In this document: positions 1-64,000 of the stretch, piece by piece
How positions within the stretch are numbered: the stretch's first letter is position 1
Layout: every line of letters begins with the position of its first letter
DNA from: Phycisphaerales bacterium
GTDB lineage: Bacteria; Planctomycetota; Phycisphaerae; Phycisphaerales; UBA1924
Direction of reading: 5' to 3'
Assembly: GCA_044221735.1 (NCBI GenBank)
Contig: JBGAOP010000005.1
Location: 43,608-107,607 of the forward strand
Length of the DNA stretch: 64,000 bases
The notes under the pieces: generated by a model
What the model was told of the DNA's origin: nothing
The model's input: the letters and a program-made list of their open reading frames with translations, nothing else
The model's database searches: none
Translations under genes and position numbers: made by a program

Positions 1-101
1 ACAAAATGGGTAAGACAACAACGGGCCGGGGGTAAGTTCAGCCCGCGACTCTATATGTAGTGTTGAGTCTCCCGGCGAACCCCGCCAAACGCGGCCGCTG
101 C

Positions 102-1139
102 TCAGGGCTGGCCTTCGGGGGGCTTCGGCGGCGGCGGAACCATGGCGTCGTCGGGTGCGGGCGCGGGGCTGCGGTCGGGCGGACGGTTCGCACCGCCGCG
201 CCGTCGAGCGGGCGGCGCGTTATCGCCATCTTCCGCGCGGGCTCGCTCAAGGCGCTGGAGGAGCTGTTCTTGCTGCTCGGGCGTCAGGCGGGAGAAGAGA
301 CGCATCAGACGATCGCGACGTTGCGGGTCGATGGGGCCACCTTGCGGGCCGCTCGCATCAGGGAAGCGATCGGCGGCACCGGGGCGAGGCTGCGGTTTGT
401 CGTCGGGCCTGGGCGCGGGCGGCTTGCCGGGCTCGCCCTTCTTCTTGCTGAGCTTCTGCTGGACGTACCGGTCCTCGCGCTCCTTGGCCTGACGATCGCG
501 GAACTCCTGCAGGCGCTCGTCGACGGCCTTCTGCTGGTCGGGGGTGAGCTCGGTCCAGATCTTGGTGTAGAGGTCCTCGATCTTGGGCGCGCCCTGCATG
601 ATGGTTTGCAGGCGCTCGCGGGCGGCACCGGTCTCCTTGGCGTCGGCCTCTGGCTGCATCTCGTCGGGGCGCGGCTTGTTTTGGGCATCGCCCTCGGGGC
701 GTCCGCCCTTGGGGCCGGGTCGCCCCGGCTCGCCGGCTTTTCGGCGGAGCTCTTGGAGTTCGGTGGCGTGCTCCTTCATGTACGCGGCGACGGACTTCTG
801 GAAGTCGTCCATCCACGAGCGGTACTTGGTGCGCTGCTCATCGGACACGCGCAGGTGCTCGGGAGCCTCGGGCGACAGCACGGTTTCCATCGCATCGCGG
901 AACACGCGCGGCGGGAGGCGATTCTCGTTCACGAGCCGCTTGCGTTCGCCGCCGGGCTGGCCGAAGGAACCCTCCACGCCGGGTACCTGGCGATCGCGTA
1001 CCTCCGGTCCGCGCAGGGCGTCGGGAGCGGGCGGCTGGCCTTGCTTGGGCGGCTCGGCGCGAAACGAAGGGGCGAGCGAGCAGGCGAGGCCACAGACGGC
1101 GCTCAACAAGAGGGGATGGACTGCGGTGCGATTGAACAT
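102..1139 (-). CDS. secreted Pro/charged-rich helical protein with LTxxQ-type motifs (Spy/CpxP-like periplasmic protein family, tentative)
   Basis: ORF 102..1184 trimmed to the internal ATG at 1139, which gives a signal-peptide-like N-terminus MFNRTAVHPLLLSAVCGLACSLA. Motifs 'LTPDQQKAVDERL' and 'LTPEQQEQLLQRL'. The long opposite-strand ORF 60..1283 looks like a shadow ORF. Confidence 0.6.
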   Translation of the reverse strand: MFNRTAVHPLLLSAVCGLACSLAPSFRAEPPKQGQPPAPDALRGPEVRDRQVPGVEGSFGQPGGERKRLVNENRLPPRVFRDAMETVLSPEAPEHLRVSDEQRTKYRSWMDDFQKSVAAYMKEHATELQELRRKAGEPGRPGPKGGRPEGDAQNKPRPDEMQPEADAKETGAARERLQTIMQGAPKIEDLYTKIWTELTPDQQKAVDERLQEFRDRQAKEREDRYVQQKLSKKKGEPGKPPAPRPDDKPQPRPGAADRFPDASGPQGGPIDPQRRDRLMRLFSRLTPEQQEQLLQRLERARAEDGDNAPPARRRGGANRPPDRSPAPAPDDAMVPPPPKPPEGQP

Positions 1140-1393
1140 GGGATCTCCCGTGCGCGAAAGAACTCGAGGCGAGAGCGGGGACATCGGGCCGCGGCTCTCC
1201 GGGAGATGAACGAGCGGGCTCCCCGGGAATTGCAGGCGAAGGTCCGCTATTCGGGTTGCGATCGGTCGCCAGCGGGAGGTTGAGGCGGGGAATACGAGGG
1301 GAATCGCGGGGCGAAGCCGATGGACCGCAACCTATCCTCCCCCCACCCTAACAAATGCGGTGCTTGTGCTGGCCAACTGGTCAGCGGCACCCC

Positions 1394-3619
1394 ATGGAGA
1401 TCCGCCCGATGCTTCGAAGCGTGCAAGTTCTGGTCTGTGCCGCGGGTTTGGCCCTTGCGGCAATGGTCGTTGCGCAGCCGGTGATCGCGCCGCCCCCGGG
1501 GAAGGCGCCCGGCGATGACACGGACGCGCTGGCGCGGCCGCAGCCGATCCGGCGAGACGGGAAGACGTGGGACGTTGCGCAGGGCGTTCCGCTCATTCCG
1601 CGGGCGGTGCTGTTCGGCAATCCGGACAAGGCGCAGGCGCGGGTGTCGCCCGACGGCAAGTCGATCTCGTTTCTCGCGCCGGTGAAGGGCGTGCTGAACG
1701 TGTGGGTCGGGCCGCGGGATGATCTGAGCAAGGCCAGGCCGATCACTACCGACGCGAAGCGCGGCATCCGGCAGTACTCGTGGGCGTACACGAGCAGCCA
1801 CGTCATCTACCTGCAGGACAAGGGCGGAGACGAGAACTGGCGCGTGTACTCGGTCGATGTGGCCACTGGAGCGGAGAAGGACTTGACTCCACTGGAGAAC
1901 GTCGCGGCCCGGATCCAGGAGGTGAGCGAGCGGTTTCCGGATGAGATCCTCATCGGGCTCAACGACCGGAACCCGTCGTACCACGACCTGTACCGCGTGA
2001 ACGTTCGGACCGGCCAGCGGACCCTTGTGCAGAAGAACGAGGTCATGGAGAAGGGTCCCGACGGGAAGGAGCGTTCGTCCGGGTACTCGGGGTTCATCAC
2101 CGACGATGACTACCGCGTTCGGTTTGCCCAGAGGCCGAACCCCGACGGCAGTGTGGCGATTCTGAAGGCGCCGGAGGGGGGCAAGGGCGAGTTCGCGCTC
2201 TACGACACCATCCCGATGGAGGACGCCGACACCACGAACATCGTGGACTTCGACAAGACCGGAAAGACGGCGTACATGCTCGACGCACGCGGGCGCGACA
2301 AGAGCGCCCTGTGCGAGCTCAACGTGGAGACCAAGGCCAAGAAGGTCATCTACGAGCCGCCGAACTGCGACATCGACGGGCTGATGGTGAATCCGAAGTC
2401 CAAGACCCTTGAGGCGTTCCGCACCAACTACCAGCATGAGACGTGGACGTTCATGGATCCGGCGATCCAGCCGGACTTCTACGCGATCGCCACGCAGGGT
2501 GGCGGCGGGGACTTCAACGTGACCAGCCGCTCGCAGGACGACCGGTACTGGATCGTCACCATTGTGAAGGACGATGCGCCGGCGCGGACGTGCCTGCTCG
2601 ACCGGGGCGATCTGAAGGACGCCAAGCGGAAGGCGACGCTGACCCAACTGTTCGTTTCGCGCCAGGACCTGCTGGGCCAGCCGCTGGTGCCGATGCACCC
2701 GGTGGACATCAAGGCCCGCGACGGGCTGAACCTGGTGAGCTATCTCTCGCTGCCGCTGGACGCGGACAGCGATCAGGACGGCAAGCCGGAGAAGGTCTCG
2801 CCGCTGGTGCTGCTTGTGCACGGCGGGCCGTGGGCCCGCGACACGTGGGGTTACAACCCGACGGCCCAGTGGTTCGCCAACCGCGGGTACGCGGTGCTGA
2901 GCGTGAACTTCCGCGGCTCGACGGGCTTCGGCAAGCGGCACCTGAACTCGTCGAACCTCGAGTGGGCGGGCAAGATGCACGACGATCTTGTGGACGCGGT
3001 GAAGTGGGCCGTGGACCAGAAGATCGCCGACCCGAAGAAGGTGTGCATCACGGGCGGCTCGTACGGCGGGTACGCGACGCTGGTGGGGCTCACGAAGACC
3101 CCCGAGCTGTTCGCGTGCGGCGTGGACATCGTCGGCCCGTCGAACCTGAACACGCTGCTCAAGTCGATCCCGGCGTACTGGCAGCCGGAGATCGACCTCA
3201 TGTGCAAGCGGGTGGGCGACTACCGCACTGAGGAGGGCAAGAAGTTCCTCGAATCGCGCTCGCCGCTCACCTTTGTCACCGCGATCCAGCGGCCGCTGCT
3301 CATCGGGCAGGGGGCCAACGACCCGCGCGTGAAGCAGGCCGAGGCCGACCAGATCGTCGAGGCCATGACCGCGAAGAAGATCCCGGTGACGTACGTGCTG
3401 TATCCCGACGAGGGCCACGGCTTCGCGCGTCCGCCGAATCGGATCAGCTTCAACGCGGTGACCGAGGCGTTCCTGGCCAAGCACCTCGGCGGCCGGTGCG
3501 AGCCCATCGGCGAGGCGCTCAAGGGCTCGACGATCCAGGTGCCGGCGGGCGCCGACGGCGTGCCGGGCCTTCCCGAGGCGCTGGCGGCCCAGGGTGCCGC
3601 GGCCGAGCCGAAGAAGTAG
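1394..3619 (+). CDS. S9 family serine peptidase (prolyl oligopeptidase / acylaminoacyl-peptidase-like), secreted
   Basis: Signal-like N-terminus (MEIRPMLRSVQVLVCAAGLALAAMVVAQP; alternative ATG at 1409). Beta-propeller-like N-half. C-terminal alpha/beta hydrolase with nucleophile motif 'ITGGSYGGY' and a 'DEGHGF' histidine region. Confidence 0.9.
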   Translation: MEIRPMLRSVQVLVCAAGLALAAMVVAQPVIAPPPGKAPGDDTDALARPQPIRRDGKTWDVAQGVPLIPRAVLFGNPDKAQARVSPDGKSISFLAPVKGVLNVWVGPRDDLSKARPITTDAKRGIRQYSWAYTSSHVIYLQDKGGDENWRVYSVDVATGAEKDLTPLENVAARIQEVSERFPDEILIGLNDRNPSYHDLYRVNVRTGQRTLVQKNEVMEKGPDGKERSSGYSGFITDDDYRVRFAQRPNPDGSVAILKAPEGGKGEFALYDTIPMEDADTTNIVDFDKTGKTAYMLDARGRDKSALCELNVETKAKKVIYEPPNCDIDGLMVNPKSKTLEAFRTNYQHETWTFMDPAIQPDFYAIATQGGGGDFNVTSRSQDDRYWIVTIVKDDAPARTCLLDRGDLKDAKRKATLTQLFVSRQDLLGQPLVPMHPVDIKARDGLNLVSYLSLPLDADSDQDGKPEKVSPLVLLVHGGPWARDTWGYNPTAQWFANRGYAVLSVNFRGSTGFGKRHLNSSNLEWAGKMHDDLVDAVKWAVDQKIADPKKVCITGGSYGGYATLVGLTKTPELFACGVDIVGPSNLNTLLKSIPAYWQPEIDLMCKRVGDYRTEEGKKFLESRSPLTFVTAIQRPLLIGQGANDPRVKQAEADQIVEAMTAKKIPVTYVLYPDEGHGFARPPNRISFNAVTEAFLAKHLGGRCEPIGEALKGSTIQVPAGADGVPGLPEALAAQGAAAEPKK

Positions 3620-3646
3620 GCCTCGCAACGAGTACGACAAATAGAA

Positions 3647-3675
3647 GACCCCGGCAGCCGTGCCGGGGTCTTTTT
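3647..3675. terminator. rho-independent terminator hairpin between convergent genes
   Basis: Perfect 10-bp stem gaccccggca / tgccggggtc with 4-nt loop gccg, followed by ttttt (3671-3675). It lies 28 nt after the S9 peptidase stop. Confidence 0.7.
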
Positions 3676-3703
3676 CATTTCTGTCAGCGGTGCCTTTGCC
3701 CTA

Positions 3704-4531
3704 TCAGCATCCAGCGAACCAAGCGTTGAGGAAATCGAAGATGTCGTTCACCCCGAGGCCCCCGCCGTTGAAGTCGCCGCCGGGCGATCCGGCGAACCAG
3801 GCGTTGAGGAAATCGAAGATGTCCTGCACGGAGAGCACGCCGTCGCCGCTGAAATCGCCCGCACACCCCGCGACGATGCGATAGGCGAACACGCCGCTGT
3901 GGTTGTGGATGGGGAATGAGCCGAAGGCGATGTAGCCCGGGGCGGCAAGCGTCTGCGAGGCCCAGAGGCCCGATGGGCCCGTAGTCGTGGATTCAAGTAC
4001 GCCGATCGAGCCGGTGTTGAGGACCGACGTCGCCGTGCGAACGGCGAAGTAGGAGTTCGCGACCTGCGAGGGATTGATCCCGCCGGGCAGCCGGAACTTG
4101 ACGAGATACGTCGGACGCCCGAACTGATCTGTGCCATAGGGCGTGGCATAGTTCGCGTTCGATGGTGCCGCGTACGAACCGTTCATGACGTTGCCCGCCG
4201 CGGGAGACGCCGCGAACGCCGCCTCTGATGACCAGAAGTGGACCTGCCACGCGGGCACGGCGGCGAGATTGATAGAGCCGCCGCCCCCCGGGCCGCGGGT
4301 GCCAATGACGGCGTGCAGCTCGGTGGCTCGCCGGTTGGCCGGAACAGCGATGACGCCGACGCCGCACGCGGAGGTGACATCGCCGCCCGCGTCGGTGTTG
4401 GTGGCAGAGGTGAGCCAGAAGCCGTTGTTTGTCGAGGCCGCGGTCGGGCCGATCGCGTCGAAGTCGGCCAAGGCCAGCGCGGGACCGCCCAGCAACGCGG
4501 CGGCGCACACACACAGATTCACGCATCGCAT
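3704..4531 (-). CDS. secreted protein with C-terminal tandem GC-terminated dockerin-like module (unknown ~200-aa N-domain)
   Basis: ATG at 4531 preceded by GAGAGGAG. Signal peptide MRCVNLCVCAAALLGGPALALA. C-terminus '...GVLSVQDIFDFLNAWFAGSPGGDFNGGGLGVNDIFDFLNAWFAGC*'. Confidence 0.8.
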   Translation of the reverse strand: MRCVNLCVCAAALLGGPALALADFDAIGPTAASTNNGFWLTSATNTDAGGDVTSACGVGVIAVPANRRATELHAVIGTRGPGGGGSINLAAVPAWQVHFWSSEAAFAASPAAGNVMNGSYAAPSNANYATPYGTDQFGRPTYLVKFRLPGGINPSQVANSYFAVRTATSVLNTGSIGVLESTTTGPSGLWASQTLAAPGYIAFGSFPIHNHSGVFAYRIVAGCAGDFSGDGVLSVQDIFDFLNAWFAGSPGGDFNGGGLGVNDIFDFLNAWFAGC

Positions 4532-4647
4532 GATGTTCACTCCTCTCGCCTTCCGGCCGCGCGGGACGCACGGCCTTTGCTTGGAGTTTACCGATTGCCC
4601 GCCGCGATCCAAGGGCAATTTTATGGGAATTCGGGTAAGATCAACCC

Positions 4648-5049
4648 ATGACGCCCGAACACGCGACTCCGGCCGGCACACCCACGGGGAAGCCCCAGGG
4701 TTCGGCCGCGCCCCCCACTTCCGTGCCGGGATCGCCGTCCGATCCGCGGGTCCTCGCGGCGGAGCAGGTCCGGGCGGTGGCGAAGCTCTCTCGATTGGCG
4801 ATCGGGGAGGATCGCGTGCAGCAGCTTCGCGGCGAGTTGTCGGCCGTGCTGGCGTACATGGATCAGCTGCGCGAGGTGGATGTGACGGGGGTGGAGCCCA
4901 TGACGCACCCGACGGAGCTTTCGAACCGGCTCGACGAGGATCGGCCGGGCGGGACCGCGATCTCCACCGAGGCGTTCATGGCCTTTGCGCCGGAAAGCCT
5001 GCCGCCATTTGTGAAGGTGCCGCCGGTGATGGGCGAGGGGAGCGCGTGA
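4648..5049 (+). CDS. gatC: Asp-tRNA(Asn)/Glu-tRNA(Gln) amidotransferase subunit C
   Basis: Typical GatC core 'VRAVAKLSRLAIGEDRVQQLRGELSAVLAYMDQLREVDVTGVEPMTHP...NRLDEDRP', preceded by a ~30-aa Pro-rich N-extension. Confidence 0.85.
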   Translation: MTPEHATPAGTPTGKPQGSAAPPTSVPGSPSDPRVLAAEQVRAVAKLSRLAIGEDRVQQLRGELSAVLAYMDQLREVDVTGVEPMTHPTELSNRLDEDRPGGTAISTEAFMAFAPESLPPFVKVPPVMGEGSA

Positions 5050-5052
5050 GAG

Positions 5053-5946
5053 TCAGGGGGCGGGCTGTTTGGGCGTCGCGGCCGCGCGGGCGGCGGTGAG
5101 GGCGGCCCGCTTCTGCTCAAGGTCGAGCACATCACGCCAGAAGGTATCGATCAACTGCTGGCGTGCGGGGCCGTGTTGTGGCTGCCGGTCCTCTGTGCCG
5201 AGGAGTTGCTGCGCGAGTGCTCTGCGTGCGATGATTTGCTCGGGGCGAAGAGCGAGCGAATCCGTGACGGCTTCGAGGTGATTCGCGAGCAGCGCGAGCT
5301 GGCGCGTGAGTGATGCGAAGGGCTCGCGGGAGGCGTCGTCAAAGGTCTGGCGGAGCGCGAGGACGGCGGCCCGGGTGGGATCGCCCGCGGCGTCGGCGTC
5401 GTTCTGCTTCTTGCGGGCGGCCTCGTACCCGCGAACGGCCTCGTCGAGACGAGTCTTGTGCTCGAGGGTGATGGCCCCGTCGCGGACGAGGCGATCCAGC
5501 GGACGCTCGAACCGAAGCGCGGCCACGGTGTCGCGGGCCTTGAAGAGCGTGTCGAAATCGCCGGCGGTTCGCACCTTGGGCGCCATGGCCTCGGCCTCGA
5601 GCACGCGATCGAGGTTGGCAATGACGAAGCGGTCCATGTCGGCCGCGCGGGATTGGAGGGACGCGGCGATCCTCGCGCGGCGAGCATCATCGAACGGGTA
5701 CCGGGCGACGGCGACCTCATCCGCGCTGGTGGCGAGAGGCTTCAGGCGGCCGTTTTCCAGGTCGATGATCGACGGGGCGTCGGGCGCATTGGGCGGGGGC
5801 TTCACCTCGACGGTGCTTGGGGCCCCCGACGAGGGTGCGGCCGGGGGAATGGGTGCCGGCGGAATCGGTCCGATGAGCTGCGCGTGGGCAAGGCGGGTGT
5901 TTGCCAGCAGGAGCAGGATGAGCGCGGCGGGTGCGGGGCGGATCAT
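5053..5946 (-). CDS. secreted hypothetical helical protein
   Basis: Signal peptide MIRPAPAALILLLLANTRLAHAQ. Start overlaps the stop of the upstream gene (ATGA at 5943-5946), suggesting an operon. Confidence 0.6.
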   Translation of the reverse strand: MIRPAPAALILLLLANTRLAHAQLIGPIPPAPIPPAAPSSGAPSTVEVKPPPNAPDAPSIIDLENGRLKPLATSADEVAVARYPFDDARRARIAASLQSRAADMDRFVIANLDRVLEAEAMAPKVRTAGDFDTLFKARDTVAALRFERPLDRLVRDGAITLEHKTRLDEAVRGYEAARKKQNDADAAGDPTRAAVLALRQTFDDASREPFASLTRQLALLANHLEAVTDSLALRPEQIIARRALAQQLLGTEDRQPQHGPARQQLIDTFWRDVLDLEQKRAALTAARAAATPKQPAP

Positions 5947-6854
5947 GGCTTGTTGAGCTTTCCCGTGGCCCGCTTGGCGCGGTTCTCGTCGCCAATGTAT
6001 TGGGCGAGGCGGTGTCGCTGGTCGGTGTCGAGCTCGGCATAGATGTCGAGGAAGAGGCGGAACGTCTGCCGCTTCGTCGGCTTGCCGTAGGTCTTCTGGA
6101 ACAGGTCGCCGGCCTTCTGGCGGACCTTGGATTCCTGCTCCGGGGTGAGTTGGAGCGTCTTGATGAGCGCGTCGAAGTCCTTGCCGCCGGCGCCGACGAC
6201 GCGCTCGTAGGACGCGCGGGCCTCGGCGCCGAAGTTCTCAAACCCCTGCGCGATGGCCGCGCCGAGACGGTTGGGCTTGCTGGTGCCGGACATGGTGTCC
6301 ATGACGCGGTCCTGCGCGGCGAGGGTGTTGTACTCGTCGATCATCTTCTTGAGCTCGGCGAACTTCTCGTCCGGAATCGCGGGCATGAGCTCGGCGAGCA
6401 TGGTGCCGCGCTTGAAGAAGGGCTGGGCCTTCTCGAGAAGCTCGGGCTGGAGCTTGGCGATGGCCGCCGCGTCGCCCGTTTGCTTGGCCTGGGCGTACTC
6501 GACGATGAGGCGGAGGTTGTCGCGGACAATGGCATCGAGCGCGGCCCCGCGCTCGGCGAGAACCTTGTCTGTCGCAGCCTTCTGCTCGGGTGTGAGCGAG
6601 AGCCGTGAGAGCGCGAGGAGCACCGGGTGCTCTTCGGACTTCTTGACACGACCGTTGAAGTCGCGCTGCACGATGGAATGGTCGGGACGCTCTGGAGACC
6701 GTGTAACAGTTGGGCCGCGAAGGGCGTCGGCATCCGTAGTTGTGGGCGGGGTGGGGGCGGCGGTTGGAGGATCGTCCCGAAGCGAGGTTGCGGCGCACTC
6801 GCACAGGCAGCAGCAAGCAAGCATCGCGACGAGCACCAATGGGCGGGCGAGCAT
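5943..6854 (-). CDS. secreted protein with repeated LTPEQ motifs (Spy/CpxP-like LTxxQ family, tentative)
   Basis: AGGAGG 5 nt upstream of the ATG at 6854. Signal-like MLARPLVLVAMLACCCLCECAA. Motifs 'LSLTPEQKAATDKVL' and 'LQLTPEQESKVRQKA'. Confidence 0.65.
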   Translation of the reverse strand: MLARPLVLVAMLACCCLCECAATSLRDDPPTAAPTPPTTTDADALRGPTVTRSPERPDHSIVQRDFNGRVKKSEEHPVLLALSRLSLTPEQKAATDKVLAERGAALDAIVRDNLRLIVEYAQAKQTGDAAAIAKLQPELLEKAQPFFKRGTMLAELMPAIPDEKFAELKKMIDEYNTLAAQDRVMDTMSGTSKPNRLGAAIAQGFENFGAEARASYERVVGAGGKDFDALIKTLQLTPEQESKVRQKAGDLFQKTYGKPTKRQTFRLFLDIYAELDTDQRHRLAQYIGDENRAKRATGKLNKP

Positions 6855-6922
6855 GGGAACCTCCTGCGAGAAACAGGGCCCGTGATTATTCGCACGGTGG
6901 GCCGCGCCGGTATCATCCGCGC

Positions 6923-7486
6923 ATGAGCACTATGGCGACCATGGATCGGGCCCAGCTGGCCCGGGCGATCGCGGATCTGGCCCTGCTTCGCGGGACGTTT
7001 ACGCTCCGTTCGGGGCGGACGAGCAGCTATTACCTCGACAAGTACCTGTTCAGCACGCGCCCGGAGGTGCTCGGGCCGCTGGCGGAGATGTTTGCGGATC
7101 GGATCGCGGGGCTCGCGTCGCGCAGCGGCAAGCCGGTGGCGCGGCTGGCGGGCGCGGAGCTCGGCGGGATTCCGCTGGTGACGGCCGCGAGTCTGCGGAC
7201 TGGGCTCCCGTGCCTCTTCGTGCGCAACAGCAAGAAGGACTATGGCACGGCGAAGCAGTTGGAAGGCAAGCTGGAGAAGGGCGACCGGGTCGTGCTGCTC
7301 GAGGACGTGGCGACAACCGCCGGACAGGCGCTTGAGGCCGTGAAGGTGCTGCGCGATCTTGGGGCCGACGTGGTGGCCGTCATCGCGACGATCGACCGGC
7401 AGGAGGGCGCGGCGGAGAACATGGCCGCGGCGGGCGTGGCCTTCGAGGCGCTGTTCACCAAGCGCGATCTGGGGATCGTCGAGTAG
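6923..7486 (+). CDS. pyrE: orotate phosphoribosyltransferase
   Basis: ORF trimmed to the ATG at 6923. 'FTLRSGRTSSYYLDKY' and PRPP-binding loop 'VVLLEDVATTAGQ'. Confidence 0.9.
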   Translation: MSTMATMDRAQLARAIADLALLRGTFTLRSGRTSSYYLDKYLFSTRPEVLGPLAEMFADRIAGLASRSGKPVARLAGAELGGIPLVTAASLRTGLPCLFVRNSKKDYGTAKQLEGKLEKGDRVVLLEDVATTAGQALEAVKVLRDLGADVVAVIATIDRQEGAAENMAAAGVAFEALFTKRDLGIVE

Positions 7487-7492
7487 GCCCGC

Positions 7493-7822
7493 TCACCAGT
7501 AGCCGCGTGCGTAGATCAGCACGAACGCGATGATGATGACCACGATCGTGCCCACGACCCAGCGTGACGCCTTCGTCGAGCCGGCGGTGGTGCGCTCGAA
7601 GGCGTGGCCGCAGTGGTAGCAGATGGCCGCGTCGTCGAAGACTTCTTTGTGGCACTCGGGGCAGGTGCGCGTGACATCGCCGAAGCGCTGGATGTCCTCG
7701 TCGGAGGGGCCCTCGTCGATCTCGCGCGGCGGACTCTTCGGTCGCGGGCGCGCAGGAACGACGTCTCCGGTGCTGGGGGCGATGCGGAGGGGACGACGGG
7801 GCTTGTCGTCTGGGTCTGGCAT
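7493..7822 (-). CDS. zinc-ribbon membrane protein
   Basis: 'CPECHKEVFDDAAICYHCGH' (CxxC...CxxC) followed by a C-terminal TM helix 'WVVGTIVVIIIAFVLIY'. Confidence 0.65.
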   Translation of the reverse strand: MPDPDDKPRRPLRIAPSTGDVVPARPRPKSPPREIDEGPSDEDIQRFGDVTRTCPECHKEVFDDAAICYHCGHAFERTTAGSTKASRWVVGTIVVIIIAFVLIYARGYW

Positions 7823-7831
7823 GTTGTGAGC

Positions 7832-10582
7832 TTATGGGCAGCCGAAGAACCAGGCGTTCAGGTAATCGAAGATGTCCTGGACGGTCAGGCCGCCCTGGCC
7901 GTTGAAGTCGCTCCGGGGGTCGCCGGCGAACCACAGGTTGAGGAAGGCAAAGATGTCGGCGACGGCGATGCTGCCGCTGGCGTCAACGTCGATGTTGCCG
8001 CGCGAGCCGGGGAAGCTGGTCGGGTCGCCGGGATTGGCGCACGACGCGAGTTCGTCGCCGTCGAGGTATCCATCGCCGTCGCGGTCGATGCCCATGCGGA
8101 GCTGGGCCCCGGCGGGAACGACGGTGAAGGTGATCTCGGAGCCGGCGGCCGCGCTGGTGCGGAGGTCGGTGACGGTGCTGTGGGGCTCGGCGGCCCGGTC
8201 GGACTGCATGTCGCCGACGGCGGTGAAGTACCACCCGCGGGAGACGCCGGCGCGCCGGCCGCGGGCGATGATGCCCACGGTGCCGGAGTTGGCGAGGGAG
8301 ACGAAGGTGCCGAGCTTGGAGACCAGCGTGGCATCGGTGTTGTTGGTGCCGTCGAACGTGATCTGCTGGCCGACGGCGGGGTGGGTGTCGCCGGGGAAGC
8401 AGAGGAGGAAGGCCTCGAGGTCGTGCTTCTGCTGCTCGCCGGCCGCGCCGGGCTGGAGCGAGAAGTTCGATCCGCCGAGGTGGGCGAAGATCGTCTCGAA
8501 CTCGCTGTCGTGGTTGATGCCGAAGCCCCGGATGGACTGCTGGCTGGACTTGTCGAACGTGGGCTTGCGGTACAGGCCGCGAAGTTGGGCCATCTTCATG
8601 GACTGCGGGGCGTTGGCGGTATTGGCGTCGTCGATCTTGCCATTGGTGCCGGTGGTGACGGTGTGGCAGGTGGTGCACTTGAACGCGCCGATGACGGGCG
8701 TGTTCTGGAAGATGTTGAGTCCGTTTGAGGGGCTGCCCGTGGTGTTGCCCAGCGTGGGGAGTGTCGCGGGCATGGAGTCGACGATGGTGCGGTTGGGGTT
8801 GGGCGGGTACTTGATGCTGGCGATGAAGCTGGTGAACTGGGCCAGCTCCGTGGCGGTGGGCTCGGCGTCCATGCCCTGCAGGCCGGTGAACGCCGGGCCA
8901 AACGCGGCGACGTTTTCGCGGTCGCCGCGCCAGTGGAGCGGCTCGGACCCCACGATGCCCTGGAGCGACTGGGTGACCATCGGGCCCTTCATGGGGTGCC
9001 ACGGGGCGCAGAAGAAGAACGTGCTGAAGCAGGTGCCGTTGACATTCTTCATGGCGCCGGCGGGGCTGCCGAGGTCCCACGCGAGGAAGTCGGCCTTGCC
9101 GTCGAGATGGCAGGATGCGCACGAGGCTTGGCCGAGGCCGCTGGTGCGGTGGGTGTCGTAGAGGAACGGACGGCCAAGCTTGATGGAGGAGGGCGTGGGG
9201 TCGAAGAAGCGGACGCGGGCCGTCTCGGTGTTCGTGGAGGTGTCGATCGCGGAGACCGAACCGTCAAACTTGTTGAGGCTGAACAGGCGGGAGCCGTCGG
9301 CGGTGAGCGCCAGACCGGTCGGGCCGCCGTTGCCGCCGATGTTCACCTCGCCGAAGCGCGAGCCGGTGGAATCCGTGACGATGACGTTGTTCGAGCCCAT
9401 GCCCGCGACATACGCGCGGCCGCTGGTGGGATGCCAGACGATGGCGCGCGGATCGCCGATGGACAAGTTGCGGAACCCCTGCGGGAGGCTGGCGACGTCG
9501 TAGAGCAGGTGGGGGTTGAGATCGACAACGCTCGTGCCCGTCGGCGCGACCGGATTGAACGCGCCCATCTCCACGCGGACGAACTTGGCTTTCACGATCG
9601 GCTCGAAGCGGACCTCGTTGCGGGCGTCGAGGCCCACGGGCGTGACAACGCCGTCGGGGCGAATGCCGAGCGCCATGACGGTGCTGAGCATGCCCTTGGC
9701 GTAGGTGACGGCAAGCGTTGAGGCGTCGATGATCGCCACGTCGTTATCGGCGAGGTTCCACGTGACGAACGAAGACCAGTTGCGGTTGTTGTCGTCCATC
9801 CACGCGCCGGCCGCGTTGCGGCGGACGATCTGTGCCACCTGCGGCGGCGTCGGCAGACCGGCGGCGAGGGGCGGGTTGAAGGCGGTGCCGCTGTTGGGCG
9901 GCGGGTTCTGTCCGCCGTAGGGGCCGGCGGCGTTGCTCACGTCCTGACGCTTGACGATGGTGGTCTGGTTGCCGGAGCCGAAGATGCCGACGTAGACCTT
10001 CGAGCCGTCGGCGCTGGCGAGCAGCGTGCGCGGGTCGGAGCCGGCGATGGCGATCGTCGTCGGCGCGGCCGCGAGATTGCTGACTGTGTAGACCTTGACC
10101 TGGTTCAGCGCAGCGCACGTGACGAAGGCGCGGCCCGAGGCGAACGCGACGTCTGCCGGCTCATCGCCCGGGAAGAGCGTGCGCACGATGTGCGAGGTTG
10201 GGAGATCGATGATGGAGACCGAGTCGGAGATCTGGTTCACCACCCACGCCTCGGTCTCGGTCCGGCACTTCACACTGACAGGATCGATGCCGACGCCGAT
10301 GGAGCGGAGCAGGCGCGGCGTGGAGGCGTACGCGCCCGTGACATCGAAGACCTCAAGGCGCGAGTCGGCCGTGTTCACGGCCAGCAGCGTGGAGCCCGAG
10401 GGTGTAAGGGCCAGCGGCGAGACATGGGCGGATTCCCAGTTCACAAACCCGGGCTGGGCGTGCGCGACCGAGACCGGGATAAACGGGAGCGCGGCCGCGG
10501 ACATGATCGCCACCAGGGGCGCAGCGACAGCCAGTCTTGAGTGTGGAACGCGGACCATGTCCATGCGGAGATCATGCCCCAT
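7832..10582 (-). CDS. secreted beta-propeller (YVTN/lactonase-like) + di-heme cytochrome c peroxidase-like protein with GC-terminated dockerin-like tag
   Basis: Signal peptide ...MVRVPHSRLAVAAPLVAIMSAAALPFIPVSVAHAQ (start ambiguous: 10582, 10564 or 10558). Two CxxCH motifs ('SCASCHLDGKADF', 'KCTTCHTV'). C-terminus '...IAVADIFAFLNLWFAGDPRSDFNGQGGLTVQDIFDYLNAWFFGCP*'. Confidence 0.85.
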   Translation of the reverse strand: MGHDLRMDMVRVPHSRLAVAAPLVAIMSAAALPFIPVSVAHAQPGFVNWESAHVSPLALTPSGSTLLAVNTADSRLEVFDVTGAYASTPRLLRSIGVGIDPVSVKCRTETEAWVVNQISDSVSIIDLPTSHIVRTLFPGDEPADVAFASGRAFVTCAALNQVKVYTVSNLAAAPTTIAIAGSDPRTLLASADGSKVYVGIFGSGNQTTIVKRQDVSNAAGPYGGQNPPPNSGTAFNPPLAAGLPTPPQVAQIVRRNAAGAWMDDNNRNWSSFVTWNLADNDVAIIDASTLAVTYAKGMLSTVMALGIRPDGVVTPVGLDARNEVRFEPIVKAKFVRVEMGAFNPVAPTGTSVVDLNPHLLYDVASLPQGFRNLSIGDPRAIVWHPTSGRAYVAGMGSNNVIVTDSTGSRFGEVNIGGNGGPTGLALTADGSRLFSLNKFDGSVSAIDTSTNTETARVRFFDPTPSSIKLGRPFLYDTHRTSGLGQASCASCHLDGKADFLAWDLGSPAGAMKNVNGTCFSTFFFCAPWHPMKGPMVTQSLQGIVGSEPLHWRGDRENVAAFGPAFTGLQGMDAEPTATELAQFTSFIASIKYPPNPNRTIVDSMPATLPTLGNTTGSPSNGLNIFQNTPVIGAFKCTTCHTVTTGTNGKIDDANTANAPQSMKMAQLRGLYRKPTFDKSSQQSIRGFGINHDSEFETIFAHLGGSNFSLQPGAAGEQQKHDLEAFLLCFPGDTHPAVGQQITFDGTNNTDATLVSKLGTFVSLANSGTVGIIARGRRAGVSRGWYFTAVGDMQSDRAAEPHSTVTDLRTSAAAGSEITFTVVPAGAQLRMGIDRDGDGYLDGDELASCANPGDPTSFPGSRGNIDVDASGSIAVADIFAFLNLWFAGDPRSDFNGQGGLTVQDIFDYLNAWFFGCP

Positions 10583-10675
10583 GGGCCCGTCCGTGCCACT
10601 CTCCGGGAAATCGTGGGGGCGTTCGGGGCACGAATTGTGCCAATAACACAGTGGAACCATGGGTGATACCGGGGG

Positions 10676-11338
10676 CTAGGCCGCGTCGGCGGAACGCATC
10701 TGGGCGACGAGGACCCGCAGCTTGGCCTCGTCGAGGCGACCGGCAGTACGAACGCCGTTGCACAGGTCGATGCCGAACGGCCGGACCGAACGGATCGCCT
10801 CGCCGACGTTGTCGGCCTTGATCCCGCCGGCGAGGAAGACGGGGCGGGCGGCCTCGGCCACGAGGCGGGCGCTGATCGTCCAATCGTGCGTGCGGCCGGT
10901 GCCGCCGAGTTCCTTGACGGCCGCGGCGGGGCGGCCGGAGTCGAGAAGCAGCGCATCGACGTGCGGGGCGAGCCTGGTGGCGTCGTCGAGGACGGTGTGG
11001 TCCTGCACGTGGAGCACCTGCACAATGCGGACGGCGGGGGCGTGGCGACGCAGCAGCGGAAAGGCGGCGTCGGGGACGGCGTCGACAAGTTGCACGGTGT
11101 TCACGCCGGCGGCAAGAACGTGCTCGACGATGTGGTGCGGGTCGGTTCGGGACGTGAGCAAAAACGTGGCGACGCCGGGCGGCACGGAACGGGCGATCTC
11201 GGCGATGAGGGCATCGTCGATCGGGCCGGGCCCGCTGGGCATGGCGCCGACGAGCCCGAGAGCGTCGGCCCCCAGGCGCGTCGCCAGCCGGGCTTCCTCG
11301 ACGGAGGCGATGCAGCAGACTTTCAGGCGCGTGCGCAT
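10676..11338 (-). CDS. trpF: phosphoribosylanthranilate isomerase
   Basis: 'LKVCCIASVEEA', 'ELGGTGRTHDW' and 'FLAGGIKADNV' are typical TrpF blocks. Confidence 0.85.
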   Translation of the reverse strand: MRTRLKVCCIASVEEARLATRLGADALGLVGAMPSGPGPIDDALIAEIARSVPPGVATFLLTSRTDPHHIVEHVLAAGVNTVQLVDAVPDAAFPLLRRHAPAVRIVQVLHVQDHTVLDDATRLAPHVDALLLDSGRPAAAVKELGGTGRTHDWTISARLVAEAARPVFLAGGIKADNVGEAIRSVRPFGIDLCNGVRTAGRLDEAKLRVLVAQMRSADAA

Positions 11339-11362
11339 GGGCGGACACTATGCTCTGGGGCG

Positions 11363-11956
11363 ATGACGCGACGCGTGGAGATGCACGAGGCGGCGGCGGT
11401 GATCCGTGGCATGCGGTCGGCGATCATCGCCGAGGGGCCGCGGCCGTTTGTCGTGGGCGTAACGGGGCCGGTCGGCGCGGGAAAGAGCACGCTGGCGGCG
11501 CGTCTGTCGGCGTGCATCATCGCGACGGATCACTACCTGCCTGACTACGACACGACGCCGCAGCACGAGCGCGACCTGCCGGAACGCTCGGACCTTGCGC
11601 GATTGCTGGCCGACCTGCGGTCGCTTCGGTCGGGGCGACCGACGGCGATCCCGCAATGGTCGTTCCACACGCACTCGCGCATCGGTGAGCGGACGGTGGA
11701 CCCAGCGGAGGTGATCGTGGTCGAGGGCCTGCACGCACTGCACGAGACGCACGCGGGAGCGCTCGATGTGCGGGTGTACGTGGATGCGCCGCCGGACGTC
11801 CGGCTGGCGCGATGGGAGAACCTGGCGCGAACGGGAGAGCGCGGCTGGGGCGTGGAGGAGACGCGGGAGTTCTTTGTGCGCGTGGCCGAGCCGACATTCC
11901 ATGCGCGGTCCGGCGGCTATCGCGACGCGGCCCACGTGGTCGTCGTCAATGCTTAA
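11363..11956 (+). CDS. uridine kinase / phosphoribulokinase family P-loop kinase
   Basis: In-frame ATG at 11363. P-loop 'GVTGPVGAGKSTLA', plus 'VIVVEGLHAL' and 'VRVYVDAPPDVRLAR'. The upstream part of ORF 10886.. is antisense to trpF. Confidence 0.7.
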   Translation: MTRRVEMHEAAAVIRGMRSAIIAEGPRPFVVGVTGPVGAGKSTLAARLSACIIATDHYLPDYDTTPQHERDLPERSDLARLLADLRSLRSGRPTAIPQWSFHTHSRIGERTVDPAEVIVVEGLHALHETHAGALDVRVYVDAPPDVRLARWENLARTGERGWGVEETREFFVRVAEPTFHARSGGYRDAAHVVVVNA

Positions 11957-12266
11957 CCATGGCGAGCATGGCCTTGCGCTCGGGTGTGTAGGCCCACCAG
12001 GGTCGCTCTCGGCCGGTCTTGGCGAAGTCCACCGCGGCCATGAAGACGTCGATGCAGCACGGATCGTGGCGTGCGCCGTCGAGGCGGCACAAGCGCGTGT
12101 AGAGCGTCATCGGGTTGCGACGGGCGAGGTCCTTCACGGAGCGGACGCGAAGGCGGACAAGGTCCTCGGCGGTGGCGGCGCCGACGTTTGGAATCGTTCG
12201 GAACTCGATAAACGCGGCCTCGAAGCCTTTCGGGATGCGCGGGGTGCCTGATGCGGGGAGGGCCAT
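11946..12266 (-). CDS. helix-hairpin-helix domain protein (Cdd1/'pathogenicity locus'-like, tentative)
   Basis: Only the last 106 codons of ORF 11946..13103 look genuine ('FRTIPNVGAATAEDLVRLRVRSVKDLARRNPMTLY...'). ATG at 12266. Its 3' end overlaps the convergent kinase gene by 11 nt. Confidence 0.55.
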   Translation of the reverse strand: MALPASGTPRIPKGFEAAFIEFRTIPNVGAATAEDLVRLRVRSVKDLARRNPMTLYTRLCRLDGARHDPCCIDVFMAAVDFAKTGRERPWWAYTPERKAMLAMVKH

Positions 12267-12359
12267 GAGGTGGAGCGTATTCGGAGCGACGCTGGGTGGC
12301 GTGGGGAGCGCCCATCGCGGGCGATTCGGACTCGGCGGCGGAGGTGGCAGGAGCATCGC

Positions 12360-13391
12360 ATGCGCTTGGGTGTCAGGATCATGCTCGCCTCGATACTCGC
12401 GGCGAGTGTTCTCACCGCGACGGGATGTCGCTCGGGCACACTCGCGGTCTCCGGGCGCGGCGAGCGTGTGAAGGCCGACGACGGATTCGAAGTCATGGCG
12501 TACCGATTCGCGCAGTCTCCGCCGCCCGCGGGCGAACCGCGGGCGACCGTGCTGTACATCCAGGGTTCGGAGGACCGGAGCGTGACGGGCGCGATGGGAT
12601 CGCTCGCGGGGTTCTGCGCGATGGGGGCACCGGTGATCGCGGCCGAACGCCGCGGCGTGTCGCCGGATGGAACGGTTGACGCGGCCGTGGCGCTGAAAAA
12701 CTCGACGAAGGCGTGCCGCGTTGGGGACGCGATGGCGGTGCTCCGCTGGGGCACCGCGGATGCGCCGACCGGAAGGCCGGTGGTGGTGTTGGGGGCGAGC
12801 GAGGGGGGCGATGTGGCCGCGGCGGTGGCGGCGAGGTCGAAGATCGTGACGCACGTGATCCTGCTGGGCAGCGCCGGGGGATGGACGCAGGAGGAGGAGT
12901 TTCGGCATTTCGTCCGGACGCGAGGGACGTACCTGGGCCTGGCGAGCGAGGCGGACCTCGATGCGCGGGTGGCGGACATCAGGAGCCACCCGGATGCGGA
13001 CACGATGTGGGCCGGGCATCCGTACAGGCGGTGGAGCTCGTTCATGTTCGAGAGACCGGCGGACGACCTGCTCCGGGTTGAGTGTCCGATCCTTGTTGTG
13101 CATGGGGACAGGGACGACTCAGTGCCGGTCGAGGGGGCGCGGGCGCTGCGCGAGGCGTTCGCGCGGGCGGGCAAGACCAATCTGACGTTTGTCGAGATTC
13201 CAGGCGTGGACCACCGTTTCGCCGATCCGGCCACGGGAAAGCCCAAGCTGCCGCTCGTCGAGGTGGCGATCGTGGAGTGGCTGGGCAAACAGGGCGTGCT
13301 GGATGCGGGGGAAGTTGGGGTGTATCTGCAGCGCGTGCGGGCGGCCCACCGGGACCTGTTCCCGGGAGATACGGGAAAGGGCGGGCGATGA
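12360..13391 (+). CDS. alpha/beta hydrolase, secreted or possible lipoprotein
   Basis: ATG at 12360. Signal 'MRLGVRIMLASILAASVLTATGC'. Nucleophile elbow 'VLGASEGGD'. 'ILVVHGDRDDSVP' and 'GVDHRF' give the Asp/His region. Confidence 0.75.
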   Translation: MRLGVRIMLASILAASVLTATGCRSGTLAVSGRGERVKADDGFEVMAYRFAQSPPPAGEPRATVLYIQGSEDRSVTGAMGSLAGFCAMGAPVIAAERRGVSPDGTVDAAVALKNSTKACRVGDAMAVLRWGTADAPTGRPVVVLGASEGGDVAAAVAARSKIVTHVILLGSAGGWTQEEEFRHFVRTRGTYLGLASEADLDARVADIRSHPDADTMWAGHPYRRWSSFMFERPADDLLRVECPILVVHGDRDDSVPVEGARALREAFARAGKTNLTFVEIPGVDHRFADPATGKPKLPLVEVAIVEWLGKQGVLDAGEVGVYLQRVRAAHRDLFPGDTGKGGR

Positions 13392-13458
13392 CGGTGCTTT
13401 GCGGAACAGGGGGGGCGGCGACTACGATGGGGTTTCCCAGTCGTGGAGCGCACGCCCG

Positions 13459-14010
13459 ATGGCCTGGATCACCAAGAACTCTGCCGCGATGAAGGTCGAA
13501 CGTCGGGCCGAGCCGTACCTGACCGACGCGATGAAGAAGGACCTGTCGCAGCGGGTGCTGCCGCGGTACGAGCTCAAGCAGGGCGCGCTGCTGCCGTGCC
13601 TGCACACGATCCAGCACGAGTACGGGTGGATCCCGGCGCAGGCGATGCTGGAGATCGCGGAGTTCCTCGGCATCCCGCCGGGCAACGTGATCGATACGGC
13701 GTCGTTCTACGAGGAGTACTGGCTCAAGCCCAAGGGCAAGCATCTGATCCAGGTCTGCCGCTCGATCGCCTGCGAGTTCTGCGGGCAGAAGGAAGTGACC
13801 CAGGCGTGCAAGGACGCGCTGGGGATCGACGTCGGCGAGACGACCAAGGACGGCCGCTTCACGCTTGTCGAGCTCGAGTGCCTCGGGTCGTGCGGGACCG
13901 CGCCGGCGATGCTTGTCGATGAGACGCTCTATGAGAACGTGCAGCCCGGATCGATCCAGCGGCTGCTGGGCGAGCACGAGAAGGCCCACGGCGGCCACGG
14001 GCATCACTGA
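13459..14010 (+). CDS. nuoE: NuoE-like thioredoxin-fold [2Fe-2S] ferredoxin (NADH dehydrogenase 24-kDa subunit family)
   Basis: 'ALLPCLHTIQHEYGWIP', 'IQVCRSIACEFCG' and 'ECLGSCGTAPAMLVD' supply four Cys ligands in the NuoE pattern. Start at 13459 (GGAG upstream) or 13489. Confidence 0.85.
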   Translation: MAWITKNSAAMKVERRAEPYLTDAMKKDLSQRVLPRYELKQGALLPCLHTIQHEYGWIPAQAMLEIAEFLGIPPGNVIDTASFYEEYWLKPKGKHLIQVCRSIACEFCGQKEVTQACKDALGIDVGETTKDGRFTLVELECLGSCGTAPAMLVDETLYENVQPGSIQRLLGEHEKAHGGHGHH

Positions 14011-14034
14011 GCGCATTCGGAGGGGCATGGACGC

Positions 14035-14310
14035 ATGAGCACCGGGCCTCGGCACAATCAGGCAAGCCCGAACCCGCCGAAATCGCTGATGCGCAACCTC
14101 GGCGAGTTCTTCGGACACATCGTCGAGGGTGTGAAGAGCGGTCCTGAGGGGGGAAACCCGCAGGTGCCCGCCTCTCCGGCTTCCACGCACATGCCCGCCG
14201 CGCCGTCGAGCGTGGTTCGTGAACACGTGCAGGAGCAGGAAATCCATACCCCGCAAGGCAAGATCGTGCTTCGGCGGCGGATCATCGACGAGGTCGAGCC
14301 GCGCCCGTAG
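14035..14310 (+). CDS. hypothetical small protein
   Basis: 91-aa ORF with GGAGGGG about 10 nt upstream, 24 nt after the nuoE-like stop. No recognisable motif. Confidence 0.4.
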   Translation: MSTGPRHNQASPNPPKSLMRNLGEFFGHIVEGVKSGPEGGNPQVPASPASTHMPAAPSSVVREHVQEQEIHTPQGKIVLRRRIIDEVEPRP

Positions 14311-14611
14311 GACGCGATGAACGGCCTTTATTCATCGCGGCCAGCGGCGGCCACCGGGGTGATCCCTTTGGCCAAATGCAGCCACGGGCGCGGATTCGAG
14401 AAGTCTGAACAGTTTGGGGCTTGCATGGCCGGACGAATGTGATAGGTTAAACGTCGACAGCCCCGATGGCCGTGTCTGTCTCTCGAGGACATGCGAAACC
14501 GGGAACCTGTAGGTCGGCGCTCGTGGGAACGCGCTGATCGCTGGTACACCGCGTCCTCTCCCACACAACCAAGGCTTATTGGAACCGAGGCAGTCGGTTC
14601 CACAGCACGAC

Positions 14612-14655
14612 AGGAAGAAGGCCGTTGCGCGTTGCAGCGGCCTGCTTCCTTTTTG
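14612..14655 (+). terminator. rho-independent terminator (3' end of a candidate small RNA or long 3'UTR)
   Basis: Stem aggaagaaggccg / cggcctgcttcct (one A-G mismatch) followed by tttt. Preceded by a perfect 8-bp hairpin ggaaccga-ggcag-tcggttcc at 14581-14601. Confidence 0.65.
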
Positions 14656-14742
14656 GGGTTTGCGAGCCCTCCGCGCGAGCGAAGGACGTGTGTGAGGTCT
14701 TGAAAGTCATCCTGCGCTTGCGCGGCGCGCTCGTAGAGCTGT

Positions 14743-15282
14743 TCATGCGGGCGGCTGGAAGCACGTGCGGCAGCGCGGCTGGTACAGCTCGGCCCCGCCG
14801 ACGACGATTGCGGCGTCGGATGCGATCATGCGCTGCGAGTGCACCGAGGGGCCGCCACAGACCGCGCACGCGCCGGAGAGTTTGACGACCTCATCGGCCT
14901 CGCACAACATCGCGGGGAAGGGTTCGAAGGGTTGGCCGCGGTGGTCGCGCTCGACGCCCGCGACGATGATGCGCGTGCCGCGGGCGATGAGCGACCTCAC
15001 AACCGGCGTGAGCGCGGGACCGAAGAAGTGGATCTCGTCGATGGCGAGGACGTCGGCGCTGCCGGCGGCGGCGGGGATGTCCGCTGCTTCCGTTACTGGC
15101 GCGGCCGGAAATGTCTGGCCCGTGTGCGTGGCAATCTCGAGGACGCGATAGCGCGTGTCGCGGGCGGGCTTGACGGCGATGACCGACTCCCCCGCGGCCT
15201 GGGCCGACAGCAGGCGGCGGACCAGCTCGGTGGTCTTGCCGGCAAACATCGGGCCGCAGATGACTTCGAGGCGTCCGGGCAT
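14743..15282 (-). CDS. tdk: thymidine kinase
   Basis: 'GPMFAGKTTEL' P-loop, 'IDEIHFF', and C-terminal zinc motif 'CAVCG...RCRTCF'. Confidence 0.9.
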   Translation of the reverse strand: MPGRLEVICGPMFAGKTTELVRRLLSAQAAGESVIAVKPARDTRYRVLEIATHTGQTFPAAPVTEAADIPAAAGSADVLAIDEIHFFGPALTPVVRSLIARGTRIIVAGVERDHRGQPFEPFPAMLCEADEVVKLSGACAVCGGPSVHSQRMIASDAAIVVGGAELYQPRCRTCFQPPA

Positions 15283-15297
15283 GGGAGGGGGTGGTGA

Positions 15298-16593
15298 TTA
15301 TTCGATGAAGAGTCCGGCGATGCTGGCGGTCATCTGGGTGGCGAGCGCGCCGCCGAGCATGGCCCGCAGGGCGAGTGTGGCGAAGTCCTTGCGACGCTCG
15401 GGGGCGAGCACGGAAAGCCCGCCGATCTGGATGGCGATGGATGCGAAGTTGGCGAAGCCACACAGGGCGTAGGCGCCGATCTGTGCGGAGCGCGAGGTGA
15501 TGGCCCCGGAGTGCTTGGCCGCGCCGAGGTCGAGGTACGCGACAAACTCGGTCAGGATGAGCTTCTCCCCGAGCAGGCCGCCGAGCGTGAAGCAGTCCTG
15601 CCAGGGGATGCCCATGGTCCAGGCGAGCGGGGCGAAGATCCATCCGAGGATGACCTGCAGCGAGAGGCCGTTCTTCATGCCGTGCTCAACGAGCCAGGGC
15701 TTGAGGGCATCGGTCTCGCCGAGGGCGTGCAAGGGCCAGTTGATCAGGGCGAGGAGAGACACGAAGGCGATGAGCATGGCGGCGATGTTGATGGCGAGCC
15801 GCGCGCCGGTGGTGGCTCCTCCGGCCGCGGCGTCGAAGACGTTGGCGTGGTCTTCCTCGGCGATGGTGGCGATGCTGCGGGCGTCCTCGGGCGGGGGCGT
15901 CTGGGTCTCGGGCATGATGATGCGGGCCATGACAAACGCGGCCGGCGCGCTCATCAGGCTGGCACCGATGAGGTGTGTGGCGTAGCGGGCCTGCTCGGCT
16001 TTGTCGTCGCCGCCGAGCATCATGACGTATGCCCCGAGCACGGACCCGGCGATGTGGGCGAAGCCGCCGAGCATGATGAGCATGAGCTGGGCCCGCGTCA
16101 TGGCGGGGATGAGCGGCTTGACGGTGAGCGGGGCCTCGGTCTGCCCGATGAAGATGTTCGCGGCCATGCACGTGGCCTCGGCCCCGGTCACGCGCAGGGT
16201 GGTGCGGAGGCACCACGCCAGCGCGGCCACGATGCGCTGCATCACGCCGATGTAGTACAGCACGCTCATGAGCGCGGAGAAGAAGATGATGATGGGGAGG
16301 ACCTTGAACGCGAAGACGAATCCCCACGGGCCGCTGGGATCGCCGACCTTGCCGAAGACGAAGTCGATGCCCTTCTGGGACATCTGGATGACGGTGTTCA
16401 CGAACTCGCCGACGTAGTGGAAGCCGTCCTTGAGGACGGGCACCCGCAGGATGGCGGCGGCGAGGGCGAGTTGCACCAGCACGCCGACGCCGACGAGACG
16501 CCAGCGGATGTTCCGCCGGTCGTAGGACAGGCAGACCCCGAGGGCGATCATCACGAGCACACCAAGCAAGCCGATGTAGCGGTCCATGGCCAC
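15298..16593 (-). CDS. nupC: NupC/NupG-family concentrative nucleoside transporter
   Basis: Polytopic membrane protein with CNT-family N- and C-terminal blocks ('GIDFVFGKVG', 'GFANFASIAIQIGG'). The first codon at 16593 is GTG; ATG alternative at 16587. It lies 15 nt upstream of tdk. Confidence 0.9.
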   Translation of the reverse strand: MAMDRYIGLLGVLVMIALGVCLSYDRRNIRWRLVGVGVLVQLALAAAILRVPVLKDGFHYVGEFVNTVIQMSQKGIDFVFGKVGDPSGPWGFVFAFKVLPIIIFFSALMSVLYYIGVMQRIVAALAWCLRTTLRVTGAEATCMAANIFIGQTEAPLTVKPLIPAMTRAQLMLIMLGGFAHIAGSVLGAYVMMLGGDDKAEQARYATHLIGASLMSAPAAFVMARIIMPETQTPPPEDARSIATIAEEDHANVFDAAAGGATTGARLAINIAAMLIAFVSLLALINWPLHALGETDALKPWLVEHGMKNGLSLQVILGWIFAPLAWTMGIPWQDCFTLGGLLGEKLILTEFVAYLDLGAAKHSGAITSRSAQIGAYALCGFANFASIAIQIGGLSVLAPERRKDFATLALRAMLGGALATQMTASIAGLFIE

Positions 16594-16643
16594 CAGTAGA
16601 CCACGTGAGCGCTCGGGGTGTCAAGCCCGAACGGGGTTCCGGC

Positions 16644-17939
16644 TCACACCATCACGCCCGTGGCGCGGGTGCGGACGTTGTCGAGGACGTTCATGAAGTT
16701 GATGTACGAGTCGTACGGCGAGTCGTAGGGGGAGAAGTACTTGTGCACGTCGCCGTCGGCCCAGTACTTGGTGCACATGTAGTAGAAGTGGTCGCTGGTG
16801 GTGAGCTTGCGCCAGTCGCCGAGGAGGTAGCCGGCGTCCTCGAGTTCCTTCAGCGCGCTCGGATTGCGCGGGTCGGCCTTCACGCCGGCGAGGGCCGCGC
16901 CGTAGCGGTCCTTGATGGGGCGCTCGAGCTTGTAGGTTTCCAGCAGCGCGTTGGACTGCATGGCGTTGCCGAGCCAGGCGGTGAGGTCGCGCTCGGTGTC
17001 GGCCCACGAGATCATGTGCGGCACGTCGTAGTCGCCCACGGGCTCGAACTGCGAGAGGGCCTCGCTGGGTGTGTTGAAGTGGTTGTGGCCGGGGCTGACG
17101 TCGAAGATCTTTTCCGGGAGGGCGTCGAGGAACTTGAAGATGCCCGTTTCGGCCCACTGGTGCTCGCCGAAGGTCTCGTAGTCCATGAACAGGTTGCAGA
17201 GATAGCCGTCGCCGTTGATCTGATTGACCCACCCGGCGAACTTCTCGGCGCTCAGCGGCCATTCGGCCCAGCCCCGATTGGAAAAGCGGAAGGCGATGTC
17301 GTCGCTGAGCCGGTAGTTCTTCAGCAGCAGCCCGAAGGGCTTGCCGTGCGGACCCTGTCCGGTGTGCGGCGGGCGATACACGTAGTTGGGGGAGCGGTAG
17401 CCGAGGATGTGGTCCACGCCCTCGCAGATCGCGCCCATCCAGCGCTTCTTGCCGTCGGGGCCGGTCATCTCGCTGAGATAGTGGCCGAGGTCGTTGTTGT
17501 AGATCAGCTCGGTGTTGCGGAAGACCTTGGGCGTCTGGCCGAAGAGTTCCTGGATCCGCTTGGTGTGGGCGTTGACCTGCTCGGTGAACTCCTGGCGCGA
17601 GTACAGGAACGAGAGCGAGTGGTAGTACGTCTCGCCGACGAACTCGCACGCGCCGGTGTCGGCGAGGCGCTTGAAGATGTCCAGCACGTCCGGGCAGAAC
17701 TCGGCCATCTGGTCGAGCACCACGCCCGTCATCGCGTACGAGACCTTGAAGCGGCCCTTGTTCCGCTTCACCAGGTCGAGGATGAGCTGCGTGGTCGGGC
17801 GATAGCACTTGTCCGCGACCTTGCGGCAGATCTGCCCGTTCTTCTCGGTGTCGAAGTAGAACGGCGAGTTGTCGAACACGGTGTAGCGCTTGAGGCGGAA
17901 GGGCTGGTGCACCTGGAAGTAGAAGACGACCGACGCCAT
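16644..17939 (-). CDS. glycoside hydrolase family 57 (alpha-amylase/glucanotransferase-like)
   Basis: 'FQVHQPFRLKRY' (GH57 region I) and 'MDYETFGEHQW' catalytic-region motif. Confidence 0.85.
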   Translation of the reverse strand: MASVVFYFQVHQPFRLKRYTVFDNSPFYFDTEKNGQICRKVADKCYRPTTQLILDLVKRNKGRFKVSYAMTGVVLDQMAEFCPDVLDIFKRLADTGACEFVGETYYHSLSFLYSRQEFTEQVNAHTKRIQELFGQTPKVFRNTELIYNNDLGHYLSEMTGPDGKKRWMGAICEGVDHILGYRSPNYVYRPPHTGQGPHGKPFGLLLKNYRLSDDIAFRFSNRGWAEWPLSAEKFAGWVNQINGDGYLCNLFMDYETFGEHQWAETGIFKFLDALPEKIFDVSPGHNHFNTPSEALSQFEPVGDYDVPHMISWADTERDLTAWLGNAMQSNALLETYKLERPIKDRYGAALAGVKADPRNPSALKELEDAGYLLGDWRKLTTSDHFYYMCTKYWADGDVHKYFSPYDSPYDSYINFMNVLDNVRTRATGVMV

Positions 17940-18252
17940 GGACCGCCTCGCTGGGCCGTTGGGCCCGTTTGTCTGAAACCTGTGCCGCCCGTTTGGGGCA
18001 TCGGGCGGAGGGAAGGGGGACTTTCTATCGGACGTTAGGCCGCTGGTGCGTTGTGGCGGCCGATCCGGGCAGCGGCGAATCCCCCGAAAGGGGCCGCTTT
18101 GGCCCGAACCACGGGAATTGCGGGCAAACCACGTCCAAAATGTGTTACACTCAATCGAGGTCCGATAGCGACCGATCCGACGGAAGGTGAAGCGGGTGGG
18201 GCGTCGGTTGTTCGTGCTGTGTGGCCGGGCGGAAATCCGAAAAGGTGCAGCG

Positions 18253-18978
18253 ATGGACGGCCAAACTCAAACGCATGGGACGTCGGCGCGCGGCATGGTT
18301 CCCGAATCCGGGCCGGTGGTGATCGATCTGCCGCTGGGCCAGTGCCAGCCGGGCGGACCGGGGTGGCATGACGAGGTGTATCGAGCGGCCGCGGGGAACA
18401 TGGCGAAGGTGCCGTGGGCTCACGGGCGGGCGAGCCCTTCGCTGGTGTCGTGGCTCAACGCCGAGGCGTCCGGGCGGGTGCGTCCGGGCAGCCGCGCAGC
18501 GGTAGTCGGGTGCGGCCTCGGCGACGACGTCGTGGAACTGATCAACCGCGGGTACGACGCGATCGGGTTTGATGTATCGCCCACGGGAATCGACTGGGCC
18601 CGCCGGCGCTTCCCCGGGCAGGCCAGCGCGTTCTCCGTCGCGGATGTCCTGAGTGCGCCGTCGCGATTCCGGCATCGATTCGATCTGGTTGTGGAAGTCA
18701 ACACAATCCAATCAATGGATCCGGCGCAGCGCGAGGCGACGGCCGCGGCGATCGCGTCGCTGCTCTGCCCGCGCGGGCTGCTGGTGGTGATCGCGCGAGG
18801 TCGCGAGGAGGGTGAGCTGCTCGAGACCGTGCAGGGCCCGCCGTGGCCGCTCACGCGGACAGAACTGCTCGGGCTCATGGAGGTCGCCGGACTCAAGCCG
18901 GTGCGGGCAGTGGACGAGTTCATGGATGACGAGACGCCGCCGACGCGCCGCCTGCGGGCGGCCTTTGAGCACGCCTGA
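18253..18978 (+). CDS. class I SAM-dependent methyltransferase (TPMT-like)
   Basis: ATG at 18253. SAM motif I 'AAVVGCGLGDD'. 'FDLVVEVNTIQSM' is the post-I/II region. Confidence 0.75.
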   Translation: MDGQTQTHGTSARGMVPESGPVVIDLPLGQCQPGGPGWHDEVYRAAAGNMAKVPWAHGRASPSLVSWLNAEASGRVRPGSRAAVVGCGLGDDVVELINRGYDAIGFDVSPTGIDWARRRFPGQASAFSVADVLSAPSRFRHRFDLVVEVNTIQSMDPAQREATAAAIASLLCPRGLLVVIARGREEGELLETVQGPPWPLTRTELLGLMEVAGLKPVRAVDEFMDDETPPTRRLRAAFEHA

Positions 18979-18981
18979 GCG

Positions 18982-20550
18982 TCACTTGTCCTGAACCTGG
19001 TAGACCGTGAACTGGTAGGTGCGCACCTTGGCCGTCGCCACGGGATTCAATCGCCCATCGGCGATCGGCGCGGCGTAGGTCGTCGTTTCCTTGCTGCCGG
19101 AATCGGTGCGGAGCAGCAGCAGCGACATGCGGGGGGGAAGCGTTCCGGCATTGAGTTCCTGCTTGGCCCACCGGACCCGCAGCTTTGAGTTGGACTTCTG
19201 CATGGCCCAGAGAGTGTCGGGGCGAGCTTCGATGGCGTCGTCGGCCCACACATCGCCGGAATCGAGGTGTTCGCCGAGGATTCGCGCGGCCTCGGGCGCG
19301 GCGAGTTGGTCGCGGCTGGGCGACATGCCCGTCAGGGCCACGAACCACCACGCGCCCATCAGAAGCATGCCGAGCCAGAAGGCCGGGCGGCACGCAATCG
19401 ACAGGGTGCGCTGGGCAAGGCCGGGCGAGGCCGAACTCGCGGCTCGCTGGCGCATCCAGTCGAGCATGAATGGCGCCAGCGGCGGCAGCAGGATGGCCGC
19501 GGGCATGGCGTAGCGGGCGTCGCTGACGCCGCACAGAACGAAGATTGTGAGCGATGCGAGCCAAGCCCACACCAGCGTGCGAGCGGCGGTGTTCTCAACG
19601 CCCGCTCTGTCGTTGCTGACGCTGGTGGGCGTCAGCAACGACAGAGACATGGGCAGGGCGCTGATGAACGCAACCGGGATCAGGAGGCCGACGCCAAGCA
19701 CGCGCCGCGACGACCAGAGAAACTGGCCGGCGATGTTCTCGCGCACCGCGTCGGGGACGGCGTTGGCGAGATAGACCTTGATGCCCAGCAGCGTGATGGC
19801 GCTCGCGCCCAGCACCAGGGCGATGCCGAGGCCGGGCGATCGAAGTGGGCGGAGCGATCGGGCCGCGACGCACGCGCCGATGAGCACCCCGCCAAGGACG
19901 GGAGCGCTCGCGGGCCCCTTGGCGAGCGCGGCGATCAGGAGGCCGGACGTTGGAATCAGGCAGTCTCTTGCCGAGGCGAAGAGGCCGCGGACGAAGCCGA
20001 ACGGCCCCTCATCGTCGTTCGTCTCCTCGGCAAGAGGGCCTCGGCGCGCGGCCCCGATGAGCAGATCCACGCACCCCAGCGCGAGCATCTGCGTGCCGAG
20101 GTTGTTGAGCATCTCGATCTCGGCCGTGCGGCCGGGAGACCACATGAGCGGGAACAAGGCCTGGGCGAGCCCGGCGGCCAGCCCCCCACTTCGCCCGAAC
20201 CAGAGCTGGCCGAACCAGCGCCGTCCGTACCACCACGCCAGCCCGCTCATGAGGACGGCCGCGATCGCGCTGGGAACGCGAGCGCCGATCGTGTTCTCGC
20301 CAAGCACAGCCGACGCCGCGGCGATGACCCACGGCATGCCCGGGGGCTTGCGGAAGTAGGCCAGATCGAACATCTTGATGTGCCAGAAGTCGCCCGACTC
20401 GAGCATCGTCCAGCCGGGGACGGCGCGATGGCCCTCGGAAAAATCGAGCGGGCGCGTGCCCAGAAACGGCAGATACACCGCGGCCGCGACGAGCACGACC
20501 AGCATCAGTTCAAGGGCGGGCGGAAAGCGTCTGGCGGAGCGGCCGGGCAT
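18982..20550 (-). CDS. ArnT/PMT-like membrane glycosyltransferase (GT39/GT83-type)
   Basis: Multi-TM protein. The N-terminal loop 'LDFSEGHRAV...YFRKPPGMPW' resembles the ArnT/PMT_2 first periplasmic loop. Confidence 0.75.
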   Translation of the reverse strand: MPGRSARRFPPALELMLVVLVAAAVYLPFLGTRPLDFSEGHRAVPGWTMLESGDFWHIKMFDLAYFRKPPGMPWVIAAASAVLGENTIGARVPSAIAAVLMSGLAWWYGRRWFGQLWFGRSGGLAAGLAQALFPLMWSPGRTAEIEMLNNLGTQMLALGCVDLLIGAARRGPLAEETNDDEGPFGFVRGLFASARDCLIPTSGLLIAALAKGPASAPVLGGVLIGACVAARSLRPLRSPGLGIALVLGASAITLLGIKVYLANAVPDAVRENIAGQFLWSSRRVLGVGLLIPVAFISALPMSLSLLTPTSVSNDRAGVENTAARTLVWAWLASLTIFVLCGVSDARYAMPAAILLPPLAPFMLDWMRQRAASSASPGLAQRTLSIACRPAFWLGMLLMGAWWFVALTGMSPSRDQLAAPEAARILGEHLDSGDVWADDAIEARPDTLWAMQKSNSKLRVRWAKQELNAGTLPPRMSLLLLRTDSGSKETTTYAAPIADGRLNPVATAKVRTYQFTVYQVQDK

Positions 20551-20568
20551 TGGCGTGAGCGTACCCGA

Positions 20569-21204
20569 TCATTCCTTGGCTGGGCTGACGATCTCGGCGG
20601 CGGGTTGGCCGTCGATGGGCGTGCCCGCCTTGAACGCTTGGGCGATCTTCGCGTGCCACTCTTCGAGATAGGGCCTCAGGCGCGTGTTCCGCGAGGGGTC
20701 GTGGCCGTGGGCGTAGGTCTCGTTGAAGTCGGCCCCGAAGGCGTGGCCCTGAACGATCTCGCGGTAGAGCAGGACGCAGACGCCCGTGCGCTCGCTTCCG
20801 GCCGAGCAGTGGACGAGCACGGGCTGCTTGGCCGGGTCGGTGATGATGCGCAGGGCCTCGACATACGCGTTGGGATTGCCGGTGCCATCCCCATTGAGGC
20901 GAAACACGCGCCGTTCAACGCCGAGCGCGGCGGCCGTCCGCTCGGCCACACGCTCTCCCGCGGGCTTGATGTCGTATCCGCCGAGGTCGACGATGGTCTT
21001 GATGTGGTTGGCCTCGACTACCTGGCGCGTCGCGGCGGGCGTGAGCCAGCCGGAGCGGTACAGCTTGCCCGTATCTACTACATCGAAGTTCTTGGGGACA
21101 ATGTTCGGCCGGACGAGCTTGGCGTAGCCGAGCGCGCCGAGCCCCAGCATTACCAGCGCCACCACGGCGAGCGCACCACCACGTGATTTGGGCTTTTCGG
21201 CCAT
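20569..21204 (-). CDS. membrane-anchored protein tyrosine/dual-specificity phosphatase
   Basis: N-terminal TM helix. CX5R active-site signature 'VHCSAGSERTG'. Confidence 0.8.
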   Translation of the reverse strand: MAEKPKSRGGALAVVALVMLGLGALGYAKLVRPNIVPKNFDVVDTGKLYRSGWLTPAATRQVVEANHIKTIVDLGGYDIKPAGERVAERTAAALGVERRVFRLNGDGTGNPNAYVEALRIITDPAKQPVLVHCSAGSERTGVCVLLYREIVQGHAFGADFNETYAHGHDPSRNTRLRPYLEEWHAKIAQAFKAGTPIDGQPAAEIVSPAKE

Positions 21205-21258
21205 GGACCGATGGTATTCGACGCAACGAGCACGCGGGCCGCACTACGATTCCGGTCG

Positions 21259-21990
21259 ATGAGCGACGAGACCGCACAAGGGTCATCTGGCGAGGCAAGG
21301 GCGACAAAGTCGGCCGCGGCCGGGCCGCGCACCGCGCCGGTGAAGGTGGGTGTTGGCGCGTATCCGGAATCGGTGACGCGCCTGATCGATGAGCTGGCGA
21401 AGCTGCCCGGGATTGGCCGTCGGTCGGCGGAGCGGCTGGCATTTTTCATCTTGAAGGCTCCGAAGGCGGAGGCCCTGGAACTGGCGCGGGCCGTGACGGA
21501 TGTGAAGCAGCGGGTGCGCCACTGCCGCGTGTGCTACAACCTCGCCGACAACGGGCCCGACGCGGCCGACACGGTGTGCTCGATCTGCGCCGACGACCGG
21601 CGCGACCGGTCGAAGGTGATGGTGGTCGAGCAGCCGCGCGACCTGATCTCGCTGGAGCAGTCCGGCGTGTACAAGGGCGTGTACCACGTGCTCATGGGGA
21701 GGATCGCGCCGCTGGAGGGCGTGAGGGCGGGCGATCTGACGATCCAGGACCTGCTGCGGCGCGTGAGCGACCCGAGCGCGAATGCCGGGGGCGTGCCCGT
21801 GCGCGAGGTCATCCTGGCGCTGAACCCAAGCCTCGAAGGAGACGGAACGGGGCTGCATCTCCACCACGCGCTCGCCAAGGCGGGCGTCACGGTGACGCGT
21901 CTGGCCCGGGGGCTTCCCACCGGATCACAGCTCGAGTTCGCGTCGAAGGCGGTGCTGGCGGATGCGATCCAGGAAAGAAGGGAGATGTAG
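21259..21990 (+). CDS. recR: recombination protein RecR
   Basis: 'LIDELAKLPGIGRRSAERLAFFIL' HhH, 'CRVCYNL...CSIC' zinc finger, and a Toprim region 'VMVVEQPRDLISLE'. There is a ~35-aa N-extension if the ATG at 21259 is used. Confidence 0.9.
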   Translation: MSDETAQGSSGEARATKSAAAGPRTAPVKVGVGAYPESVTRLIDELAKLPGIGRRSAERLAFFILKAPKAEALELARAVTDVKQRVRHCRVCYNLADNGPDAADTVCSICADDRRDRSKVMVVEQPRDLISLEQSGVYKGVYHVLMGRIAPLEGVRAGDLTIQDLLRRVSDPSANAGGVPVREVILALNPSLEGDGTGLHLHHALAKAGVTVTRLARGLPTGSQLEFASKAVLADAIQERREM

Positions 21991-22120
21991 GGGGAAGGCA
22001 TCGAGGCAACTAGGCATCGAGGCATCGAGTGCGAACAATCAATACCGGTGCCCGGCTACTTCGTGTTTCGTCTTTTACTTGATGCCTTGATGCCTCCTGC
22101 CTCGGTGCCTTCTTCTCCCC
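21991..22120 (+). promoter_or_regulatory. long imperfect inverted repeat / RNA hairpin between recR and rpoN, ending at the rpoN ATG
   Basis: Left arm 21991-22029 carries GGCATCGAG three times. Right arm 22078-22120 carries CTTGATGCC, TTGATGCC and CTCGGTGCC. All arm mismatches are G-U compatible on the + strand. The ~48-nt loop is AT-rich. Confidence 0.45.
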
Positions 22121-23809
22121 ATGCGATTCGACGCCTCACAACACATGAAGATGGGCCAGCACATGAAGCTGGCCCCGAGGATGATCCAGTCGATGGAGAT
22201 CCTCCAGATGCCGCTGCTGCAACTGGAGGAGCGGATCGCGCAGGAACTCGAGTCCAACGTCACGCTGGAGGTGGACGAGGGCGATGGGATGACGCTCGAG
22301 GCGCCCTCCGACGCGGCGATCGACGCCGCGGCGGACTCGGCCGCGGCCGCGGACAAGGAGCTCGATGGCGAGCCCGGATCATCAGGCGATTCCGACGAGG
22401 GCGATTCCGGCGACGATGACGCGATGGGGGCCGACATCGGCGGCGAGCCGGAGGCCATCAGCGAGGACGAGCGCCCCCTCTCGGTCGATCAGGACAAGGG
22501 GACCGACGACTTCGGCCGGTTGGATTCCTATGAGGAAGACAATCCCGACGCCGCGGGCAACGAGTTCGATGAGCCGGAGCGGGCGAGCGCGCCGGATCTG
22601 GACATGTTCGAGCGCGGCCGGTCGTCGCGGCTCGACGGCGAGCCCGACGTCAAGAGCGAGGCCATGGCCAACACGGCGTCGCGGCCCGAGTCGCTCGTCG
22701 AGCAGTTGCAGGAGCAATGGGGTCTGGCGGATGTCGACGAGCACCTGCGTCCGCTGGGAGCGGCGATCATCGGATTCATCGAGGACGACGGCTACCTCCG
22801 CACGCCGCTGGAGACGATCATCGATCGGCTGCCGGCCGACTTCCCCGGCGGCAAGCCCGCGCCGGAGCAGATGCAGCTGGCGCTGCAGGCGGTGCAGTTG
22901 CTGCTTGAGCCGCCCGGCGTGGCGGCCCGCGACACCCGCGAGTGCCTGCTGATCCAGATCGATGCGCGATCGGACCAGACGCGCTCGCCGGATCTTCGGG
23001 CTGAGTGGGCGACGGTGCGCAGGTTGGTGAGCGATCATCTGGAGGACCTCGCCCAGAACCGCATGCCGCGGATCGTCGAAAAGACCGGGCTGCCGATGGC
23101 GGAGGTGAAGAAAGCGCTCGAGCACATGAAGTTCCTGAGCCTCGCGCCCGGGCGGTCGCTGGTGAGCGAGAAGCCGGGCGTGATCGTGCCCGACGCGATC
23201 GTCGAGTTCGACGCCGACCAGGACCGGTACATCGTGTACCTCAACGACGCGCGCCTGCCGGGCCTGCGGATCAACCAGGAGTACGCCAAGCTCGCCAAGG
23301 AGAAGGAAGCGCCCAAGCCCACCAAGGAGTTCCTGCGCAAGAATCTCTCCAACGCGATGTGGCTCATCGACGCCGTGGAGCAGCGGCGCAAGACCCTGCT
23401 GCGGGTGATCCGCGTGGTGGTCGATGCGCAGCGGGACTACTTCGACTACGGCCCGCAGGCCCTCAAGCCGCTGCCGATGACGCAGGTGGCCGAGCAGCTC
23501 GGCGTGCACGTGGCGACGGTGAGCCGCGCGGTGGCCGACAAGCACCTGCTCACGCCGCGCGGCGTGGTGGCGCTGCGCGGGTTCTTCTCCGGCGGCACGC
23601 AGACCGACACGGGCGAGGAGGTGTCGTGGGACGCGATCAAGGCCGCGCTCAAGGAGGTCGTCGACGCGGAGGACAAGTCCGCCCCGCTGTCGGACGATGC
23701 GCTGGCGGTGGAGCTGCAGAAGCGCGGCGTGGAGATCGCGCGGCGAACGGTGGCCAAGTATCGCGATCAGCTCAACATCCCCGCGGCCCGCCTGCGGAAG
23801 CAGTTCTGA
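22121..23809 (+). CDS. rpoN: RNA polymerase sigma-54 factor
   Basis: Region I 'LAPRMIQSMEILQMPLLQLEERI', a long acidic region II, a core-binding region, an HTH, and the RpoN box 'ARRTVAKYRDQLNIPAARLRK'. Confidence 0.92.
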   Translation: MRFDASQHMKMGQHMKLAPRMIQSMEILQMPLLQLEERIAQELESNVTLEVDEGDGMTLEAPSDAAIDAAADSAAAADKELDGEPGSSGDSDEGDSGDDDAMGADIGGEPEAISEDERPLSVDQDKGTDDFGRLDSYEEDNPDAAGNEFDEPERASAPDLDMFERGRSSRLDGEPDVKSEAMANTASRPESLVEQLQEQWGLADVDEHLRPLGAAIIGFIEDDGYLRTPLETIIDRLPADFPGGKPAPEQMQLALQAVQLLLEPPGVAARDTRECLLIQIDARSDQTRSPDLRAEWATVRRLVSDHLEDLAQNRMPRIVEKTGLPMAEVKKALEHMKFLSLAPGRSLVSEKPGVIVPDAIVEFDADQDRYIVYLNDARLPGLRINQEYAKLAKEKEAPKPTKEFLRKNLSNAMWLIDAVEQRRKTLLRVIRVVVDAQRDYFDYGPQALKPLPMTQVAEQLGVHVATVSRAVADKHLLTPRGVVALRGFFSGGTQTDTGEEVSWDAIKAALKEVVDAEDKSAPLSDDALAVELQKRGVEIARRTVAKYRDQLNIPAARLRKQF

Positions 23810-23816
23810 ACGCGGC

Positions 23817-24278
23817 TCATGCCGCCTTGGCGCGGGTCTCGCTCGCCAGCTCGTTGACGCAGGTCTGGTCGGCCATCTGCTTGAGCGACCAGCGGAGCAG
23901 GTCGCGCATCGTCACGATGCCCACGCACGCGCCGTCGCTGTTGATCACGGGCAGGCAGGAGATGCGGTTGTTGATCATGAGCAGTGCGGCATCGGCGATG
24001 GGCATCTCCGGCGCGCCCGAGACGAGCGAGCGGTTCATGATCTGGTGGGCCTTGCGGTGCAGGCACTGCAGGTCCATCGTGCGCTCGGCGAGCTTGCCGA
24101 TGAACGGGCTGGTGTTTTTGAGCAGGTCGCGATCGGACACCACGCCCACGACGCGGCACTTGTCCATGACCAGCACGTGGTGGAAGCGATACTTGTTAAA
24201 CAAGTCGCGGATGGTGTGCAGCTCGTCGTCCATGCGGACGCTGACCACGTGGCGGGTCATGATGGTCTCGAGGGTCAT
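23817..24278 (-). CDS. CBS domain pair protein
   Basis: ATG at 24278 with GGAGAT upstream. 'IMTRHVVSVRMDDEL...HHVLVMDKCRVVGVVSDRDLL' and 'ISCLPVINSDGACVGIVTMRDLL'. Confidence 0.8.
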   Translation of the reverse strand: MTLETIMTRHVVSVRMDDELHTIRDLFNKYRFHHVLVMDKCRVVGVVSDRDLLKNTSPFIGKLAERTMDLQCLHRKAHQIMNRSLVSGAPEMPIADAALLMINNRISCLPVINSDGACVGIVTMRDLLRWSLKQMADQTCVNELASETRAKAA

Positions 24279-24356
24279 GGAGTATCTCCGGGGCCGGGGG
24301 GCCATAGGTCCATCGACCATTCGCCTCTTCTGTTGCAACCGCCGCTAACCTTGGGC

Positions 24357-24992
24357 ATGTCCACGCCCGGCCAGAGCCCCGTGAATCCGTCACAGCCCAC
24401 GCCGAGTGCGCCCGCGGCGGAGTCGTTCTCGGACGCGCCGGGTGCGCCAGCCGCTCTGCAGGCCCCCTGGAGGCTCGAGTATCTCGAGGCCATGGGCGAG
24501 CAGGAAAAGCGCCCGGGCCCCCCCACCGCTTCGCCGACATCGCCGAGTCCATCGTTTCTGCACGACTACTGGCGCGACCCCGCGAAGGACCTGAAGCACC
24601 ACGTGATCGTGCGGACGGGCGAGGGGATGATCCTGCTCAACGCGTTCCCCTACGCGAGCGGCCACCTGCTCGTGGCGCTGGGCGAGCCGCGCCCCACGCT
24701 GCTGGACTACACGCCCGAGCAGCGGGCCGCGCTGTGGCGGCTGGTGGATTGCGCGGCGGATCTCGTTACGCGGACGCTGGAGCCGCAGGGGATCAACATC
24801 GGTCTGAATCAGGGCCGCGCGGCCGGCGCCGGCGTGCCCGGGCATCTGCACGTGCACCTCGTGCCGCGCTGGGGCGGGGACACGAACTTCATCACCGTGA
24901 TCGGCCAGGTGCGGATCATCCCCGCGAGCCTTGAGACGATGGCGGAGCGATATCGCCGAACGTGGGAAGTGATTCGGAGCAGGTGGGCGTAA
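24357..24992 (+). CDS. HIT family protein (Ap4A phosphorylase / nucleotidyl hydrolase-transferase-like)
   Basis: ATG at 24357. Histidine triad 'GHLHVHLVPRW'. Low-complexity Pro/Ser N-terminus. Confidence 0.8.
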   Translation: MSTPGQSPVNPSQPTPSAPAAESFSDAPGAPAALQAPWRLEYLEAMGEQEKRPGPPTASPTSPSPSFLHDYWRDPAKDLKHHVIVRTGEGMILLNAFPYASGHLLVALGEPRPTLLDYTPEQRAALWRLVDCAADLVTRTLEPQGINIGLNQGRAAGAGVPGHLHVHLVPRWGGDTNFITVIGQVRIIPASLETMAERYRRTWEVIRSRWA

Positions 24993-24995
24993 TGA

Positions 24996-25364
24996 TCACG
25001 CCGCGGCCGGGCCGGAATATCGAAGACCGACGCGAAACGCCTCGCCGCGGGGCTCGCAGCGAACGGCCATCGCGCTGAGCCACGGGATCGATGAACCCTC
25101 AGGGCAGATCGTGATGATGGTGCCGGGCTCGATGTGGGCGGAGGTGGTCACGCCCAGGCCGCGCGGCGAGCGGTCGACAAGTTCAAGGCTCGTGATGCGG
25201 AAGTGATCGGGTCCGGACGAGAACGAAGCGCGGAGCGAGCCCTCGACCTCGTGGCGGTCTTCGCGCCGGCGCTCGAGCTTGAACGGGTCGCGCGCGGCGA
25301 TGTGCGCGGCCGCGGCGGCGGTGGAGCGGGTGATGCGGAATCGTGGGTGCGGTGCGCGGCTCAT
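24996..25364 (-). CDS. PilZ domain protein (putative c-di-GMP receptor)
   Basis: 'RRREDRHEV' (RxxxR-like) followed by 'LVDRSPRGLGV' (D/NxSxxG-like). Confidence 0.65.
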   Translation of the reverse strand: MSRAPHPRFRITRSTAAAAAHIAARDPFKLERRREDRHEVEGSLRASFSSGPDHFRITSLELVDRSPRGLGVTTSAHIEPGTIITICPEGSSIPWLSAMAVRCEPRGEAFRVGLRYSGPAAA

Positions 25365-25483
25365 CGGGTGTCCGTGGTTGGGGCGAGTCGGGACCGGTAA
25401 CTCCGGTCACGCGACATCGGCGAAACAGGGGGCCCGGTGAACTTCGGGTGTTATTTTCACATGCAGTTTGGGCTCTGGGAGGG

Positions 25484-26086
25484 ATGCGAGCGGCGGGAAT
25501 CGAGCCGGATACGCTGACGCGCATGCTCCCCGCCGCGCTTTGGCTCGCGTATGCCGTTCCCGCGTATGTGCTGTGGACGCTCGTGTTCCGGGTCCGATTC
25601 GGCTTCTGGCCGACGAAGGAGCGATTCCCGCCGCGCGATCTCTACGGATGGATGGACTTCGGATTGGCGGTGGTGCTGATCGGATACTCGGTATGGATCG
25701 TGCTCGGACCGAGGCCGGATCCGTCGCGAGCGATCTCGCTTCCCGCGGGCGCGGCGATCTGGGGCGCGGGCGTGCTGCTGCGATCGTGGGCGATCATCGC
25801 GCTGGGCCGCAACTGGCGAATCGGGCAGGATGAGCACGACGAACGCGCAGAGTTCGTCGCGACCGGACCGTACCGGCTCATGCACCACCCGATCAACGCG
25901 GCGTTGATCGTGGTATCAATCGGGCAGGGGCTGATGACGGGCCTGGATGTTCGGGCGATCGTGCTGCTGGGGTACGCGGTGCTGTACTTCCTCGTGCAGG
26001 GGCGCGCGGAAGAGCGATCATGGAAGAAACGCACCGCGCTGGCCGCGGAGCGAGCGAACGCCGAGCAATCGCGTTCTACCAGATGA
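25484..26086 (+). CDS. isoprenylcysteine carboxyl methyltransferase (ICMT)/PEMT-family membrane methyltransferase
   Basis: Multi-TM protein. Family signature 'ATGPYRLMHHPINAALIV' and 'EERSWKK' tail. Start 25484 or 25523. Confidence 0.8.
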   Translation: MRAAGIEPDTLTRMLPAALWLAYAVPAYVLWTLVFRVRFGFWPTKERFPPRDLYGWMDFGLAVVLIGYSVWIVLGPRPDPSRAISLPAGAAIWGAGVLLRSWAIIALGRNWRIGQDEHDERAEFVATGPYRLMHHPINAALIVVSIGQGLMTGLDVRAIVLLGYAVLYFLVQGRAEERSWKKRTALAAERANAEQSRSTR

Positions 26087-27812
26087 ACCGCATGCGGCCG
26101 ATGTCCGGCACGGGCACCGGATCGCCCTCGAACTTCAGGCTGGGCCAGTACACGAAGAACGCCTTGCCGAGGAGAAGCTCGCGCGGAATGACGCCGGCCC
26201 GCGGGTGGGGCGAGTCATTTCCGCCGGGAGGCGGGTACAGCTCGTTCACCCACGGATCGACGCCGTCCCACAGGCGGCCGTCGAGGCTCGCCGGAGAGTT
26301 GTCGCCGCACGCGAAGAACTGGTCGGGCCCGAGATAGAGCGGCGCGTACGGGCTGGTGCCAAGGCCGGAGAGTCCGCCGTGGCCCGGGCCCTTGCTCGTG
26401 GGCTGGTAATGCAGGTCGCGATCGAGCCCGACGCGGGTGATCGTGAACGGACCGCCGTCGAACTCGAAGCGGACGGAGCAGGCCGTGTACAGGCCCGGCT
26501 CGGCGAGCGTGTTGCGGCCCTGCGGGTCGCGGGCCTGATCCTGCATCAACTGCACAAGCGGCTTGCCGGTGGCGTAGCGGAGGCGCTCGGCGGGGGTCCA
26601 GTTGTAGTCGTACTCGGCGATGCGCGCGCCGTTGAGCCAGATCTGCACGCTTTGGTCCACGTGCCAGAACTCGAGATTGCTGAATGCGCCCCCGGGCAGC
26701 GCGGGGGCGGGCTGGGTGACGACGGTCTCCCACTCGCCCTTGATCCCGGCGGCGGCATTCGGGCGGCGGACGGCGATCGTTGCCGTGCCCTTGCCGATGG
26801 TCGCCTTGAACTCGTGGCCGCGCGCCGAGAGGTTCATCCCGATGCTCTGGCTATCGGTGGCGGGCTTGAATCCGCAGCGAAGGCGCACGTCGGAGACCGG
26901 GAACCGGCCGATCATGCGGCCCTCGTAGTACGGCTCGTCGTATGGGTAGTAGTCGTCGATGTCCCATCGAAGGGCCCGCTCGCCGTGGATTGCGCGGGAC
27001 GATCGTCGGCGTGTCTGGTCGAACACCAATCCGGTCTGGCCCGCGCCGTCGAAGGCGTACTCGCGCGTGGTCATGGACCAGCCCTTGGTGTCGCTGGGGT
27101 TCCAGGGCGTGATCGCATCCGTCGGCGGGAAGGGGGCGAGCGCGGTGTCGTACACCATCTGCCAAACGGCCCGCTGAACCGCCGGATCCTTGCGGGCGAT
27201 GGTCCACCCCTTGGCGTCCCAGAGCGCGGCCCGCGACTGCGCATCGTCGCCCGTGGGCACCTGGCCCTCGGTTCCTGTGCGCACGAACACGTCGCCGTCG
27301 GCGAGGGCGATCTGCTCGCCGGGAAGGCCGATGAGGCGTTTGATGTAGTTGTCCAGCGGGTTGTGCGGGTTCTTGAAGACGATGACGTCGAAGCGGTTCG
27401 GATCGCGAAGTCCGTAGAGATACTTCAGCACAAGAATGCGATCGCCGGAGTAGCAGCGAAGGCCGGCCGCCGGGATCTGCACCGGGTCGCCGCTGATGGG
27501 ATCCTGGATGCCGGATCTGGAGAACGTCTGGTACGAAAGGTAACTGGTGTTGTCGCCCGGGACCGAGTCGCGGGCGCCCACGGGCCACGAAGCGCCGGTT
27601 GTTGGGCCGCGAAGCCGAACGTGTGCACCCATGAGCGTCGGTCCCATCGACCCCGTCGGGATCACGAACGCCTCGATGACAAACCCCCGGAACACGAACG
27701 CCATGGTGAAGGCGATCATGATCGAGATGAGGGTGTCCTTGATGGTCTCGGGGGGCGGGCCGGCCGCGGCGGAGGGGGCCGGAGAAGTCTTGGAGGGAGC
27801 GTCGGTGGCCAT
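26076..27812 (-). CDS. lepB: signal peptidase I (unusually long, 578 aa)
   Basis: TM anchor. Box B 'IPTGSMGPTL', 'GDRILVLKY', box D 'YIKRLIGLPGEQIAL', box E 'GDNSPASLDGRLW'. A ~300-aa insertion lies between boxes D and E. Confidence 0.88.
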   Translation of the reverse strand: MATDAPSKTSPAPSAAAGPPPETIKDTLISIMIAFTMAFVFRGFVIEAFVIPTGSMGPTLMGAHVRLRGPTTGASWPVGARDSVPGDNTSYLSYQTFSRSGIQDPISGDPVQIPAAGLRCYSGDRILVLKYLYGLRDPNRFDVIVFKNPHNPLDNYIKRLIGLPGEQIALADGDVFVRTGTEGQVPTGDDAQSRAALWDAKGWTIARKDPAVQRAVWQMVYDTALAPFPPTDAITPWNPSDTKGWSMTTREYAFDGAGQTGLVFDQTRRRSSRAIHGERALRWDIDDYYPYDEPYYEGRMIGRFPVSDVRLRCGFKPATDSQSIGMNLSARGHEFKATIGKGTATIAVRRPNAAAGIKGEWETVVTQPAPALPGGAFSNLEFWHVDQSVQIWLNGARIAEYDYNWTPAERLRYATGKPLVQLMQDQARDPQGRNTLAEPGLYTACSVRFEFDGGPFTITRVGLDRDLHYQPTSKGPGHGGLSGLGTSPYAPLYLGPDQFFACGDNSPASLDGRLWDGVDPWVNELYPPPGGNDSPHPRAGVIPRELLLGKAFFVYWPSLKFEGDPVPVPDIGRMRFIW

Positions 27813-27998
27813 GCGAAGGATCGAGTGCGAACAGATCGGCTCAAAGTGGAGTCCGATCCCGGCGGCGAGTCGAGTGTAGTCTGTGCTCTCAGGCCGACAT
27901 GGTGGACCAGGACTCCAACCCCATCACCCCCCCAACCCCCCCCCATCCCTCCTCCCGCGTCGCCGGGCGATGCCGAGGATCGGGCGGATCGCGCGCTG

Positions 27999-28589
27999 GT
28001 GAAAAAGATCCGCGCCGAGGGGGCGGATCGAGCCGCATGGGGCGAACTGGTGCAGCGATACCAGGACCGGCTCTTCGGCGTCTGTCTGCGAATGGTCGGT
28101 GATCGCGACACGGCGGCGGATTTGACCCAGGACGCGTTCGTCAAGGTGATTCAGGGCTTGGACTCCTGGGACGGCCGAAGCCGCCTGAGCACGTGGATGA
28201 TCCGGGTGACGATGAACGTCTGCCTGTCGCACCTGCGGGCGGCCAAGGTGCGGCGACACCGGAGCTTGGATGCCCCAATCAAACCCCCTGTTATGGGCAG
28301 TGATTCGGCAGATAGTCCGATAACCACACTTGGCGGACAGGCCGCGGCACGGGAACCGGGGACCGAGTCGAGCGTCCAACAGCATGAACAGCAGCGGCGT
28401 CTTCTCGCCGCGCTGGCGGATTTGGACCCTGAGCAGCGGGCGATCATCGTGCTCCGCGACGTGCAAGGGCTGGACTACGACCAGATCGCCGCGGCCCTCG
28501 GAGTGGCCGTGGGCACCGTCAAGAGCCGCTTGTTCCGGGCCCGCCTGGCCCTTCGGCAGTTGATCGAAACCCCTCCGTCGAACGAATGA
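27999..28589 (+). CDS. ECF (sigma-70 family, group 4) RNA polymerase sigma factor; start codon uncertain
   Basis: Region 2 'WGELVQRYQDRLFGVCLRMVGDRDTAADLTQDAFVKV'. Region 4 'QRAIIVLRDVQGLDYDQIAAALGVAVGTVKSRLFRAR'. No in-frame ATG is available: GTG at 27999 is used, GTG at 27846 is the alternative. The rest of ORF 25947.. is antisense to lepB. Confidence 0.8.
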   Translation: MKKIRAEGADRAAWGELVQRYQDRLFGVCLRMVGDRDTAADLTQDAFVKVIQGLDSWDGRSRLSTWMIRVTMNVCLSHLRAAKVRRHRSLDAPIKPPVMGSDSADSPITTLGGQAAAREPGTESSVQQHEQQRRLLAALADLDPEQRAIIVLRDVQGLDYDQIAAALGVAVGTVKSRLFRARLALRQLIETPPSNE

Positions 28590-29728
28590 CCTCCACGCCC
28601 TTCCAACTCCCCGCCGGCATCCGCGAGGACGATCTGATCGACCTCGTCGATGGGCGGCTTTCGCGCGAGCGGGAAGGCGTGGTGCTTGCCGCGCTGCGGG
28701 ATGAGCCGGCCTTGGCCAATCTCGTGAAGGGCATGCGGGTGGACGCGCAGACGGCCTCACGCCTCGACGCGGTGCGTGCGCCGGCGGACCTGGCGGACGG
28801 GATCCAAGCCCGTCTGGAAGAGGCCGCGCTTCGCGACCTCGCCACAGACTCGCTGCAGCGGACGGACGCGATCCCGATCTCGAGCGTCGAAGTTCGCGGG
28901 CCGGGAATTGTGGAACTGCTCACCGAGAGCCTGTGGCCGCGCCGCCTGGCGATGGCCGCGTCGGTGGCGATCGTCGCGGGGCTTGGGGTGTGGGGCGTGC
29001 GGACGGTGATGAACTCGGCGCCGAAGCCTGCGCCCAAGGACATCGCCACCACGACGACGACCCAGCCGACGATCGAGGAGACGCACCCGGCGATCGTGCC
29101 GGCGCCCGCCCCGGTCGACATCGCGGCCATCGATCCCACCACGGTCATCGACCTTGGCCCGGTCGCGGCGGTCACTCCCGCGCCCGTGGCGGTGGCTATG
29201 ACCGAGACTCGCGCGGCCGAACTTGCCAGCGTGGGACGCCTGACAGTCACGATCCACGCGCCCATCGCGCAGGCCGCGACGAAGAAGCTCGATGCCCTCG
29301 CCAAGGCGGGCGGACGCGAGGGGTGGCGAGCTCTGCCGATGGACAATGTGCCCGCCGAGTTTGCGATGCTGCTCACACCGTCGGCCGTCGCGCCAGCCCC
29401 GAGCGTGCTGACGCCGAGCCCGATCACGGTCGCTTCCGATCGGCCGGGTGCAAGTCTTCCCCCCAGCGTGGCGCTGCCGCGCCCGCGGCCGGTGGTGAAG
29501 GCGATCTACACGGTGGACATGAACCCGGGCGAGAAGGGCCTGGACGCACTGGTGCGGGCGATCACCGATTCGATTCCCGAAGGCGCGATCATCGAGCTGC
29601 GCGAGACGCCCCGTCGGATCGAGGCGCCACCGGCGTTGGATGCGGACAGCGTGCTGTGGTGGAACGGCACTCCAGGAAAATGGGCAAAGCGAATCACCGT
29701 GCCCATCGTGGTCGAGGGTGTTGAGTAA
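28586..29728 (+). CDS. putative anti-sigma factor (single-pass membrane protein)
   Basis: ATGA overlap with the sigma factor stop. N-terminal cytoplasmic segment, TM helix 'LAMAASVAIVAGLGVWGV', and a Pro/Ala/Thr-rich extracytoplasmic part. Confidence 0.65.
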   Translation: MTSTPFQLPAGIREDDLIDLVDGRLSREREGVVLAALRDEPALANLVKGMRVDAQTASRLDAVRAPADLADGIQARLEEAALRDLATDSLQRTDAIPISSVEVRGPGIVELLTESLWPRRLAMAASVAIVAGLGVWGVRTVMNSAPKPAPKDIATTTTTQPTIEETHPAIVPAPAPVDIAAIDPTTVIDLGPVAAVTPAPVAVAMTETRAAELASVGRLTVTIHAPIAQAATKKLDALAKAGGREGWRALPMDNVPAEFAMLLTPSAVAPAPSVLTPSPITVASDRPGASLPPSVALPRPRPVVKAIYTVDMNPGEKGLDALVRAITDSIPEGAIIELRETPRRIEAPPALDADSVLWWNGTPGKWAKRITVPIVVEGVE

Positions 29729-29743
29729 CGGGCGGGCGGGTGT

Positions 29744-32353
29744 TCAACGCATCGAGCCAGATCGGATCGAGCCTTCGGGTGCGATCTCGACCCACGCCGC
29801 GCCGCTGTAGGGCGTGCGGTACCACGCGCGGCCGTCCATGTGCGGGAACCAGCGCGTGTCGGCGGCGCGCCGGGGACCGGTGCTCTGCAGAACGATCGAC
29901 GGGTTGACGAGATGGACAAGTTCCACGGCGGGGTCGATGTACGCGCCGTGGTGGGGCAGTTCGAGCACGTCGGCGCGCCAGCGGGCAGCCTCTGGCACAT
30001 CTGCTGCCGCAGGCAGCAGATGTGCCAGAGCCTCTCGGGACGCATCGCCGGTGACGAGCACTCGACGGACAGCCCCTCCGGCGTTTACGCCGATCATCAC
30101 GACCAGCGACGAATCGTTGGGATTGCGAAACTCCTGCTCGGCCGGCGGCCAGCGCACCTCTGCGTCGTGGCCGGCGATACGGAGATGATCGCCGCGGGCG
30201 AGCGTTTCGACTCGCACGCCGCGTCGGGCGAGCGCGGCCAGGAGGATTCCCGCCGGGCCAGCCGGATCGGCCGCGGCGGCGCGAGCAAGCTGGGGCGGGA
30301 CGATCACCCGCTCGATGCCGAGGGGCTCGACCATGTCCGGCAAGGCGGAGAAGTGATCGATGTGCGCGTGGGTGACGACGACCGTCGGCACGCTCCATGC
30401 TCCGAGTGCGCGGATGGCCCTCGGAAGCGTGCGCTCGCCAAGCGTGGTGTTGAGCGAGCCGCAGTCCCAGAGCATCGCCTCGCCTCCGGAGCGGATGAGG
30501 TAGCAGGAACCGTCGCTCACGGCCAGCGTGTCGATGCGCAGCGGCGCACGCGCGGCGAGGCGCGGGCCGACAAACACCTCCACGCCAAGCCATGCCGCGA
30601 GGACGCAGACGATGGCCCACGACCAGCGGTCCTTTCGGGAGCCGCGCATGACGAGATACACAACCCCCGCGACGCCCGCGAGGGCCCACCACGGCGTGAT
30701 GCGCGGTAGCGACATCGATGCGCCGGGGATGTGATCGAGTGTCATGACCACTTCGACCAGCAGGGTGGCGAGCCGATCGAGTACCCCGCCGGTGAGCGCG
30801 GCCGCCGAGGGAGCAACCACGCCGATGAGCAGCGCGAGGTAGCCGCCCCAGAGCACAATCACCGTGAGCGGCAGCACGATGAGTGTCATGATCGGCGCCA
30901 GCAGGCCGACCTGACCGGTATGGCACGCGATGACCGGGATCGATACCGCCCACGCGAGCAGGCCCGCACTGATCTGGGCCTTGAATGCGCCCACGAACCA
31001 GCGGTGGGTGGGCGGGATCCACGCCCACCACGCGGGGCGGCCGTGGGGCTGGTGCGTCGGCGCAAGGCCTCGCAGGGGAACGCCCCAGAGGCGGTAGTGA
31101 ACGGTGTCTCCCAAGAGCAGCAGAGCCGCCACAATGCCGAAGCTGAGCTGGAATCCGAGCGACCACGCGTCGAGCGGGCGGATGATGAGCAGGATCAGGG
31201 CGATCCACCCGAGGATCGTCGCGCGGTCGTAACGGCGGCCAAGGGCGTCGGTGGCGAGCAAGACGAGCACAAGGATGCCGGCGCGCAGGATCGGGGCTTG
31301 CGCCGGAAGCACGAGCATGTAGAGCCCGATGAGCACAGCGACGCCGACGGGCTCGAGCCATCCGCGGTCGCCCGTGAGGCGCAGGCCGAACATGGCCGCG
31401 CCGGCCATGACGGCGAGGTTGAATCCGGAGATGGCGACAAGATGGAGCACGCCCAGTCGCGTGAACGCGGCGTTGACCTCGTCGAGCGGGCCGTCGCGCT
31501 GGCCCAGCAAGAGCGCACCGAGAAGGGCGCGGGACTGCCGCGTTCGGGCATCGGCGGCCGGGCCCCCTTCGATCGCGGCCTCGCATCGGGCGTGCAGACG
31601 GCCGATCGCACCATGCCACCACGACGAGGCGTGCTCGCCCAGCCACTCCGGCAAGCAGAACTCGATCTGCGCGGGATCGGGAACGGTGAGTGTGCCGACG
31701 AGGTTGTCCTGCGCGGCCTGCTCGAGAGCATTGGGCTCGCCCGGATTGGCGGGTGGGCGAATGGCGGACAGGCGGCCCGTCAGGCGGACAACGCTGCCGG
31801 CGCGGAGCGCGGGCGGAATGGCGGCTCGCTCGCCGCCGAGGCGAACGCGCACCTCGCCGCTGGCGAGAATGGACGGCTTGGAATCGTCGGGCTCGAAGGC
31901 CGAGAGGGAAAGCGTGAAGCCAACGGCGGGCTCGTTCCGGGCAAAGGGCGCGAACAGACCGGAGGGCGGATCGATCGCACGCGGAGATTCAATCACGACG
32001 CCGCGCACGGTGGTGAGAATTGGGTGCCCGTCGCGCAGCTCGTCATCAAACTGCCACGTGATAGGGGCGGGGGGGCGTTCGAGAATCCGGGCGTGGTACC
32101 AGCCCGCACCGAGGAGCACCACGGCCGCGGCGAGCGCGAGCCGGCAGGCGAGGCCGCTGCTGAGGATGGCGATGACCAGCGCGGCCGGAGCAATCGCCAG
32201 CCACCACGCCGAAGACACGCCGGGCGCGGCAAAGCGGGCCAGCGCGAAGCCCAGCACGAGCAGCCCGCAGGCGTAGAGCGACCGCCGGGCGCGGGGCGGG
32301 CCGGCGCGCAGGCGAAGCGAGTCCTTGCCGATGGACCACGGGACCGTGACCAT
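29744..32353 (-). CDS. comEC: DNA internalization-related competence protein ComEC/Rec2 (with metallo-beta-lactamase domain)
   Basis: Polytopic competence-domain core. C-terminal MBL motif 'VVVTHAHIDHF' and 'ADVLELPHHGA'. Confidence 0.9.
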   Translation of the reverse strand: MVTVPWSIGKDSLRLRAGPPRARRSLYACGLLVLGFALARFAAPGVSSAWWLAIAPAALVIAILSSGLACRLALAAAVVLLGAGWYHARILERPPAPITWQFDDELRDGHPILTTVRGVVIESPRAIDPPSGLFAPFARNEPAVGFTLSLSAFEPDDSKPSILASGEVRVRLGGERAAIPPALRAGSVVRLTGRLSAIRPPANPGEPNALEQAAQDNLVGTLTVPDPAQIEFCLPEWLGEHASSWWHGAIGRLHARCEAAIEGGPAADARTRQSRALLGALLLGQRDGPLDEVNAAFTRLGVLHLVAISGFNLAVMAGAAMFGLRLTGDRGWLEPVGVAVLIGLYMLVLPAQAPILRAGILVLVLLATDALGRRYDRATILGWIALILLIIRPLDAWSLGFQLSFGIVAALLLLGDTVHYRLWGVPLRGLAPTHQPHGRPAWWAWIPPTHRWFVGAFKAQISAGLLAWAVSIPVIACHTGQVGLLAPIMTLIVLPLTVIVLWGGYLALLIGVVAPSAAALTGGVLDRLATLLVEVVMTLDHIPGASMSLPRITPWWALAGVAGVVYLVMRGSRKDRWSWAIVCVLAAWLGVEVFVGPRLAARAPLRIDTLAVSDGSCYLIRSGGEAMLWDCGSLNTTLGERTLPRAIRALGAWSVPTVVVTHAHIDHFSALPDMVEPLGIERVIVPPQLARAAAADPAGPAGILLAALARRGVRVETLARGDHLRIAGHDAEVRWPPAEQEFRNPNDSSLVVMIGVNAGGAVRRVLVTGDASREALAHLLPAAADVPEAARWRADVLELPHHGAYIDPAVELVHLVNPSIVLQSTGPRRAADTRWFPHMDGRAWYRTPYSGAAWVEIAPEGSIRSGSMR
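29990..30030. repeat. perfect 19-bp inverted repeat (41-nt palindrome) inside the comEC coding sequence
   Basis: ctctggcacatctgctgcc-gca-ggcagcagatgtgccagag, read directly. Each arm contains TGGCAC-N5-CTGC. Confidence 0.9.
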
Positions 32354-32420
32354 GGGCGGGCAGATTTGCAGATTTCGGGTGCGGAGTCAAGCCCGCAACG
32401 CGGGCGGAGCCGCGTCGAGA

Positions 32421-33419
32421 TCACTGGCCCGCGGGCACGAGCTGATCGTCGAAGAGCGGGCCGTTGAACTTGTCCTGGTTGGGCGTGTAGGTCACGATGC
32501 CCGACTTGCCGCCGCGGTCGCGATTGCCGACGAACACGCCGTCGGCGCCGGCTGCGTGCAGAATGATCGGGCCGCGGGCCGTTGCGGGGCGGTAGTTCGG
32601 GGCGGAGAACGCATCGTCGGGCGCGGCGGGATTGCCGAGCAGGGCGTAGAGCGTCTGGAGGCGATTCACGGGATTGACGTCGTTGGCGATGAGGCTGCCG
32701 CCGCTCGCGAAGTTCTGGTTCTCGGCGAGCTTGCCGAGCGACGTAACGCCCTTGAGGAACGCCGCGTTCTGGGCCCAGTAGAACTTGGCCCCGTTCACGC
32801 CGGCGGCGGTGAAATCCTCTTCGGCGAAGACTCCACCGCTGGGCGTCTCGTCCTGGGCCCACGCGAGGATCGGCTGACCGAAGGCGTCGACGAGCGAGGG
32901 GAGGAGGTTGTTCTGGTTTCCGGCGAAGCGCTGACCCGTGCCCGACATCACGGACATCTTCTTCGCGTCCGGGCGGAAATACCCCTTCACTTGGGCGCCA
33001 TTCTTGTCCTGCTGCGTGCCGCCGAAGGTGACGAGGTCGACCTTGATGGGCGTCGCGCTGGGGCCGATGTCGAGGATCGATGCGCCAGTTGCGTTGGCCG
33101 GGGCCACGCCGCCCATGAGGTCGAGCATGATGTTCGACATGGTGTCGAAGCCGTAGGTGTTCTTGTTGACCGTGGAGCCGAGCTCGCGCGGGCTGAAGTA
33201 GCCCGGGTAACGGCTCTTGTCGTTCTTGTACATGCTGATCGCCCTGCTCAGGTCGGAGAGCGTGGCGAGCGTGTCGCTGTTCTTGGCCGCGCGTCGGGCG
33301 AGATTCATCGCCGGGATGATGATCGCCACAACGATCGCGAGGATCGCCAGCACCGTCAGCAGTTCGACGAGTGAGAAGGCGCGGCGGGCGGACGGGGCGA
33401 GGCGGCTCGTGCGAAGCAT
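32421..33419 (-). CDS. prepilin-type N-terminal cleavage/methylation domain protein (pseudopilin-like)
   Basis: ATG at 33419 with AGGAAT upstream. 'RRAFSLVELLTVLAILAIVVAII' is a classic type IV pilin/T2SS pseudopilin N-terminus. It lies 67 nt upstream of comEC on the same strand. Confidence 0.8.
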   Translation of the reverse strand: MLRTSRLAPSARRAFSLVELLTVLAILAIVVAIIIPAMNLARRAAKNSDTLATLSDLSRAISMYKNDKSRYPGYFSPRELGSTVNKNTYGFDTMSNIMLDLMGGVAPANATGASILDIGPSATPIKVDLVTFGGTQQDKNGAQVKGYFRPDAKKMSVMSGTGQRFAGNQNNLLPSLVDAFGQPILAWAQDETPSGGVFAEEDFTAAGVNGAKFYWAQNAAFLKGVTSLGKLAENQNFASGGSLIANDVNPVNRLQTLYALLGNPAAPDDAFSAPNYRPATARGPIILHAAGADGVFVGNRDRGGKSGIVTYTPNQDKFNGPLFDDQLVPAGQ

Positions 33420-33720
33420 GTTCGGATTCCTCACGTGGCAGTGCGCGACACACATCAGGGGACGCTTCCCTCCCGCCCCGTGTTCCACCTCGAGCGGTCC
33501 GGCGCTCCCCACCTTGCCCCTTTCGGGCCGTGGATCATTGGTCGCATCGTTGCGGACCGGAGGACGGGCCGGGGATTTGCCCCAGACTGTTCGCTCGCGG
33601 GTCGCTGGTTGATCCGCCGAACGTGAAAGCCAGGGCCGACCATGACCCGAACCTGCGTAGACCATCCGCGCGCGGGTCCGGCGACGTACCCCAGAAGGGT
33701 GCCTATGACACCCGCCCCCG

Positions 33721-34212
33721 ATGAAGTCCTTCACCCTCAAAGTCCTGATGGTCTGCACCGGCAACACGTGCCGGAGCCCGATGGCCGAGGCGATCGCCCG
33801 GGGGCTGGCCCTGCGCCAGGAGAAGGAGGCCAAAGGCGTCCCCGCCTCCCCAGCCGGGGTGGCGGTGACGCTTGAGATCACCTCGGCGGGCGTCGGGGCC
33901 GGGTACGGATCGCCGCGGACTCCGGAGGGGCTCAAGGCCGTGAAGCAGCGGGGGTTCGAGCCCGCCAGCGGCACATCGCGTCCGCTCACCCGGGCCATGA
34001 TCGAAGAGGCGGACCTGATCTACGGCATGACCCGCTCGCATGTCGCGGCGGTGCTGGCGCTGGACCCCACGGCCCGAACTAAGACGGCCCTGCTCGACCC
34101 CGACGGCGAGGATGTGCTCGACCCGATCGGGATGCCCCAGAACGCGTACAATGAGGCCGCGGCGCGGATGGAATCGATGATCGCACGTCGCCTGAAGGAG
34201 TGGAGGCCATGA
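33721..34212 (+). CDS. low-molecular-weight protein tyrosine (or arginine) phosphatase
   Basis: 'VLMVCTGNTCRSPMAEAI' CX5R(S) P-loop and 'VLDPIG' Asp loop. Confidence 0.85.
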   Translation: MKSFTLKVLMVCTGNTCRSPMAEAIARGLALRQEKEAKGVPASPAGVAVTLEITSAGVGAGYGSPRTPEGLKAVKQRGFEPASGTSRPLTRAMIEEADLIYGMTRSHVAAVLALDPTARTKTALLDPDGEDVLDPIGMPQNAYNEAAARMESMIARRLKEWRP

Positions 34213-34670
34213 AACTCGCTCTGAGCGCGGACCATCGCGGCGTGGGGGCAACCAAGCAACTGGCGGATCGGCTGCGCTCGCAGGGGCACGAGGTGGTGAT
34301 CCTCGGGAGCATGACCGGCGACACCTGCGACTACCCGGACCCGGCGTACAGCGTGGGGCTCGCGGTGGCAAGCGGCAAGGCCGATCGGGGGATCCTGCTG
34401 TGCGGGTCGGGGATCGGGATGTCGATCGCGGCCAACAAGGTGCGGGGCGTTCGGGCCGCGCTGGTGCACGACGAGCTGACGGCCGAGATGAGCCGCAGCC
34501 ACAACGACGCCAACGTCGTGTGCATGTCGGCGGACCTGCTGGGGCAAAAGCTCATCGAGAAGATCGTGGACATCTGGATGACCACGCCCTTCCAGGGCGG
34601 ACGCCACGAGCGACGCGTAAAGAAGATCCACGCGATCGAGAACGGCGTGGACCCGGCGTCGATGGGCTGA
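34209..34670 (+). CDS. rpiB: ribose-5-phosphate isomerase B
   Basis: 'ILLCGSGIGMSIAANKVRGVRAAL' and 'HNDANVVCM'. ATGA overlap with the preceding gene. Confidence 0.9.
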   Translation: MKLALSADHRGVGATKQLADRLRSQGHEVVILGSMTGDTCDYPDPAYSVGLAVASGKADRGILLCGSGIGMSIAANKVRGVRAALVHDELTAEMSRSHNDANVVCMSADLLGQKLIEKIVDIWMTTPFQGGRHERRVKKIHAIENGVDPASMG

Positions 34671-34693
34671 GTGCCACGGGCAGGACGCCCGTG

Positions 34694-37600
34694 CTACTTG
34701 GCCGGCGCGTGCAGGATCACTGTGGTATTGCCCGCCGTGATGGCCACCCGATCGTCCATGAGCGACATCGCCGTTGGGCGTGCGCCGAGAAGGATGGGGC
34801 GGGAATCGATCAGTGATGCGCCGCTGTTGCCCGCCACGTCGAGGGCGTGGAGCGTGAACATCATCATGCCGTCGCCGGTGCGCCCGTCGGCGACGGTCTC
34901 GATGGTCAGGGCGCGCCCGTCGGCGGGGCGCGGGCGGAGCATCGTCGACGCCCCGTTGAGGCCGTCGATGCCCGTGAGCGCGCCGTCGGGGCCGAAGACC
35001 GCCAGGCCCTGCTGCGTCGATACGCCGAAGCCCGCACCCGCCACCGGCGAGAGCGGGAACGCGTCGAGCGTCTGCGTCAGATCCAGGTGCGATCGGGGCA
35101 CTTCCAACGCGGCCGGGCGCATGCGGCCCGTGGAGACCGAGGCCAGCCACAGGTTCCGGGCCTGATCGGCCATCACCAGTTCATCGCCGAAGATCCACAT
35201 CGCCGAGACGGGCATCGCCTCGGGCGTGCTGATCGTCCAGTTCGGGCGGGCCGAGGCCAGATCAATGCAGACCACGGAGTTGTCCAACGCGGCGATCAAC
35301 GATCCGCCCGGGCTCCCCGCAGCGGCCGCGCCGCCGGCGCCGGAGGATCCGCCGTCGGCGAAGCCGATCCATCGGACATGTGAGCCGAGGTCGCCGATGC
35401 GCTGCGCCGGCCGGCCGGTGCGGGCGTCGAGGAGCTGGATGACGGGCTTGAGGTCCACGACCGTATTGGCGGCGGGCGGCGGGCCGTAGGTCTCCTGATC
35501 GCCGCCGACGGCGAGCGTGCCCGAGGCGAGATCGATGTCGTACACGCGTCCGACGCCCACGCGGGCCGTCCAGAGCAGCTCGCCCGTCTCGGTGTCGAAG
35601 GCCACGCCGCGCCCGTTGCGCTGCACGAGGACCATGGTGCGCTCGTCCATGGTGACGATGAAGTTGGTCGCGGCGGTTTCGCCCTCGCCGGGCGTGGACA
35701 TGAGCGGCTGCACGCCCGGCAGGCTGCGCATGCCCCCGGAGCGGGCATCGGCCCCGCCGAAGACCTTGCTGAGCGGGTCGCTGCGCCACTTGGATTCGAG
35801 CGGCGTGCCGCCGACCTTCATGATGGTGGCGTCGGAGTCCTTGACGACGGCGAAAAAGACGGCCTCGGGCGTGGCCTTGATGAGCAGCGGATGCGCGCCG
35901 TCGGGCAGCGGGGCCGACCACGCCTTGGCCAGCAGTTCGTTCTTGTCGGCCCGGTCGGTGGTGGGCACCGTCCACACGCCGACCTCATCGTCGCTGACGA
36001 GGGGCAACAGGGTTGTCACGTTGGGCTGGCGGTCGCTCAGCAGGGGGTCGAGCATCGTCCAGCCGGGAATGGCCTGGGCCTTGTCGGTGCGGACGGCGCC
36101 GATGCGGGGCCAGCGCATGTTCGCGGCCAGCCGCGTCGCGATCTCCGCGCCGAGGCGGTCGGCGTCGAGCGGGCTGCCCGCGCTGGTGAGCGCCAGACCG
36201 GGGAAGCGGGCCCGGACTGAGCGGAGCACGCCTGCCGCGGCGGTGAGCTGCTTGCGCTCGCGAAGATCCACGATCAGCCGACCGGCGATCTCGCCCACGA
36301 TGGCCTCGGGCGGGGCGGGCTGGCGCGTGGCGGAGCGAAGGCCGGCTTCCAACGCGCCGGCGGCCTGCTGAACCCTGCCCGCGGCGATGGCCATGTCGGC
36401 CAGCTTTACCCACAGTCCCGGCGTCTGCTGTGAGAGCGGATAGCGGGCCGCGAGCGACTCGAGCTGGGCCTGTGTCGGTGTTGCGCCGAAGGAGGCAAGC
36501 TCGGCCTGCGCGGCCTGCTCCTGCGCGGCGTACGCGTCGGGGCCAAGGTGCTTGAGGAGCGTCTCCATCCGTCGCGCGGCCTCGAGCTCGCCGCGAATCG
36601 AGACCTGCGGGCCGCGCCACGTCGCGCCGGCGAGGGCGGGCTCGATCAGGATCTTCTGGTACGCGGCGATGGCGTCGGCGGGGTGCTCGTTGAGTTCGGC
36701 GAGGCGGCCGAGGGCGAGCGTGTGCGCGAGCTTGTCGGGCGGCTCGAAGGAGACCTCGCCGAGGAGCGTGACGATCTGCTGCAGGATGGTGCGGTCGGTG
36801 ATCGGCGCGATGGCGAGGCCTGGGCGCGCCGGGCGGGCGGGCGAGGCACCCGGCGAGGTCGGCGGCGGCGGCTCGAGGGCGCTGGCGAGCATGCCCTGCA
36901 TGGCCTCGATCAGGCGGGTCCGGGCGTTCCACGTGGCGTCGTTCTGCGGGCCGTTGCGGAGCGCGGTCATCGCCTGCCGCGCGGCGGCGACGATGCGATC
37001 GGGCTTGCCCGCGCGATAGGCAAGCTCCGCGAAGGTGACGGCCGGAGCGGGGTCGGCCGGGTCGGCCTCGATGCGCTGGGTGAGCAAGCGCTCGGCGACT
37101 TCCCATTGGAGATACGAATGCAGCCGCGCATCGTCGAGCACGACGATCTGGCTGTCGAGCGGCAGGACGTTGCCGGACTCTTCGAGCGGAACCAGCGGCG
37201 CATCGGCGGGATGGGCCGGATCGACGAGGTGGAACCCGCCGGTGACGGGCACGAGCAGGCGATCGCCGGTGGCCACGCACCGGCCGCGGATCCCGGGCAG
37301 CACGGCCGGCATGCTGTACTGCGGCTTGTCGATCTCCATCGCGGAGGCGTTGAGGAACGCGACGCGATCGTCGCCGATGCACGCCAGCCGTGAGCCGTCT
37401 GTGCCGCAGCGCAGGAGGTACTTGGGCGCGGCGGAGGTCAGGTCCGACACATCGCGCTGGCCGATGATCGCGCCGGTGGACTGATCGAGCCGGACCAATC
37501 GCCGCATGTCGGGGGAGATGAAGATGATCGATCCGCCCGCGCCGTCGGCCCCGGAATCGGCCACGGGGCAGGCGAGTTGCCACGCCTGAGGCTGGTCGTT

Positions 37601-39163
37601 GCCGGAGGACGTCTCCACCGGCAGGCGACGGATCCAGCGGGGCCGCCCCGTGCCGACCTCGACGGCGCCGATGACGCCGAGACGATCGGCGCGGAACGCG
37701 ACGCCGCGTGCGACGGTGATGCCGTCGGCGCCCATCGACTGCAGGACCCACGGCATCGAGCCCGCGCTGCCCACGGGGCGTACCCACTTGAGCTTGCCGG
37801 TGGGCAGGTCGAGGCCGACGAGCGAGAGGCTCACCAGTCGGCGGTCGGGCAGGTGCTTGCGGGCGGCGAAGACGACGGTGTTCTCGAAGATCTCGATCGG
37901 GCCGCGGACCGTGGCCTCGTAGAGCGTCAGCGGATCGAGCGTGTTGAGCTGAACGGCCCAGCGGAAGCGGCCGGTGACGGTGTCGAGGGCCTGGATGCGG
38001 TCGTCGCCGTCGCCGCGTCCGCCGGTGTTGGAGCGCCCGGTGGCGGCGACGGCCGTGCGGCCGGAGACGGTGACGGTGCACACGTCGTCGGCGCGGGGCG
38101 TGTATCCGCCGTAGTTGAACCGGTCGATGCGGCGGCGGTCGCCGCGCATGCCCGGCTCGATCGACGGGGCGTCGGCAAGGCCCGGCGTGGCGGACCATCG
38201 CGGGCCGAGCGTGAAGCGATCCCACGCGGCGATCTGCGAGCCGTCGTTGACGAAAACAGTGTCGCCCGAGACGGTGGGCAGCAGGAGCAGATCACGGGCG
38301 AACATCGGCAGGCTCACCTGGCTGCGGGTGCCATTGGCCACGCCGAGATTCGCCTCGGGGATGGCGGCGGAGGGATTCAGCGGCACCGTCCACAGCGGCT
38401 TGGAGACCATTCCCTGCGTGGAAGTCGGGCCAAGGGGGCGCATGGGTGACGCGGCCTGGGCCTTGGCCGCGGGAGGCCAGGTGATGGGGGACAGGTCGGG
38501 AACGCCGGCCGCGCCGTCCTTGGCCCAGCGCGAGGCGAGGTCGCGGAGTTGGGGGCGATCAAGATAGCGGGCAAGCTGCGAGGCGCTGGTGGAGGCGAGG
38601 CGGGCCCGCTCCTTCACGCGATCGGGATGGCGGTCGAGCTGCTCGAGCAGCAGGCGAGCGTGCTCGAACCGGGCGTCCTCAAGCGCCGCCTGCGCGAGCT
38701 TGAGCACGGCATCGAATCCGGCGGGGGTCAGCAGCAGGGCGCGCTCGACGGTCTCGGTCTGTCCCTCGCCGAGCAGGCGTTCGGCCCGCGGGCCGAACGT
38801 GGCCCGATAGCGATCGAGCAAGGCGGGATTGGCCAGCAGCGTCTCGTGCGTCGCCGCGCGAACGCTGCGGAACAGGTCGGGATCGGCGGGAGAGGCGACA
38901 AGACGATCGGGCTGCTCGTCGAGGAGCACCTGCAGCACACGAACAGCCTCGTCAAGGTTGCCTGCCGAGATGTGCTCGCGGACACGCACCACCGTGTCGG
39001 CCGCGGCGGGCGAGTCGTCCACATACACCGGGTTTGCCTGCTGGCCAAGGCCAAGGCCCGGCGGCGCGGCCAGCGCGATGGGGCAGCCCGAGGCCAGCAC
39101 AAGGGCCAGGGCGGCCGCGCCCGCTTGGAGGGAAGTGAGTTGTCCCCGGCACACTCCACGCAT
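34694..39163 (-). CDS. giant (1489 aa) secreted protein with TPR-like helical regions and PQQ/BamB-like beta-propeller repeats
   Basis: Signal-like N-terminus. Repeated '...G..W....' propeller-type segments ('TGRFRWAVQL', 'TGKLKWVRPV', 'TGRPRWIRRL', 'TGELLWTARV'). Helical repeat stretches lie between them. Confidence 0.75.
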   Translation of the reverse strand: MRGVCRGQLTSLQAGAAALALVLASGCPIALAAPPGLGLGQQANPVYVDDSPAAADTVVRVREHISAGNLDEAVRVLQVLLDEQPDRLVASPADPDLFRSVRAATHETLLANPALLDRYRATFGPRAERLLGEGQTETVERALLLTPAGFDAVLKLAQAALEDARFEHARLLLEQLDRHPDRVKERARLASTSASQLARYLDRPQLRDLASRWAKDGAAGVPDLSPITWPPAAKAQAASPMRPLGPTSTQGMVSKPLWTVPLNPSAAIPEANLGVANGTRSQVSLPMFARDLLLLPTVSGDTVFVNDGSQIAAWDRFTLGPRWSATPGLADAPSIEPGMRGDRRRIDRFNYGGYTPRADDVCTVTVSGRTAVAATGRSNTGGRGDGDDRIQALDTVTGRFRWAVQLNTLDPLTLYEATVRGPIEIFENTVVFAARKHLPDRRLVSLSLVGLDLPTGKLKWVRPVGSAGSMPWVLQSMGADGITVARGVAFRADRLGVIGAVEVGTGRPRWIRRLPVETSSGNDQPQAWQLACPVADSGADGAGGSIIFISPDMRRLVRLDQSTGAIIGQRDVSDLTSAAPKYLLRCGTDGSRLACIGDDRVAFLNASAMEIDKPQYSMPAVLPGIRGRCVATGDRLLVPVTGGFHLVDPAHPADAPLVPLEESGNVLPLDSQIVVLDDARLHSYLQWEVAERLLTQRIEADPADPAPAVTFAELAYRAGKPDRIVAAARQAMTALRNGPQNDATWNARTRLIEAMQGMLASALEPPPPTSPGASPARPARPGLAIAPITDRTILQQIVTLLGEVSFEPPDKLAHTLALGRLAELNEHPADAIAAYQKILIEPALAGATWRGPQVSIRGELEAARRMETLLKHLGPDAYAAQEQAAQAELASFGATPTQAQLESLAARYPLSQQTPGLWVKLADMAIAAGRVQQAAGALEAGLRSATRQPAPPEAIVGEIAGRLIVDLRERKQLTAAAGVLRSVRARFPGLALTSAGSPLDADRLGAEIATRLAANMRWPRIGAVRTDKAQAIPGWTMLDPLLSDRQPNVTTLLPLVSDDEVGVWTVPTTDRADKNELLAKAWSAPLPDGAHPLLIKATPEAVFFAVVKDSDATIMKVGGTPLESKWRSDPLSKVFGGADARSGGMRSLPGVQPLMSTPGEGETAATNFIVTMDERTMVLVQRNGRGVAFDTETGELLWTARVGVGRVYDIDLASGTLAVGGDQETYGPPPAANTVVDLKPVIQLLDARTGRPAQRIGDLGSHVRWIGFADGGSSGAGGAAAAGSPGGSLIAALDNSVVCIDLASARPNWTISTPEAMPVSAMWIFGDELVMADQARNLWLASVSTGRMRPAALEVPRSHLDLTQTLDAFPLSPVAGAGFGVSTQQGLAVFGPDGALTGIDGLNGASTMLRPRPADGRALTIETVADGRTGDGMMMFTLHALDVAGNSGASLIDSRPILLGARPTAMSLMDDRVAITAGNTTVILHAPAK

Positions 39164-39292
39164 TCGAAGGCCCTCTTCACCCGCACAACCGGCACTGGCG
39201 GCGCACCTGGGAGTTTATCGACCCACGGAGGGCGAAGTTGCCCTGAGTGGGGTGAATCGTGCGCCGATTGGTGCCTGGCATCGGAGGCTGAT

Positions 39293-39781
39293 ATGAGCGG
39301 CTCAGACACCATCGCGCCGGCGGCCGGAAACGGCTGTTTGATCGCTATTCCCTCAAGCGATACGCCAGGGAAGGTCGTGCAGGTTCGGACCCCCGCCGAG
39401 CGTCGGCGGGCGATTCGCGTCTGGCTGCTGGTCGCGACCATCGCCATCCTGAGCATGGCCGACCTGTACATGACCCTGACGCACCTTCGCGGGGCGGGAA
39501 TGGGCGAGGCCAACCCGCTCGCCCGGCTGGTGATCAGCTACAACTCGCCCCTGCTGCTTGGCGTGTGGAAGTGTGCCTGCGTGTTCCTGGCGTGCGTCAT
39601 CCTCGCGATGGCCCGCCACCGCTGGTCCGGCGAGGCGGCCTCGTGGGTGTGCGCGGCCGTGCTGACGGCCCTGACCGTGCACTGGGCGATCTACAGCACC
39701 GAGGCGGCGGCCTTCACGAACCAGATCTCATCAATGCAGGCCGACCCGCCGTCGAACTGGGTGAGCATGGGCGGCGAGTGA
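39293..39781 (+). CDS. small polytopic membrane protein (DUF5658-like, tentative)
   Basis: In-frame ATG at 39293. Three to four TM helices. 'LRGAGMGEANPLARLV' motif. Confidence 0.55.
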   Translation: MSGSDTIAPAAGNGCLIAIPSSDTPGKVVQVRTPAERRRAIRVWLLVATIAILSMADLYMTLTHLRGAGMGEANPLARLVISYNSPLLLGVWKCACVFLACVILAMARHRWSGEAASWVCAAVLTALTVHWAIYSTEAAAFTNQISSMQADPPSNWVSMGGE

Positions 39782-39866
39782 CGGAGCCCGGGTGTCGCGG
39801 AAGCGGCATGTCGGAAGCCAAGGCTCGCCGACCGCACTGATCCGGGATTTGCGGTACCCTTTGGGC

Positions 39867-40460
39867 ATGTCCAGCCCTTGCCAGTCGCTCTCCCGCGTCC
39901 TCCAACGAGTTGTCTGCCCGATCGTCCTCGCCGCGTGCGGGCTCTTTGGGGTCGGATGCGAGTCGTACAGCGCGCCCGCGCTGAGCGTGGCCAAGGCCGA
40001 GCCAACCGAGCGCACGCAGGACGGGGCCGCGATGCTCTTTACGCTCGACGCCCGCAACGATAACGACGATCCACTCCCGCTGCGCGAGGTGGAATATCGC
40101 GTGGACCTGAACGGGCGCGAGGTGTTCCACGGCTCACGCTCGGCCGAAGCGACGCTGCGGCGGCTTGGCATCCAGCAACTCAGCCTCCCCGCGTCGGTGC
40201 CGATCACGCCCGAAACCGCGGGCGTGGTCAACGGACCGGTCCGGTATCGCCTCTCGGGCTCGATGTACTACATCACGCCGGGGCGGTTGGCCGAGACGCT
40301 CTTCGACTCGGGCGTGCACAAGCCGAGCGTGTCATTCGCCTTTGAGGGCGACATCGACCTGTCCGCGGCGAAGTTCACCTCGACGCGTCCGGTCCCCGAG
40401 GCGAAGCAGAAGAGCGAGTCCGGCGAGCCGTCGGCCTCGGCCGAGACGACCGCTCCGTAA
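39867..40460 (+). CDS. LEA type-2 / water-stress (WHy)-like lipoprotein
   Basis: ATG at 39867. Lipobox 'IVLAAC'. 'FTLDARNDNDDPLPLREVEYRVDLNGREV' resembles LEA_2 family blocks. Confidence 0.6.
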   Translation: MSSPCQSLSRVLQRVVCPIVLAACGLFGVGCESYSAPALSVAKAEPTERTQDGAAMLFTLDARNDNDDPLPLREVEYRVDLNGREVFHGSRSAEATLRRLGIQQLSLPASVPITPETAGVVNGPVRYRLSGSMYYITPGRLAETLFDSGVHKPSVSFAFEGDIDLSAAKFTSTRPVPEAKQKSESGEPSASAETTAP

Positions 40461-40465
40461 GACAC

Positions 40466-41620
40466 CTAGCGCAGCACCAGCGGGTCGCGATCCGCGGAGC
40501 TCACCACGAACTCGGCTTTGGGCAGACGGGCCCGGAGCAGCGACGCGTACGAGGGCAGGTAGCCCCGCTCGGTGGCGGTGTGCCCGCCCAGAATGACGCT
40601 CAGCCCCGCGGCCAGCGCGGCGTTCACCTCGTGGTGCTTCATCTCGCCGGTCACGAAGACCTCGCACCCGTCGGCACGGGCCTGCATGGCGAGGCTGCCG
40701 CCGGCCCCCGGCACAAGGCCGATGCACGAGACCGACGTGCCCGTGTTGCCCCCGGCCGCCGCGATGTGCACCGCGCCGGTCTTTAGATGGGCCTTGAGCC
40801 GGTCCGCGAGGGCGACGAGCGTGGCCGGATGGTCCAGCATGAGCCGGCGTCCCGCGCCGAGGTTCCGATCGGGGCGGGGCTCGAGGGGATAGATGTCGAT
40901 CGCGGGCTCCTCGTAGGGATGGAACTGGCGCAGCGTCGTGATGGCCAGCGCGACGGCGCGGCGAGCGCACACCATCTCGAGGCGCAGCTCGGGCACGGTC
41001 TCGAGCGCGCCGGGCTCGCCGATGGCGGGTTTGGAAAGGGCGCTGCCGCGGAACGTTCCCGTGCCCGGGGCGGCGAAGGCGCAGAGCTCGTACTCGCCGA
41101 TCAGCCCCGCGCCGGCGCTGGCGAGGGCCTCGCGGACCCTCGCGGCCGCGCTCTCGGGGACGAAGGTCACGATCTTCACTTCCTGGAACGGGTCGCGTCG
41201 AAGGAACGACCGCAGGGCCCGCCGGTCGCCCCCCTTGGCCCCCCCACCGCCACCCGCAAGGCCATCGGCGAGCCAGTCGGTCACGCCGCCCGCGGCCGCG
41301 TCGAGGGCGGTGTGCGGCGAATACACGGCGATGTTCTCGCGGATCATGGACAGCACGATGCGCTCGGCGGCCGACGACGCGGGCCCATCGGTGATGCGCT
41401 TGATGGCGTGGAACAGCGGCGGGTGGTAGGCGATCACCGCGCCGGCGCGTAGGGCGATCGCCTCGCGGGCCACGGCCTCGGTGAGGTCGATGGTGAGCAG
41501 GACGGGCCCGCTCAGGGCCCACGAGCCCGAACCGATGAGCAGGCCGACATTGTCCCACTCCTCGGCGAGGGCGAGCGGGGCGATGCTGTCGGCGGCGGCG
41601 ACGAGGTCGGAGATGCGCAT
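40466..41620 (-). CDS. Nif3-like dinuclear metal center protein (YbgI/GTP cyclohydrolase 1 type 2 family)
   Basis: 'IAPLALAEEWDNVGLLIG', 'AVIAYHPPLF' and 'FVTGEMKHHE' blocks, with an inserted PII-like domain. Confidence 0.88.
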   Translation of the reverse strand: MRISDLVAAADSIAPLALAEEWDNVGLLIGSGSWALSGPVLLTIDLTEAVAREAIALRAGAVIAYHPPLFHAIKRITDGPASSAAERIVLSMIRENIAVYSPHTALDAAAGGVTDWLADGLAGGGGGAKGGDRRALRSFLRRDPFQEVKIVTFVPESAAARVREALASAGAGLIGEYELCAFAAPGTGTFRGSALSKPAIGEPGALETVPELRLEMVCARRAVALAITTLRQFHPYEEPAIDIYPLEPRPDRNLGAGRRLMLDHPATLVALADRLKAHLKTGAVHIAAAGGNTGTSVSCIGLVPGAGGSLAMQARADGCEVFVTGEMKHHEVNAALAAGLSVILGGHTATERGYLPSYASLLRARLPKAEFVVSSADRDPLVLR

Positions 41621-41684
41621 GGGTGATTGTTGGGCGACCGGCCCTCGCCCGTCGCCTGCGTGGATAGAGAGTTACGATCGGGCA

Positions 41685-42623
41685 ATGCCCGCGCCCGAGA
41701 CCATCACGCTCAAGGCCCCCGCGAAGGTCAACCTCGCGCTGTCGGTCGGCCTGCCCATGCCGCCCAAGGGGTATCACCCGATCGCGTCGTGGTTCGTGCC
41801 CATCGATCTGCACGACGACGTCTCCGTCGCGCGTCGCGAGCCGGGGTCGCCGAGTCGGCACGTCGTCTGCTGGTCCGCGGATGCGCCAAGGCCAACGCCG
41901 ATCGATTGGCCGCTCGAAAAGGATTTGGCCGTCCGGGCCCATCGGCTGCTGGAGCGGCATGCGGGGCGGGAACTTCCCGTGGACATGACGGTGAGCAAGC
42001 GCACCCCCGTGGGCGGCGGGCTGGGCGGCGGTTCATCCGACGCCGCGAGCGCGCTGGCGGGCGTGAATCGTGCACACGGTCTCGGCCTGGGTGCGGCGGA
42101 GCTGCGATCGCTCTCCATGCAGCTTGGCAGCGACGTGGCGTTCTTTCTTGATGATGCGTGCGTGGAAGGTCGGAGCGATGTCCCGCGGGCGGGAGTGGTG
42201 ACGGGGTTCGGCGAGCACATCGAGCGGACGGCCTCGCCGCGCGGCAGCCTCTTGCTGTTCTTTCCGCCGTTCGGATGTCCCACAGGAGCCGTGTACTGCG
42301 CGTTCGATGCCAAGCCCGCGGGGTCCGTGGCCGAGGAGCGTGTGCGAGGGATCATCGAGCGATCGCTGCGCGCCGGCCGCATCGCCGAGCGCGAACTGTT
42401 CAACGACCTTGCCGAGCCCGCGTGCATGGTGGAGCCGCGGCTGAGCCAGACGTGGAATGCTCTTCAGCGAGCGTGCGGAACCGACGCGATCGTCCACCTT
42501 ACCGGCTCGGGCAGCACGATGTTCGCGCTCGTTGCGCCCGAGCAAGCCCGGGCCCTTCATGAACGGTGCCGCGTTGCTGCCCCAGAGGTCGCGATGATCG
42601 AGTCGCGCCTGATCGGCGGCTGA
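41685..42623 (+). CDS. ispE: 4-(cytidine 5'-diphospho)-2-C-methyl-D-erythritol kinase
   Basis: ATG at 41685. 'APAKVNLALSV', GHMP motif 'KRTPVGGGLGGGSSDAA', 'GSDVAFFL', 'LTGSGSTMFAL'. Confidence 0.88.
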   Translation: MPAPETITLKAPAKVNLALSVGLPMPPKGYHPIASWFVPIDLHDDVSVARREPGSPSRHVVCWSADAPRPTPIDWPLEKDLAVRAHRLLERHAGRELPVDMTVSKRTPVGGGLGGGSSDAASALAGVNRAHGLGLGAAELRSLSMQLGSDVAFFLDDACVEGRSDVPRAGVVTGFGEHIERTASPRGSLLLFFPPFGCPTGAVYCAFDAKPAGSVAEERVRGIIERSLRAGRIAERELFNDLAEPACMVEPRLSQTWNALQRACGTDAIVHLTGSGSTMFALVAPEQARALHERCRVAAPEVAMIESRLIGG

Positions 42624-42657
42624 ATCGGACACCACCAGCGACCGATATCCTCCATCT

Positions 42658-43710
42658 ATGGCCAAGCGCGTTCATCGTCCCATTGTCGGCATCGACCTTG
42701 GCGGCACCAACATCAATGTCGGCATCGTGGACCACCGCCTGGGCGTGATCGCCGGGTCGCAGGTAAACAAGAAGACGCAGGCGACTCAGGGCGTTACCGT
42801 GGTGCTCGACCGCATCGCCGCGGCCGTCCGCGAGTCGCTCGATGGGGCTGGGCTGGGCACGCGGGACGTGGCCTCGATCGGCATCGCCGCGGCCGGGGCC
42901 GTGGACGCGGCCAGGGGTGTGGTGCTCAAGGGCGGGAACCTGGGATTCACCAACGTGCCGCTCGCGGCCCAACTCACGCGCCGGCTCGGGCCGCGCGTGC
43001 TGGTGGAGAACGATGTGAACGCGGCGGTGTACGGCGAGTGGGTGCACCCGCGCGGGGCGATTGTCGGCGTGCGCGAGGCGCTTGGCGTGTGGATCGGCAC
43101 GGGCGTGGGCGGCGGGCTGGTGCTCTCGGGCAAGCTCTACGCGGGCGGGTTCTTCACGGCGGGCGAGATCGGGCACACGACCCTGTTTCCCGGCGCACCG
43201 CTCGGGCGGCGGTCGCTCGAGCAGAACTGCTCGCGCACGGCGATCTCCGACCGCCTGCTCGCGCTGATCGCCTCGGGCCACGACTCCATGCTCAGGGGCA
43301 TGATCGAGGTCGAGAAGCAGGGGCTGCTGGAGAAGGCTCGCAAGGACCTGAAGGAAAAGGGCAAGCTCTCGTGGCAGTTCGAGAGCAACAAGATTCTGCG
43401 CTCGAAGAGCATCGCCGAGGCCTATCGCAAGGGCGACGAGCTGACCCATCGCGTGGTGCACGAGGCGGCGGAGATGCTCGGCACCGCGATCGCCGGCGCC
43501 GTGACGCTGCTCTCGCTGCCGCACATCGTGCTCGGCGGCGGCTTCACCGAGGCGCTCGGTGAGCCGTGGGTGCGGGCGGTGCGTCAGGCGACGCGGGCCC
43601 GGGCGTTCCCGCCCGAGTGCCGGAAGGTGGAGGTCGTGGGCACCCGGCTAAGGGACCAGGCGGGCATCATCGGGGCCGCGCTCCTGGCGCGAGACGCCGG
43701 GCGGCGATAA
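42658..43710 (+). CDS. ROK family sugar kinase (putative glucokinase)
   Basis: 'VGIDLGGTNINVGIV', 'ENDVNAAVYGE' and 'GEIGH'. The canonical CxCGxxGC zinc motif is not evident. Confidence 0.8.
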   Translation: MAKRVHRPIVGIDLGGTNINVGIVDHRLGVIAGSQVNKKTQATQGVTVVLDRIAAAVRESLDGAGLGTRDVASIGIAAAGAVDAARGVVLKGGNLGFTNVPLAAQLTRRLGPRVLVENDVNAAVYGEWVHPRGAIVGVREALGVWIGTGVGGGLVLSGKLYAGGFFTAGEIGHTTLFPGAPLGRRSLEQNCSRTAISDRLLALIASGHDSMLRGMIEVEKQGLLEKARKDLKEKGKLSWQFESNKILRSKSIAEAYRKGDELTHRVVHEAAEMLGTAIAGAVTLLSLPHIVLGGGFTEALGEPWVRAVRQATRARAFPPECRKVEVVGTRLRDQAGIIGAALLARDAGRR

Positions 43711-43753
43711 CCCGATCGAGGCGGCCGCGCGAGGGGAACTACACTCCCGGCCC

Positions 43754-44677
43754 ATGAACGCCGCCATCGCCAAAGCCGCCGCCCTCATCGAGGCCCACCG
43801 CTACATCCAGCGGTTTCGCGACAAGATTGTCGTCGTCAAGGTCGGCGGGTCCATCCAGGAGGACGACGAGCGCATGAGGGCGCTGCTCACCGACGTGGCC
43901 TTCATGTCGGGCGTGGGCATACGACCGGTGATCGTGCACGGGGGCGGGAAGTCGATCACGCGGGCCATGGACGCGGCGGGCCTCAAGGCCAAGTTCATCC
44001 AAGGCCGACGCTACACCGACCGTGCGACGCTCGAGATCGCCGAGCACGTGCTGGTGAACGACTGCAACAAGTTCCTTGTGGACAATCTCAACGCCTCGGG
44101 CTCGCGGGCGATCGCGCTGCACTCGCTCGGATCGTGCGTGCTGCTGGCCGACCGCATGACCGTCGCCGATCCGGCGACTGGCGCGCCGATCGATCTGGGC
44201 TATGTCGGCACGGTGACGCAGGTGAACACCATCCTGCTCGCCGCGCTGTGCGAGGACGGGTACATCCCGGTGATCGCGCCCGTGGCGATGGCCCGCCCGC
44301 GCGATGGCGATGGCCCGGCCCGCGCCTCCGACCCGGACGCGATCGGCAAGCTCAACGTGAACGCGGACACGGCGGCGGGCCACGTGGCTGGCGCGCTGAA
44401 GGCCGAGAAGCTCGTCGTGCTCTCCGACACGCACGGCATCCGGGTCGAGCCGGAGAACCCCGGCGCGTACGCCTCGGCGCTCACGCACGCCCAGATCGAC
44501 GGGCTGGTGCGCTCGGGGGTCATCGGCGAGGGCATGCTGCCCAAGGTCGAGGCGTGCCTGATCGCGCTCAACGCGGGCGTGCCCAAGGCCCACATCATCG
44601 ACGGGCGTATCCCGCACTCGCTGCTGCTGGAGATCTATACCGACGAGGGCATCGGGACGCAGATCACGCTCCGATAA
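43754..44677 (+). CDS. argB: acetylglutamate kinase
   Basis: 'IVVVKVGGS', 'VIVHGGGKSI', 'GRRYTD', 'NVNADTAAG'. Confidence 0.92.
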   Translation: MNAAIAKAAALIEAHRYIQRFRDKIVVVKVGGSIQEDDERMRALLTDVAFMSGVGIRPVIVHGGGKSITRAMDAAGLKAKFIQGRRYTDRATLEIAEHVLVNDCNKFLVDNLNASGSRAIALHSLGSCVLLADRMTVADPATGAPIDLGYVGTVTQVNTILLAALCEDGYIPVIAPVAMARPRDGDGPARASDPDAIGKLNVNADTAAGHVAGALKAEKLVVLSDTHGIRVEPENPGAYASALTHAQIDGLVRSGVIGEGMLPKVEACLIALNAGVPKAHIIDGRIPHSLLLEIYTDEGIGTQITLR

Positions 44678-44846
44678 TCGCCGCCGGGGTTATCGCTCCG
44701 GCGTGTCACAGAGCCACTGGCCAATCTCGGCAGACGGCCTGACGCGGGCGCGTCTGTGAGCCGATTCAGGGGCGTCAACCCTTCGCGGCACGCCACGGCA
44801 TGCGAGTCGCACTTGGACCACCCTCGAATCTCCGAGATGTGCCGTA

Positions 44847-46943
44847 ATGCCCGACCGCTCGAAACTGGAAAAAGTGCTCTCATGCACCTCGCTGCCATCG
44901 CTCCCGATGGTCGGCGTGCAGGTGCTCACGCTCACGCGCGATCCGGACGCGAGCCTCGACCAGATCGCCAAGGTCCTCGAAACGGATCCCGCACTCTCGG
45001 CCAAGGTGCTCAAGACGGTGAACTCCTCGGTGTACGGGCTCAAGTCGCCCTGCACCACCATCCGGCGCGCTCTGAACTTCCTTGGGCTTTCGGCGGTGAA
45101 GTCCATCGTGCTCGGCTTCAGCCTCGTGGAGTCCACGCGCGGGCTCGACGGTGGCGATGGCTTTGACATCAACGAGCACTGGCGGCGTTCCATCTTCGCT
45201 TCCGCCGCGGCCCGCACGATTGCGCAGAAAGTCGGGCGGTGCGATCCGGAGGAGGCGTTCGCGGCCGCGCTGTTCCAGGATCTGGGCGTGCTGGCGATGT
45301 TCACCGCGCTGGGGCCAGAGTACACCCACACGGTCGGTCCGGCGCACGCCGACCACGGGCGCCACGCCGATCTCGAGCGGGCCGCGCTGGGGTTCACGCA
45401 CTGCGAGTGCGGGGCCGCGCTGGCCGCCAAGTGGCGCATGCCCGATCGCTACGTCCAGACGATCCAGCACCACCACGCCCCGGACAGCGCGGACGCGGAC
45501 TGCCGCGATCTGGTGCGAACCGTCGGCCTGGGTGCGATGACGGCCTCGGCGCTGGCCGGCGGGAACGGGGAGAGTCAGCTTCCGACGCTCTTGGCCTGCG
45601 CGAATCAATGGTTCGGGCTGACCGCCGGCGATGTGGCGCAGTTGTTGACGCGCATCGGCCAGGCCGCGGCCGAGCTCGGTCGGCTCTTCGGCAAGCCCGT
45701 CGGGCAGGTCCCCGAGGCCGCCGCGCTGATGCGGCAGGCCAGCGAGGAGCTCGTGAACCAGCAGATCGCGGCGATGCGGGAGACCGAGACGCTGCGGGAG
45801 AGGAACGAGGCGCTGGTCCGTCAGACCGTGACCGATGCGCTCACGGGCATCGGCAACCGCAAGCGGTTCCAGGACGAGATGGGCCGCCTGTTCGAGGAAT
45901 CACGGTCGATCGGACGCTCGCTCGCGCTGGTGATGTGCGACGGCGACAAGTTCAAGTCGGTCAACGACACGCACGGACACCACGTCGGCGACGCGGTGCT
46001 CAAGGAACTCGCGTCGCGCATCTCGCGTGCGGGCGGCGCCTCGGCGATCGTGTGCCGGTATGGCGGCGAGGAGTTCGCCATGCTGCTGCCCGGCGTGCAC
46101 GTGGCCGAGGCCGTGGCCATCGCGGAGGGCGCGCGCTCGGCGGTGCAGACTCCCGCGTTCGATCTGTCGCAGACGCCCGGCGCTCCGGCGACGCTGCCGA
46201 TCACCATCAGCCTCGGCGTGGCCTGCATGGACCCCGCGGGCGGCTGCTCGTTTTCGAGCATCGAGGCGTTGATCGAGGCGGCCGACAAGGCCCTCTACTC
46301 GGCCAAGCACTCGGGACGCAATCGTGTGTGCACCGACCCCGCCTCCGCGGCCGTCCACGTCGCCGCACCGGCGGCGCCCGCTCCACGCGTGCAGCCGTCG
46401 GTTGATCCCGCGCCGGCGGTCGAGCAAACCAAGTCGCACCAGCCAACCCCGGAAGTCGCCGGACACCAGCCCGTCGCTGGCGGAGCGACGGCCCAGGCGG
46501 GGCACGCCGGGCGCGGTCGGCCGGCGCCCGCGGGCCCGGTGCGGGTACTGCTCATCGAGGACGATCCGCTCGCGGCGCGCATGATCATGGCCGTGATGCA
46601 GAAGGGCGGGGGTTTCGAGGTGGAATGGGTGAAATCCACCCAGGTCGCGTCGCAGCGGCTGGCCGAGGCCGCGGCCAATCCCGGCCGGGCTCTTGCGGCA
46701 ATCGTCTCGGACCTGAATGTCGCCGGCGGAACCGCGCTGGATATCGCGGCCATGCTGCGGCTGCGACCCGCCACCGCCCGGTTGCCCATGGTGGTGGTGA
46801 GCGCCAGCGATGAACCGAAGGCCCGCCACCTGTGCCTGCAGGCCGGCATCGCCGATTTCATCTCAAAGGACCAGTTGATCCAGGAACTGCCCGGGTGGAT
46901 CACGCGGATGGTCACGCACTGCGCGCATTCGCGTGCGGCCTAG
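44847..46943 (+). CDS. HDOD domain - GGDEF diguanylate cyclase - receiver (REC) domain signalling protein
   Basis: HDOD 'LPSLPMVGVQVLTLTRDP...LSAKVLKTVNSSVYG'. GGDEF 'DALTGIGNRKRF...RYGGEEFAML' including an 'RSIG' I-site-like region. C-terminal REC 'VLLIEDDPL...IVSDLNV...FISKD'. Confidence 0.88.
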   Translation: MPDRSKLEKVLSCTSLPSLPMVGVQVLTLTRDPDASLDQIAKVLETDPALSAKVLKTVNSSVYGLKSPCTTIRRALNFLGLSAVKSIVLGFSLVESTRGLDGGDGFDINEHWRRSIFASAAARTIAQKVGRCDPEEAFAAALFQDLGVLAMFTALGPEYTHTVGPAHADHGRHADLERAALGFTHCECGAALAAKWRMPDRYVQTIQHHHAPDSADADCRDLVRTVGLGAMTASALAGGNGESQLPTLLACANQWFGLTAGDVAQLLTRIGQAAAELGRLFGKPVGQVPEAAALMRQASEELVNQQIAAMRETETLRERNEALVRQTVTDALTGIGNRKRFQDEMGRLFEESRSIGRSLALVMCDGDKFKSVNDTHGHHVGDAVLKELASRISRAGGASAIVCRYGGEEFAMLLPGVHVAEAVAIAEGARSAVQTPAFDLSQTPGAPATLPITISLGVACMDPAGGCSFSSIEALIEAADKALYSAKHSGRNRVCTDPASAAVHVAAPAAPAPRVQPSVDPAPAVEQTKSHQPTPEVAGHQPVAGGATAQAGHAGRGRPAPAGPVRVLLIEDDPLAARMIMAVMQKGGGFEVEWVKSTQVASQRLAEAAANPGRALAAIVSDLNVAGGTALDIAAMLRLRPATARLPMVVVSASDEPKARHLCLQAGIADFISKDQLIQELPGWITRMVTHCAHSRAA

Positions 46944-46975
46944 GTACCCTTTGGGCAGTTTCGTTGGAGAATGCG

Positions 46976-49207
46976 ATGCCGTCTGTTGCTGTGCTCGCCG
47001 CGGTCCAAGCCCTGAACGGAGCCGTTGGCTCGGGCGGCGATCCGCTCGCGGTCCTGCGCTACTACCCCATGCAGGAGCCCATCGGCATCACGCAGGTGTA
47101 CGACGCGATGACGGGCGTCGCTGCGGGCGACTGGGTCGGTCCGGTGCGGCTTCGTGGCACGTACGGCCCCGCCGAGAACGACTCGCCCTCGTACGCGGTG
47201 GTGTTCTCACCCAACGGTCCCGCCCACTATGGAACGCTCAATGCCGGTCCGCAGGCGATGGCCGCGCTCGCGGGGCGCGGCCTGTTTGTCTGCGTGGCGA
47301 TCAAGCATGTGTCGAACGCCGACCGCGACACCATCCTCTCGTGCAGCGATCCGAGCGGGCAGGCGGGCTTTCGTATCGCGCTCAACCAAGGGAACATCGG
47401 CGAGTACAACAGCGGGGCCGAGAGCGCGATGTTCGGCTCGGCGCCGCCGGGCGCAAACGCCGGCTGCATCGGCATGTATGCCAAGGGCGATCTGCTGCTG
47501 GACAACCAATGGCACCTGCACATGTGGTACATGCGGGCTCCGGGCACGGTCAAGCACTGGATCGATGGGGTTCCCAAGCCGCTCTTCACCTCCGTGTTCG
47601 GTGATCAGAGCCCCTATCCGACGGCCGGGGCGCAGATGGTCGCGGGGGCGACGACGTTTGGCTACTACATCGATGCAACGCCCCAGAGCATGTACAACGG
47701 CGCGATGTCGGACCTCATCCTGATCGAGGGCGAGCCGACCCAGACCCAGCTGCGCGATCTGTGCCGGGCCATGTTTTACACGGTGCGCGGCATCCCCGGG
47801 GTGATCGCCCACTATCGGCCGGGTCCCGGCGGTGCGTTTGCGGACGTTGGGATGACCATTCCCGCGGTCGAGGGCGGCCCCATTCGTGCGCTCAAGGATC
47901 TCTCCGGCCACCACAATGATGCGAAGAACAACATCGCCAACAACGTTCCCACGCTCGAGCGATCCATAAACGGTGGGCGATGGACCGCCAGCTTCGACAA
48001 CTTCACCTCAAACTACAGCGAGTGGAATCCGCAGGGAGAGTGCCGCCAGCAGAGTTTGTCCGTGACGCCCTCCGCGGCGTCGAGGCTCGTCCAGACGCAC
48101 ATGGGCTGCCTGGTGAGCGCCCGGACGCTCGCGTCGTCGTGCTTCGCCAAGGAACAGGTTGTCGTCGGATTCACGACCGAGTTGGGCATCGAGTACAACG
48201 CGCTGGAGATTCGCAACGACGAGCCCTGCGTCGAGCGGGCCAACGGGTTCATCTTCGGCATGGACATTCCGAAGGTGCGGTGCCTGCCGGGGCTCGGCGT
48301 GTTCGGATTTACCTCAGGACTCCGAGGCGATCCCAGCGTCGGCGATGCCATGTTCGTGAACAACCGCTGGCAATCGCCGGCCACCTCCGCCTTCAATACC
48401 GGCACGGACGCCAGCCAGTACATCGAGCAGTGGAATCTCGCCCATCGGCCGGGACAGTACTACCCCGGGGGCGGGCAGCGAATGTGGTCCGGCTGGATCG
48501 ACGAGGTGATCATCACCAAGTGTCCTTATTTGCCCGAGGAAAGCGCGGCCTATGTCGCTCGCTCGTTCGCCGAAGCCGGCGAGCCGCTCAATCCGAAATA
48601 CCACGTGTGCGTCGTGGGCGACTCCATCGCGTCGGGCAATCGGAGTCTCAAGAGCCAAACCATGCTCGGCGGGGCGCTGCCGCTCGACGCGAGGCGATAC
48701 GCGTCGTTCACCAACGCGAGCATCGGTGGATTCCGCGTTCGCAGTTCCGCCGGGGCGTCGGTCTCGATGACCAGCCGAGGGCTGGACTCGCCCAAGTGGT
48801 GGGACCCCGGGGCTCGCAACGTCGCCGCCGTGGAGCTGGTCGTGAACGACGCCCTCGACAACGACGATCAGGCCACCTTCGCCGCCGACATCGACGCGCT
48901 GGTGCCGCAGCTTCGCGCGGGGGGAGCGAACGTCGTTGTGTGGAACGAAGAGACCAACAACTCGGCAGGTCCGGGCGACACGCCGCGAAACCTCGCGATC
49001 CGCAGCAGGCTCGAGACCGGCGCGATCAACCGAATCGTGACGCTCACGCCCATGCCGTGGAGCGGCTACGCGGCCGACGGCCTGCACCTCTTGCCCCCGG
49101 GACAGGCCATCTGGGCCGGGGATTGGTGGACGCAGGGCTTGGTGCCGTTCGTGCGACCGGGACTGCCCGACCCCACGCGATCCAAGCGCGACGTCGGCGA
49201 TCGATGA
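46976..49207 (+). CDS. two LamG/concanavalin-like lectin domains fused to an SGNH/GDSL hydrolase; no obvious signal peptide
   Basis: ATG at 46976. LamG-type ends 'WHLHMWYMRAPGTVKHWIDGV...GAMSDLILIEG' and 'WSGWIDEVIITK'. SGNH blocks 'VVGDSIASGN', 'LVVNDAL' and 'ADGLHL'. Confidence 0.7.
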   Translation: MPSVAVLAAVQALNGAVGSGGDPLAVLRYYPMQEPIGITQVYDAMTGVAAGDWVGPVRLRGTYGPAENDSPSYAVVFSPNGPAHYGTLNAGPQAMAALAGRGLFVCVAIKHVSNADRDTILSCSDPSGQAGFRIALNQGNIGEYNSGAESAMFGSAPPGANAGCIGMYAKGDLLLDNQWHLHMWYMRAPGTVKHWIDGVPKPLFTSVFGDQSPYPTAGAQMVAGATTFGYYIDATPQSMYNGAMSDLILIEGEPTQTQLRDLCRAMFYTVRGIPGVIAHYRPGPGGAFADVGMTIPAVEGGPIRALKDLSGHHNDAKNNIANNVPTLERSINGGRWTASFDNFTSNYSEWNPQGECRQQSLSVTPSAASRLVQTHMGCLVSARTLASSCFAKEQVVVGFTTELGIEYNALEIRNDEPCVERANGFIFGMDIPKVRCLPGLGVFGFTSGLRGDPSVGDAMFVNNRWQSPATSAFNTGTDASQYIEQWNLAHRPGQYYPGGGQRMWSGWIDEVIITKCPYLPEESAAYVARSFAEAGEPLNPKYHVCVVGDSIASGNRSLKSQTMLGGALPLDARRYASFTNASIGGFRVRSSAGASVSMTSRGLDSPKWWDPGARNVAAVELVVNDALDNDDQATFAADIDALVPQLRAGGANVVVWNEETNNSAGPGDTPRNLAIRSRLETGAINRIVTLTPMPWSGYAADGLHLLPPGQAIWAGDWWTQGLVPFVRPGLPDPTRSKRDVGDR

Positions 49208-49253
49208 CCGCCGCGTCCCGCGACGGCGAGCCCGTGCGCGGGTACGCTCGCCC

Positions 49254-50363
49254 ATGCACATCACCACACTCATCGTGCCGCTCGTGCTGACCGTCACCGG
49301 CGCACCGCCGGAGGCGCCCGCGGATGTCGCGGCGGGTCCGGAGACGGGCGTGTCGAAGGATCGCATCGCCGACACGATCCGGGCGCTGCCGACGAAGCGT
49401 TCGAGTTGGGGCGATGAGGCGCACGCCAAGGGCTTGCGGAAGACCGAGCAGATGCTCGCCGAGCGCCTGAAGGAACTCGGCTACACGCCCACGCTCGATC
49501 CGATCGACTTCATCGGCCACCGCGTCCACGACCACGAGGAGGCCGCCGAGAAGCCCTACAACAACATCATCATCGACCTGCCGGGCACCTCCGCCAAAGA
49601 CACCGTGCTCGTGCTCTCGGCCCACATGGACGCCGTGCCCGCCGCTCCGGGCGCCGATGACGACGGCTCGGGCGTGGCCGTGCTGCTCGAGGCCGCGCGG
49701 TTGCTGAAGGACAAGCCCATGCAGCGGTCGGTGCGGCTGATCCTGTTCAACCTTGAGGAGAACGGCCTCGTCGGCTCGCGGGCCTACACGCTGCGCATCA
49801 AGCCGCACCTAGACGCCGGCAAAGAGAAGATCGTCGGCATGATCTCGATGGACATGCTCGGGTTCTACTCCGACGCGGAGGGCAGCCAGAAGAGCCCGAT
49901 CCAGTCAATCGGTGCGTTCAAGTCTCCGACCGTCGGCGATTTCGTGGGCATGGCGGGGATCCTGCGCTTTCGACCCTTCAGCCAGGCGCTCGACAAGGCC
50001 ATGAAGGCGGGCGAGCCGCGCCTGAAGACGGTGGTGGTGGACTTCCTGCCCATCGCCCCGCCGGACATGCTCCGCTCCGACCACGCGCCGTTCATCGGCA
50101 TCGGCGTGCCCGCGGTGATCCTGTCCGATACCGCGAACTTTCGCAACCCCAACTACCACAAGGCCGGTGACACTTTCGAGACGCTCGATCTGGATCGCCT
50201 CACCATCGCCGCACGCGGCGTGATCGGCGGTGTGTACCGCCTCGCCGGGCCCCCGGGAACGGACCTCATCGATATCGCCCCACTCGGCCCCGCCCCCGCG
50301 CCGGCAAGCGAGCCCAAGAAGGAACCCACGGCCGAGCCGGCGACGGCTCCGAAGCAGCCCTGA
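49254..50363 (+). CDS. M28 family metallopeptidase (aminopeptidase-like), secreted
   Basis: Signal-like N-terminus. 'LSAHMDAVP...GADDDGSGVAVLLE', 'FNLEENGLVGS', 'SDHAPF'. Confidence 0.85.
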   Translation: MHITTLIVPLVLTVTGAPPEAPADVAAGPETGVSKDRIADTIRALPTKRSSWGDEAHAKGLRKTEQMLAERLKELGYTPTLDPIDFIGHRVHDHEEAAEKPYNNIIIDLPGTSAKDTVLVLSAHMDAVPAAPGADDDGSGVAVLLEAARLLKDKPMQRSVRLILFNLEENGLVGSRAYTLRIKPHLDAGKEKIVGMISMDMLGFYSDAEGSQKSPIQSIGAFKSPTVGDFVGMAGILRFRPFSQALDKAMKAGEPRLKTVVVDFLPIAPPDMLRSDHAPFIGIGVPAVILSDTANFRNPNYHKAGDTFETLDLDRLTIAARGVIGGVYRLAGPPGTDLIDIAPLGPAPAPASEPKKEPTAEPATAPKQP

Positions 50364-50393
50364 GACCGCTTTGGCCAAACAACGCCAATTGAA

Positions 50394-50421
50394 AAGGCCC
50401 CGGACAGATGTCCGGGGCCTT
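50394..50421. terminator. bidirectional terminator hairpin between convergent genes
   Basis: aaggccccgga-cagatg-tccggggcctt, flanked by gaaaa on the left and ttggtgtt on the right. Confidence 0.7.
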
Positions 50422-50447
50422 GGTGTTGATGCGTGGAGCGGGCGGGC

Positions 50448-53400
50448 TTAGTTGCAGCCGCCGGCGAACCAGGAGTTGAGGAAGTCGAAGATGTTCTGGA
50501 CCGCGAGGGTGCCGGTAGCGCCGTCGCCGCCGACGATCGCCGCCTTCTTGCCGGCGAACCAGTCGTTGAGGAAGTCGAAGATGTCCTGCACTTCAAGCTG
50601 CGTGTTGTGGTTGTAGTTGGCGTAGCAGCAGGGGCTGGTGATGTTGCCCAGCGTGCCGGGGACCGTCACCGGCGTGTTGCAGACCGTGGAGGTAGCGACG
50701 AACTTGGCCTGAGCGCCGACCGCGACGGTGTCGAGGGCGGCCGAGCAGGCCGCGGCATCGGCGAAGCCGGTGGCGCAGGTAGAGCCGCGGCAGCACACGC
50801 CCGAGGGCTGCGGGCAGGTGTTGGGGGTGCAGGTGCCGTTGACGACCAGGGTGCCCGTGGCGCAGGTCGCGCTGGGGTTGCCCGGGGTGGCGACGGTGCA
50901 GCTGCCGTTGGTCTGGCAGCAGACGCCAACCTGGTTGCAGGGGTTGGGCGTGCAGGTGCCGCCGGTGGTCCAGGTGCCGCCCGTGCAGGCGGACTGGATG
51001 ACGGTGGTGCACGTGGTGCCCACGCAGCAGACGCCGGTCGGGAAGAAGGTCGTGTTGACCGTGTTCCAGCCGCCGCCCGGGGTGAGACCGTACTGGGCGA
51101 TCATGACCTTGATCGTGGTGCCCGCGGTGGGGATGTTGACGTTGACGTCATACGGCTCGGGATCATCGAAGCAGCCGATCGACGTCAGCGCGTTGCAGGT
51201 GCCGGTGAAGATGGCCATGATCATGTCGTAGGTGCCGTAGTTGTCGACCTTGATGTTGAGGGTACCGGCGGCGGGGGCCGTGAAGGTGTACCAGATGGAG
51301 TTCTGGGCGCCGCCCGCGGTCTGATCGTTGCAGGTGCCGATCGGGAGGCCCTCGTTGGCCGCGCCCTCGGAGCCGACGTTGTTGGTGTAGGTGGGCGAGG
51401 TGATGGTGGCCGCGTTGGCGCAGTCATCGTTGACGGGCGTCTGCGTGAGGCAGGTGGGCGACGCGCAGGTCGTGTCGGCGCCGTTCCAGGTTCCGGTCAC
51501 GCCGGTGCAGAAGGACTGAAGCGTGACGAAGCACGTGCCGCTGCCGGGGAAGCAGCACGAGCCCGGGGGGCACTGCGTGGCCGGGGCCGCGCAGGTGCTG
51601 TTGACGCCGCCGTAGACGGCGGGGGAGGGGCAGCCCGCGGCGGAGGTGACGACGAAGCAGACAGCGCCGATGTCGCAGCAGGCGCCCGTGCCGGCGGGCT
51701 GGGTGACGACGATCGAGAAGGTGCTGTTATCGCCGGGGAAGCCGCCGGCGCGGATCAGGTAGGTCGTGCCGCTGACGAGCGAGTCGAGCAGTTCCGTGGT
51801 GACGCCGTTGGCCGCGCGGCCGACGCAGTCAAGATCGGTATCAACCGCCGGATCGCAGGCGCCGGTGAACAGGGCGATGGCGACGCCCCAGTCGCTGGGC
51901 GTGGCCGGGGTGACGGTGATGGAGTAGTTGCCGGTAACGGCCGGGGTGAAGTTGTACCAGACGTCAACCGTGGAGCCCGAGCAGCTCGTCAGGTCCGTGC
52001 CGGTGGCCGTGCCGATGTGGCCGGTGACCGCTGTGCCCACCGTGAGGGCGGTGCCGGGGCAAGCGTCGTTGGGCGGAGCCGTGCAGATGCCCTGCGTGGT
52101 GCAGGTGGAGCCCAGGTTCATGAACGTGCCGGTGCAGCCGGCCGCGGTCGTCTGGGTGCAGGCGAAGTTGGTCGTGTCGCAGCAAGCACCGACGCACGGC
52201 GGGGTGGTTGCCGAGCAGGTCGTGCCGTCACCCTGGTAGCCCGCCGCGGGGCAGCTCGCCGTGCCGCTGGGGCCGGTGATGAAGCAGGACGGACCGCTGC
52301 AGCACGCGCCGCTCGGGCACGGATTCGTCGGCGTGCAGACGGTCAGACCGCCGGGAGCCGGCGTGTTGAAGCCCGCCGGGGCGCCGGTGTAGACGCACTG
52401 GCCGATGTTGTTGGAGATCACGCAGCCGCCATTGCTGGGGTTGCAGCAGGCGATGGTGGTCACCGTGTCGGCGCGGATGCTGAACTTGGTCGTCGCCGGG
52501 CTGAAGTAAGCGACGCGGACGTAGTAGGACGTGCTGCCCGTGCTGGTGAAGATCGCGGTGCGCGGGTTGGTGAAGTCGGTGCAGACCAGTTCGCTGCCGC
52601 CCGCCGCGGGGCAGAAGCCGTCATACACGGACACGGCCAGGGACTGCATGGTGAAGTCGCCGGCGCTGGCCTCCGGGGTCGCGGTGATCTGGTACTGAAC
52701 GCCGGTCGTGGCCGGGGTCGTGAGCAGGTACCACACGTCGGTGGTGGTGAAGCTGCAGGGCGTGACGACCGTCTGCGTGGCCGACACAAGAACCTGGCCC
52801 GTCAGCGTCGCGCCGCCGGGGGTGATCGTGAAGGCGGTGAGGTCGCCCGAGCACTCGTCGTTGGCCGGGGCCGGGAGCTGCGAACAGGTGATACCGGTGC
52901 ATGTCGTGCCCGTCTGGAGCACCTGGGTGCCCGGGCACGTGGTCGCGCCCGCGATCACGGTGCACACGCCGGTGGTGTTGTTGCAGCAGACGATCGTGTT
53001 GCAGGGGTCGCCGGTGCAGGTCGTGAGGCCCGTCAGTGCGGTGCCGCCGGACTTGGCGCAGTTGGCCGCGCCGTCCGCCACGAAGCAGACCGCCGCGGCG
53101 GTGCCGGGCACGCAGCAGGCGATGGGGGTGGTCGCCGCGACCGGGTGGCCGAGGACCTTGATGTAGTACGAACCGTTGTTGGGCGAGGCGAGGCCGAAGG
53201 GGCCGCGCTCAACGGGGGTGAGGTCGGTGTCGTACCGCCAGTAGTAGTTGAAGCTGGTGTCGGGGCCCGTGCCGGCGCGCCAGCCGAGCATCACGGTGGG
53301 GCCCGTGGCGACGTCCTGGTCGGAGATGCCGATGGCGAAGGAGCCGCCGCCGGCGTTGAGGTACGCGAAGCCCATATTCAGCGGGACGTTCTCCATGCCC

Positions 53401-53975
53401 GCGATCGGATTCACGCCGTCGCCGACGGTGAGAACGGTGAACACGCTCGCGCCCGTGGGGTTGGCGAGGGTCGGCACCGTGCCGACGAGCACGGGCGGGG
53501 TGTCGATCTCGTTGGTGCCCCACGTCGCGGGGTTGATGTCCAGGGGGGTCCACCAGATCTTGACGTTGCCCGCGAGGGCGCCGGCCTTGATGTGAACGCC
53601 GACCTGCACCTGGCAGACGCTGATCATCTGGGTCGTGATGCCGCCGACCTGCAGACGCGTGCCGGGGATGTTCACGTCGTCCATGAGCACGTCGCCCTGA
53701 ACGCCGGTGCCGCTCACGCCGCCAAGGCCGGAAGCGACGGTAAAGGTGCCGAGGGTGGTGCGGTCATAGAGCGTGGTGCCGCCGCGCGGCTGGAACGGGC
53801 CGGGCAGTACGGGCGGCGCGATCATGCGCATCGGGCCGACCAACGGAAGCTGATACTCGGCGGATGTCGCATCCACGGTCTGCGCGCTGGCCACGGCCGC
53901 GAGCGAAAGGCCGGCCGTGATGGCCGCGCCAGCGATCGCTCGGCGACACTGTGCACCGGAACGGAAAACGCTCAT
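50448..53975 (-). CDS. giant secreted Cys-rich mosaic protein, paralog A (N-domain + 10 six-Cys 'CC' modules + 3 'NDxC...DVWY' beta-sandwich-like domains + GC-terminated dockerin-like tag)
   Basis: ATG at 53975 preceded by GAGGAGG (cagaggaggtttcgaATG). Signal peptide MSVFRSGAQCRRAIAGAAITAGLSLAAVASAQ. C-terminus '...LEVQDIFDFLNDWFAGKKAAIVGGDGATGTLAVQNIFDFLNSWFAGGCN*'. The antisense 1257-aa ORF is a shadow. Confidence 0.85.
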   Translation of the reverse strand: MSVFRSGAQCRRAIAGAAITAGLSLAAVASAQTVDATSAEYQLPLVGPMRMIAPPVLPGPFQPRGGTTLYDRTTLGTFTVASGLGGVSGTGVQGDVLMDDVNIPGTRLQVGGITTQMISVCQVQVGVHIKAGALAGNVKIWWTPLDINPATWGTNEIDTPPVLVGTVPTLANPTGASVFTVLTVGDGVNPIAGMENVPLNMGFAYLNAGGGSFAIGISDQDVATGPTVMLGWRAGTGPDTSFNYYWRYDTDLTPVERGPFGLASPNNGSYYIKVLGHPVAATTPIACCVPGTAAAVCFVADGAANCAKSGGTALTGLTTCTGDPCNTIVCCNNTTGVCTVIAGATTCPGTQVLQTGTTCTGITCSQLPAPANDECSGDLTAFTITPGGATLTGQVLVSATQTVVTPCSFTTTDVWYLLTTPATTGVQYQITATPEASAGDFTMQSLAVSVYDGFCPAAGGSELVCTDFTNPRTAIFTSTGSTSYYVRVAYFSPATTKFSIRADTVTTIACCNPSNGGCVISNNIGQCVYTGAPAGFNTPAPGGLTVCTPTNPCPSGACCSGPSCFITGPSGTASCPAAGYQGDGTTCSATTPPCVGACCDTTNFACTQTTAAGCTGTFMNLGSTCTTQGICTAPPNDACPGTALTVGTAVTGHIGTATGTDLTSCSGSTVDVWYNFTPAVTGNYSITVTPATPSDWGVAIALFTGACDPAVDTDLDCVGRAANGVTTELLDSLVSGTTYLIRAGGFPGDNSTFSIVVTQPAGTGACCDIGAVCFVVTSAAGCPSPAVYGGVNSTCAAPATQCPPGSCCFPGSGTCFVTLQSFCTGVTGTWNGADTTCASPTCLTQTPVNDDCANAATITSPTYTNNVGSEGAANEGLPIGTCNDQTAGGAQNSIWYTFTAPAAGTLNIKVDNYGTYDMIMAIFTGTCNALTSIGCFDDPEPYDVNVNIPTAGTTIKVMIAQYGLTPGGGWNTVNTTFFPTGVCCVGTTCTTVIQSACTGGTWTTGGTCTPNPCNQVGVCCQTNGSCTVATPGNPSATCATGTLVVNGTCTPNTCPQPSGVCCRGSTCATGFADAAACSAALDTVAVGAQAKFVATSTVCNTPVTVPGTLGNITSPCCYANYNHNTQLEVQDIFDFLNDWFAGKKAAIVGGDGATGTLAVQNIFDFLNSWFAGGCN

Positions 53976-54257
53976 TCGAAACCTCCTCTGTGCGCGCCAT
54001 CTTGGGTCGCGCAAATGAATGCCCGGCGTGAACGGGCACGCTGCTGCGCTCTTCCCGACTCGGATTCGAGCGGTTCACCAGCGGCGCCACAAGCGCCGAG
54101 AGCGCATCGCCCAATGTACTTCGAGTTCGCAGGAATCCAACATGGGCGCGCGGAATCGAGCACGCGAGACAAAAGGTGCGCGAAAACCCTTCAGTGTTTT
54201 TACTGACATTGATTCGTGGCGCGGGAAAATCAACAGGGAAATCCCGCAAACACAACG

Positions 54258-54287
54258 AAAAACCCCCGTCATGAGACGGGGGTTTTT
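54258..54287. terminator. bidirectional rho-independent terminator downstream of paralog B
   Basis: aaaaacccccgtc-atga-gacgggggttttt: a 9-bp G/C-rich stem flanked by an A-run and a T-run, 29 nt after the stop of the 54316..57750 gene. Confidence 0.75.
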
Positions 54288-54315
54288 GTTGAGAGGGTTT
54301 TCCAGTATGTTTCGA

Positions 54316-57300
54316 CTAGTGGCAGCCAGCGAGCCAGTCGTTGATGAAGTCGAAGATGTTCTGCACGGCCAGTGGGCCCGAGGTGCCGTTGCCGCCGGTG
54401 TTCGCGAAGATCGAGCCGGCGAGCCAGTCGTTGATGAAGTCAAAGATGTCCTGAACCTCGATGCCGTTGACTTTGTTGTAGTCGGCGTGGCAGCAGCCCG
54501 CGATGGTCGTGCCCGTGCAGGTGCTCGAGGCGGTCTGGAAGAACGCTCCGGCGAGTGTGCCGGTGGTGGTGCAGTTGGCCTGCGTGACGGCTGCGTTGCA
54601 CGTGGCGCCGCGGCAGCAGATGCCCGTGGCCACCGGGCAGGTGTTGACGGTGCAGGTGCCGCCGCTGGTCCACGTGCCCGTGCACAGGGCCTGGGTCGTC
54701 ACGGTGCACGCGCCGGAGATGCAGCACTGGCCGGTGAGCGAGAAGGTGGTGTTCACCGTGAGCCAGCCGCCGCCTGGATTGAGGCCCCACTGGGCGATCA
54801 TGAACTTCACGTTCGCGCCGACGGGCATGTTGACGTTGATGTCGTAGGGCTCGGGATCATCGACGCAGCCGATCTCGGTCAGCGTGCCGCACGCGCCCGT
54901 GAACACGCCCATGACCATGTCGTAGGTGCCGTAGTTGTCGGCCTTGATGTTGAGCACGCCCGCGGCCGGCGCGGTGAAGGTGTACCAGACGGAGTTCTGC
55001 GCGCCCGCGGCGGTCTGGTCGTTGCACGCGCTGATGGGCAGACCCTCGTTGGCCGCGCCGTCGGTGCCGGTGTTGTCGGTGAACGTGGGCGATGTGACGA
55101 CCGTGGCGGTGGAGCAGTCGTCGTTGGGGGGCGTCTGTGCGACGCAGTTGGTGGTGGCGCAGGCCTGATCGCCCGCGTTCCAGACGCCGGTGACGCCGGT
55201 GCAGAATGTCTGGATGGTCACGAAGCACTGCCCGCTGCGCGGGAAGCAGCACGAGCCCGCCGGGCACTGGGTGGCCGGCGCGGCACAGGTCGTGTTCACG
55301 CCGCGGTAGACGGCGGGTGCGGGGCAATCGGCCGCGGCGGCGACGATGAGGCACGCCGCGCCGATGTCGCAGCACGCGCCCAGGCCCGCGGGCTGGGAGA
55401 CAAGGATGGAGAAGTTGCCGGTATCGCCGGCGAAGGCGCCCACGCGGATGAGCACGGGCGTGCCGGCGATGAGGGTGTCGAGGAGCTCGCTGGTGCCGCC
55501 GACCGCCGCCTGCGGGATGCAGTCGATGTCGGTGTCAACAGTGGGATCGCACGTGCCGGTGAAGATCGCCAGGCCCGTGCCGACGTCGGTGGCCGAGGCG
55601 GGCGTGGTCTTGATGCTGTAGTTGCCGGTGGTCGTTGGGGTGAAGGTGTACCAGACGTCGACGGTGGAGCCCGAGCAGGACGTCAGGTCTGTGCCGGTGG
55701 CGGAGTTGACGGTGCCGTTGACGGCCGTGCCGAGGGTGAGCGCGACGGCCGCGGAGCACTGGTCGTTGGGCGGGCCGGGGCAGATGCCCTGGGTGGTGCA
55801 GGCCGAGCCGCCACCGCCATAGGTGCCGCCAGCCGCGGTGCAATCGCCGTCGCTGTTGATGGTGCAGGCAAAGCCGGTGGGGCGGCAGCAGGCGCCTTGG
55901 CAGAGGTTGGGGGTGCAGGTTCCGCCAAGGGTAAAGCTGGCGGCGGGGCAGCCGGTCTGGCCGGTAATGCTGCAGACACCGTTGGCAGCGCAGCACGCGC
56001 CGCGCGGGCAGGCCGTCGGGGTGCAGGTGGTTCCGGGTCCCTGCGAGTCGGTGTACCCCGGCTGGGTGGTGCAGCCCACCGCGGTGGTGGACGCGACGCA
56101 GAGGCCGTTGGTCGGATTGCAGCACGCGATGGTCGTAATCTGCGAGATGGAGATGTTGAACTTCGTCGTGCCCGGAGTGAAGTACGCGACGCGGATGTAG
56201 TAGGAAAGCGATCCGTTGGCCTGGAAGGTCGCCACGCGCGGATTCGAGAAGTCGGTGCAGACCAGCTCACCGCCGACGGCGCCGGGGCATCCCGGGCCGC
56301 CGTCGTACACGGCGATCGAGAGCGGCTGGAGCGTGTAATCACCGGACGTTGCCTGCGGTGTCGCGACGATCTGGAACTGGCCGGTCGACTGCGCGGCCGT
56401 GGCGGTGAAGAGGTACCACACGTCGGTGTCGGCAAAGGTGCACGCGGGAGAGGCGCCGGCGCCGAACGACGGTGTGGCACCCACGATCGTCTGGTCGATC
56501 CGGGTCGGATTGCCGGGGATGGTCAGCTCATAGGCGGAGCCGACTGTGGCGGCGGAGCATTCGTCGTTGCCGGGGGCCGGCAGCTGCGTGCAGGTGATGC
56601 CCGTGCAGGAGGTCGCGCCGGCCTGGAGCACTTGTGTGCCCGGGCACGCGGCCTGGCCCGCGATCACCGAGCACACGCCAGTGGTGTTGTTGCAGCAGGT
56701 GATCGTCGCGCAGGTGGCCGCGCCGCACGTGGTCTGGCCGGCGATGGCGTTGCCGCCGGACGCGGCACAGTTGGCCGTTCCGTCGGCAACGAAGCACACG
56801 GAGCCCGCCGTTGCCGGGAGGCAGCACGCGATCGGGGCCACGGCCGCGATCGGCGTTCCCTTGATGATGACATAGAAGGACGACGCGGCGGGCGTGCACG
56901 GTTGCGGGGCGCACCCGAACGCGAAGGGGCCCGTCTCCGGACCCACCGGGCAATCGGGCTGTGCCGGCACGGGGCCGAGATCGGAGTCATAGACCCAGAA
57001 GAAGTTGCCGTTGGCGTCGGGGCCCGTGGTGATTCGCCAGCCGCCGATGTTGGCGTCGTCGGGACGCATGATCTGCGCGCCGATGGCAAATGTGCCGAAC
57101 GTGGCGGGGCCGGTTCCCTGCAGATACGTCATGTTCAGCGGGATCGCGTTCATGCCGGCGATCGGGTTCACGCCATCGCCGATGGTCACGATCTTCGTGC
57201 TGCTGGCCGCCGCGGTGGGAATCGTCACCGTTCCGATGAGATGCATCGGAGTGTCCACCGCGGTGTCTGGAGCGGTCGTGTTGCTGGTGAGGCTTGCCCA

Positions 57301-57750
57301 GTACAGATTGACATCGACCGGCGCCGCGCCCACGAAGGTGTAGATGCCCACCGTCACCTGGCACACGCTAATCATCTGCGTGGCGGTGCCGTTGACTTGG
57401 AGGCGGGCCACGGGAATCGGCACATCCTCAACAAAGATGTCGGGCTGGGTGCCTGCGCCGTCGGGGCATCCGCCGTAGCCGAAGTTGCCGGTGATATTGC
57501 CGGAAAGCGTGTTCCGGTTGTACAGCGTCACCGAGCCGCGCGGCGTGAAGGGGCCGGGCACCGTCGGCGGCTCGGGAAGTCGCATGAAGGGCGACTCGAC
57601 AAACTGCCGGTGGTGCGCGGGAATCGCCGCGGGCTCGGCCGGGGGTTCGGCCAGAACCGTCGCGGCCATCGATGCGAGGAACAGGGCGGCCAGCGCCGTC
57701 CAGGCGAACCTGCTCTCAGTCCGCCACGCGAAGTTGTTACAACCGCTCAT
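54316..57750 (-). CDS. giant secreted Cys-rich mosaic protein, paralog B (same architecture as paralog A)
   Basis: ATG at 57750 in the same context (ttgaggaggtttcgaATG). Signal-like 'FAWTALAALFLASMAATVLA'. Collinear with paralog A. C-terminus '...IEVQDIFDFINDWLAGSIFANTGGNGTSGPLAVQNIFDFINDWLAGCH*'. Confidence 0.85.
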   Translation of the reverse strand: MSGCNNFAWRTESRFAWTALAALFLASMAATVLAEPPAEPAAIPAHHRQFVESPFMRLPEPPTVPGPFTPRGSVTLYNRNTLSGNITGNFGYGGCPDGAGTQPDIFVEDVPIPVARLQVNGTATQMISVCQVTVGIYTFVGAAPVDVNLYWASLTSNTTAPDTAVDTPMHLIGTVTIPTAAASSTKIVTIGDGVNPIAGMNAIPLNMTYLQGTGPATFGTFAIGAQIMRPDDANIGGWRITTGPDANGNFFWVYDSDLGPVPAQPDCPVGPETGPFAFGCAPQPCTPAASSFYVIIKGTPIAAVAPIACCLPATAGSVCFVADGTANCAASGGNAIAGQTTCGAATCATITCCNNTTGVCSVIAGQAACPGTQVLQAGATSCTGITCTQLPAPGNDECSAATVGSAYELTIPGNPTRIDQTIVGATPSFGAGASPACTFADTDVWYLFTATAAQSTGQFQIVATPQATSGDYTLQPLSIAVYDGGPGCPGAVGGELVCTDFSNPRVATFQANGSLSYYIRVAYFTPGTTKFNISISQITTIACCNPTNGLCVASTTAVGCTTQPGYTDSQGPGTTCTPTACPRGACCAANGVCSITGQTGCPAASFTLGGTCTPNLCQGACCRPTGFACTINSDGDCTAAGGTYGGGGSACTTQGICPGPPNDQCSAAVALTLGTAVNGTVNSATGTDLTSCSGSTVDVWYTFTPTTTGNYSIKTTPASATDVGTGLAIFTGTCDPTVDTDIDCIPQAAVGGTSELLDTLIAGTPVLIRVGAFAGDTGNFSILVSQPAGLGACCDIGAACLIVAAAADCPAPAVYRGVNTTCAAPATQCPAGSCCFPRSGQCFVTIQTFCTGVTGVWNAGDQACATTNCVAQTPPNDDCSTATVVTSPTFTDNTGTDGAANEGLPISACNDQTAAGAQNSVWYTFTAPAAGVLNIKADNYGTYDMVMGVFTGACGTLTEIGCVDDPEPYDINVNMPVGANVKFMIAQWGLNPGGGWLTVNTTFSLTGQCCISGACTVTTQALCTGTWTSGGTCTVNTCPVATGICCRGATCNAAVTQANCTTTGTLAGAFFQTASSTCTGTTIAGCCHADYNKVNGIEVQDIFDFINDWLAGSIFANTGGNGTSGPLAVQNIFDFINDWLAGCH

Positions 57751-58186
57751 TCGAAACCTCCTCAATCGCGCGGCGTGTGCGGCCGCGCTTCCCGCCCCGG
57801 TTGACCGTCTTTTCTCGGTTACTTGGACACCATGACCAACGAACCCGGGCTGACTTTGTGGAGCCGTGCAGACATTGCGCGGATTCCTCGGTGAAATTAC
57901 CACAAACCAAACATTCAGGCAATACCCTTATTTTCAGATTGGTCCAATGCGCAAATTTATCCGTGGTAACCCCGACGGTTGCTATCCGTCCCTCCGGATC
58001 AAGGGGTTGCGAAGTTGGGATGAAACCGAGGCGGCGAACTCCGGGCGCAAATCCCGCCGGAAAGAAGGCTGGGTGAACGATTCGGGCCGCACAGCGCTCG
58101 TGCCGGCGCGAAATCGATTGCAGCCGGCCAGGCTCGCCTTCCAGAAGAACTATGTCGCACCGGGCCTGCCGCGCGGCGGTGTGGGA

Positions 58187-59575
58187 TCAGCAGCCGGCAA
58201 ACCAGCGGTTCAGGAACTCGAAGATGTCCTGAACTTCCAGCACCCCGCTGGCGTCAGCGTCGGCGCTGGACAGGCCCGCGAGCCAGTCGTTGATGAACTG
58301 AAAGATGTCCTCGACTTGGACCCGCCCGTTCTCGTCCTGATCGGCCGCGCAGTACGAGATCGTCGCGACGTACGCAAACGTGAGGCCGGTGGCGATGGTG
58401 GTGGCGGTGCCGGTGATGGTGCGGCCGTCATAAGTGATGGCCGTGGCGGTGTCGAGGCGGACGCCCTCGGGCACGCGGCCGTCGAGCCGATCGGCGAGGC
58501 GAGACATGCCCCAGCGCGGCGTCCAGACGAAGGCCTCGGTCACCCCGCCGGCGGAAAGCGTGCCGGAGGTTTGGCTGTCGCCCACGATAATGGTTCCATC
58601 GGCGCTGACGCCGAAGGCCTCGGAAGTTTGCGCGCCGGATGAAGGGAGCGCGCCGAGCGAGCGCGTGCCAGCGGGCGTCGAACGGAACGCAACAGCCTGC
58701 GGAATCGCGAATCCCAGCGAGGAGTCGGTCAGATCCGGGCTGGTGATGGCGCCGACGATCACGTTCCCGGAAGTGTTTACGCCGCTCGCGATGCCAAAGC
58801 CATCCGGTGCGTGGGCGATCGCGGGGATCTGCACGGTCGTGCCCGCGCCGCCGGTGTTCGTCCACTTGAAGGGCAGGCCGGCCGAGTCGCCGACAATCAC
58901 GATGGCGTTGTACGAAGAGGCCCGTGCGCTGGAGGCGCCGCTGCCCGGGAGCGCAGGGAGCATTGTGAAGCCGGTCCCGCCATTCCAGCGGAAGGCCTGA
59001 CCGACCGCGCTGGTGGCCGTCGTGCTCGAACCGAAGATCGTTCCGCCGTCGCCCGAGATGCCGTAGGCGAAACTGGTGCCGAGATTGCCGGGTGGCGAGC
59101 CCGCGATGCCGAGGGATGAGGGCGTGGACCCGAACCACATGAACGCACGGCTGCGGTTGCCGGTGTTCGCGCCGACCGTCACCGATTGGACGCTGTGGCC
59201 CACGGAGATCGCGCCATCGGCGCAGATGCCCGTGGCGTGCGATGAGAACGCCGCGGCGTTGAGCGCTCCGAACGCGCCGACGCCCCCGCCGAGCAGGTCG
59301 TAGCGAAACCCCTCCTCCAGCGCACCGCCCAGCGTGTTGGCGGAATCCGAATCACCAACGACATACTGCCCAAAGCCCGCGATGAACGCGGCGTTGTTGC
59401 CGCTCGCGCCACCCGTGAGGGTGGGGATCATTGTGAACGAGACCTGGGCCGAGGCGACACTCCCCCATCCACACCCCCCCACTCCCGCGCACGCCATCGC
59501 AACGCCAAGAGCCAGTGCACGAGCACAGGCGCCCGGGCGAGGCCCGAGAAAGAGCGAAGAATCGGCGTGGTGCAC
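58187..59575 (-). CDS. secreted HAF-family extracellular repeat protein with GC-terminated dockerin-like tag
   Basis: GTG start at 59575 with AAGGAG 7 nt upstream. Repeats of the type 'A.G.S.DG..IVG.S......AF.W' ('AYGISGDGGTIFGSS...QAFRW', 'AFGVSADGTIIVGDS...EAFVW'). C-terminus '...VQVEDIFQFINDWLAGLSSADADASGVLEVQDIFEFLNRWFAGC*'. Confidence 0.8.
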   Translation of the reverse strand: MHHADSSLFLGPRPGACARALALGVAMACAGVGGCGWGSVASAQVSFTMIPTLTGGASGNNAAFIAGFGQYVVGDSDSANTLGGALEEGFRYDLLGGGVGAFGALNAAAFSSHATGICADGAISVGHSVQSVTVGANTGNRSRAFMWFGSTPSSLGIAGSPPGNLGTSFAYGISGDGGTIFGSSTTATSAVGQAFRWNGGTGFTMLPALPGSGASSARASSYNAIVIVGDSAGLPFKWTNTGGAGTTVQIPAIAHAPDGFGIASGVNTSGNVIVGAITSPDLTDSSLGFAIPQAVAFRSTPAGTRSLGALPSSGAQTSEAFGVSADGTIIVGDSQTSGTLSAGGVTEAFVWTPRWGMSRLADRLDGRVPEGVRLDTATAITYDGRTITGTATTIATGLTFAYVATISYCAADQDENGRVQVEDIFQFINDWLAGLSSADADASGVLEVQDIFEFLNRWFAGC

Positions 59576-59637
59576 GGCGGGCTCCTTGCAAACGTACCAA
59601 GGCTACAGGCGGGCTCGATCGGCGTTGCGGCTGCCGA

Positions 59638-62600
59638 TCAACACCCGGCAAACCAGGCCGACAGGTAGGAGAAGATATCCGAGACCGCAAGTCCGGGAAT
59701 GCCGTCAAAGTCGGTCGAGGGGTCGCCGGCAAACCAGGCGCCCAGATAATCAAAGATGTCCTGCACGGTGAGACCGCCCACGCCGTTGAAATCAACGCGG
59801 CAGCGGAACTCGGCGGTGATCGTCTCGGCGGTGGAGACGGTGAACGAGCAGGGGCCCGTGCCCGAGCAGGGCCCGCCGCTCCAGCCGATGAACCGGGAGT
59901 TCTGCGCCGCAACAGCCGTGAGCGTGATTGGCGATCCGACGGCGAAGAGCCCGTCGCACGTTGCTCCGCAGTCGATGCCGCCGGGCGAGCTTGTGACCAC
60001 GCCGGTGCCGGAGCCGGTGGTGAGGATCGTGATCGCCACGGGCGGAAGCGGGCACGGGCTGGGCGTGCACGACACGCCGTCGCCCTGGTACGAGCCGGTG
60101 CACGATCCGGGCAGCACGACGGTGCAATCACCGTTGGAGACATTACAGCACGCGCCCGCCATGGAGACCGGGGGCGTGCACGTCGAGATGCTCTGGGGCG
60201 TGATGACCAGCGACCAGGCCCGCGCTGTGCCGGTGCCGCCGGAGACCACATCGGCCACGTTGAGCGTCCACGTGCCGGTGGGGTCCTCGCCGTTGAAGGC
60301 CGAGAGCGGGCTGGCCGGGCTGAAGGTGCCGGTGAAGGGTGCGCTCGACGCGGCGACAGTCTGGATGGACGTTGCGCCTGAATCGTCGAGGACGGTATTG
60401 CACAGGTTGTTGCCGCTGTTGCCGCCCGTCGCGCCGCCGCCGGTCATGCGATTGATGAGCGTGACGGTGGTGCCGAGCGGGCTGGTGAGCTTGACGATCA
60501 GTTGGCCGATGGTGCCGTGGTTGAGGCCGACGGTGGTCGACGTCGACGTCGTCGAGCAACTCGACCCGTCGAAGCGGAAGTTGAGGTCGGCGATCGTGCC
60601 CACGCCCGACACGGGGAGGAGCAGGTTGACGCCGGCGGCGGAGTTGTCGGTGATCGCCGTGGCCGCGCCGGTGTAGGAGATGGTGACGGGCGTGCTCGAG
60701 CTCGTCACGCCGGTGGGAAGCGCCACGGCCAGCGCGGCGGTGGCGCCGATGGTTCCACCCACGCCCTGGTCGCAGGACATGGTCAGGGTGAGGCTGATCG
60801 GGTTGCCGCACGGGTGCGTTGGCGACACGCTGAGCACGTAGTACGAGTCGTTGCTGCCGGTGGCGAGCGCGGCGAGTGTGGGGAAGGACGAGACGCCGGA
60901 CACGACCGTCACGGTGGGCGTGTTGGACGTCAGGGTGCCGCTCACGCCGGTGGCGGAAAGCGAGCCCGAGTTGGTCACGGGAATGGTCAGACGGATCTGG
61001 TTCTCGCCCGGATCGATGCGCCCGTTGGCGTTGCCGTTGCCCACAGTGTCGGCGAGCACGACCGAGCCGCCGAAGGCGAAGTTCACCGCCGGAATCGAGG
61101 GAACGATGGTGAAGTTGGCGTTGGAGATGTCAAAGAAGATGTTGCCCACGGCCTCGACCTTGATGCGGGCGGTGGTGGTGTTGATGTTGGGCAGGACGAT
61201 GTTCGCCGTGCCCGTGTTGGGCGTGCTCGCGGCAAGGACTGTGGGAAAGGTGTTGCCCCCGTCGGTGGACAACGAGATCTTCACGTTTGCGCAGCTCACG
61301 GGCGCGACGTTGGATCCGCCGAGCGCCCAGGTGAGCGTCTGCGGGCCGCTGTACGTTCCGGCGGTGTTGAGGCTGGTAATCTGGAACGGGCCGGTGCCGG
61401 CGATCTGGAGCGTGGTGGTGGCCTGGTTCACGCCGCCCCCGCCGGAGCGATTGTCGCGCACCGTGACGCGCCAGTTCATGGTGGTGCGGGCGACCTGCGG
61501 CAGGAGTTCCCAGGTGTCGGTCGTGTTGGCGAGGATAGTGGAGAGTTGCGGGACGGTACGCGAGGGGCTGGCCGTTCCCGGGCGTGAGCGGTCGATCGGG
61601 CCCGAGCCGGGATCGGTGCCCAGGGGCTGCACACTCGCGCCGTCCTGCTGCTCCCAGCAGTACGTGATCGGGTCGCCGTCGGGGTCTGTGGCCGAGGCCG
61701 TGAGCGTGAAGGGCGTCTTGGAGGGAATGGCGTACGCCGTGAGCGCGCCGATGGTCGGTGCGTTGTTGCCCGTCGCGGTCGTCGCGGCACAGGATGTGCC
61801 ACTCAGGTACGTGTTGATCTGGTTGATGTCGGTGCCGTTGAAGTACGGGTCGTTGTGGGCCTGCACGTTGTACGAGGCCCCACATATCCCGGCGTAGGAC
61901 ATGATGGTCGTGCCCGAGCCCGCCTCGACGAGGTACACGGCGCTGTCGCCGGCCGAGCCGCCGCAGTTGCTCTGCGTGTGGTGGCCGCCGAACTGGTGGC
62001 CAAGCTCGTGCGAGACGTAGTCGATCACGAAGTACGGGTCGTTGGGGTTGGAGTAGCCGCTGTACCCGGCCCCCTTGGTGGAAGCGCAGATGGTTCCGAT
62101 GCCGCCCGCGAGGCCGTTGTTGCCGGCGGTGGTGTAGTGGATGACGTGGCCCACGTCGTAGTTGGCGCTGCCGATCACCGAATCGAGCGCGGTCTGAAGG
62201 TTCGAGTTGGTCGTGCTCGCGTTGTTGGGCGAGGTGAAAGGATCGGTCGCGGAGTCGGTGTAGACGATCGCCGTTTCGTTGGCCACAAGCACGAAGCGGA
62301 CAGTCAGCTCGACCTCGTAGATGCCGTTGAGCTGGTTGGTGATGTTCGTCGCGAGTGTCAGCCCCGCCGCCGCGCCGCCCGCCCACACCGTCGTCTCGCC
62401 CGTGAGCGCCAGCGCGAGCCGGTACTGCCGGCGCGTGGGACCGGTGACGGAGCGCGGCTGGAACGGCGCGGCCTGAACGGCCGGCCCGTTGTCCACCGTG
62501 AGGCAGTTGAACGAGCGATCACGCTTGGGGCCGTCGGCGTGCCGGTACGACATGTGCAGCGATGTGTCGCCGCGCGAATAGGCGTCGATATGCCACATCC

Positions 62601-63102
62601 CCGAGTACGGGCCCGTGTCGCCGGACGTGCGCACCTGGGCCTGGAAGCCCACGGGCGTGAGGCTGCACCGGATGGTCGCGAACGGATCGTCGATGCCCTC
62701 GCCGCGATAGGTGCGTATCTCCGGGTGCGCGGCCGCGAGTGCGGGCTCCATCACCGAGTACTCAACAACCTTGAACCGCTGCCAGTGGCCGTCGGGGTCC
62801 GGCAGGGCGATCACGAGCGGATCGGTCTGGGCCCGACGTGTGTCCTCCAGCGGCGCGCCGGCGAGGACATCCCGCATGGCGCGAACATCGAGCGTCGCGG
62901 GCACACCGTGCGCCGGGCGCACCCATTCCTCGCGCTGGGCCGCGGCCGCGGGCACGCCGTCGAGGATGGACCACGGGCCGACCGCGTCGATCACCTGCTG
63001 CGCGGCGGCGGAAGCGGCCATGAGCGCGACGGCCGCGCCGGTGGTGAGAAGTGAGCGAATCAAGCGCCCGCACGTGCTGTTGTCAATCGAGAGGCTCGTC
63101 AT
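59638..63102 (-). CDS. secreted reprolysin-like (M12B/metzincin) zinc metalloprotease + proprotein-convertase P-domain + six-Cys module + InlB-B-repeat-like domain + GC-terminated dockerin-like tag
   Basis: ATG at 63102 with GAGGA upstream. Signal 'LLTTGAAVALMAASAAAQQ'. Zinc site 'HELGHQFGGHH' with Met-turn 'IMSY'. P-domain end 'GTWTLNVADVVSGGTGTARAWSLVI'. C-terminus '...LTVQDIFDYLGAWFAGDPSTDFDGIPGLAVSDIFSYLSAWFAGC*'. Confidence 0.88.
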   Translation of the reverse strand: MTSLSIDNSTCGRLIRSLLTTGAAVALMAASAAAQQVIDAVGPWSILDGVPAAAAQREEWVRPAHGVPATLDVRAMRDVLAGAPLEDTRRAQTDPLVIALPDPDGHWQRFKVVEYSVMEPALAAAHPEIRTYRGEGIDDPFATIRCSLTPVGFQAQVRTSGDTGPYSGMWHIDAYSRGDTSLHMSYRHADGPKRDRSFNCLTVDNGPAVQAAPFQPRSVTGPTRRQYRLALALTGETTVWAGGAAAGLTLATNITNQLNGIYEVELTVRFVLVANETAIVYTDSATDPFTSPNNASTTNSNLQTALDSVIGSANYDVGHVIHYTTAGNNGLAGGIGTICASTKGAGYSGYSNPNDPYFVIDYVSHELGHQFGGHHTQSNCGGSAGDSAVYLVEAGSGTTIMSYAGICGASYNVQAHNDPYFNGTDINQINTYLSGTSCAATTATGNNAPTIGALTAYAIPSKTPFTLTASATDPDGDPITYCWEQQDGASVQPLGTDPGSGPIDRSRPGTASPSRTVPQLSTILANTTDTWELLPQVARTTMNWRVTVRDNRSGGGGVNQATTTLQIAGTGPFQITSLNTAGTYSGPQTLTWALGGSNVAPVSCANVKISLSTDGGNTFPTVLAASTPNTGTANIVLPNINTTTARIKVEAVGNIFFDISNANFTIVPSIPAVNFAFGGSVVLADTVGNGNANGRIDPGENQIRLTIPVTNSGSLSATGVSGTLTSNTPTVTVVSGVSSFPTLAALATGSNDSYYVLSVSPTHPCGNPISLTLTMSCDQGVGGTIGATAALAVALPTGVTSSSTPVTISYTGAATAITDNSAAGVNLLLPVSGVGTIADLNFRFDGSSCSTTSTSTTVGLNHGTIGQLIVKLTSPLGTTVTLINRMTGGGATGGNSGNNLCNTVLDDSGATSIQTVAASSAPFTGTFSPASPLSAFNGEDPTGTWTLNVADVVSGGTGTARAWSLVITPQSISTCTPPVSMAGACCNVSNGDCTVVLPGSCTGSYQGDGVSCTPSPCPLPPVAITILTTGSGTGVVTSSPGGIDCGATCDGLFAVGSPITLTAVAAQNSRFIGWSGGPCSGTGPCSFTVSTAETITAEFRCRVDFNGVGGLTVQDIFDYLGAWFAGDPSTDFDGIPGLAVSDIFSYLSAWFAGC

Positions 63103-63398
63103 GGAATCCTCGTCTTTCAGGCGTCCCATAACCAGATCGGTGCGACGCCCACCCCTTCGCCCCATGCTCGAACATGCCACGGTGAAGCGTCGGAATGACA
63201 CAATCACCCAAGATGCACGCGAAGTGACGCGGCACCAACAACTCGCATCCAGAAACGGATGGAATGCTCCACGATACGAGTTGCGCGGATTGAGTGTTCC
63301 GAGGACATGAAGCGGAGCAGCGGCCCGCTAATGGCCACGTATGGCCGAGGAACTTAGGCGGATTGCCCATCTCGCCGCGTGCGCGCGAGCGCCAGGGT

Positions 63399-64000
63399 TC
63401 ACGCCTGCCCAAGCTTCTTGAGCAGCGCTTCGCGCACGGCCTTTGCGTCGGCCGCGCCGCCGGCGAGTTTCATCACCTCGCCCACAAGCCGCCCGGCCGC
63501 CTGGAGTTTCCCCGAGCGCACGTCGTCGGCGACCTTGGGATTGGCCGCGATCACCTGATCGCACCAGCTTGAGAGCGCGCCCGCATCGCGCACGATGAGC
63601 ATCGAGCGAGCGCGGGCGATGGCTTCGACATCGATGTTCTCGCCGCCCTGCGCGGCGTCGACAAACTCTGCGCCGCCGCGGCAGAGCAGGCCGAAGAGCT
63701 CGTCGGCCGCGTTCGAGCCGATCTTCTCGTCGGCGCGCAGGCGAATGAGCTGAGCGATGCTGCGTGCGGAGATGCCCAAGTCGCTGACGAGCACGGCGTG
63801 CTCTTGTGTGCTCAGCTCGTTGGCCCGCTTCGCGCCGGATTGCAGGACAAAGTTCGCCGCGAGCCGTCCGGCCCGCTCGCGCTCCACGCCCAGCGAGCCA
63901 GCGGTCTCCACGGTTCGGTCGTAGAGCGAGCACACGTCCCATTCGTCGGTGATCGCGGCGGCCTCCTTGGCGCTCAGGCCCAGCTCGAGCATGTAGCGGC
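63399..64000 (-). CDS. gatB: Asp-tRNA(Asn)/Glu-tRNA(Gln) amidotransferase subunit B, C-terminal part (5' end beyond the window)
   Basis: GatB/YqeY-like tail '...IVRDAGALSSWCDQVIAANPKVADDVRSGKLQAAGRLVGEVMKLAGGAADAKAVREALLKKL'. The ORF runs off the window end. Confidence 0.85.
   Translation of the reverse strand, partial: RYMLELGLSAKEAAAITDEWDVCSLYDRTVETAGSLGVERERAGRLAANFVLQSGAKRANELSTQEHAVLVSDLGISARSIAQLIRLRADEKIGSNAADELFGLLCRGGAEFVDAAQGGENIDVEAIARARSMLIVRDAGALSSWCDQVIAANPKVADDVRSGKLQAAGRLVGEVMKLAGGAADAKAVREALLKKLGQA

Follow-up and report, generated by a model that had tools for sequence, protein, structure and literature searches.

Tagged genes of the locus

In the window (the whole 64-kb stretch of DNA analyzed here), six ORFs, all on the minus strand, end with exactly two copies of the helix motif DIFxFLNxWFAG followed by a near-terminal Cys residue. 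A six-frame regular-expression search of the window returned 12 matches to this motif, which form six pairs, each stopping 1–3 residues short of a stop codon. The C-terminal endings (WFAGGCN, WLAGCH, WFAGC, WFAGC, WFFGCP, and WFAGC) are exactly those quoted in the initial annotation, which had described the duplicated ending and its Cys in six ORFs. This Cys lies 0–2 residues from the C-terminus and is invariant in all six, and the tag comprises the last 53–60 residues of each ORF. The tagged ORFs, their tags, and one hairpin are listed below.

3704..4681, minus strand: putative secreted small protein of unknown fold with GC-type tag (NF041540, 38.5 bits)
3707..3865, minus strand: tag of the small protein, CAGDFSGDGVLSVQDIFDFLNAWFAGSPGGDFNGGGLGVNDIFDFLNAWFAGC (motif regex, sequence)
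7832..10660, minus strand: putative secreted β-propeller/di-haem-peroxidase-like protein with GC-type tag (TIGR02276, E 6.5e-15; NF041540, 40.1 bits)
7835..7999, minus strand: tag of the propeller protein (sequence)
50448..54014, minus strand: Cys-rich mosaic protein A, 76 Cys, variant tag (PF23759, E 5.3e-20; NF041540, 18.7 bits)
50451..50627, minus strand: variant tag of protein A, CYANYNHNTQLEVQDIFDFLNDWFAGKKAAIVGGDGATGTLAVQNIFDFLNSWFAGGCN (motif regex, sequence)
54258..54287, minus strand: terminator-like hairpin between the two Cys-rich genes (13-bp stem, then T-run)
54316..57903, minus strand: Cys-rich mosaic protein B, 75 Cys, variant tag (PF23759, E 2.9e-17; NF041540, 17.1 bits)
54319..54492, minus strand: variant tag of protein B, CHADYNKVNGIEVQDIFDFINDWLAGSIFANTGGNGTSGPLAVQNIFDFINDWLAGCH (motif regex, sequence)
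58187..59575, minus strand: putative secreted HAF-repeat protein, 462 aa, GC-type tag (TIGR02913; NF041540, 40.1 bits)
58190..58351, minus strand: tag of the HAF protein, CAADQDENGRVQVEDIFQFINDWLAGLSSADADASGVLEVQDIFEFLNRWFAGC (motif regex, sequence)
59638..63207, minus strand: putative secreted M12B/reprolysin-like zinc metalloprotease with GC-type tag (Pfam; NF041540, 30.9 bits, above cutoff)
59641..59802, minus strand: GC-type dockerin-like tag of the protease, CRVDFNGVGGLTVQDIFDYLGAWFAGDPSTDFDGIPGLAVSDIFSYLSAWFAGC (motif regex, sequence)

The cargo descriptions of the initial annotation hold, on the basis of Pfam and TIGRFAM-type profile matches and Cys counts. The protease, which probably starts at 63102 in line with NCBI gene call P0295 (1154 aa), combines a Reprolysin_4/M12B domain (Pfam, E 2.4e-29) bearing the zinc motif HELGHQFGGHH with a proprotein-convertase P-domain (P_proprotein, E 7.5e-11), an InlB B-repeat-like domain (Flg_new_2, E 6e-5), a PKD-like region, and one six-Cys module. 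The HAF repeats of the next protein score 30.7 bits (TIGR02913, cutoff 22.65), and an identical protein is present in the NCBI and Logan collections. The Cys-rich proteins A and B, with probable starts at about 53975 and 57750, respectively, are paralogues sharing 52% identity, each consisting of galactose-binding-like PF23759 domains and at least nine six-Cys modules. The propeller protein probably starts at 10582 and shows a weak match to CCP_MauG (di-haem peroxidase), and the small protein, with a probable start at 4531, has no match in the Pfam scan. The N-termini of all six, inspected by eye, are read as putative Sec signal peptides with a basic stretch, a hydrophobic stretch, and an AxA-type site. 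The description of the four genes at 50–63 kb as an island proved too strong, since the GC content there (0.66–0.70) resembles that of the remaining window and a terminator-like hairpin lies between two of the genes; because of this hairpin, the sequence suggests that the four genes do not form one operon.

Family membership and distribution

The initial annotation had given the name "GC-type dockerin domain-anchored protein", which is correct: it designates the NCBIfam family NF041540 (dockerin_GC), already catalogued and named by NCBI, whose profile matches all six ORFs. Four of the six exceed the 29-bit cutoff, and the two Cys-rich paralogues fall below it. The profile describes the same C-terminal, duplicated unit and likewise ends in Gly-Cys, and the six tags almost certainly belong to this family. 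The Cys-rich pair represents a subtype (CC[YH]A[DN]YN ... QNIF) in which the linker is extended and the second loop has degenerated; the tag of protein B, which shows both, has Asn at position 12 of that loop. A literature search found no paper on the NF041540 family.

A profile search with the tag returned 12,208 representatives of 50%-identity clusters at E<=1e-3, in which the tag is almost always C-terminal, on proteins of 70–1746 aa. In 1.24 Mb of Phycisphaerales DNA, 170 tagged ORFs were located in 81 loci, and the tag ends no more than two residues from the stop codon in 166 of them. The cargos of these sampled ORFs fall into 71 unrelated clusters, of which 69 representatives match 39 Pfam families, so that in relatives the tag does act as a self-contained module at the C-terminus of unrelated cargos. 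Almost all of the best genome loci (78 of 79) are from Phycisphaerales or Planctomycetota MAGs, and tagged genes number dozens per genome, one MAG alone contributing as many as 32 tagged ORFs within 234 kb of sampled sequence.

Module anatomy and resemblance to dockerins

As read from the sequences, the module begins with a Cys followed by two residues, a 12-residue EF-hand/dockerin-type calcium loop, and the amphipathic helix D-I-F-D-F-L-N-A-W-F-A-G; a 4-residue linker then leads to a second loop and helix and the final Cys. Within the loop, positions 1, 3, 5, and 6 are D, N/D, S/D/N, and G, respectively, position 8 is hydrophobic, and position 12 is invariably D; the corresponding profile columns are strongly conserved (D5 89%, N/D7 95%, G10 78%, D16 100%, D32 86%, and D43 94%). 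The AlphaFold2 model of the protease tag (pLDDT 91.3) contains helices at residues 19–30 and 46–58, and the same two helices appear in the model of the variant subtype (pLDDT 68).

The type I dockerin (PF00404; 1OHZ_B, 2VN5_B, and 6KGE_D) shares with the tag the duplicated 12-residue calcium loop plus helix ("F-hand"), the Asp at loop position 12, and the C-terminal position on exported enzymes. In contrast, the tag has a repeat period of 27 rather than about 33 residues with almost no middle helix, its helices are rich in aromatic residues (IFDFLNAWFAG) where those of dockerins are L/K/R-rich, and the module is enclosed by a conserved pair of Cys residues. The dockerin resemblance claimed in the initial annotation therefore stands in part. 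It is favored by the loop pattern and by Foldseek against the PDB, in which the best matches of the model are the dockerins 6kge_D, 2ozn_B, 2vn5_B, and 4dh2_B (TM 0.56–0.58, rmsd 2.5–3.0 Å, with non-significant E-values of 3–7), calmodulin reaching a TM of only 0.3. Profile methods did not reproduce it: Pfam Dockerin_1 matched neither the six whole ORFs (E<=0.01) nor the isolated tags (E<=10), a PDB profile search with a 125-sequence tag profile found no dockerin, and with two verified dockerins hhalign aligned no more than 15 columns, all in the calcium loop, at a probability of 10%. A dockerin-type calcium-loop fold is nevertheless predicted for the tag with good confidence; it would be a small, compact domain of two helices, with dockerins as its closest relatives of known structure.

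Tails of homologous cargos and known systems

Of the best 120 homologues of the protease cargo, 26 end in a GC-type tail, and another 32 have duplicated loop-helix tails of other kinds with Cys at the end. With 23.7 and 25.1 bits, two of the non-GC tail types pass the gathering score of Pfam Dockerin_1, and intermediate tails match both the tag HMM (24–39 bits) and Dockerin_1 (15–17 bits), so that the homologues form a graded, entirely Cys-terminated series extending to Pfam-positive dockerins. The Pfam-positive tails are exemplified by P0313 (...DQDDIDALAQVVAGGPCP) and P0317 (...SDLGLLLQNWTNVCP), both of which belong to M12B/P-domain protease homologues from other Planctomycetota. They resemble GC-type tails in cargo, position, duplicated loop-helix design, the Cys ahead of the first loop, and the terminal Cys or Cys-Pro, but differ in helix sequences and in reaching the Dockerin_1 gathering score; the tag HMM misses those that are most classical. 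NF041540 probably represents the Phycisphaerales-specific branch of a wider group of dockerin-like modules, C-terminal and bracketed by Cys, that is found in Planctomycetota and their relatives.

A "planctosome" was proposed for the Nemodlikiaceae (Phycisphaerae), with dockerin–cohesin pairs joining M12B reprolysin-like peptidases and P-domain proteins into extracellular complexes, the modules having been found by dbCAN and InterProScan at 0–6 per genome (Andrei et al. 2019, PMC6461901). The planctosome is itself a proposed complex. The protease of the window has exactly this architecture (Reprolysin_4, P-domain, and dockerin-like module), whereas the GC-type tag, unlike the planctosome dockerins, escapes Pfam, is present in dozens of copies per genome, and has no cohesin found alongside it in the loci searched.

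Proposed docking function

By analogy with dockerins, the GC-type module could be a portable, calcium-dependent handle for protein–protein docking. Through it, each genome would tether dozens of its exported proteins, enzymes and repeat proteins of different kinds, to a common cell-surface partner that would not be encoded beside the tagged genes. An anchoring role also has parallels in the sorting- or dockerin-like tails on HAF-cargo homologues of other lineages and in the planctosome proposal. Surface docking as the function of the tag, resting on this analogy, is evenly balanced in our judgment. Searches of the window found no cohesin, in agreement with the initial annotation, which had recognized no cohesin-like gene in the 64 kb, and none was detected with a narrow clostridial cohesin HMM in the 1.24 Mb of related loci, a search covering approximately 2% of the relevant genomes. 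No neighbor family specific to tagged genes was found around the related loci.

It is possible, though rather doubtful, that the docking target is not of the cohesin type, the tag instead self-associating (with another tag or with the six-Cys module) or binding a non-protein surface component, which may be envelope polysaccharide or peptidoglycan. Besides the negative cohesin searches, this would fit the helices, whose aromatic content is unusually high (I, F, F, L, W, and F per repeat) and which are near-invariant over thousands of sequences even at would-be surface-exposed positions, and the occurrence of tandem tags and of tags interleaved with six-Cys modules. However, the narrowness of the cohesin search reduces the weight of its outcome, cohesin and dockerin modules co-occur in some Phycisphaerae (PMC6461901), and binding of any kind is only predicted.

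The strictly C-terminal position of the tag on very diverse Sec-exported cargo would also suit a secretion signal read by a translocation machinery in the outer membrane, comparable to the T9SS C-terminal domain and maybe removed later. We consider this unlikely. The predicted fold is helical and calcium-loop based, unlike the β-sandwich of those domains, complete internal copies occur 40–140 residues from the C-terminus, and no conserved processing or transport gene lies near tagged genes. A T9SS is not known from Planctomycetes. One HAF-cargo homologue does have a Por_Secre_tail-like end, and HAF-cargo homologues from other lineages carry PEP-CTERM-like, T9SS-tail-like, or classical-like dockerin tails in place of the GC-type tag, their PEP-CTERM, Por_Secre_tail, and Dockerin_1 matches all remaining below gathering scores. 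Like the PEP-CTERM/exosortase and T9SS tags, the GC-type tag is short, portable, and C-terminal on many unrelated exported proteins per genome; unlike PEP-CTERM, it is devoid of a PEP motif, a transmembrane helix, and a basic tail, and unlike either sorting tag, it is predicted to be a folded calcium-loop domain and also occurs internally.

The bracketing Cys pair

For the tag, the present analysis adds a second Cys, missed in the initial annotation, which lies three residues ahead of the first calcium loop and is conserved as well as the near-terminal one. In the family profile, 92% of sequences have Cys2 (99% when gaps are disregarded), and the figure for Cys55 is 96%. In the window, a Cys lies exactly 14 residues upstream of the first DIF in five of the six tags; the exception is the propeller tag, in which the nearest upstream Cys is in ELASCANPGD. 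Both Cys residues are kept in all ten independent internal tags, and the pair brackets modules of two, three, and four repeats, occurring at the outer ends only in the three- and four-repeat modules. Among the loop-helix tails of the protease-cargo homologues, 57 of 58 have a Cys 40–75 residues upstream of the last Cys. In mature tagged proteins, Cys parity is about 50/50.

Because both residues are kept internally and bracket two to four repeats, the terminal Cys is most likely one half of an intramodule disulfide, and this pairing is judged probable from the sequence pattern. After export, the first and last Cys would form a disulfide tying the two ends of the module together. By the internal two-fold sequence symmetry, their positions would be equivalent to those of residues 28 and 29, neighbors joined by a peptide bond where the two repeats meet, and the near-terminal Cys would be a structural staple. 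The entire chain of family membership, fold, disulfide, and surface docking is put forward with slightly more confidence than doubt.

The initial annotation had offered disulfide anchoring, lipidation, or cleavage as roles of the near-terminal Cys; all three are probably wrong, as the second conserved Cys favors the intramodule disulfide, and an intermolecular cross-link is probably to be set aside as well. A functional Cys, used for lipidation, thioester/transpeptidase-type attachment, or disulfide bonding to a separate surface protein, would account for its invariance at the very end of the six ORFs and its presence in nearly the whole family, but is very unlikely: the module-start Cys is equally conserved, both persist in the internal and multi-repeat copies, the tags lack a transmembrane segment, a basic tail, and any lipobox-like context, and no dedicated enzyme is encoded near tagged genes. 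Chance similarity, low complexity, or annotation artefact as the source of the shared ending is rejected, as the 12 motif matches compare with none in 200 shuffles of the window, a curated HMM matches the ORFs, and 4,553 cluster representatives match the tag at E<=1e-10.

Identity of the C-terminal tag

Six ORFs of the window end in a tag composed of two calcium-loop-plus-helix repeats (helix motif DIFxFLNxWFAG) that closes with a near-terminal Cys residue. The parts of these proteins outside the tag, referred to as cargo, correspond to the descriptions in the initial annotation for all six ORFs, as judged by domain searches.

59638-63207 (-), M12B/reprolysin-like metzincin (HELGHQFGGHH) with a proprotein-convertase P-domain, tagged, 1189 aa
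58187-59575 (-), HAF-repeat protein, tagged, 462 aa
54316-57903 (-), Cys-rich paralogue with 75 Cys, galactose-binding-like domains and at least nine six-Cys modules, 1195 aa
50448-54014 (-), Cys-rich paralogue with 76 Cys, galactose-binding-like domains and at least nine six-Cys modules, 1188 aa
7832-10660, beta-propeller/di-haem-like protein, tagged
3704-4681, small tagged protein with no Pfam match

A six-frame search of the window with the expression [DN]-[IVL]-[FLY]-x-[FYW]-[ILVF]-x2-[WF]-[FLM]-x-G gave 12 matches, which form six pairs, every pair 1-3 residues ahead of a stop codon; none was obtained across 200 shuffled versions of the window, and the six shared Cys endings originally quoted were recovered exactly. 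All six N-termini resemble Sec-type signal peptides, as judged by eye from the sequence. The two Cys-rich paralogues share 52% identity with each other.

The tag corresponds to the NCBIfam family NF041540 (dockerin_GC), and the name "GC-type dockerin domain-anchored protein", which the initial annotation had given, proved to be right because this model matches all six ORFs. Four of them score above the 29-bit cutoff, namely 58187-59575 (40.1 bits), 59638-63207 (30.9 bits), 7832-10660 (40.1 bits) and 3704-4681 (38.5 bits), and the hallmarks of the family, i.e., the C-terminal position, the duplicated unit and the Gly-Cys ending (G54 in 94% and C55 in 96%), were all found. The cutoff is missed by the Cys-rich paralogues, with 18.7 and 17.1 bits (E = 0.0017 and 0.0054), and the helix motif is unmistakable by eye in both. 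Their tags follow the pattern CC[YH]A[DN]YN...VQDIFDFLxDWFAG, a 10-14-aa linker and VQNIFDFLxxWFAG(G)C, in which the second loop is degenerate and carries Asn at loop position 12. This variant subtype comprises 12 of the 432 sequences examined, and its AlphaFold2 model, which reached only pLDDT 68 from 10 sequences and is not strong evidence, has a topology consistent with that of the main tag. The six tags belong to a family that had been curated before; two genes of the consecutive run encode a sub-threshold variant subtype, and the window holds an ordinary set of catalogued members that is unsurprising to those who know non-cellulosomal dockerins. A literature search retrieved no paper with the family name or the accession NF041540. 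The additions of this work are the size of the family, its taxonomic restriction, the apparent gradation of its tails into Pfam-positive dockerin tails on shared cargo, and the conserved Cys bracket, by which the "terminal Cys" would become part of a probable structural disulfide.

The six-Cys module of the paralogues spans approximately 32-44 aa, CC-x(3-9)-C-x(7-9)-C-x(7-20)-C-x(3-6)-C, and has no Pfam match; examples in 50448-54014 are residues 300-338, 343-377 and 523-566. One copy, ACCNVSNGDCTVVLPGSCTGSYQGDGVSCTPSPC, lies inside the protease 59638-63207, and the module is also located between tandem GC-type tags in the database relatives P0122, P0124 and P0133. Tags beginning with CC resemble the start of this module.

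Relationship of the tag to dockerins

The tag is similar to type I dockerins in possessing two tandem 12-residue calcium loops, each followed by a helix, but differs from them in lacking a match to Pfam Dockerin_1 (PF00404), which was detected neither in the six whole proteins (E ≤ 0.01) nor in the isolated tags (E ≤ 10). A PDB search with a 125-sequence profile found no dockerin, and hhalign comparison with two verified dockerins, 1OHZ_B and 4FL4_A, aligned the calcium loop only (15 columns, P = 0.003, probability 10% for 1OHZ_B). Among 456 domain hits, the loop columns are D1, N/D3, S/D/N5, G6, a hydrophobic residue at position 8 and D12, the last being Asp rather than Glu in 100% of first loops and 94% of second loops. 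The AlphaFold2 model of the main tag (pLDDT 91.3) contains two helices, and no helix enters the loops. When this model was compared with 350,542 PDB chains by Foldseek, the dockerins 6kge_D, 2ozn_B, 2vn5_B and 4dh2_B were placed at ranks 1, 2, 5 and 6 (TM 0.56-0.58, rmsd 2.5-3.0 Å, 50-59 columns, E 3-7). All structural E-values lie between 3 and 9, so the dockerins lead the list without reaching significance.

The strongest argument for a dockerin, as far as sequence comparison carries it, is the series of tails on homologous protease cargo. The best 120 homologues of the M12B protease cargo carry GC-type tails (26), other duplicated loop-helix tails ending in Cys (32) or other Cys-ending tails (16). 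On an HMM built from the tags in this analysis (tag HMM), the GC-type tails score 60-98 bits. For intermediate tails, for example CPADINNDGSVDGDDVIVFFAAWD...FFADWDSGC, the tag HMM gives 24-39 bits and Dockerin_1 gives 15-17 bits. Two tail types outside the GC group reach 23.7 and 25.1 bits on Dockerin_1, above its gathering score; no single tail on the protease cargo passes both thresholds. In our reading, Cys-bracketed dockerins form a Planctomycetota-wide group, and the GC type is a divergent branch of it that is specific to one lineage and falls outside formal PF00404 membership. The dockerin resemblance proposed in the initial annotation was thus borne out in part: it holds for the loop pattern, may be reflected in the structural ranking and the graded tails, and does not extend to a Dockerin_1 match or to an hhalign alignment beyond the loop.

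A pair of EF-hands is disfavoured: EF-hand_6/1/7 score only 15-18 bits, below their cutoffs of 25-30 bits, calmodulins match the tag model with a TM of only 0.3, and the Asp at loop position 12, where EF-hands have Glu, and the missing entering helix likewise speak against it. A PEP-CTERM/exosortase substrate was rejected on the grounds that the tags contain no PEP motif, transmembrane helix or basic tail and that the six proteins have no PF07589 match. A T9SS C-terminal domain, which is a beta-sandwich of approximately 80 aa (PF18962/TIGR04183), gave no match, and the tag model is helical.

Another 25 of the 120 protease homologues share a different C-terminal domain closing with ...[RQ]FYR[VIL]xxxP (P0352, P0360-P0364, P0369-P0374 and others). 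Carriers that have a source name are mostly labelled Verrucomicrobiota, and this domain looks like another lineage-specific C-terminal tag on protease cargo.

Bracket cysteines

In addition to the closing Cys, a second Cys is conserved three residues ahead of the first loop, that is, 14 residues ahead of the first DIF. Five of the six window tags contain this opening Cys, as do 92% of the 456 domain hits (99% of non-gap positions); the closing Cys occurs in 96%. In proteins with two independent tags, both residues are kept in all 10 internal tag copies, which have 40-140 residues downstream of them. Modules with three or four repeats have Cys only ahead of the first loop and past the last helix. 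Furthermore, in 57 of 58 loop-helix tails of the protease homologues, the Pfam-positive dockerin tails among them, the last Cys is preceded by another at a distance of 40-75 residues.

Alignment of the two repeats pairs position 2 (Cys) with 29, 4 (Ala) with 31 (Ala), D5 with D32, G27 with G54, and 28 with 55 (Cys). Under the pseudo-two-fold symmetry, the two bracket Cys are accordingly equivalent to residues 28 and 29, an adjacent pair in the sequence, and from this we infer, on sequence grounds, an intramodule disulfide that would close the module. The initial annotation had considered lipidation, cleavage or disulfide anchoring at the terminal Cys. The persistence of the paired residues in internal copies disfavours these roles; taken together, the observations on Cys speak against a free C-terminal Cys as a site of lipidation or cleavage or as the partner in an intermolecular bond. 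The number of Cys in the mature tagged proteins, obtained with a crude signal-peptide cut, is even in 60 and odd in 64, a split that speaks neither for nor against the disulfide. An extra Cys occurs at profile position 1 (126 sequences) or 8 (57 sequences), never at both together, and presumably pairs with upstream Cys-rich modules.

Tags with three or four loop-helix repeats and a single outer Cys pair were observed in P0121, P0125, P0126, P0127, P0136 and P0138; they do not fit the simple two-fold symmetric picture of a dockerin.

Family size, taxonomy and modularity

Searched with a profile of 125 tags, proteins clustered at 50% identity gave 12,208 matching representatives (E ≤ 1e-3), of which 4,553 remained at E ≤ 1e-10; these proteins have 70-1746 aa, with the match at the C-terminus. 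A scan of one genome per species gave at least 447 confirmed stretches; among the best 79 loci, 78 lie in MAGs labelled Phycisphaerales, Phycisphaeraceae or Planctomycetota, and the remaining one in a MAG labelled Ardenticatenaceae. The latter locus (L029, CAYXUZ010000080.1) contains three tagged ORFs and has a GC content of 67%, similar to that of the Phycisphaerales loci, and a protein labelled Rugosimonospora sp. (P0090) carries a GC-type tag as well. Such tags in Chloroflexota- and Actinomycetota-binned MAGs could be due to mis-binning or horizontal transfer.

The best 79 loci together with the window (1.24 Mb) contain 170 tagged ORFs as called with the tag HMM, and the tag ends at most two residues from the stop in 166 of them. 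In one MAG, 32 tagged ORFs were found within only 234 kb sampled. After removal of the tag, 164 cargos fell into 71 BLAST clusters (49 singletons), and 69 cluster representatives matched 39 Pfam families, including FG-GAP, RCC1, Kelch and GSDH propellers, M1 and S8 peptidases, di-haem peroxidase, peptidyl-arginine deiminase, PA14 and Ig domains. The cargo is clearly diverse, so the absence of diversity that the initial annotation had named as a refutation does not apply.

Putative docking function and partner search

A docking or anchoring role is putative and would rest, by analogy, on the export signals combined with a portable, strictly C-terminal module, the dockerin relationship, cargo swapping and the proposed planctosome. 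The swapping concerns the HAF cargo: outside the lineage, its homologues carry PEP-CTERM-like tails (P0290 and P0293), a tail resembling Por_Secre_tail (P0288) or a classical-like dockerin tail ending in GQGC (P0286), these matches being below gathering scores and at the right position. A direct link between the tail of P0286 and the tag HMM was rejected at a score of -0.5 bits. The "planctosome" was proposed for another Phycisphaerae family, in which M12B reprolysin-like peptidases and P-domain proteins would be assembled via dockerin-cohesin pairs (PMC6461901). The window protease shares the M12B, P-domain and dockerin-like architecture with that system.

As the initial annotation had stated, no cohesin is recognisable in the window: Pfam found none among 30 window ORFs. 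The other Pfam-matched ORFs are ordinary genes, such as those for S9 and M28 peptidases, trpF, tdk, GH57, rpoN, recR, comEC, signal peptidase, rpiB, a ROK kinase and a GGDEF regulator, among others. An HMM from three verified clostridial CipA cohesins, which is a narrow profile, gave no match below E 0.68 in 15,460 ORFs of 81 loci. The search of these 81 loci for a neighbouring receptor or processing enzyme yielded only generic recurrent untagged families (ABC ATPase, histidine kinase, solute-binding protein, PheA, WD40 kinase, MarR and LptF/G). Since neither the window nor the 81 loci provided a candidate, the gene for the partner of the tag probably lies elsewhere, or the partner cannot be recognised as a cohesin.

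As degraders, Phycisphaerales abound in soils, waters and wastewater, and their envelope is unusual. It is conceivable, and is put forward here only tentatively as a single reading, that the GC-type tags are disulfide-cyclised mini-dockerins serving a Phycisphaerales-wide surface display of dozens of enzymes, M12B proteases included, through one conserved receptor other than a recognisable cohesin. If this reading is true, dockerin and receptor would form a pair of a new kind and would give the proposed planctosome its physical basis. A 55-residue handle on dozens of exported proteins per genome, with more than 12,000 cluster representatives, offers an entry point to enzyme display; its partner, once found, would reveal an organising principle of the Phycisphaerales surface proteome and test the planctosome idea. 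The putative docking module, which is very small and would be disulfide-closed and calcium-switchable, could also serve as a protein-engineering part.

Gene neighbourhood of the tagged ORFs

The four consecutive tagged genes (50448-63207) had been described as an island. This description was not upheld: their base composition is the same as that of the rest of the window, and the last two genes are divided by a terminator-like hairpin.

54258-54287 (-), strong terminator-like hairpin whose 13-bp stem includes 7 GC pairs, with a T-run behind it

Horizontal acquisition of the four genes was rejected because the base composition is uniform. The hairpin lies 29 bp past the stop of 54316-57903, and approximately 240 bp of non-coding DNA precede the next gene.

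The loci nearest to the window show approximately 76-80% nucleotide identity, over single genes. Adjacent pairs of tagged genes number 45 in the sampled loci (40 on the same strand) versus approximately 27 expected from random placement. The tagged HAF-repeat and M12B protease genes are also adjacent in two other Phycisphaerales MAGs, with the same gene order in L006:4450-10165 and an inverted order in L002:6266-12836, and this adjacency suggests that they form a functional pair.

The only recurrent neighbour without an assigned function is an untagged family of approximately 450 aa with no Pfam match, which occurs in six loci. The copy at L019:5585-6958 adjoins one of several tagged paralogues of approximately 1000 aa, and the recurrence probably reflects local synteny. 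In the window, a 791-aa ORF with no Pfam match (46832-49207, +) lies immediately ahead of the M28 peptidase and the cluster of tagged genes and has a GDSL/SGNH-like VVGDSIASGN motif near residue 590. Three further ORFs with no Pfam match, 102-1184 (-), 5053-5946 (-) and 5943-6854 (-), have signal-peptide-like N-termini and charged, helix-prone sequences, and the latter two are located between the two distant tagged genes.

Follow-up and report, generated by a model that had tools for sequence, protein, structure and literature searches.

A tandem pair of putative surface binding proteins with GC-type dockerin-like tags in Phycisphaerales

Phycisphaerales are abundant, mostly uncultured planctomycetes whose cell-surface biology is almost unknown. 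Several described systems resemble parts of the proteins considered here. Classical type I dockerins (Pfam PF00404) are duplicated ~22-residue segments, C-terminal in secreted modular proteins, in which a 12-residue D-x-N-x-x-G-x-[LI]-x-x-x-D loop is followed by a helix. The NCBIfam model NF041540, which is without a described function, covers tags with two VQDIFDFLxxWFAG loop-helix repeats and a Gly-Cys end, and the term "GC-type dockerin" was not found in use in a literature search. Galactose-binding domain-like modules are collected in Pfam PF23759 (GBD_T9SS_assoc). Dockerin-tagged M12B reprolysin-like peptidases, together with P-domains and cohesins, have been proposed for freshwater Phycisphaerae as a "planctosome" (Andrei et al. 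2019, PMC6461901). That model is hypothetical, rests on cohesin and dockerin matches to Pfam in another family, Nemodlikiaceae, and includes no proteins like those described below.

Here we analyzed a 64,000-nt stretch of a Phycisphaerales contig (hereafter, the window) that carries two adjacent genes, A and B, on the minus strand. Upstream of B on the same strand lie genes for a HAF-repeat protein (58,187–59,575; HAF_rpt and a GC-type tag as in A and B) and, two genes from B, a reprolysin-like M12B metallopeptidase (59,638–63,207) with a P-domain, one six-cysteine module, Flg_new_2 and a GC-type tag, whereas an M28 peptidase gene is convergent with A.

Modular layout of the two proteins

Gene A (50,448–53,975, minus strand; 1175 aa) and gene B (54,316–57,750, minus strand; 1144 aa) encode proteins identical to database entries P0001 and P0004, respectively. 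The open reading frames as called span 50,448–54,014 and 54,316–57,903, with the start ATGs at 53,975 and 57,750, each preceded by GAGGAGG and 6 nt. Both genes are intact, the only stop codon in each being the terminal one. The first-pass annotation had described them as collinear tandem paralogues that by eye were well over half identical over long stretches, and alignment agrees: BLASTP gave a single collinear HSP (1036 bits, 637/1222 identical, 52%), and a codon alignment gave identities of 57% at the amino-acid and 68% at the nucleotide level, so that 32% of nucleotides differ. Homology of this kind over the full length goes well beyond composition and rules out low-complexity sequence as the source of the similarity.

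The domain order is also as first described, including the cysteine modules, three NDxC...WY domains and a dockerin-like tag: a signal peptide and an N-domain of ~250 aa are followed by blocks of six-cysteine (CC) modules interleaved with three galactose-binding-like domains (GBDs), and the tag closes the chain. In A, the signal peptide (residues 1–32) and the N-domain (residues 33–285; 53,121–53,879) precede CC1–2 (52,881–53,120), GBD1 (52,452–52,880), CC3–5 (52,080–52,451), GBD2 (51,687–52,079), CC6–7 (51,447–51,686), GBD3 (51,036–51,446), CC8–10 (50,625–51,035) and the tag (50,451–50,630, ending GGCN). The counterparts in B, likewise all on the minus strand, are the N-domain (residues 35–307; 56,830–57,648), CC1–2 (56,587–56,829), GBD1 (56,128–56,586), CC3–5 (55,777–56,127), GBD2 (55,381–55,776), CC6–7 (55,141–55,380), GBD3 (54,733–55,140), CC8–9 (54,490–54,732) and the tag (54,319–54,495, ending GCH). 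A thus has ten CC modules (2+3+2+3) and B nine (2+3+2+2), B lacking CC9, which is restricted to the A proteins of this window and a related assembly (L001), and having a shorter last module. The CC modules, of 35–45 aa, match no described Pfam or NCBIfam family; among the four kinds of building block, they and the N-domain are the two for which no family is described.

GBD2 and GBD3 of both proteins exceed the PF23759 gathering score (72.3 bits in A and 63.4 bits in B, cutoff 27), while GBD1 matches weakly, at 23.1 bits, under the cutoff. All three have 130–150 aa and share with the Pfam family an N-terminal NDxC and, in the middle, the motif D-[VI]-W-Y-x-F; the difference is that three such domains occur here per protein, in a planctomycete, and with a GC-type tag instead of a T9SS C-terminal domain.

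The N-domain matched no family in Pfam or NCBIfam. Its predicted structure is all-beta with 12 strands (pLDDT 82.6, pTM 0.80), and a comparison with the PDB returned no structural match at E ≤ 1e-3 and TM-scores of at most 0.36, the weak fold matches being to jelly-rolls, CBM6/35 and a lectin-like domain. Among 1.84 billion proteins, 36 representatives of the family were found at E ≤ 1e-3, six of them at E ≤ 1e-10, and in nearly all the match starts within about the first 70 residues, after a short leader. Members of the family carry the N-domain joined to a PEP-CTERM, T9SS Por_Secre_tail or dockerin-like C-terminus, and the fusions to PEP-CTERM and T9SS sorting tags, which occur in other phyla, argue that it is a surface-displayed module. 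The PEP-CTERM and T9SS-CTD relatives (e.g. P0012, P0015, P0022, P0029; P0016, P0017, P0025) carry a homologous N-domain of about 210–250 aa directly behind a signal peptide (E 1e-19 to 1e-4) and, like A and B, a C-terminal sorting or anchoring tag; they differ in being short (240–700 aa), without CC modules or GBDs, and tied to other anchoring systems, and are uncharacterized too.

The C-terminal tags of A and B consist of two VQ[DN]IFDF[LI]NxW[FL]AG loop-helix repeats and end in G-C. They align column by column with those of both upstream neighbors, with 13 invariant columns, and the neighbors pass the 29-bit cutoff of NF041540 (40.1 bits for the HAF-repeat protein, 30.9 for the metallopeptidase) whereas A and B fall under it (18.7 and 17.1 bits). 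The two belong to a subtype with PCC-Y-A-D/N-Y-N ahead of loop 1 and, in loop 2, a 3-residue insertion and Asn replacing Asp. A profile of the tag matched 249 database proteins; three of the 120 matches listed, two of them from Phycisphaerales, are named "GC-type dockerin domain-anchored protein". Across 85 sequences the terminal cysteine is invariant and the upstream one at least 90% conserved, and the tag is modeled as helix, short helix, helix, with two 12-residue helices at a pLDDT of about 90. The earlier description of this region as dockerin-like stands as far as the two repeats and the G-C end go, but the word dockerin comes from the NCBIfam name, as Pfam Dockerin_1 (PF00404) gave no match even at E ≤ 10, a sequence-profile search gave no hit to solved dockerins, and a Foldseek search with a 161-aa model containing the tag returned no match. 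EF-hand_6 matched weakly in two of eight tags (E 0.0024). The tag shares with classical dockerins the duplicated loop-helix segment, of about 22 residues with a 12-residue loop, and its C-terminal position, and differs from them in loop positions 5 and 9, which are mostly non-acidic, in the conserved cysteine pair that brackets the module, and in having no known cohesin.

Start regions, terminators and candidate promoters

The identical 19 nt that had been noted around the two start codons are real: the window contains exactly two copies of the 19-mer GAGGAGGTTTCGAATGAGC (53,970–53,988 and 57,745–57,763), with 0 expected by chance. Read on the minus strand, each copy comprises the Shine-Dalgarno motif GAGGAGG, a 6-nt spacer and ATG AGC, and such strong Shine-Dalgarno motifs are rare within the window. 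The motif at A is kept in orthologues, and it is also present in B of a second species (L002) and in the single-copy gene of a more distant genome (L003). Because the single-copy gene also carries it, the motif is an ancestral translation-initiation region, and we rejected its interpretation as a gene-conversion tract. Around it the 5' ends have diverged, as had been claimed: the signal peptides are 25% identical, and inspection of the upstream DNA of A and B by eye revealed no evident similarity outside the 19-mer.

An intrinsic-terminator-like hairpin (A5C5GTCTCATGACG5T5; 54,258–54,287, minus strand) with a 13-bp stem and a T run follows B and is kept in three other assemblies (L001, L004 and L002) representing two species. 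The first-pass annotation had called it a strong bidirectional terminator; the hairpin is there, but "bidirectional" has no obvious meaning since both flanking genes share a strand. A second hairpin, to which we assign no strand, follows A (50,392–50,419), with a GC-rich 10-bp stem and four Ts (GGCCCCGGAC-AUCU-GUCCGGGGCC, then UUUU), and the 106-nt stretch around it (50,350–50,455) has a folding z-score of −4.9. With A on one side and the convergent M28 peptidase gene on the other, it may terminate both.

Candidate promoters on the minus strand were read from alignments. Upstream of A, a sigma-70-like TTGGAT, 16 nt, TACATT (54,113–54,140) has equivalents in two other species (TTGGCT/TAGATT in L001, TTGGCT/TAGAGT in L002). 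Upstream of B, a putative TTGCCT, 17 nt, TAATTT (57,894–57,922) is likewise conserved, in a 34-nt block that is near-identical in L001, and its counterpart in L003 is TTGGCC/TATATT. Separate terminators and conserved promoter-like motifs thus make it likely, as originally proposed, that A and B are separate transcription units.

Age of the duplication and divergence of the copies

The B-A pair is present in four other assemblies, assembled independently, of which L001 and the less completely flanked L004 and L005 belong to one species or close relatives and L002 to a second. L001 (with L004 and L005) and L002 share with the window the gene order GatB, reprolysin, HAF, B, A, M28, whereas two more distant genomes have one copy each in the same synteny. 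Full-length homologues are few, 10 in 5.8 billion proteins, and orthologues are 58–73% identical. In a neighbor-joining tree the A clade, the B clade and the single-copy clade each had 100% bootstrap support, and the grouping of the window's own A and B had 0%. The shared synteny and the separate A and B clades show that these true duplicates are old, the duplication being older than the separation of the three species; a recent duplication was rejected, A and B being reciprocally monophyletic across the three species. The tree also groups B with the single-copy genes (92%), which could be a rate artefact, and the single-copy state may reflect either loss of A or the condition before duplication.

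Divergence is uneven along the proteins. Between A and B, the N-domains are 45% identical and GBD2, GBD3, CC1–2 and CC6–7 64–72%. Between species, the N-domain of B is 34–44% identical and the remainder of B 67–73%, whereas in A the corresponding values are 54–64% and 56–76%. This contrast within B suggests that its N-domain is a fast-evolving distal tip. Leaving aside the short signal-peptide region, approximate dN/dS stayed under 1 in every comparison of orthologues, as under purifying selection, and ranged from 0.12–0.19 (tag and CC6–7 of B) to 0.62–0.76 (N-domain of B), values that are rough because extreme GC3 (0.90–0.94) compresses dS. As dN/dS stays below 1, constraint on the N-domain of B could be relaxed rather than the domain diversifying.

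Proposed function and alternative readings

We consider A and B to be most likely old tandem duplicates of a large, secreted, non-catalytic and disulfide-rich binding protein that is held on the surface by its tag, a reading to which we assign a probability of roughly 0.6. The proteins would be exported via the Sec signal peptide and, once outside the cytoplasm, would fold into a chain stapled by disulfides; the cysteine tally (60 in A or 54 in B in CC modules, 12 in the GBDs and 2 flanking the tag) fits full pairing. The CC modules would serve as rigid spacers, ligand binding is predicted for the three PF23759 beta-sandwich domains and the jelly-roll-like distal N-domain, and the C-terminal tag, with its two EF-hand-like loop-helix repeats and terminal cysteine, would anchor each protein on the cell surface; the HAF-repeat protein and the reprolysin-like protease next to them carry this tag too. 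The two genes would be transcribed separately, each retaining the strong ancestral start region. In this reading the copies specialized after duplication: A took on another last CC module and another tag subtype and evolves evenly along its length; B retained an ancestral-looking C-terminal half under strong constraint, and its tip changes fast from one species to another, as expected if the tip contacts a ligand that varies or is attacked by phages or grazers. Of the earlier suggestion of a duplicated surface protein, the duplication is established and the surface location is a prediction; expansion of ligand specificity fits, since divergence is greatest in the N-terminal domain.

In an alternative that we consider unlikely, A and B would belong to an extracellular cohesin-dockerin complex as its substrate-targeting subunits, docking by their tags onto a scaffold beside the reprolysin-like protease and bringing it polymeric substrate. 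The tag shared by four genes in a row (the reprolysin gene with its P-domain, HAF, B and A), the synteny of this cluster in at least five assemblies, and the planctosome proposal itself, with its M12B reprolysin-like peptidases, P-domains and cohesins in Phycisphaerae (PMC6461901), speak for such a complex. However, a Pfam scan of the ten larger open reading frames of the window found no cohesin, the tag does not match Dockerin_1, the planctosome is still a hypothetical model, and B and A at least have separate terminators or promoters and do not form a single operon. Planctomycetota are known to have cysteine-rich envelope proteins, and A and B could instead be structural, cross-linked through intermolecular disulfides of their CC modules into a surface layer or wall. 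Their composition is 16% T, 12% G, 6.5% C and less than 4% K+R+E+H; the very high cysteine content and the very low share of charged residues would suit such a role, and the strong Shine-Dalgarno motifs and the highest GC3 among the window's real genes hint at high expression. We nevertheless regard it as distinctly improbable: the cysteines are evenly spread and fixed per module (six per CC module, four per GBD), fitting intramolecular pairing, three domains are recognizable as binding-type beta-sandwiches, the scarcity of full-length homologues would be odd for an essential envelope component, and the tip of B is hypervariable.

An antigenic or phase-variation system, with one copy donating sequence or expression switching between the two, would account for tandem homologues with identical start regions and for the variable N-domain of B, and "variation" had been among the first suggestions. 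Here the evidence points the other way and leaves the idea very little room. In 80-codon windows the identity between A and B never rose above that between orthologues, and their longest exact run, 25 nt, is not longer than in cross-genome paralogue pairs, so neither measure gave a sign of conversion tracts, cassette switching or another mechanism of variation; the reciprocal monophyly and the ancestral 19-mer argue in the same direction, both copies are intact with promoter-like and terminator elements of their own, and reading the starts by eye revealed no invertible repeats or simple-sequence tracts. That the duplication is a mis-expanded repeat, an a priori risk in metagenome-assembled genomes, has a next to nil probability and is refuted by copies that differ in length, in module number and at nearly a third of their nucleotides, and by the same B-A arrangement in the four independent assemblies (L001, L002, L004 and L005).

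Beyond the preferred reading of A and B as tag-held binding proteins, we tentatively raise a broader scenario, which as a whole seems unlikely. The N-domain would represent a new family of jelly-roll-like ligand-recognition tip domains, found in several phyla on surface proteins that each phylum anchors with a system of its own (PEP-CTERM, T9SS or the GC-type tag), the disulfide-clamped, dockerin-like GC tag would be a lineage-specific display system, and the turnover of the tip of B would reflect diversifying selection by an antagonist or a variable substrate.

As an event, the duplication is ordinary. The locus offers a clean, dated case of surface-protein diversification in which duplication was followed by asymmetric evolution, with stalk and anchor conserved and the tip fast-changing, and it delimits three unstudied building blocks, the N-domain, the six-cysteine spacer module and the GC-type tag. 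Its value for the biology of Phycisphaerales is as a starting point toward the anchoring system and the ligands of these proteins.

Tandem paralogues and the age of their duplication

The window DNA has a GC content of 66-72% over its 64 kb, and its nearest database relatives are metagenome-assembled Phycisphaerales genomes. Two long ORFs on the minus strand take up positions 50448-57903, and the 19-mer GAGGAGGTTTCGAATGAGC occurs exactly twice in the window, at 53970-53988 and 57745-57763 (zero occurrences expected by chance). Because of these sites, the starts were placed at the ATGs at 53975 and 57750, and gene A (50448-53975, minus strand) and gene B (54316-57750, minus strand) therefore encode proteins of 1175 aa (identical to P0001 in the database) and 1144 aa (identical to P0004). 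The two proteins give a single collinear BLASTP alignment (1036 bits, 52% identity), and a codon alignment yields 57% amino-acid and 68% nucleotide identity. These alignments bear out the duplicated, diverging genes described in the first-pass annotation, whose sequence observations on the pair (collinear paralogues, a shared 19 nt and a hairpin) were correct in every detail checked. Gene A has the highest GC3 among the real genes of the window (0.93-0.94), and that of B is 0.88-0.90.

Full-length relatives are few, with 10 found among 5.8 billion clustered proteins, and all named ones are from Phycisphaerales. Two homologous loci, L001 (GCA_035325225.1) and L002 (JGI 3300049436), share the gene order GatB, reprolysin, HAF, B, A, M28 with the window; the pair is also present in L004 and L005, which are from the same species as L001 or a close one and have less complete flanks. 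A single gene occupies this position in two loci that are more distant, L003 (GCA_035546115.1) and one on a JGI contig. Neighbour-joining trees resolve three clades (A orthologues, B orthologues and single-copy genes), each with 100% bootstrap, and never pair the window's A with its B. The single-copy clade groups with B in 92% of bootstrap replicates, and the last CC module (a six-cysteine spacer) and C-terminal tag of the single-copy genes look B-like, which together mark B as the conservative copy and A as derived. This grouping may result from either loss of A in the single-copy genomes or acceleration of A.

The first-pass annotation named variation as one possible role of the pair, and we found no evidence for a variation mechanism, gene conversion included. 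In 80-codon sliding windows, A/B identity never rises above orthologue identity, and the longest exact run common to A and B is 25 nt, the same as in cross-genome paralogue pairs. Gene conversion between A and B is thus excluded from the sequences compared, at the resolution of these windows and runs, and concerted evolution was rejected on the same grounds together with the bootstrapped trees. The duplication itself is old and stably inherited.

Start motif, promoters and terminators

The identical 19 nt around the two start codons could be taken as the trace of a recent event. This explanation was rejected, as the start motif AGGAGGTTTCGAATGA is retained by the B genes of L001 and L002 and by the L003 single-copy gene, and differs at two or three positions in the A genes of L001 and L002. 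Its retention across orthologues and in an unduplicated gene means that it is ancestral and has been kept by purifying selection. Few genes of the window have a Shine-Dalgarno motif of the GAGGAGG type. The motif AGGAGGTTTCGAATG was also observed 40-70 nt upstream of called gene starts in L002 (~6158 and ~9962) and L003 (~2453), and the N-termini in these public records are probably annotated as truncated, with part of the signal peptide missing.

Each gene is followed by a hairpin and preceded by a candidate promoter, in support of the separate transcription units proposed earlier. The hairpin 3' of B (54258-54287) has a 13-bp GC-rich stem and a T run and is kept in L001, L004 and L002; it had been called a strong bidirectional terminator, and the hairpin holds, but bidirectionality has no evident sense there, as both flanking genes are on one strand. 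A bidirectional terminator is more plausible in the hairpin 3' of A (50392-50419, 10-bp stem and T4), because it sits between A and a convergent M28 peptidase gene (end at 50363) with A/T runs flanking both sides. Reading the alignments by eye, we assigned a candidate promoter to A ~135 nt upstream of its ATG (TTGG[AC]T, 16-17 nt, TA[CG]A[TG]T; conserved in the B-A spacer alignment of three species) and one upstream of B (TTGCCT, 17 nt, TAATTT; near-identical in L001 and recognisable in L003). A regulatory RNA in the intergenic regions was rejected, as Rfam gave nothing above threshold and its sub-threshold matches were all triggered by the terminator hairpin.

Domain anatomy, C-terminal tag and neighbouring genes

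A signal-peptide-like segment (by eye) opens both proteins and is followed by an N-domain of ~250-270 aa, after which blocks of CC modules (2, 3, 2, 3 in A; 2, 3, 2, 2 in B) alternate with three domains of 130-150 aa. CC modules are 30-44 aa long with six cysteines each (consensus G-x-C-C...G-x-C...C...G-x-T-C...C) and match no Pfam or NCBIfam family at E<=10. The second and third of the larger domains match Pfam PF23759 (GBD_T9SS_assoc, galactose-binding-like) well over threshold and the first (GBD1) matches it weakly; a literature search on PF23759 gave nothing. Outside the signal peptide and N-domain, cysteines are all in even sets (six per CC module, four per galactose-binding-like domain, two around the tag). 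Thr makes up 14-16% of the two proteins, Gly 12%, Cys 6.5% and Asp 4-5%, with Lys, Arg, Glu and His together below 4%; the scarcity of these four residues and the high GC3 would fit protease-resistant, possibly highly expressed extracellular proteins. One module, CC9 (50776-50933; A residues about 1015-1067), is present only in A of the window and L001 (also L004 and L005), is missing from A of L002, every B copy and the single-copy genes, and looks like a lineage-specific gain. A and B contain two module families without prior description.

No known family could be assigned to the N-domain by sequence, as Pfam and NCBIfam gave no match at E<=10 and the sole hit among PDB sequences was spurious. 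An exhaustive phmmer search of 1.84 billion representatives found relatives in 36 proteins, nearly all of which have the domain at the N-terminus just behind a short leader and which end in PEP-CTERM, T9SS Por_Secre_tail or dockerin-like C-termini. Among them, P0018 (479 aa) combines the N-domain with two short 'DTDDLVALITTWGPCP' repeats, one CC module and a GBD-like domain; judged by its sequence, it shows independent shuffling of A/B modules in other organisms. The AlphaFold2 model (35-sequence alignment) is confident and all-beta (pLDDT 82.6, pTM 0.80, 12 strands). Foldseek of the model found no PDB match at E<=1e-3, and the weak matches in PDB and BFVD (TM at most 0.36-0.38) were to viral jelly-roll capsids, CBM6/35, the Cwp84 lectin-like domain, phage tail proteins and collagen-like C-terminal domains, so that no family was assigned by fold either. 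We read the domain as a predicted jelly-roll-like beta-sandwich of an undescribed family, and as a putative exposed module of proteins sorted to the cell surface.

The tag, formed by the last 60 residues of A and B, consists of two VQ[DN]IFDF[LI]NxW[FL]AG loop-helix repeats with a Gly-Cys end. It scores below the cutoff of NCBIfam NF041540 ('GC-type dockerin'); the tags of the two genes next upstream, encoding a HAF-repeat protein and a P-domain-containing, reprolysin-like M12B peptidase, score above it. A fifth tag-bearing protein (7832-10675, minus strand; 947 aa, ending in ...VQDIFDYLNAWFFGCP; weak beta-propeller-like Pfam matches) means that the tag is not confined to the four-gene cluster, and an alignment of the window's five tags has 13 invariant columns. 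Searching with a profile built from eight tags retrieved 249 proteins, mostly contig-end fragments; among the matches listed, at least three are named 'GC-type dockerin domain-anchored protein' by NCBI, two of Phycisphaerales origin and a third from a MAG labelled Rugosimonospora. A tag-bearing fragment with such a label, P0107 (Rugosimonospora, Actinomycetota), was probably mis-binned and is unlikely to show genuine presence of the tag beyond Planctomycetota. Two subtypes can be distinguished, a canonical one (C-x-A-D-F-N-G-x-G-G-L-x-V-Q-D...) and that of A and B (P-C-C-Y-A-D-Y-N-K..., with a longer second loop). An alignment of 85 sequences shows no variation at the terminal Cys and >=90% conservation of the Cys immediately preceding loop 1, which suggests that this bracketing pair may form a disulfide that closes the module.

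In a model of A residues 1015-1175, two 12-residue helices with a short one between them (pLDDT about 90) have the helix, short helix, helix arrangement expected of dockerins. Dockerin identity was nevertheless not supported, as Foldseek of this 161-aa model, a profile run against PDB sequences, and Pfam all gave no link to classical dockerins, with weak EF-hand matches in two of eight tags. The dockerin-like tag noted earlier thus stands as a C-terminal tag, and 'dockerin' is a nominal label for a resemblance. A literature search for 'GC-type dockerin' found nothing. For another Phycisphaerae family, Andrei et al. 2019 (PMC6461901) proposed a cohesin-dockerin 'planctosome' that includes reprolysin-like peptidases bearing dockerin tags; the reprolysin-like peptidase neighbouring A and B matches the content of this hypothetical model, and no cohesin or other partner was found in the ten large ORFs of the window scanned.

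Lying between the protease gene and B, the HAF-repeat gene encodes 431-462 aa in the window (58187-59575), in L002 and L003 and on the JGI single-copy contig. In L001 (5419-5829) and L004 (125-535), the gene called here encodes only 136 aa and may be a truncated remnant. A plus-strand ORF (46832-49207; 791 aa) has good codon bias and no Pfam match; 742-aa genes with weak or faint GDSL-lipase matches are found at the equivalent site in L002 and on the JGI single-copy contig, and L001 and L003 have no gene there, which would make it a variable insertion adjoining the cluster.

Evolutionary rates and putative function

Nei-Gojobori dN/dS, calculated per domain, is below 1 in every orthologue comparison apart from the short signal-peptide region, and is lowest in the tag and CC6-7 of B (0.12-0.19), the most constrained parts; these values are rough because a GC3 of 0.90-0.94 compresses dS. 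Between species, BLASTP identity of B is 34-44% in the N-domain and 67-73% in the rest of the protein, versus 54-64% and 56-76% in A, and an independent multiple alignment gave the same picture of this asymmetry.

The above analyses leave the earlier proposal of a duplicated, diverging surface protein plausible, with surface display of A and B inferred mainly from the recurrence of the N-domain in surface-sorted proteins. The two proteins fall in a familiar class, that of modular C-terminally anchored bacterial surface proteins. A and B are most likely non-catalytic, disulfide-rich, surface-tethered putative binding proteins, which most likely specialised after duplication, with the distal domain of B evolving fast.
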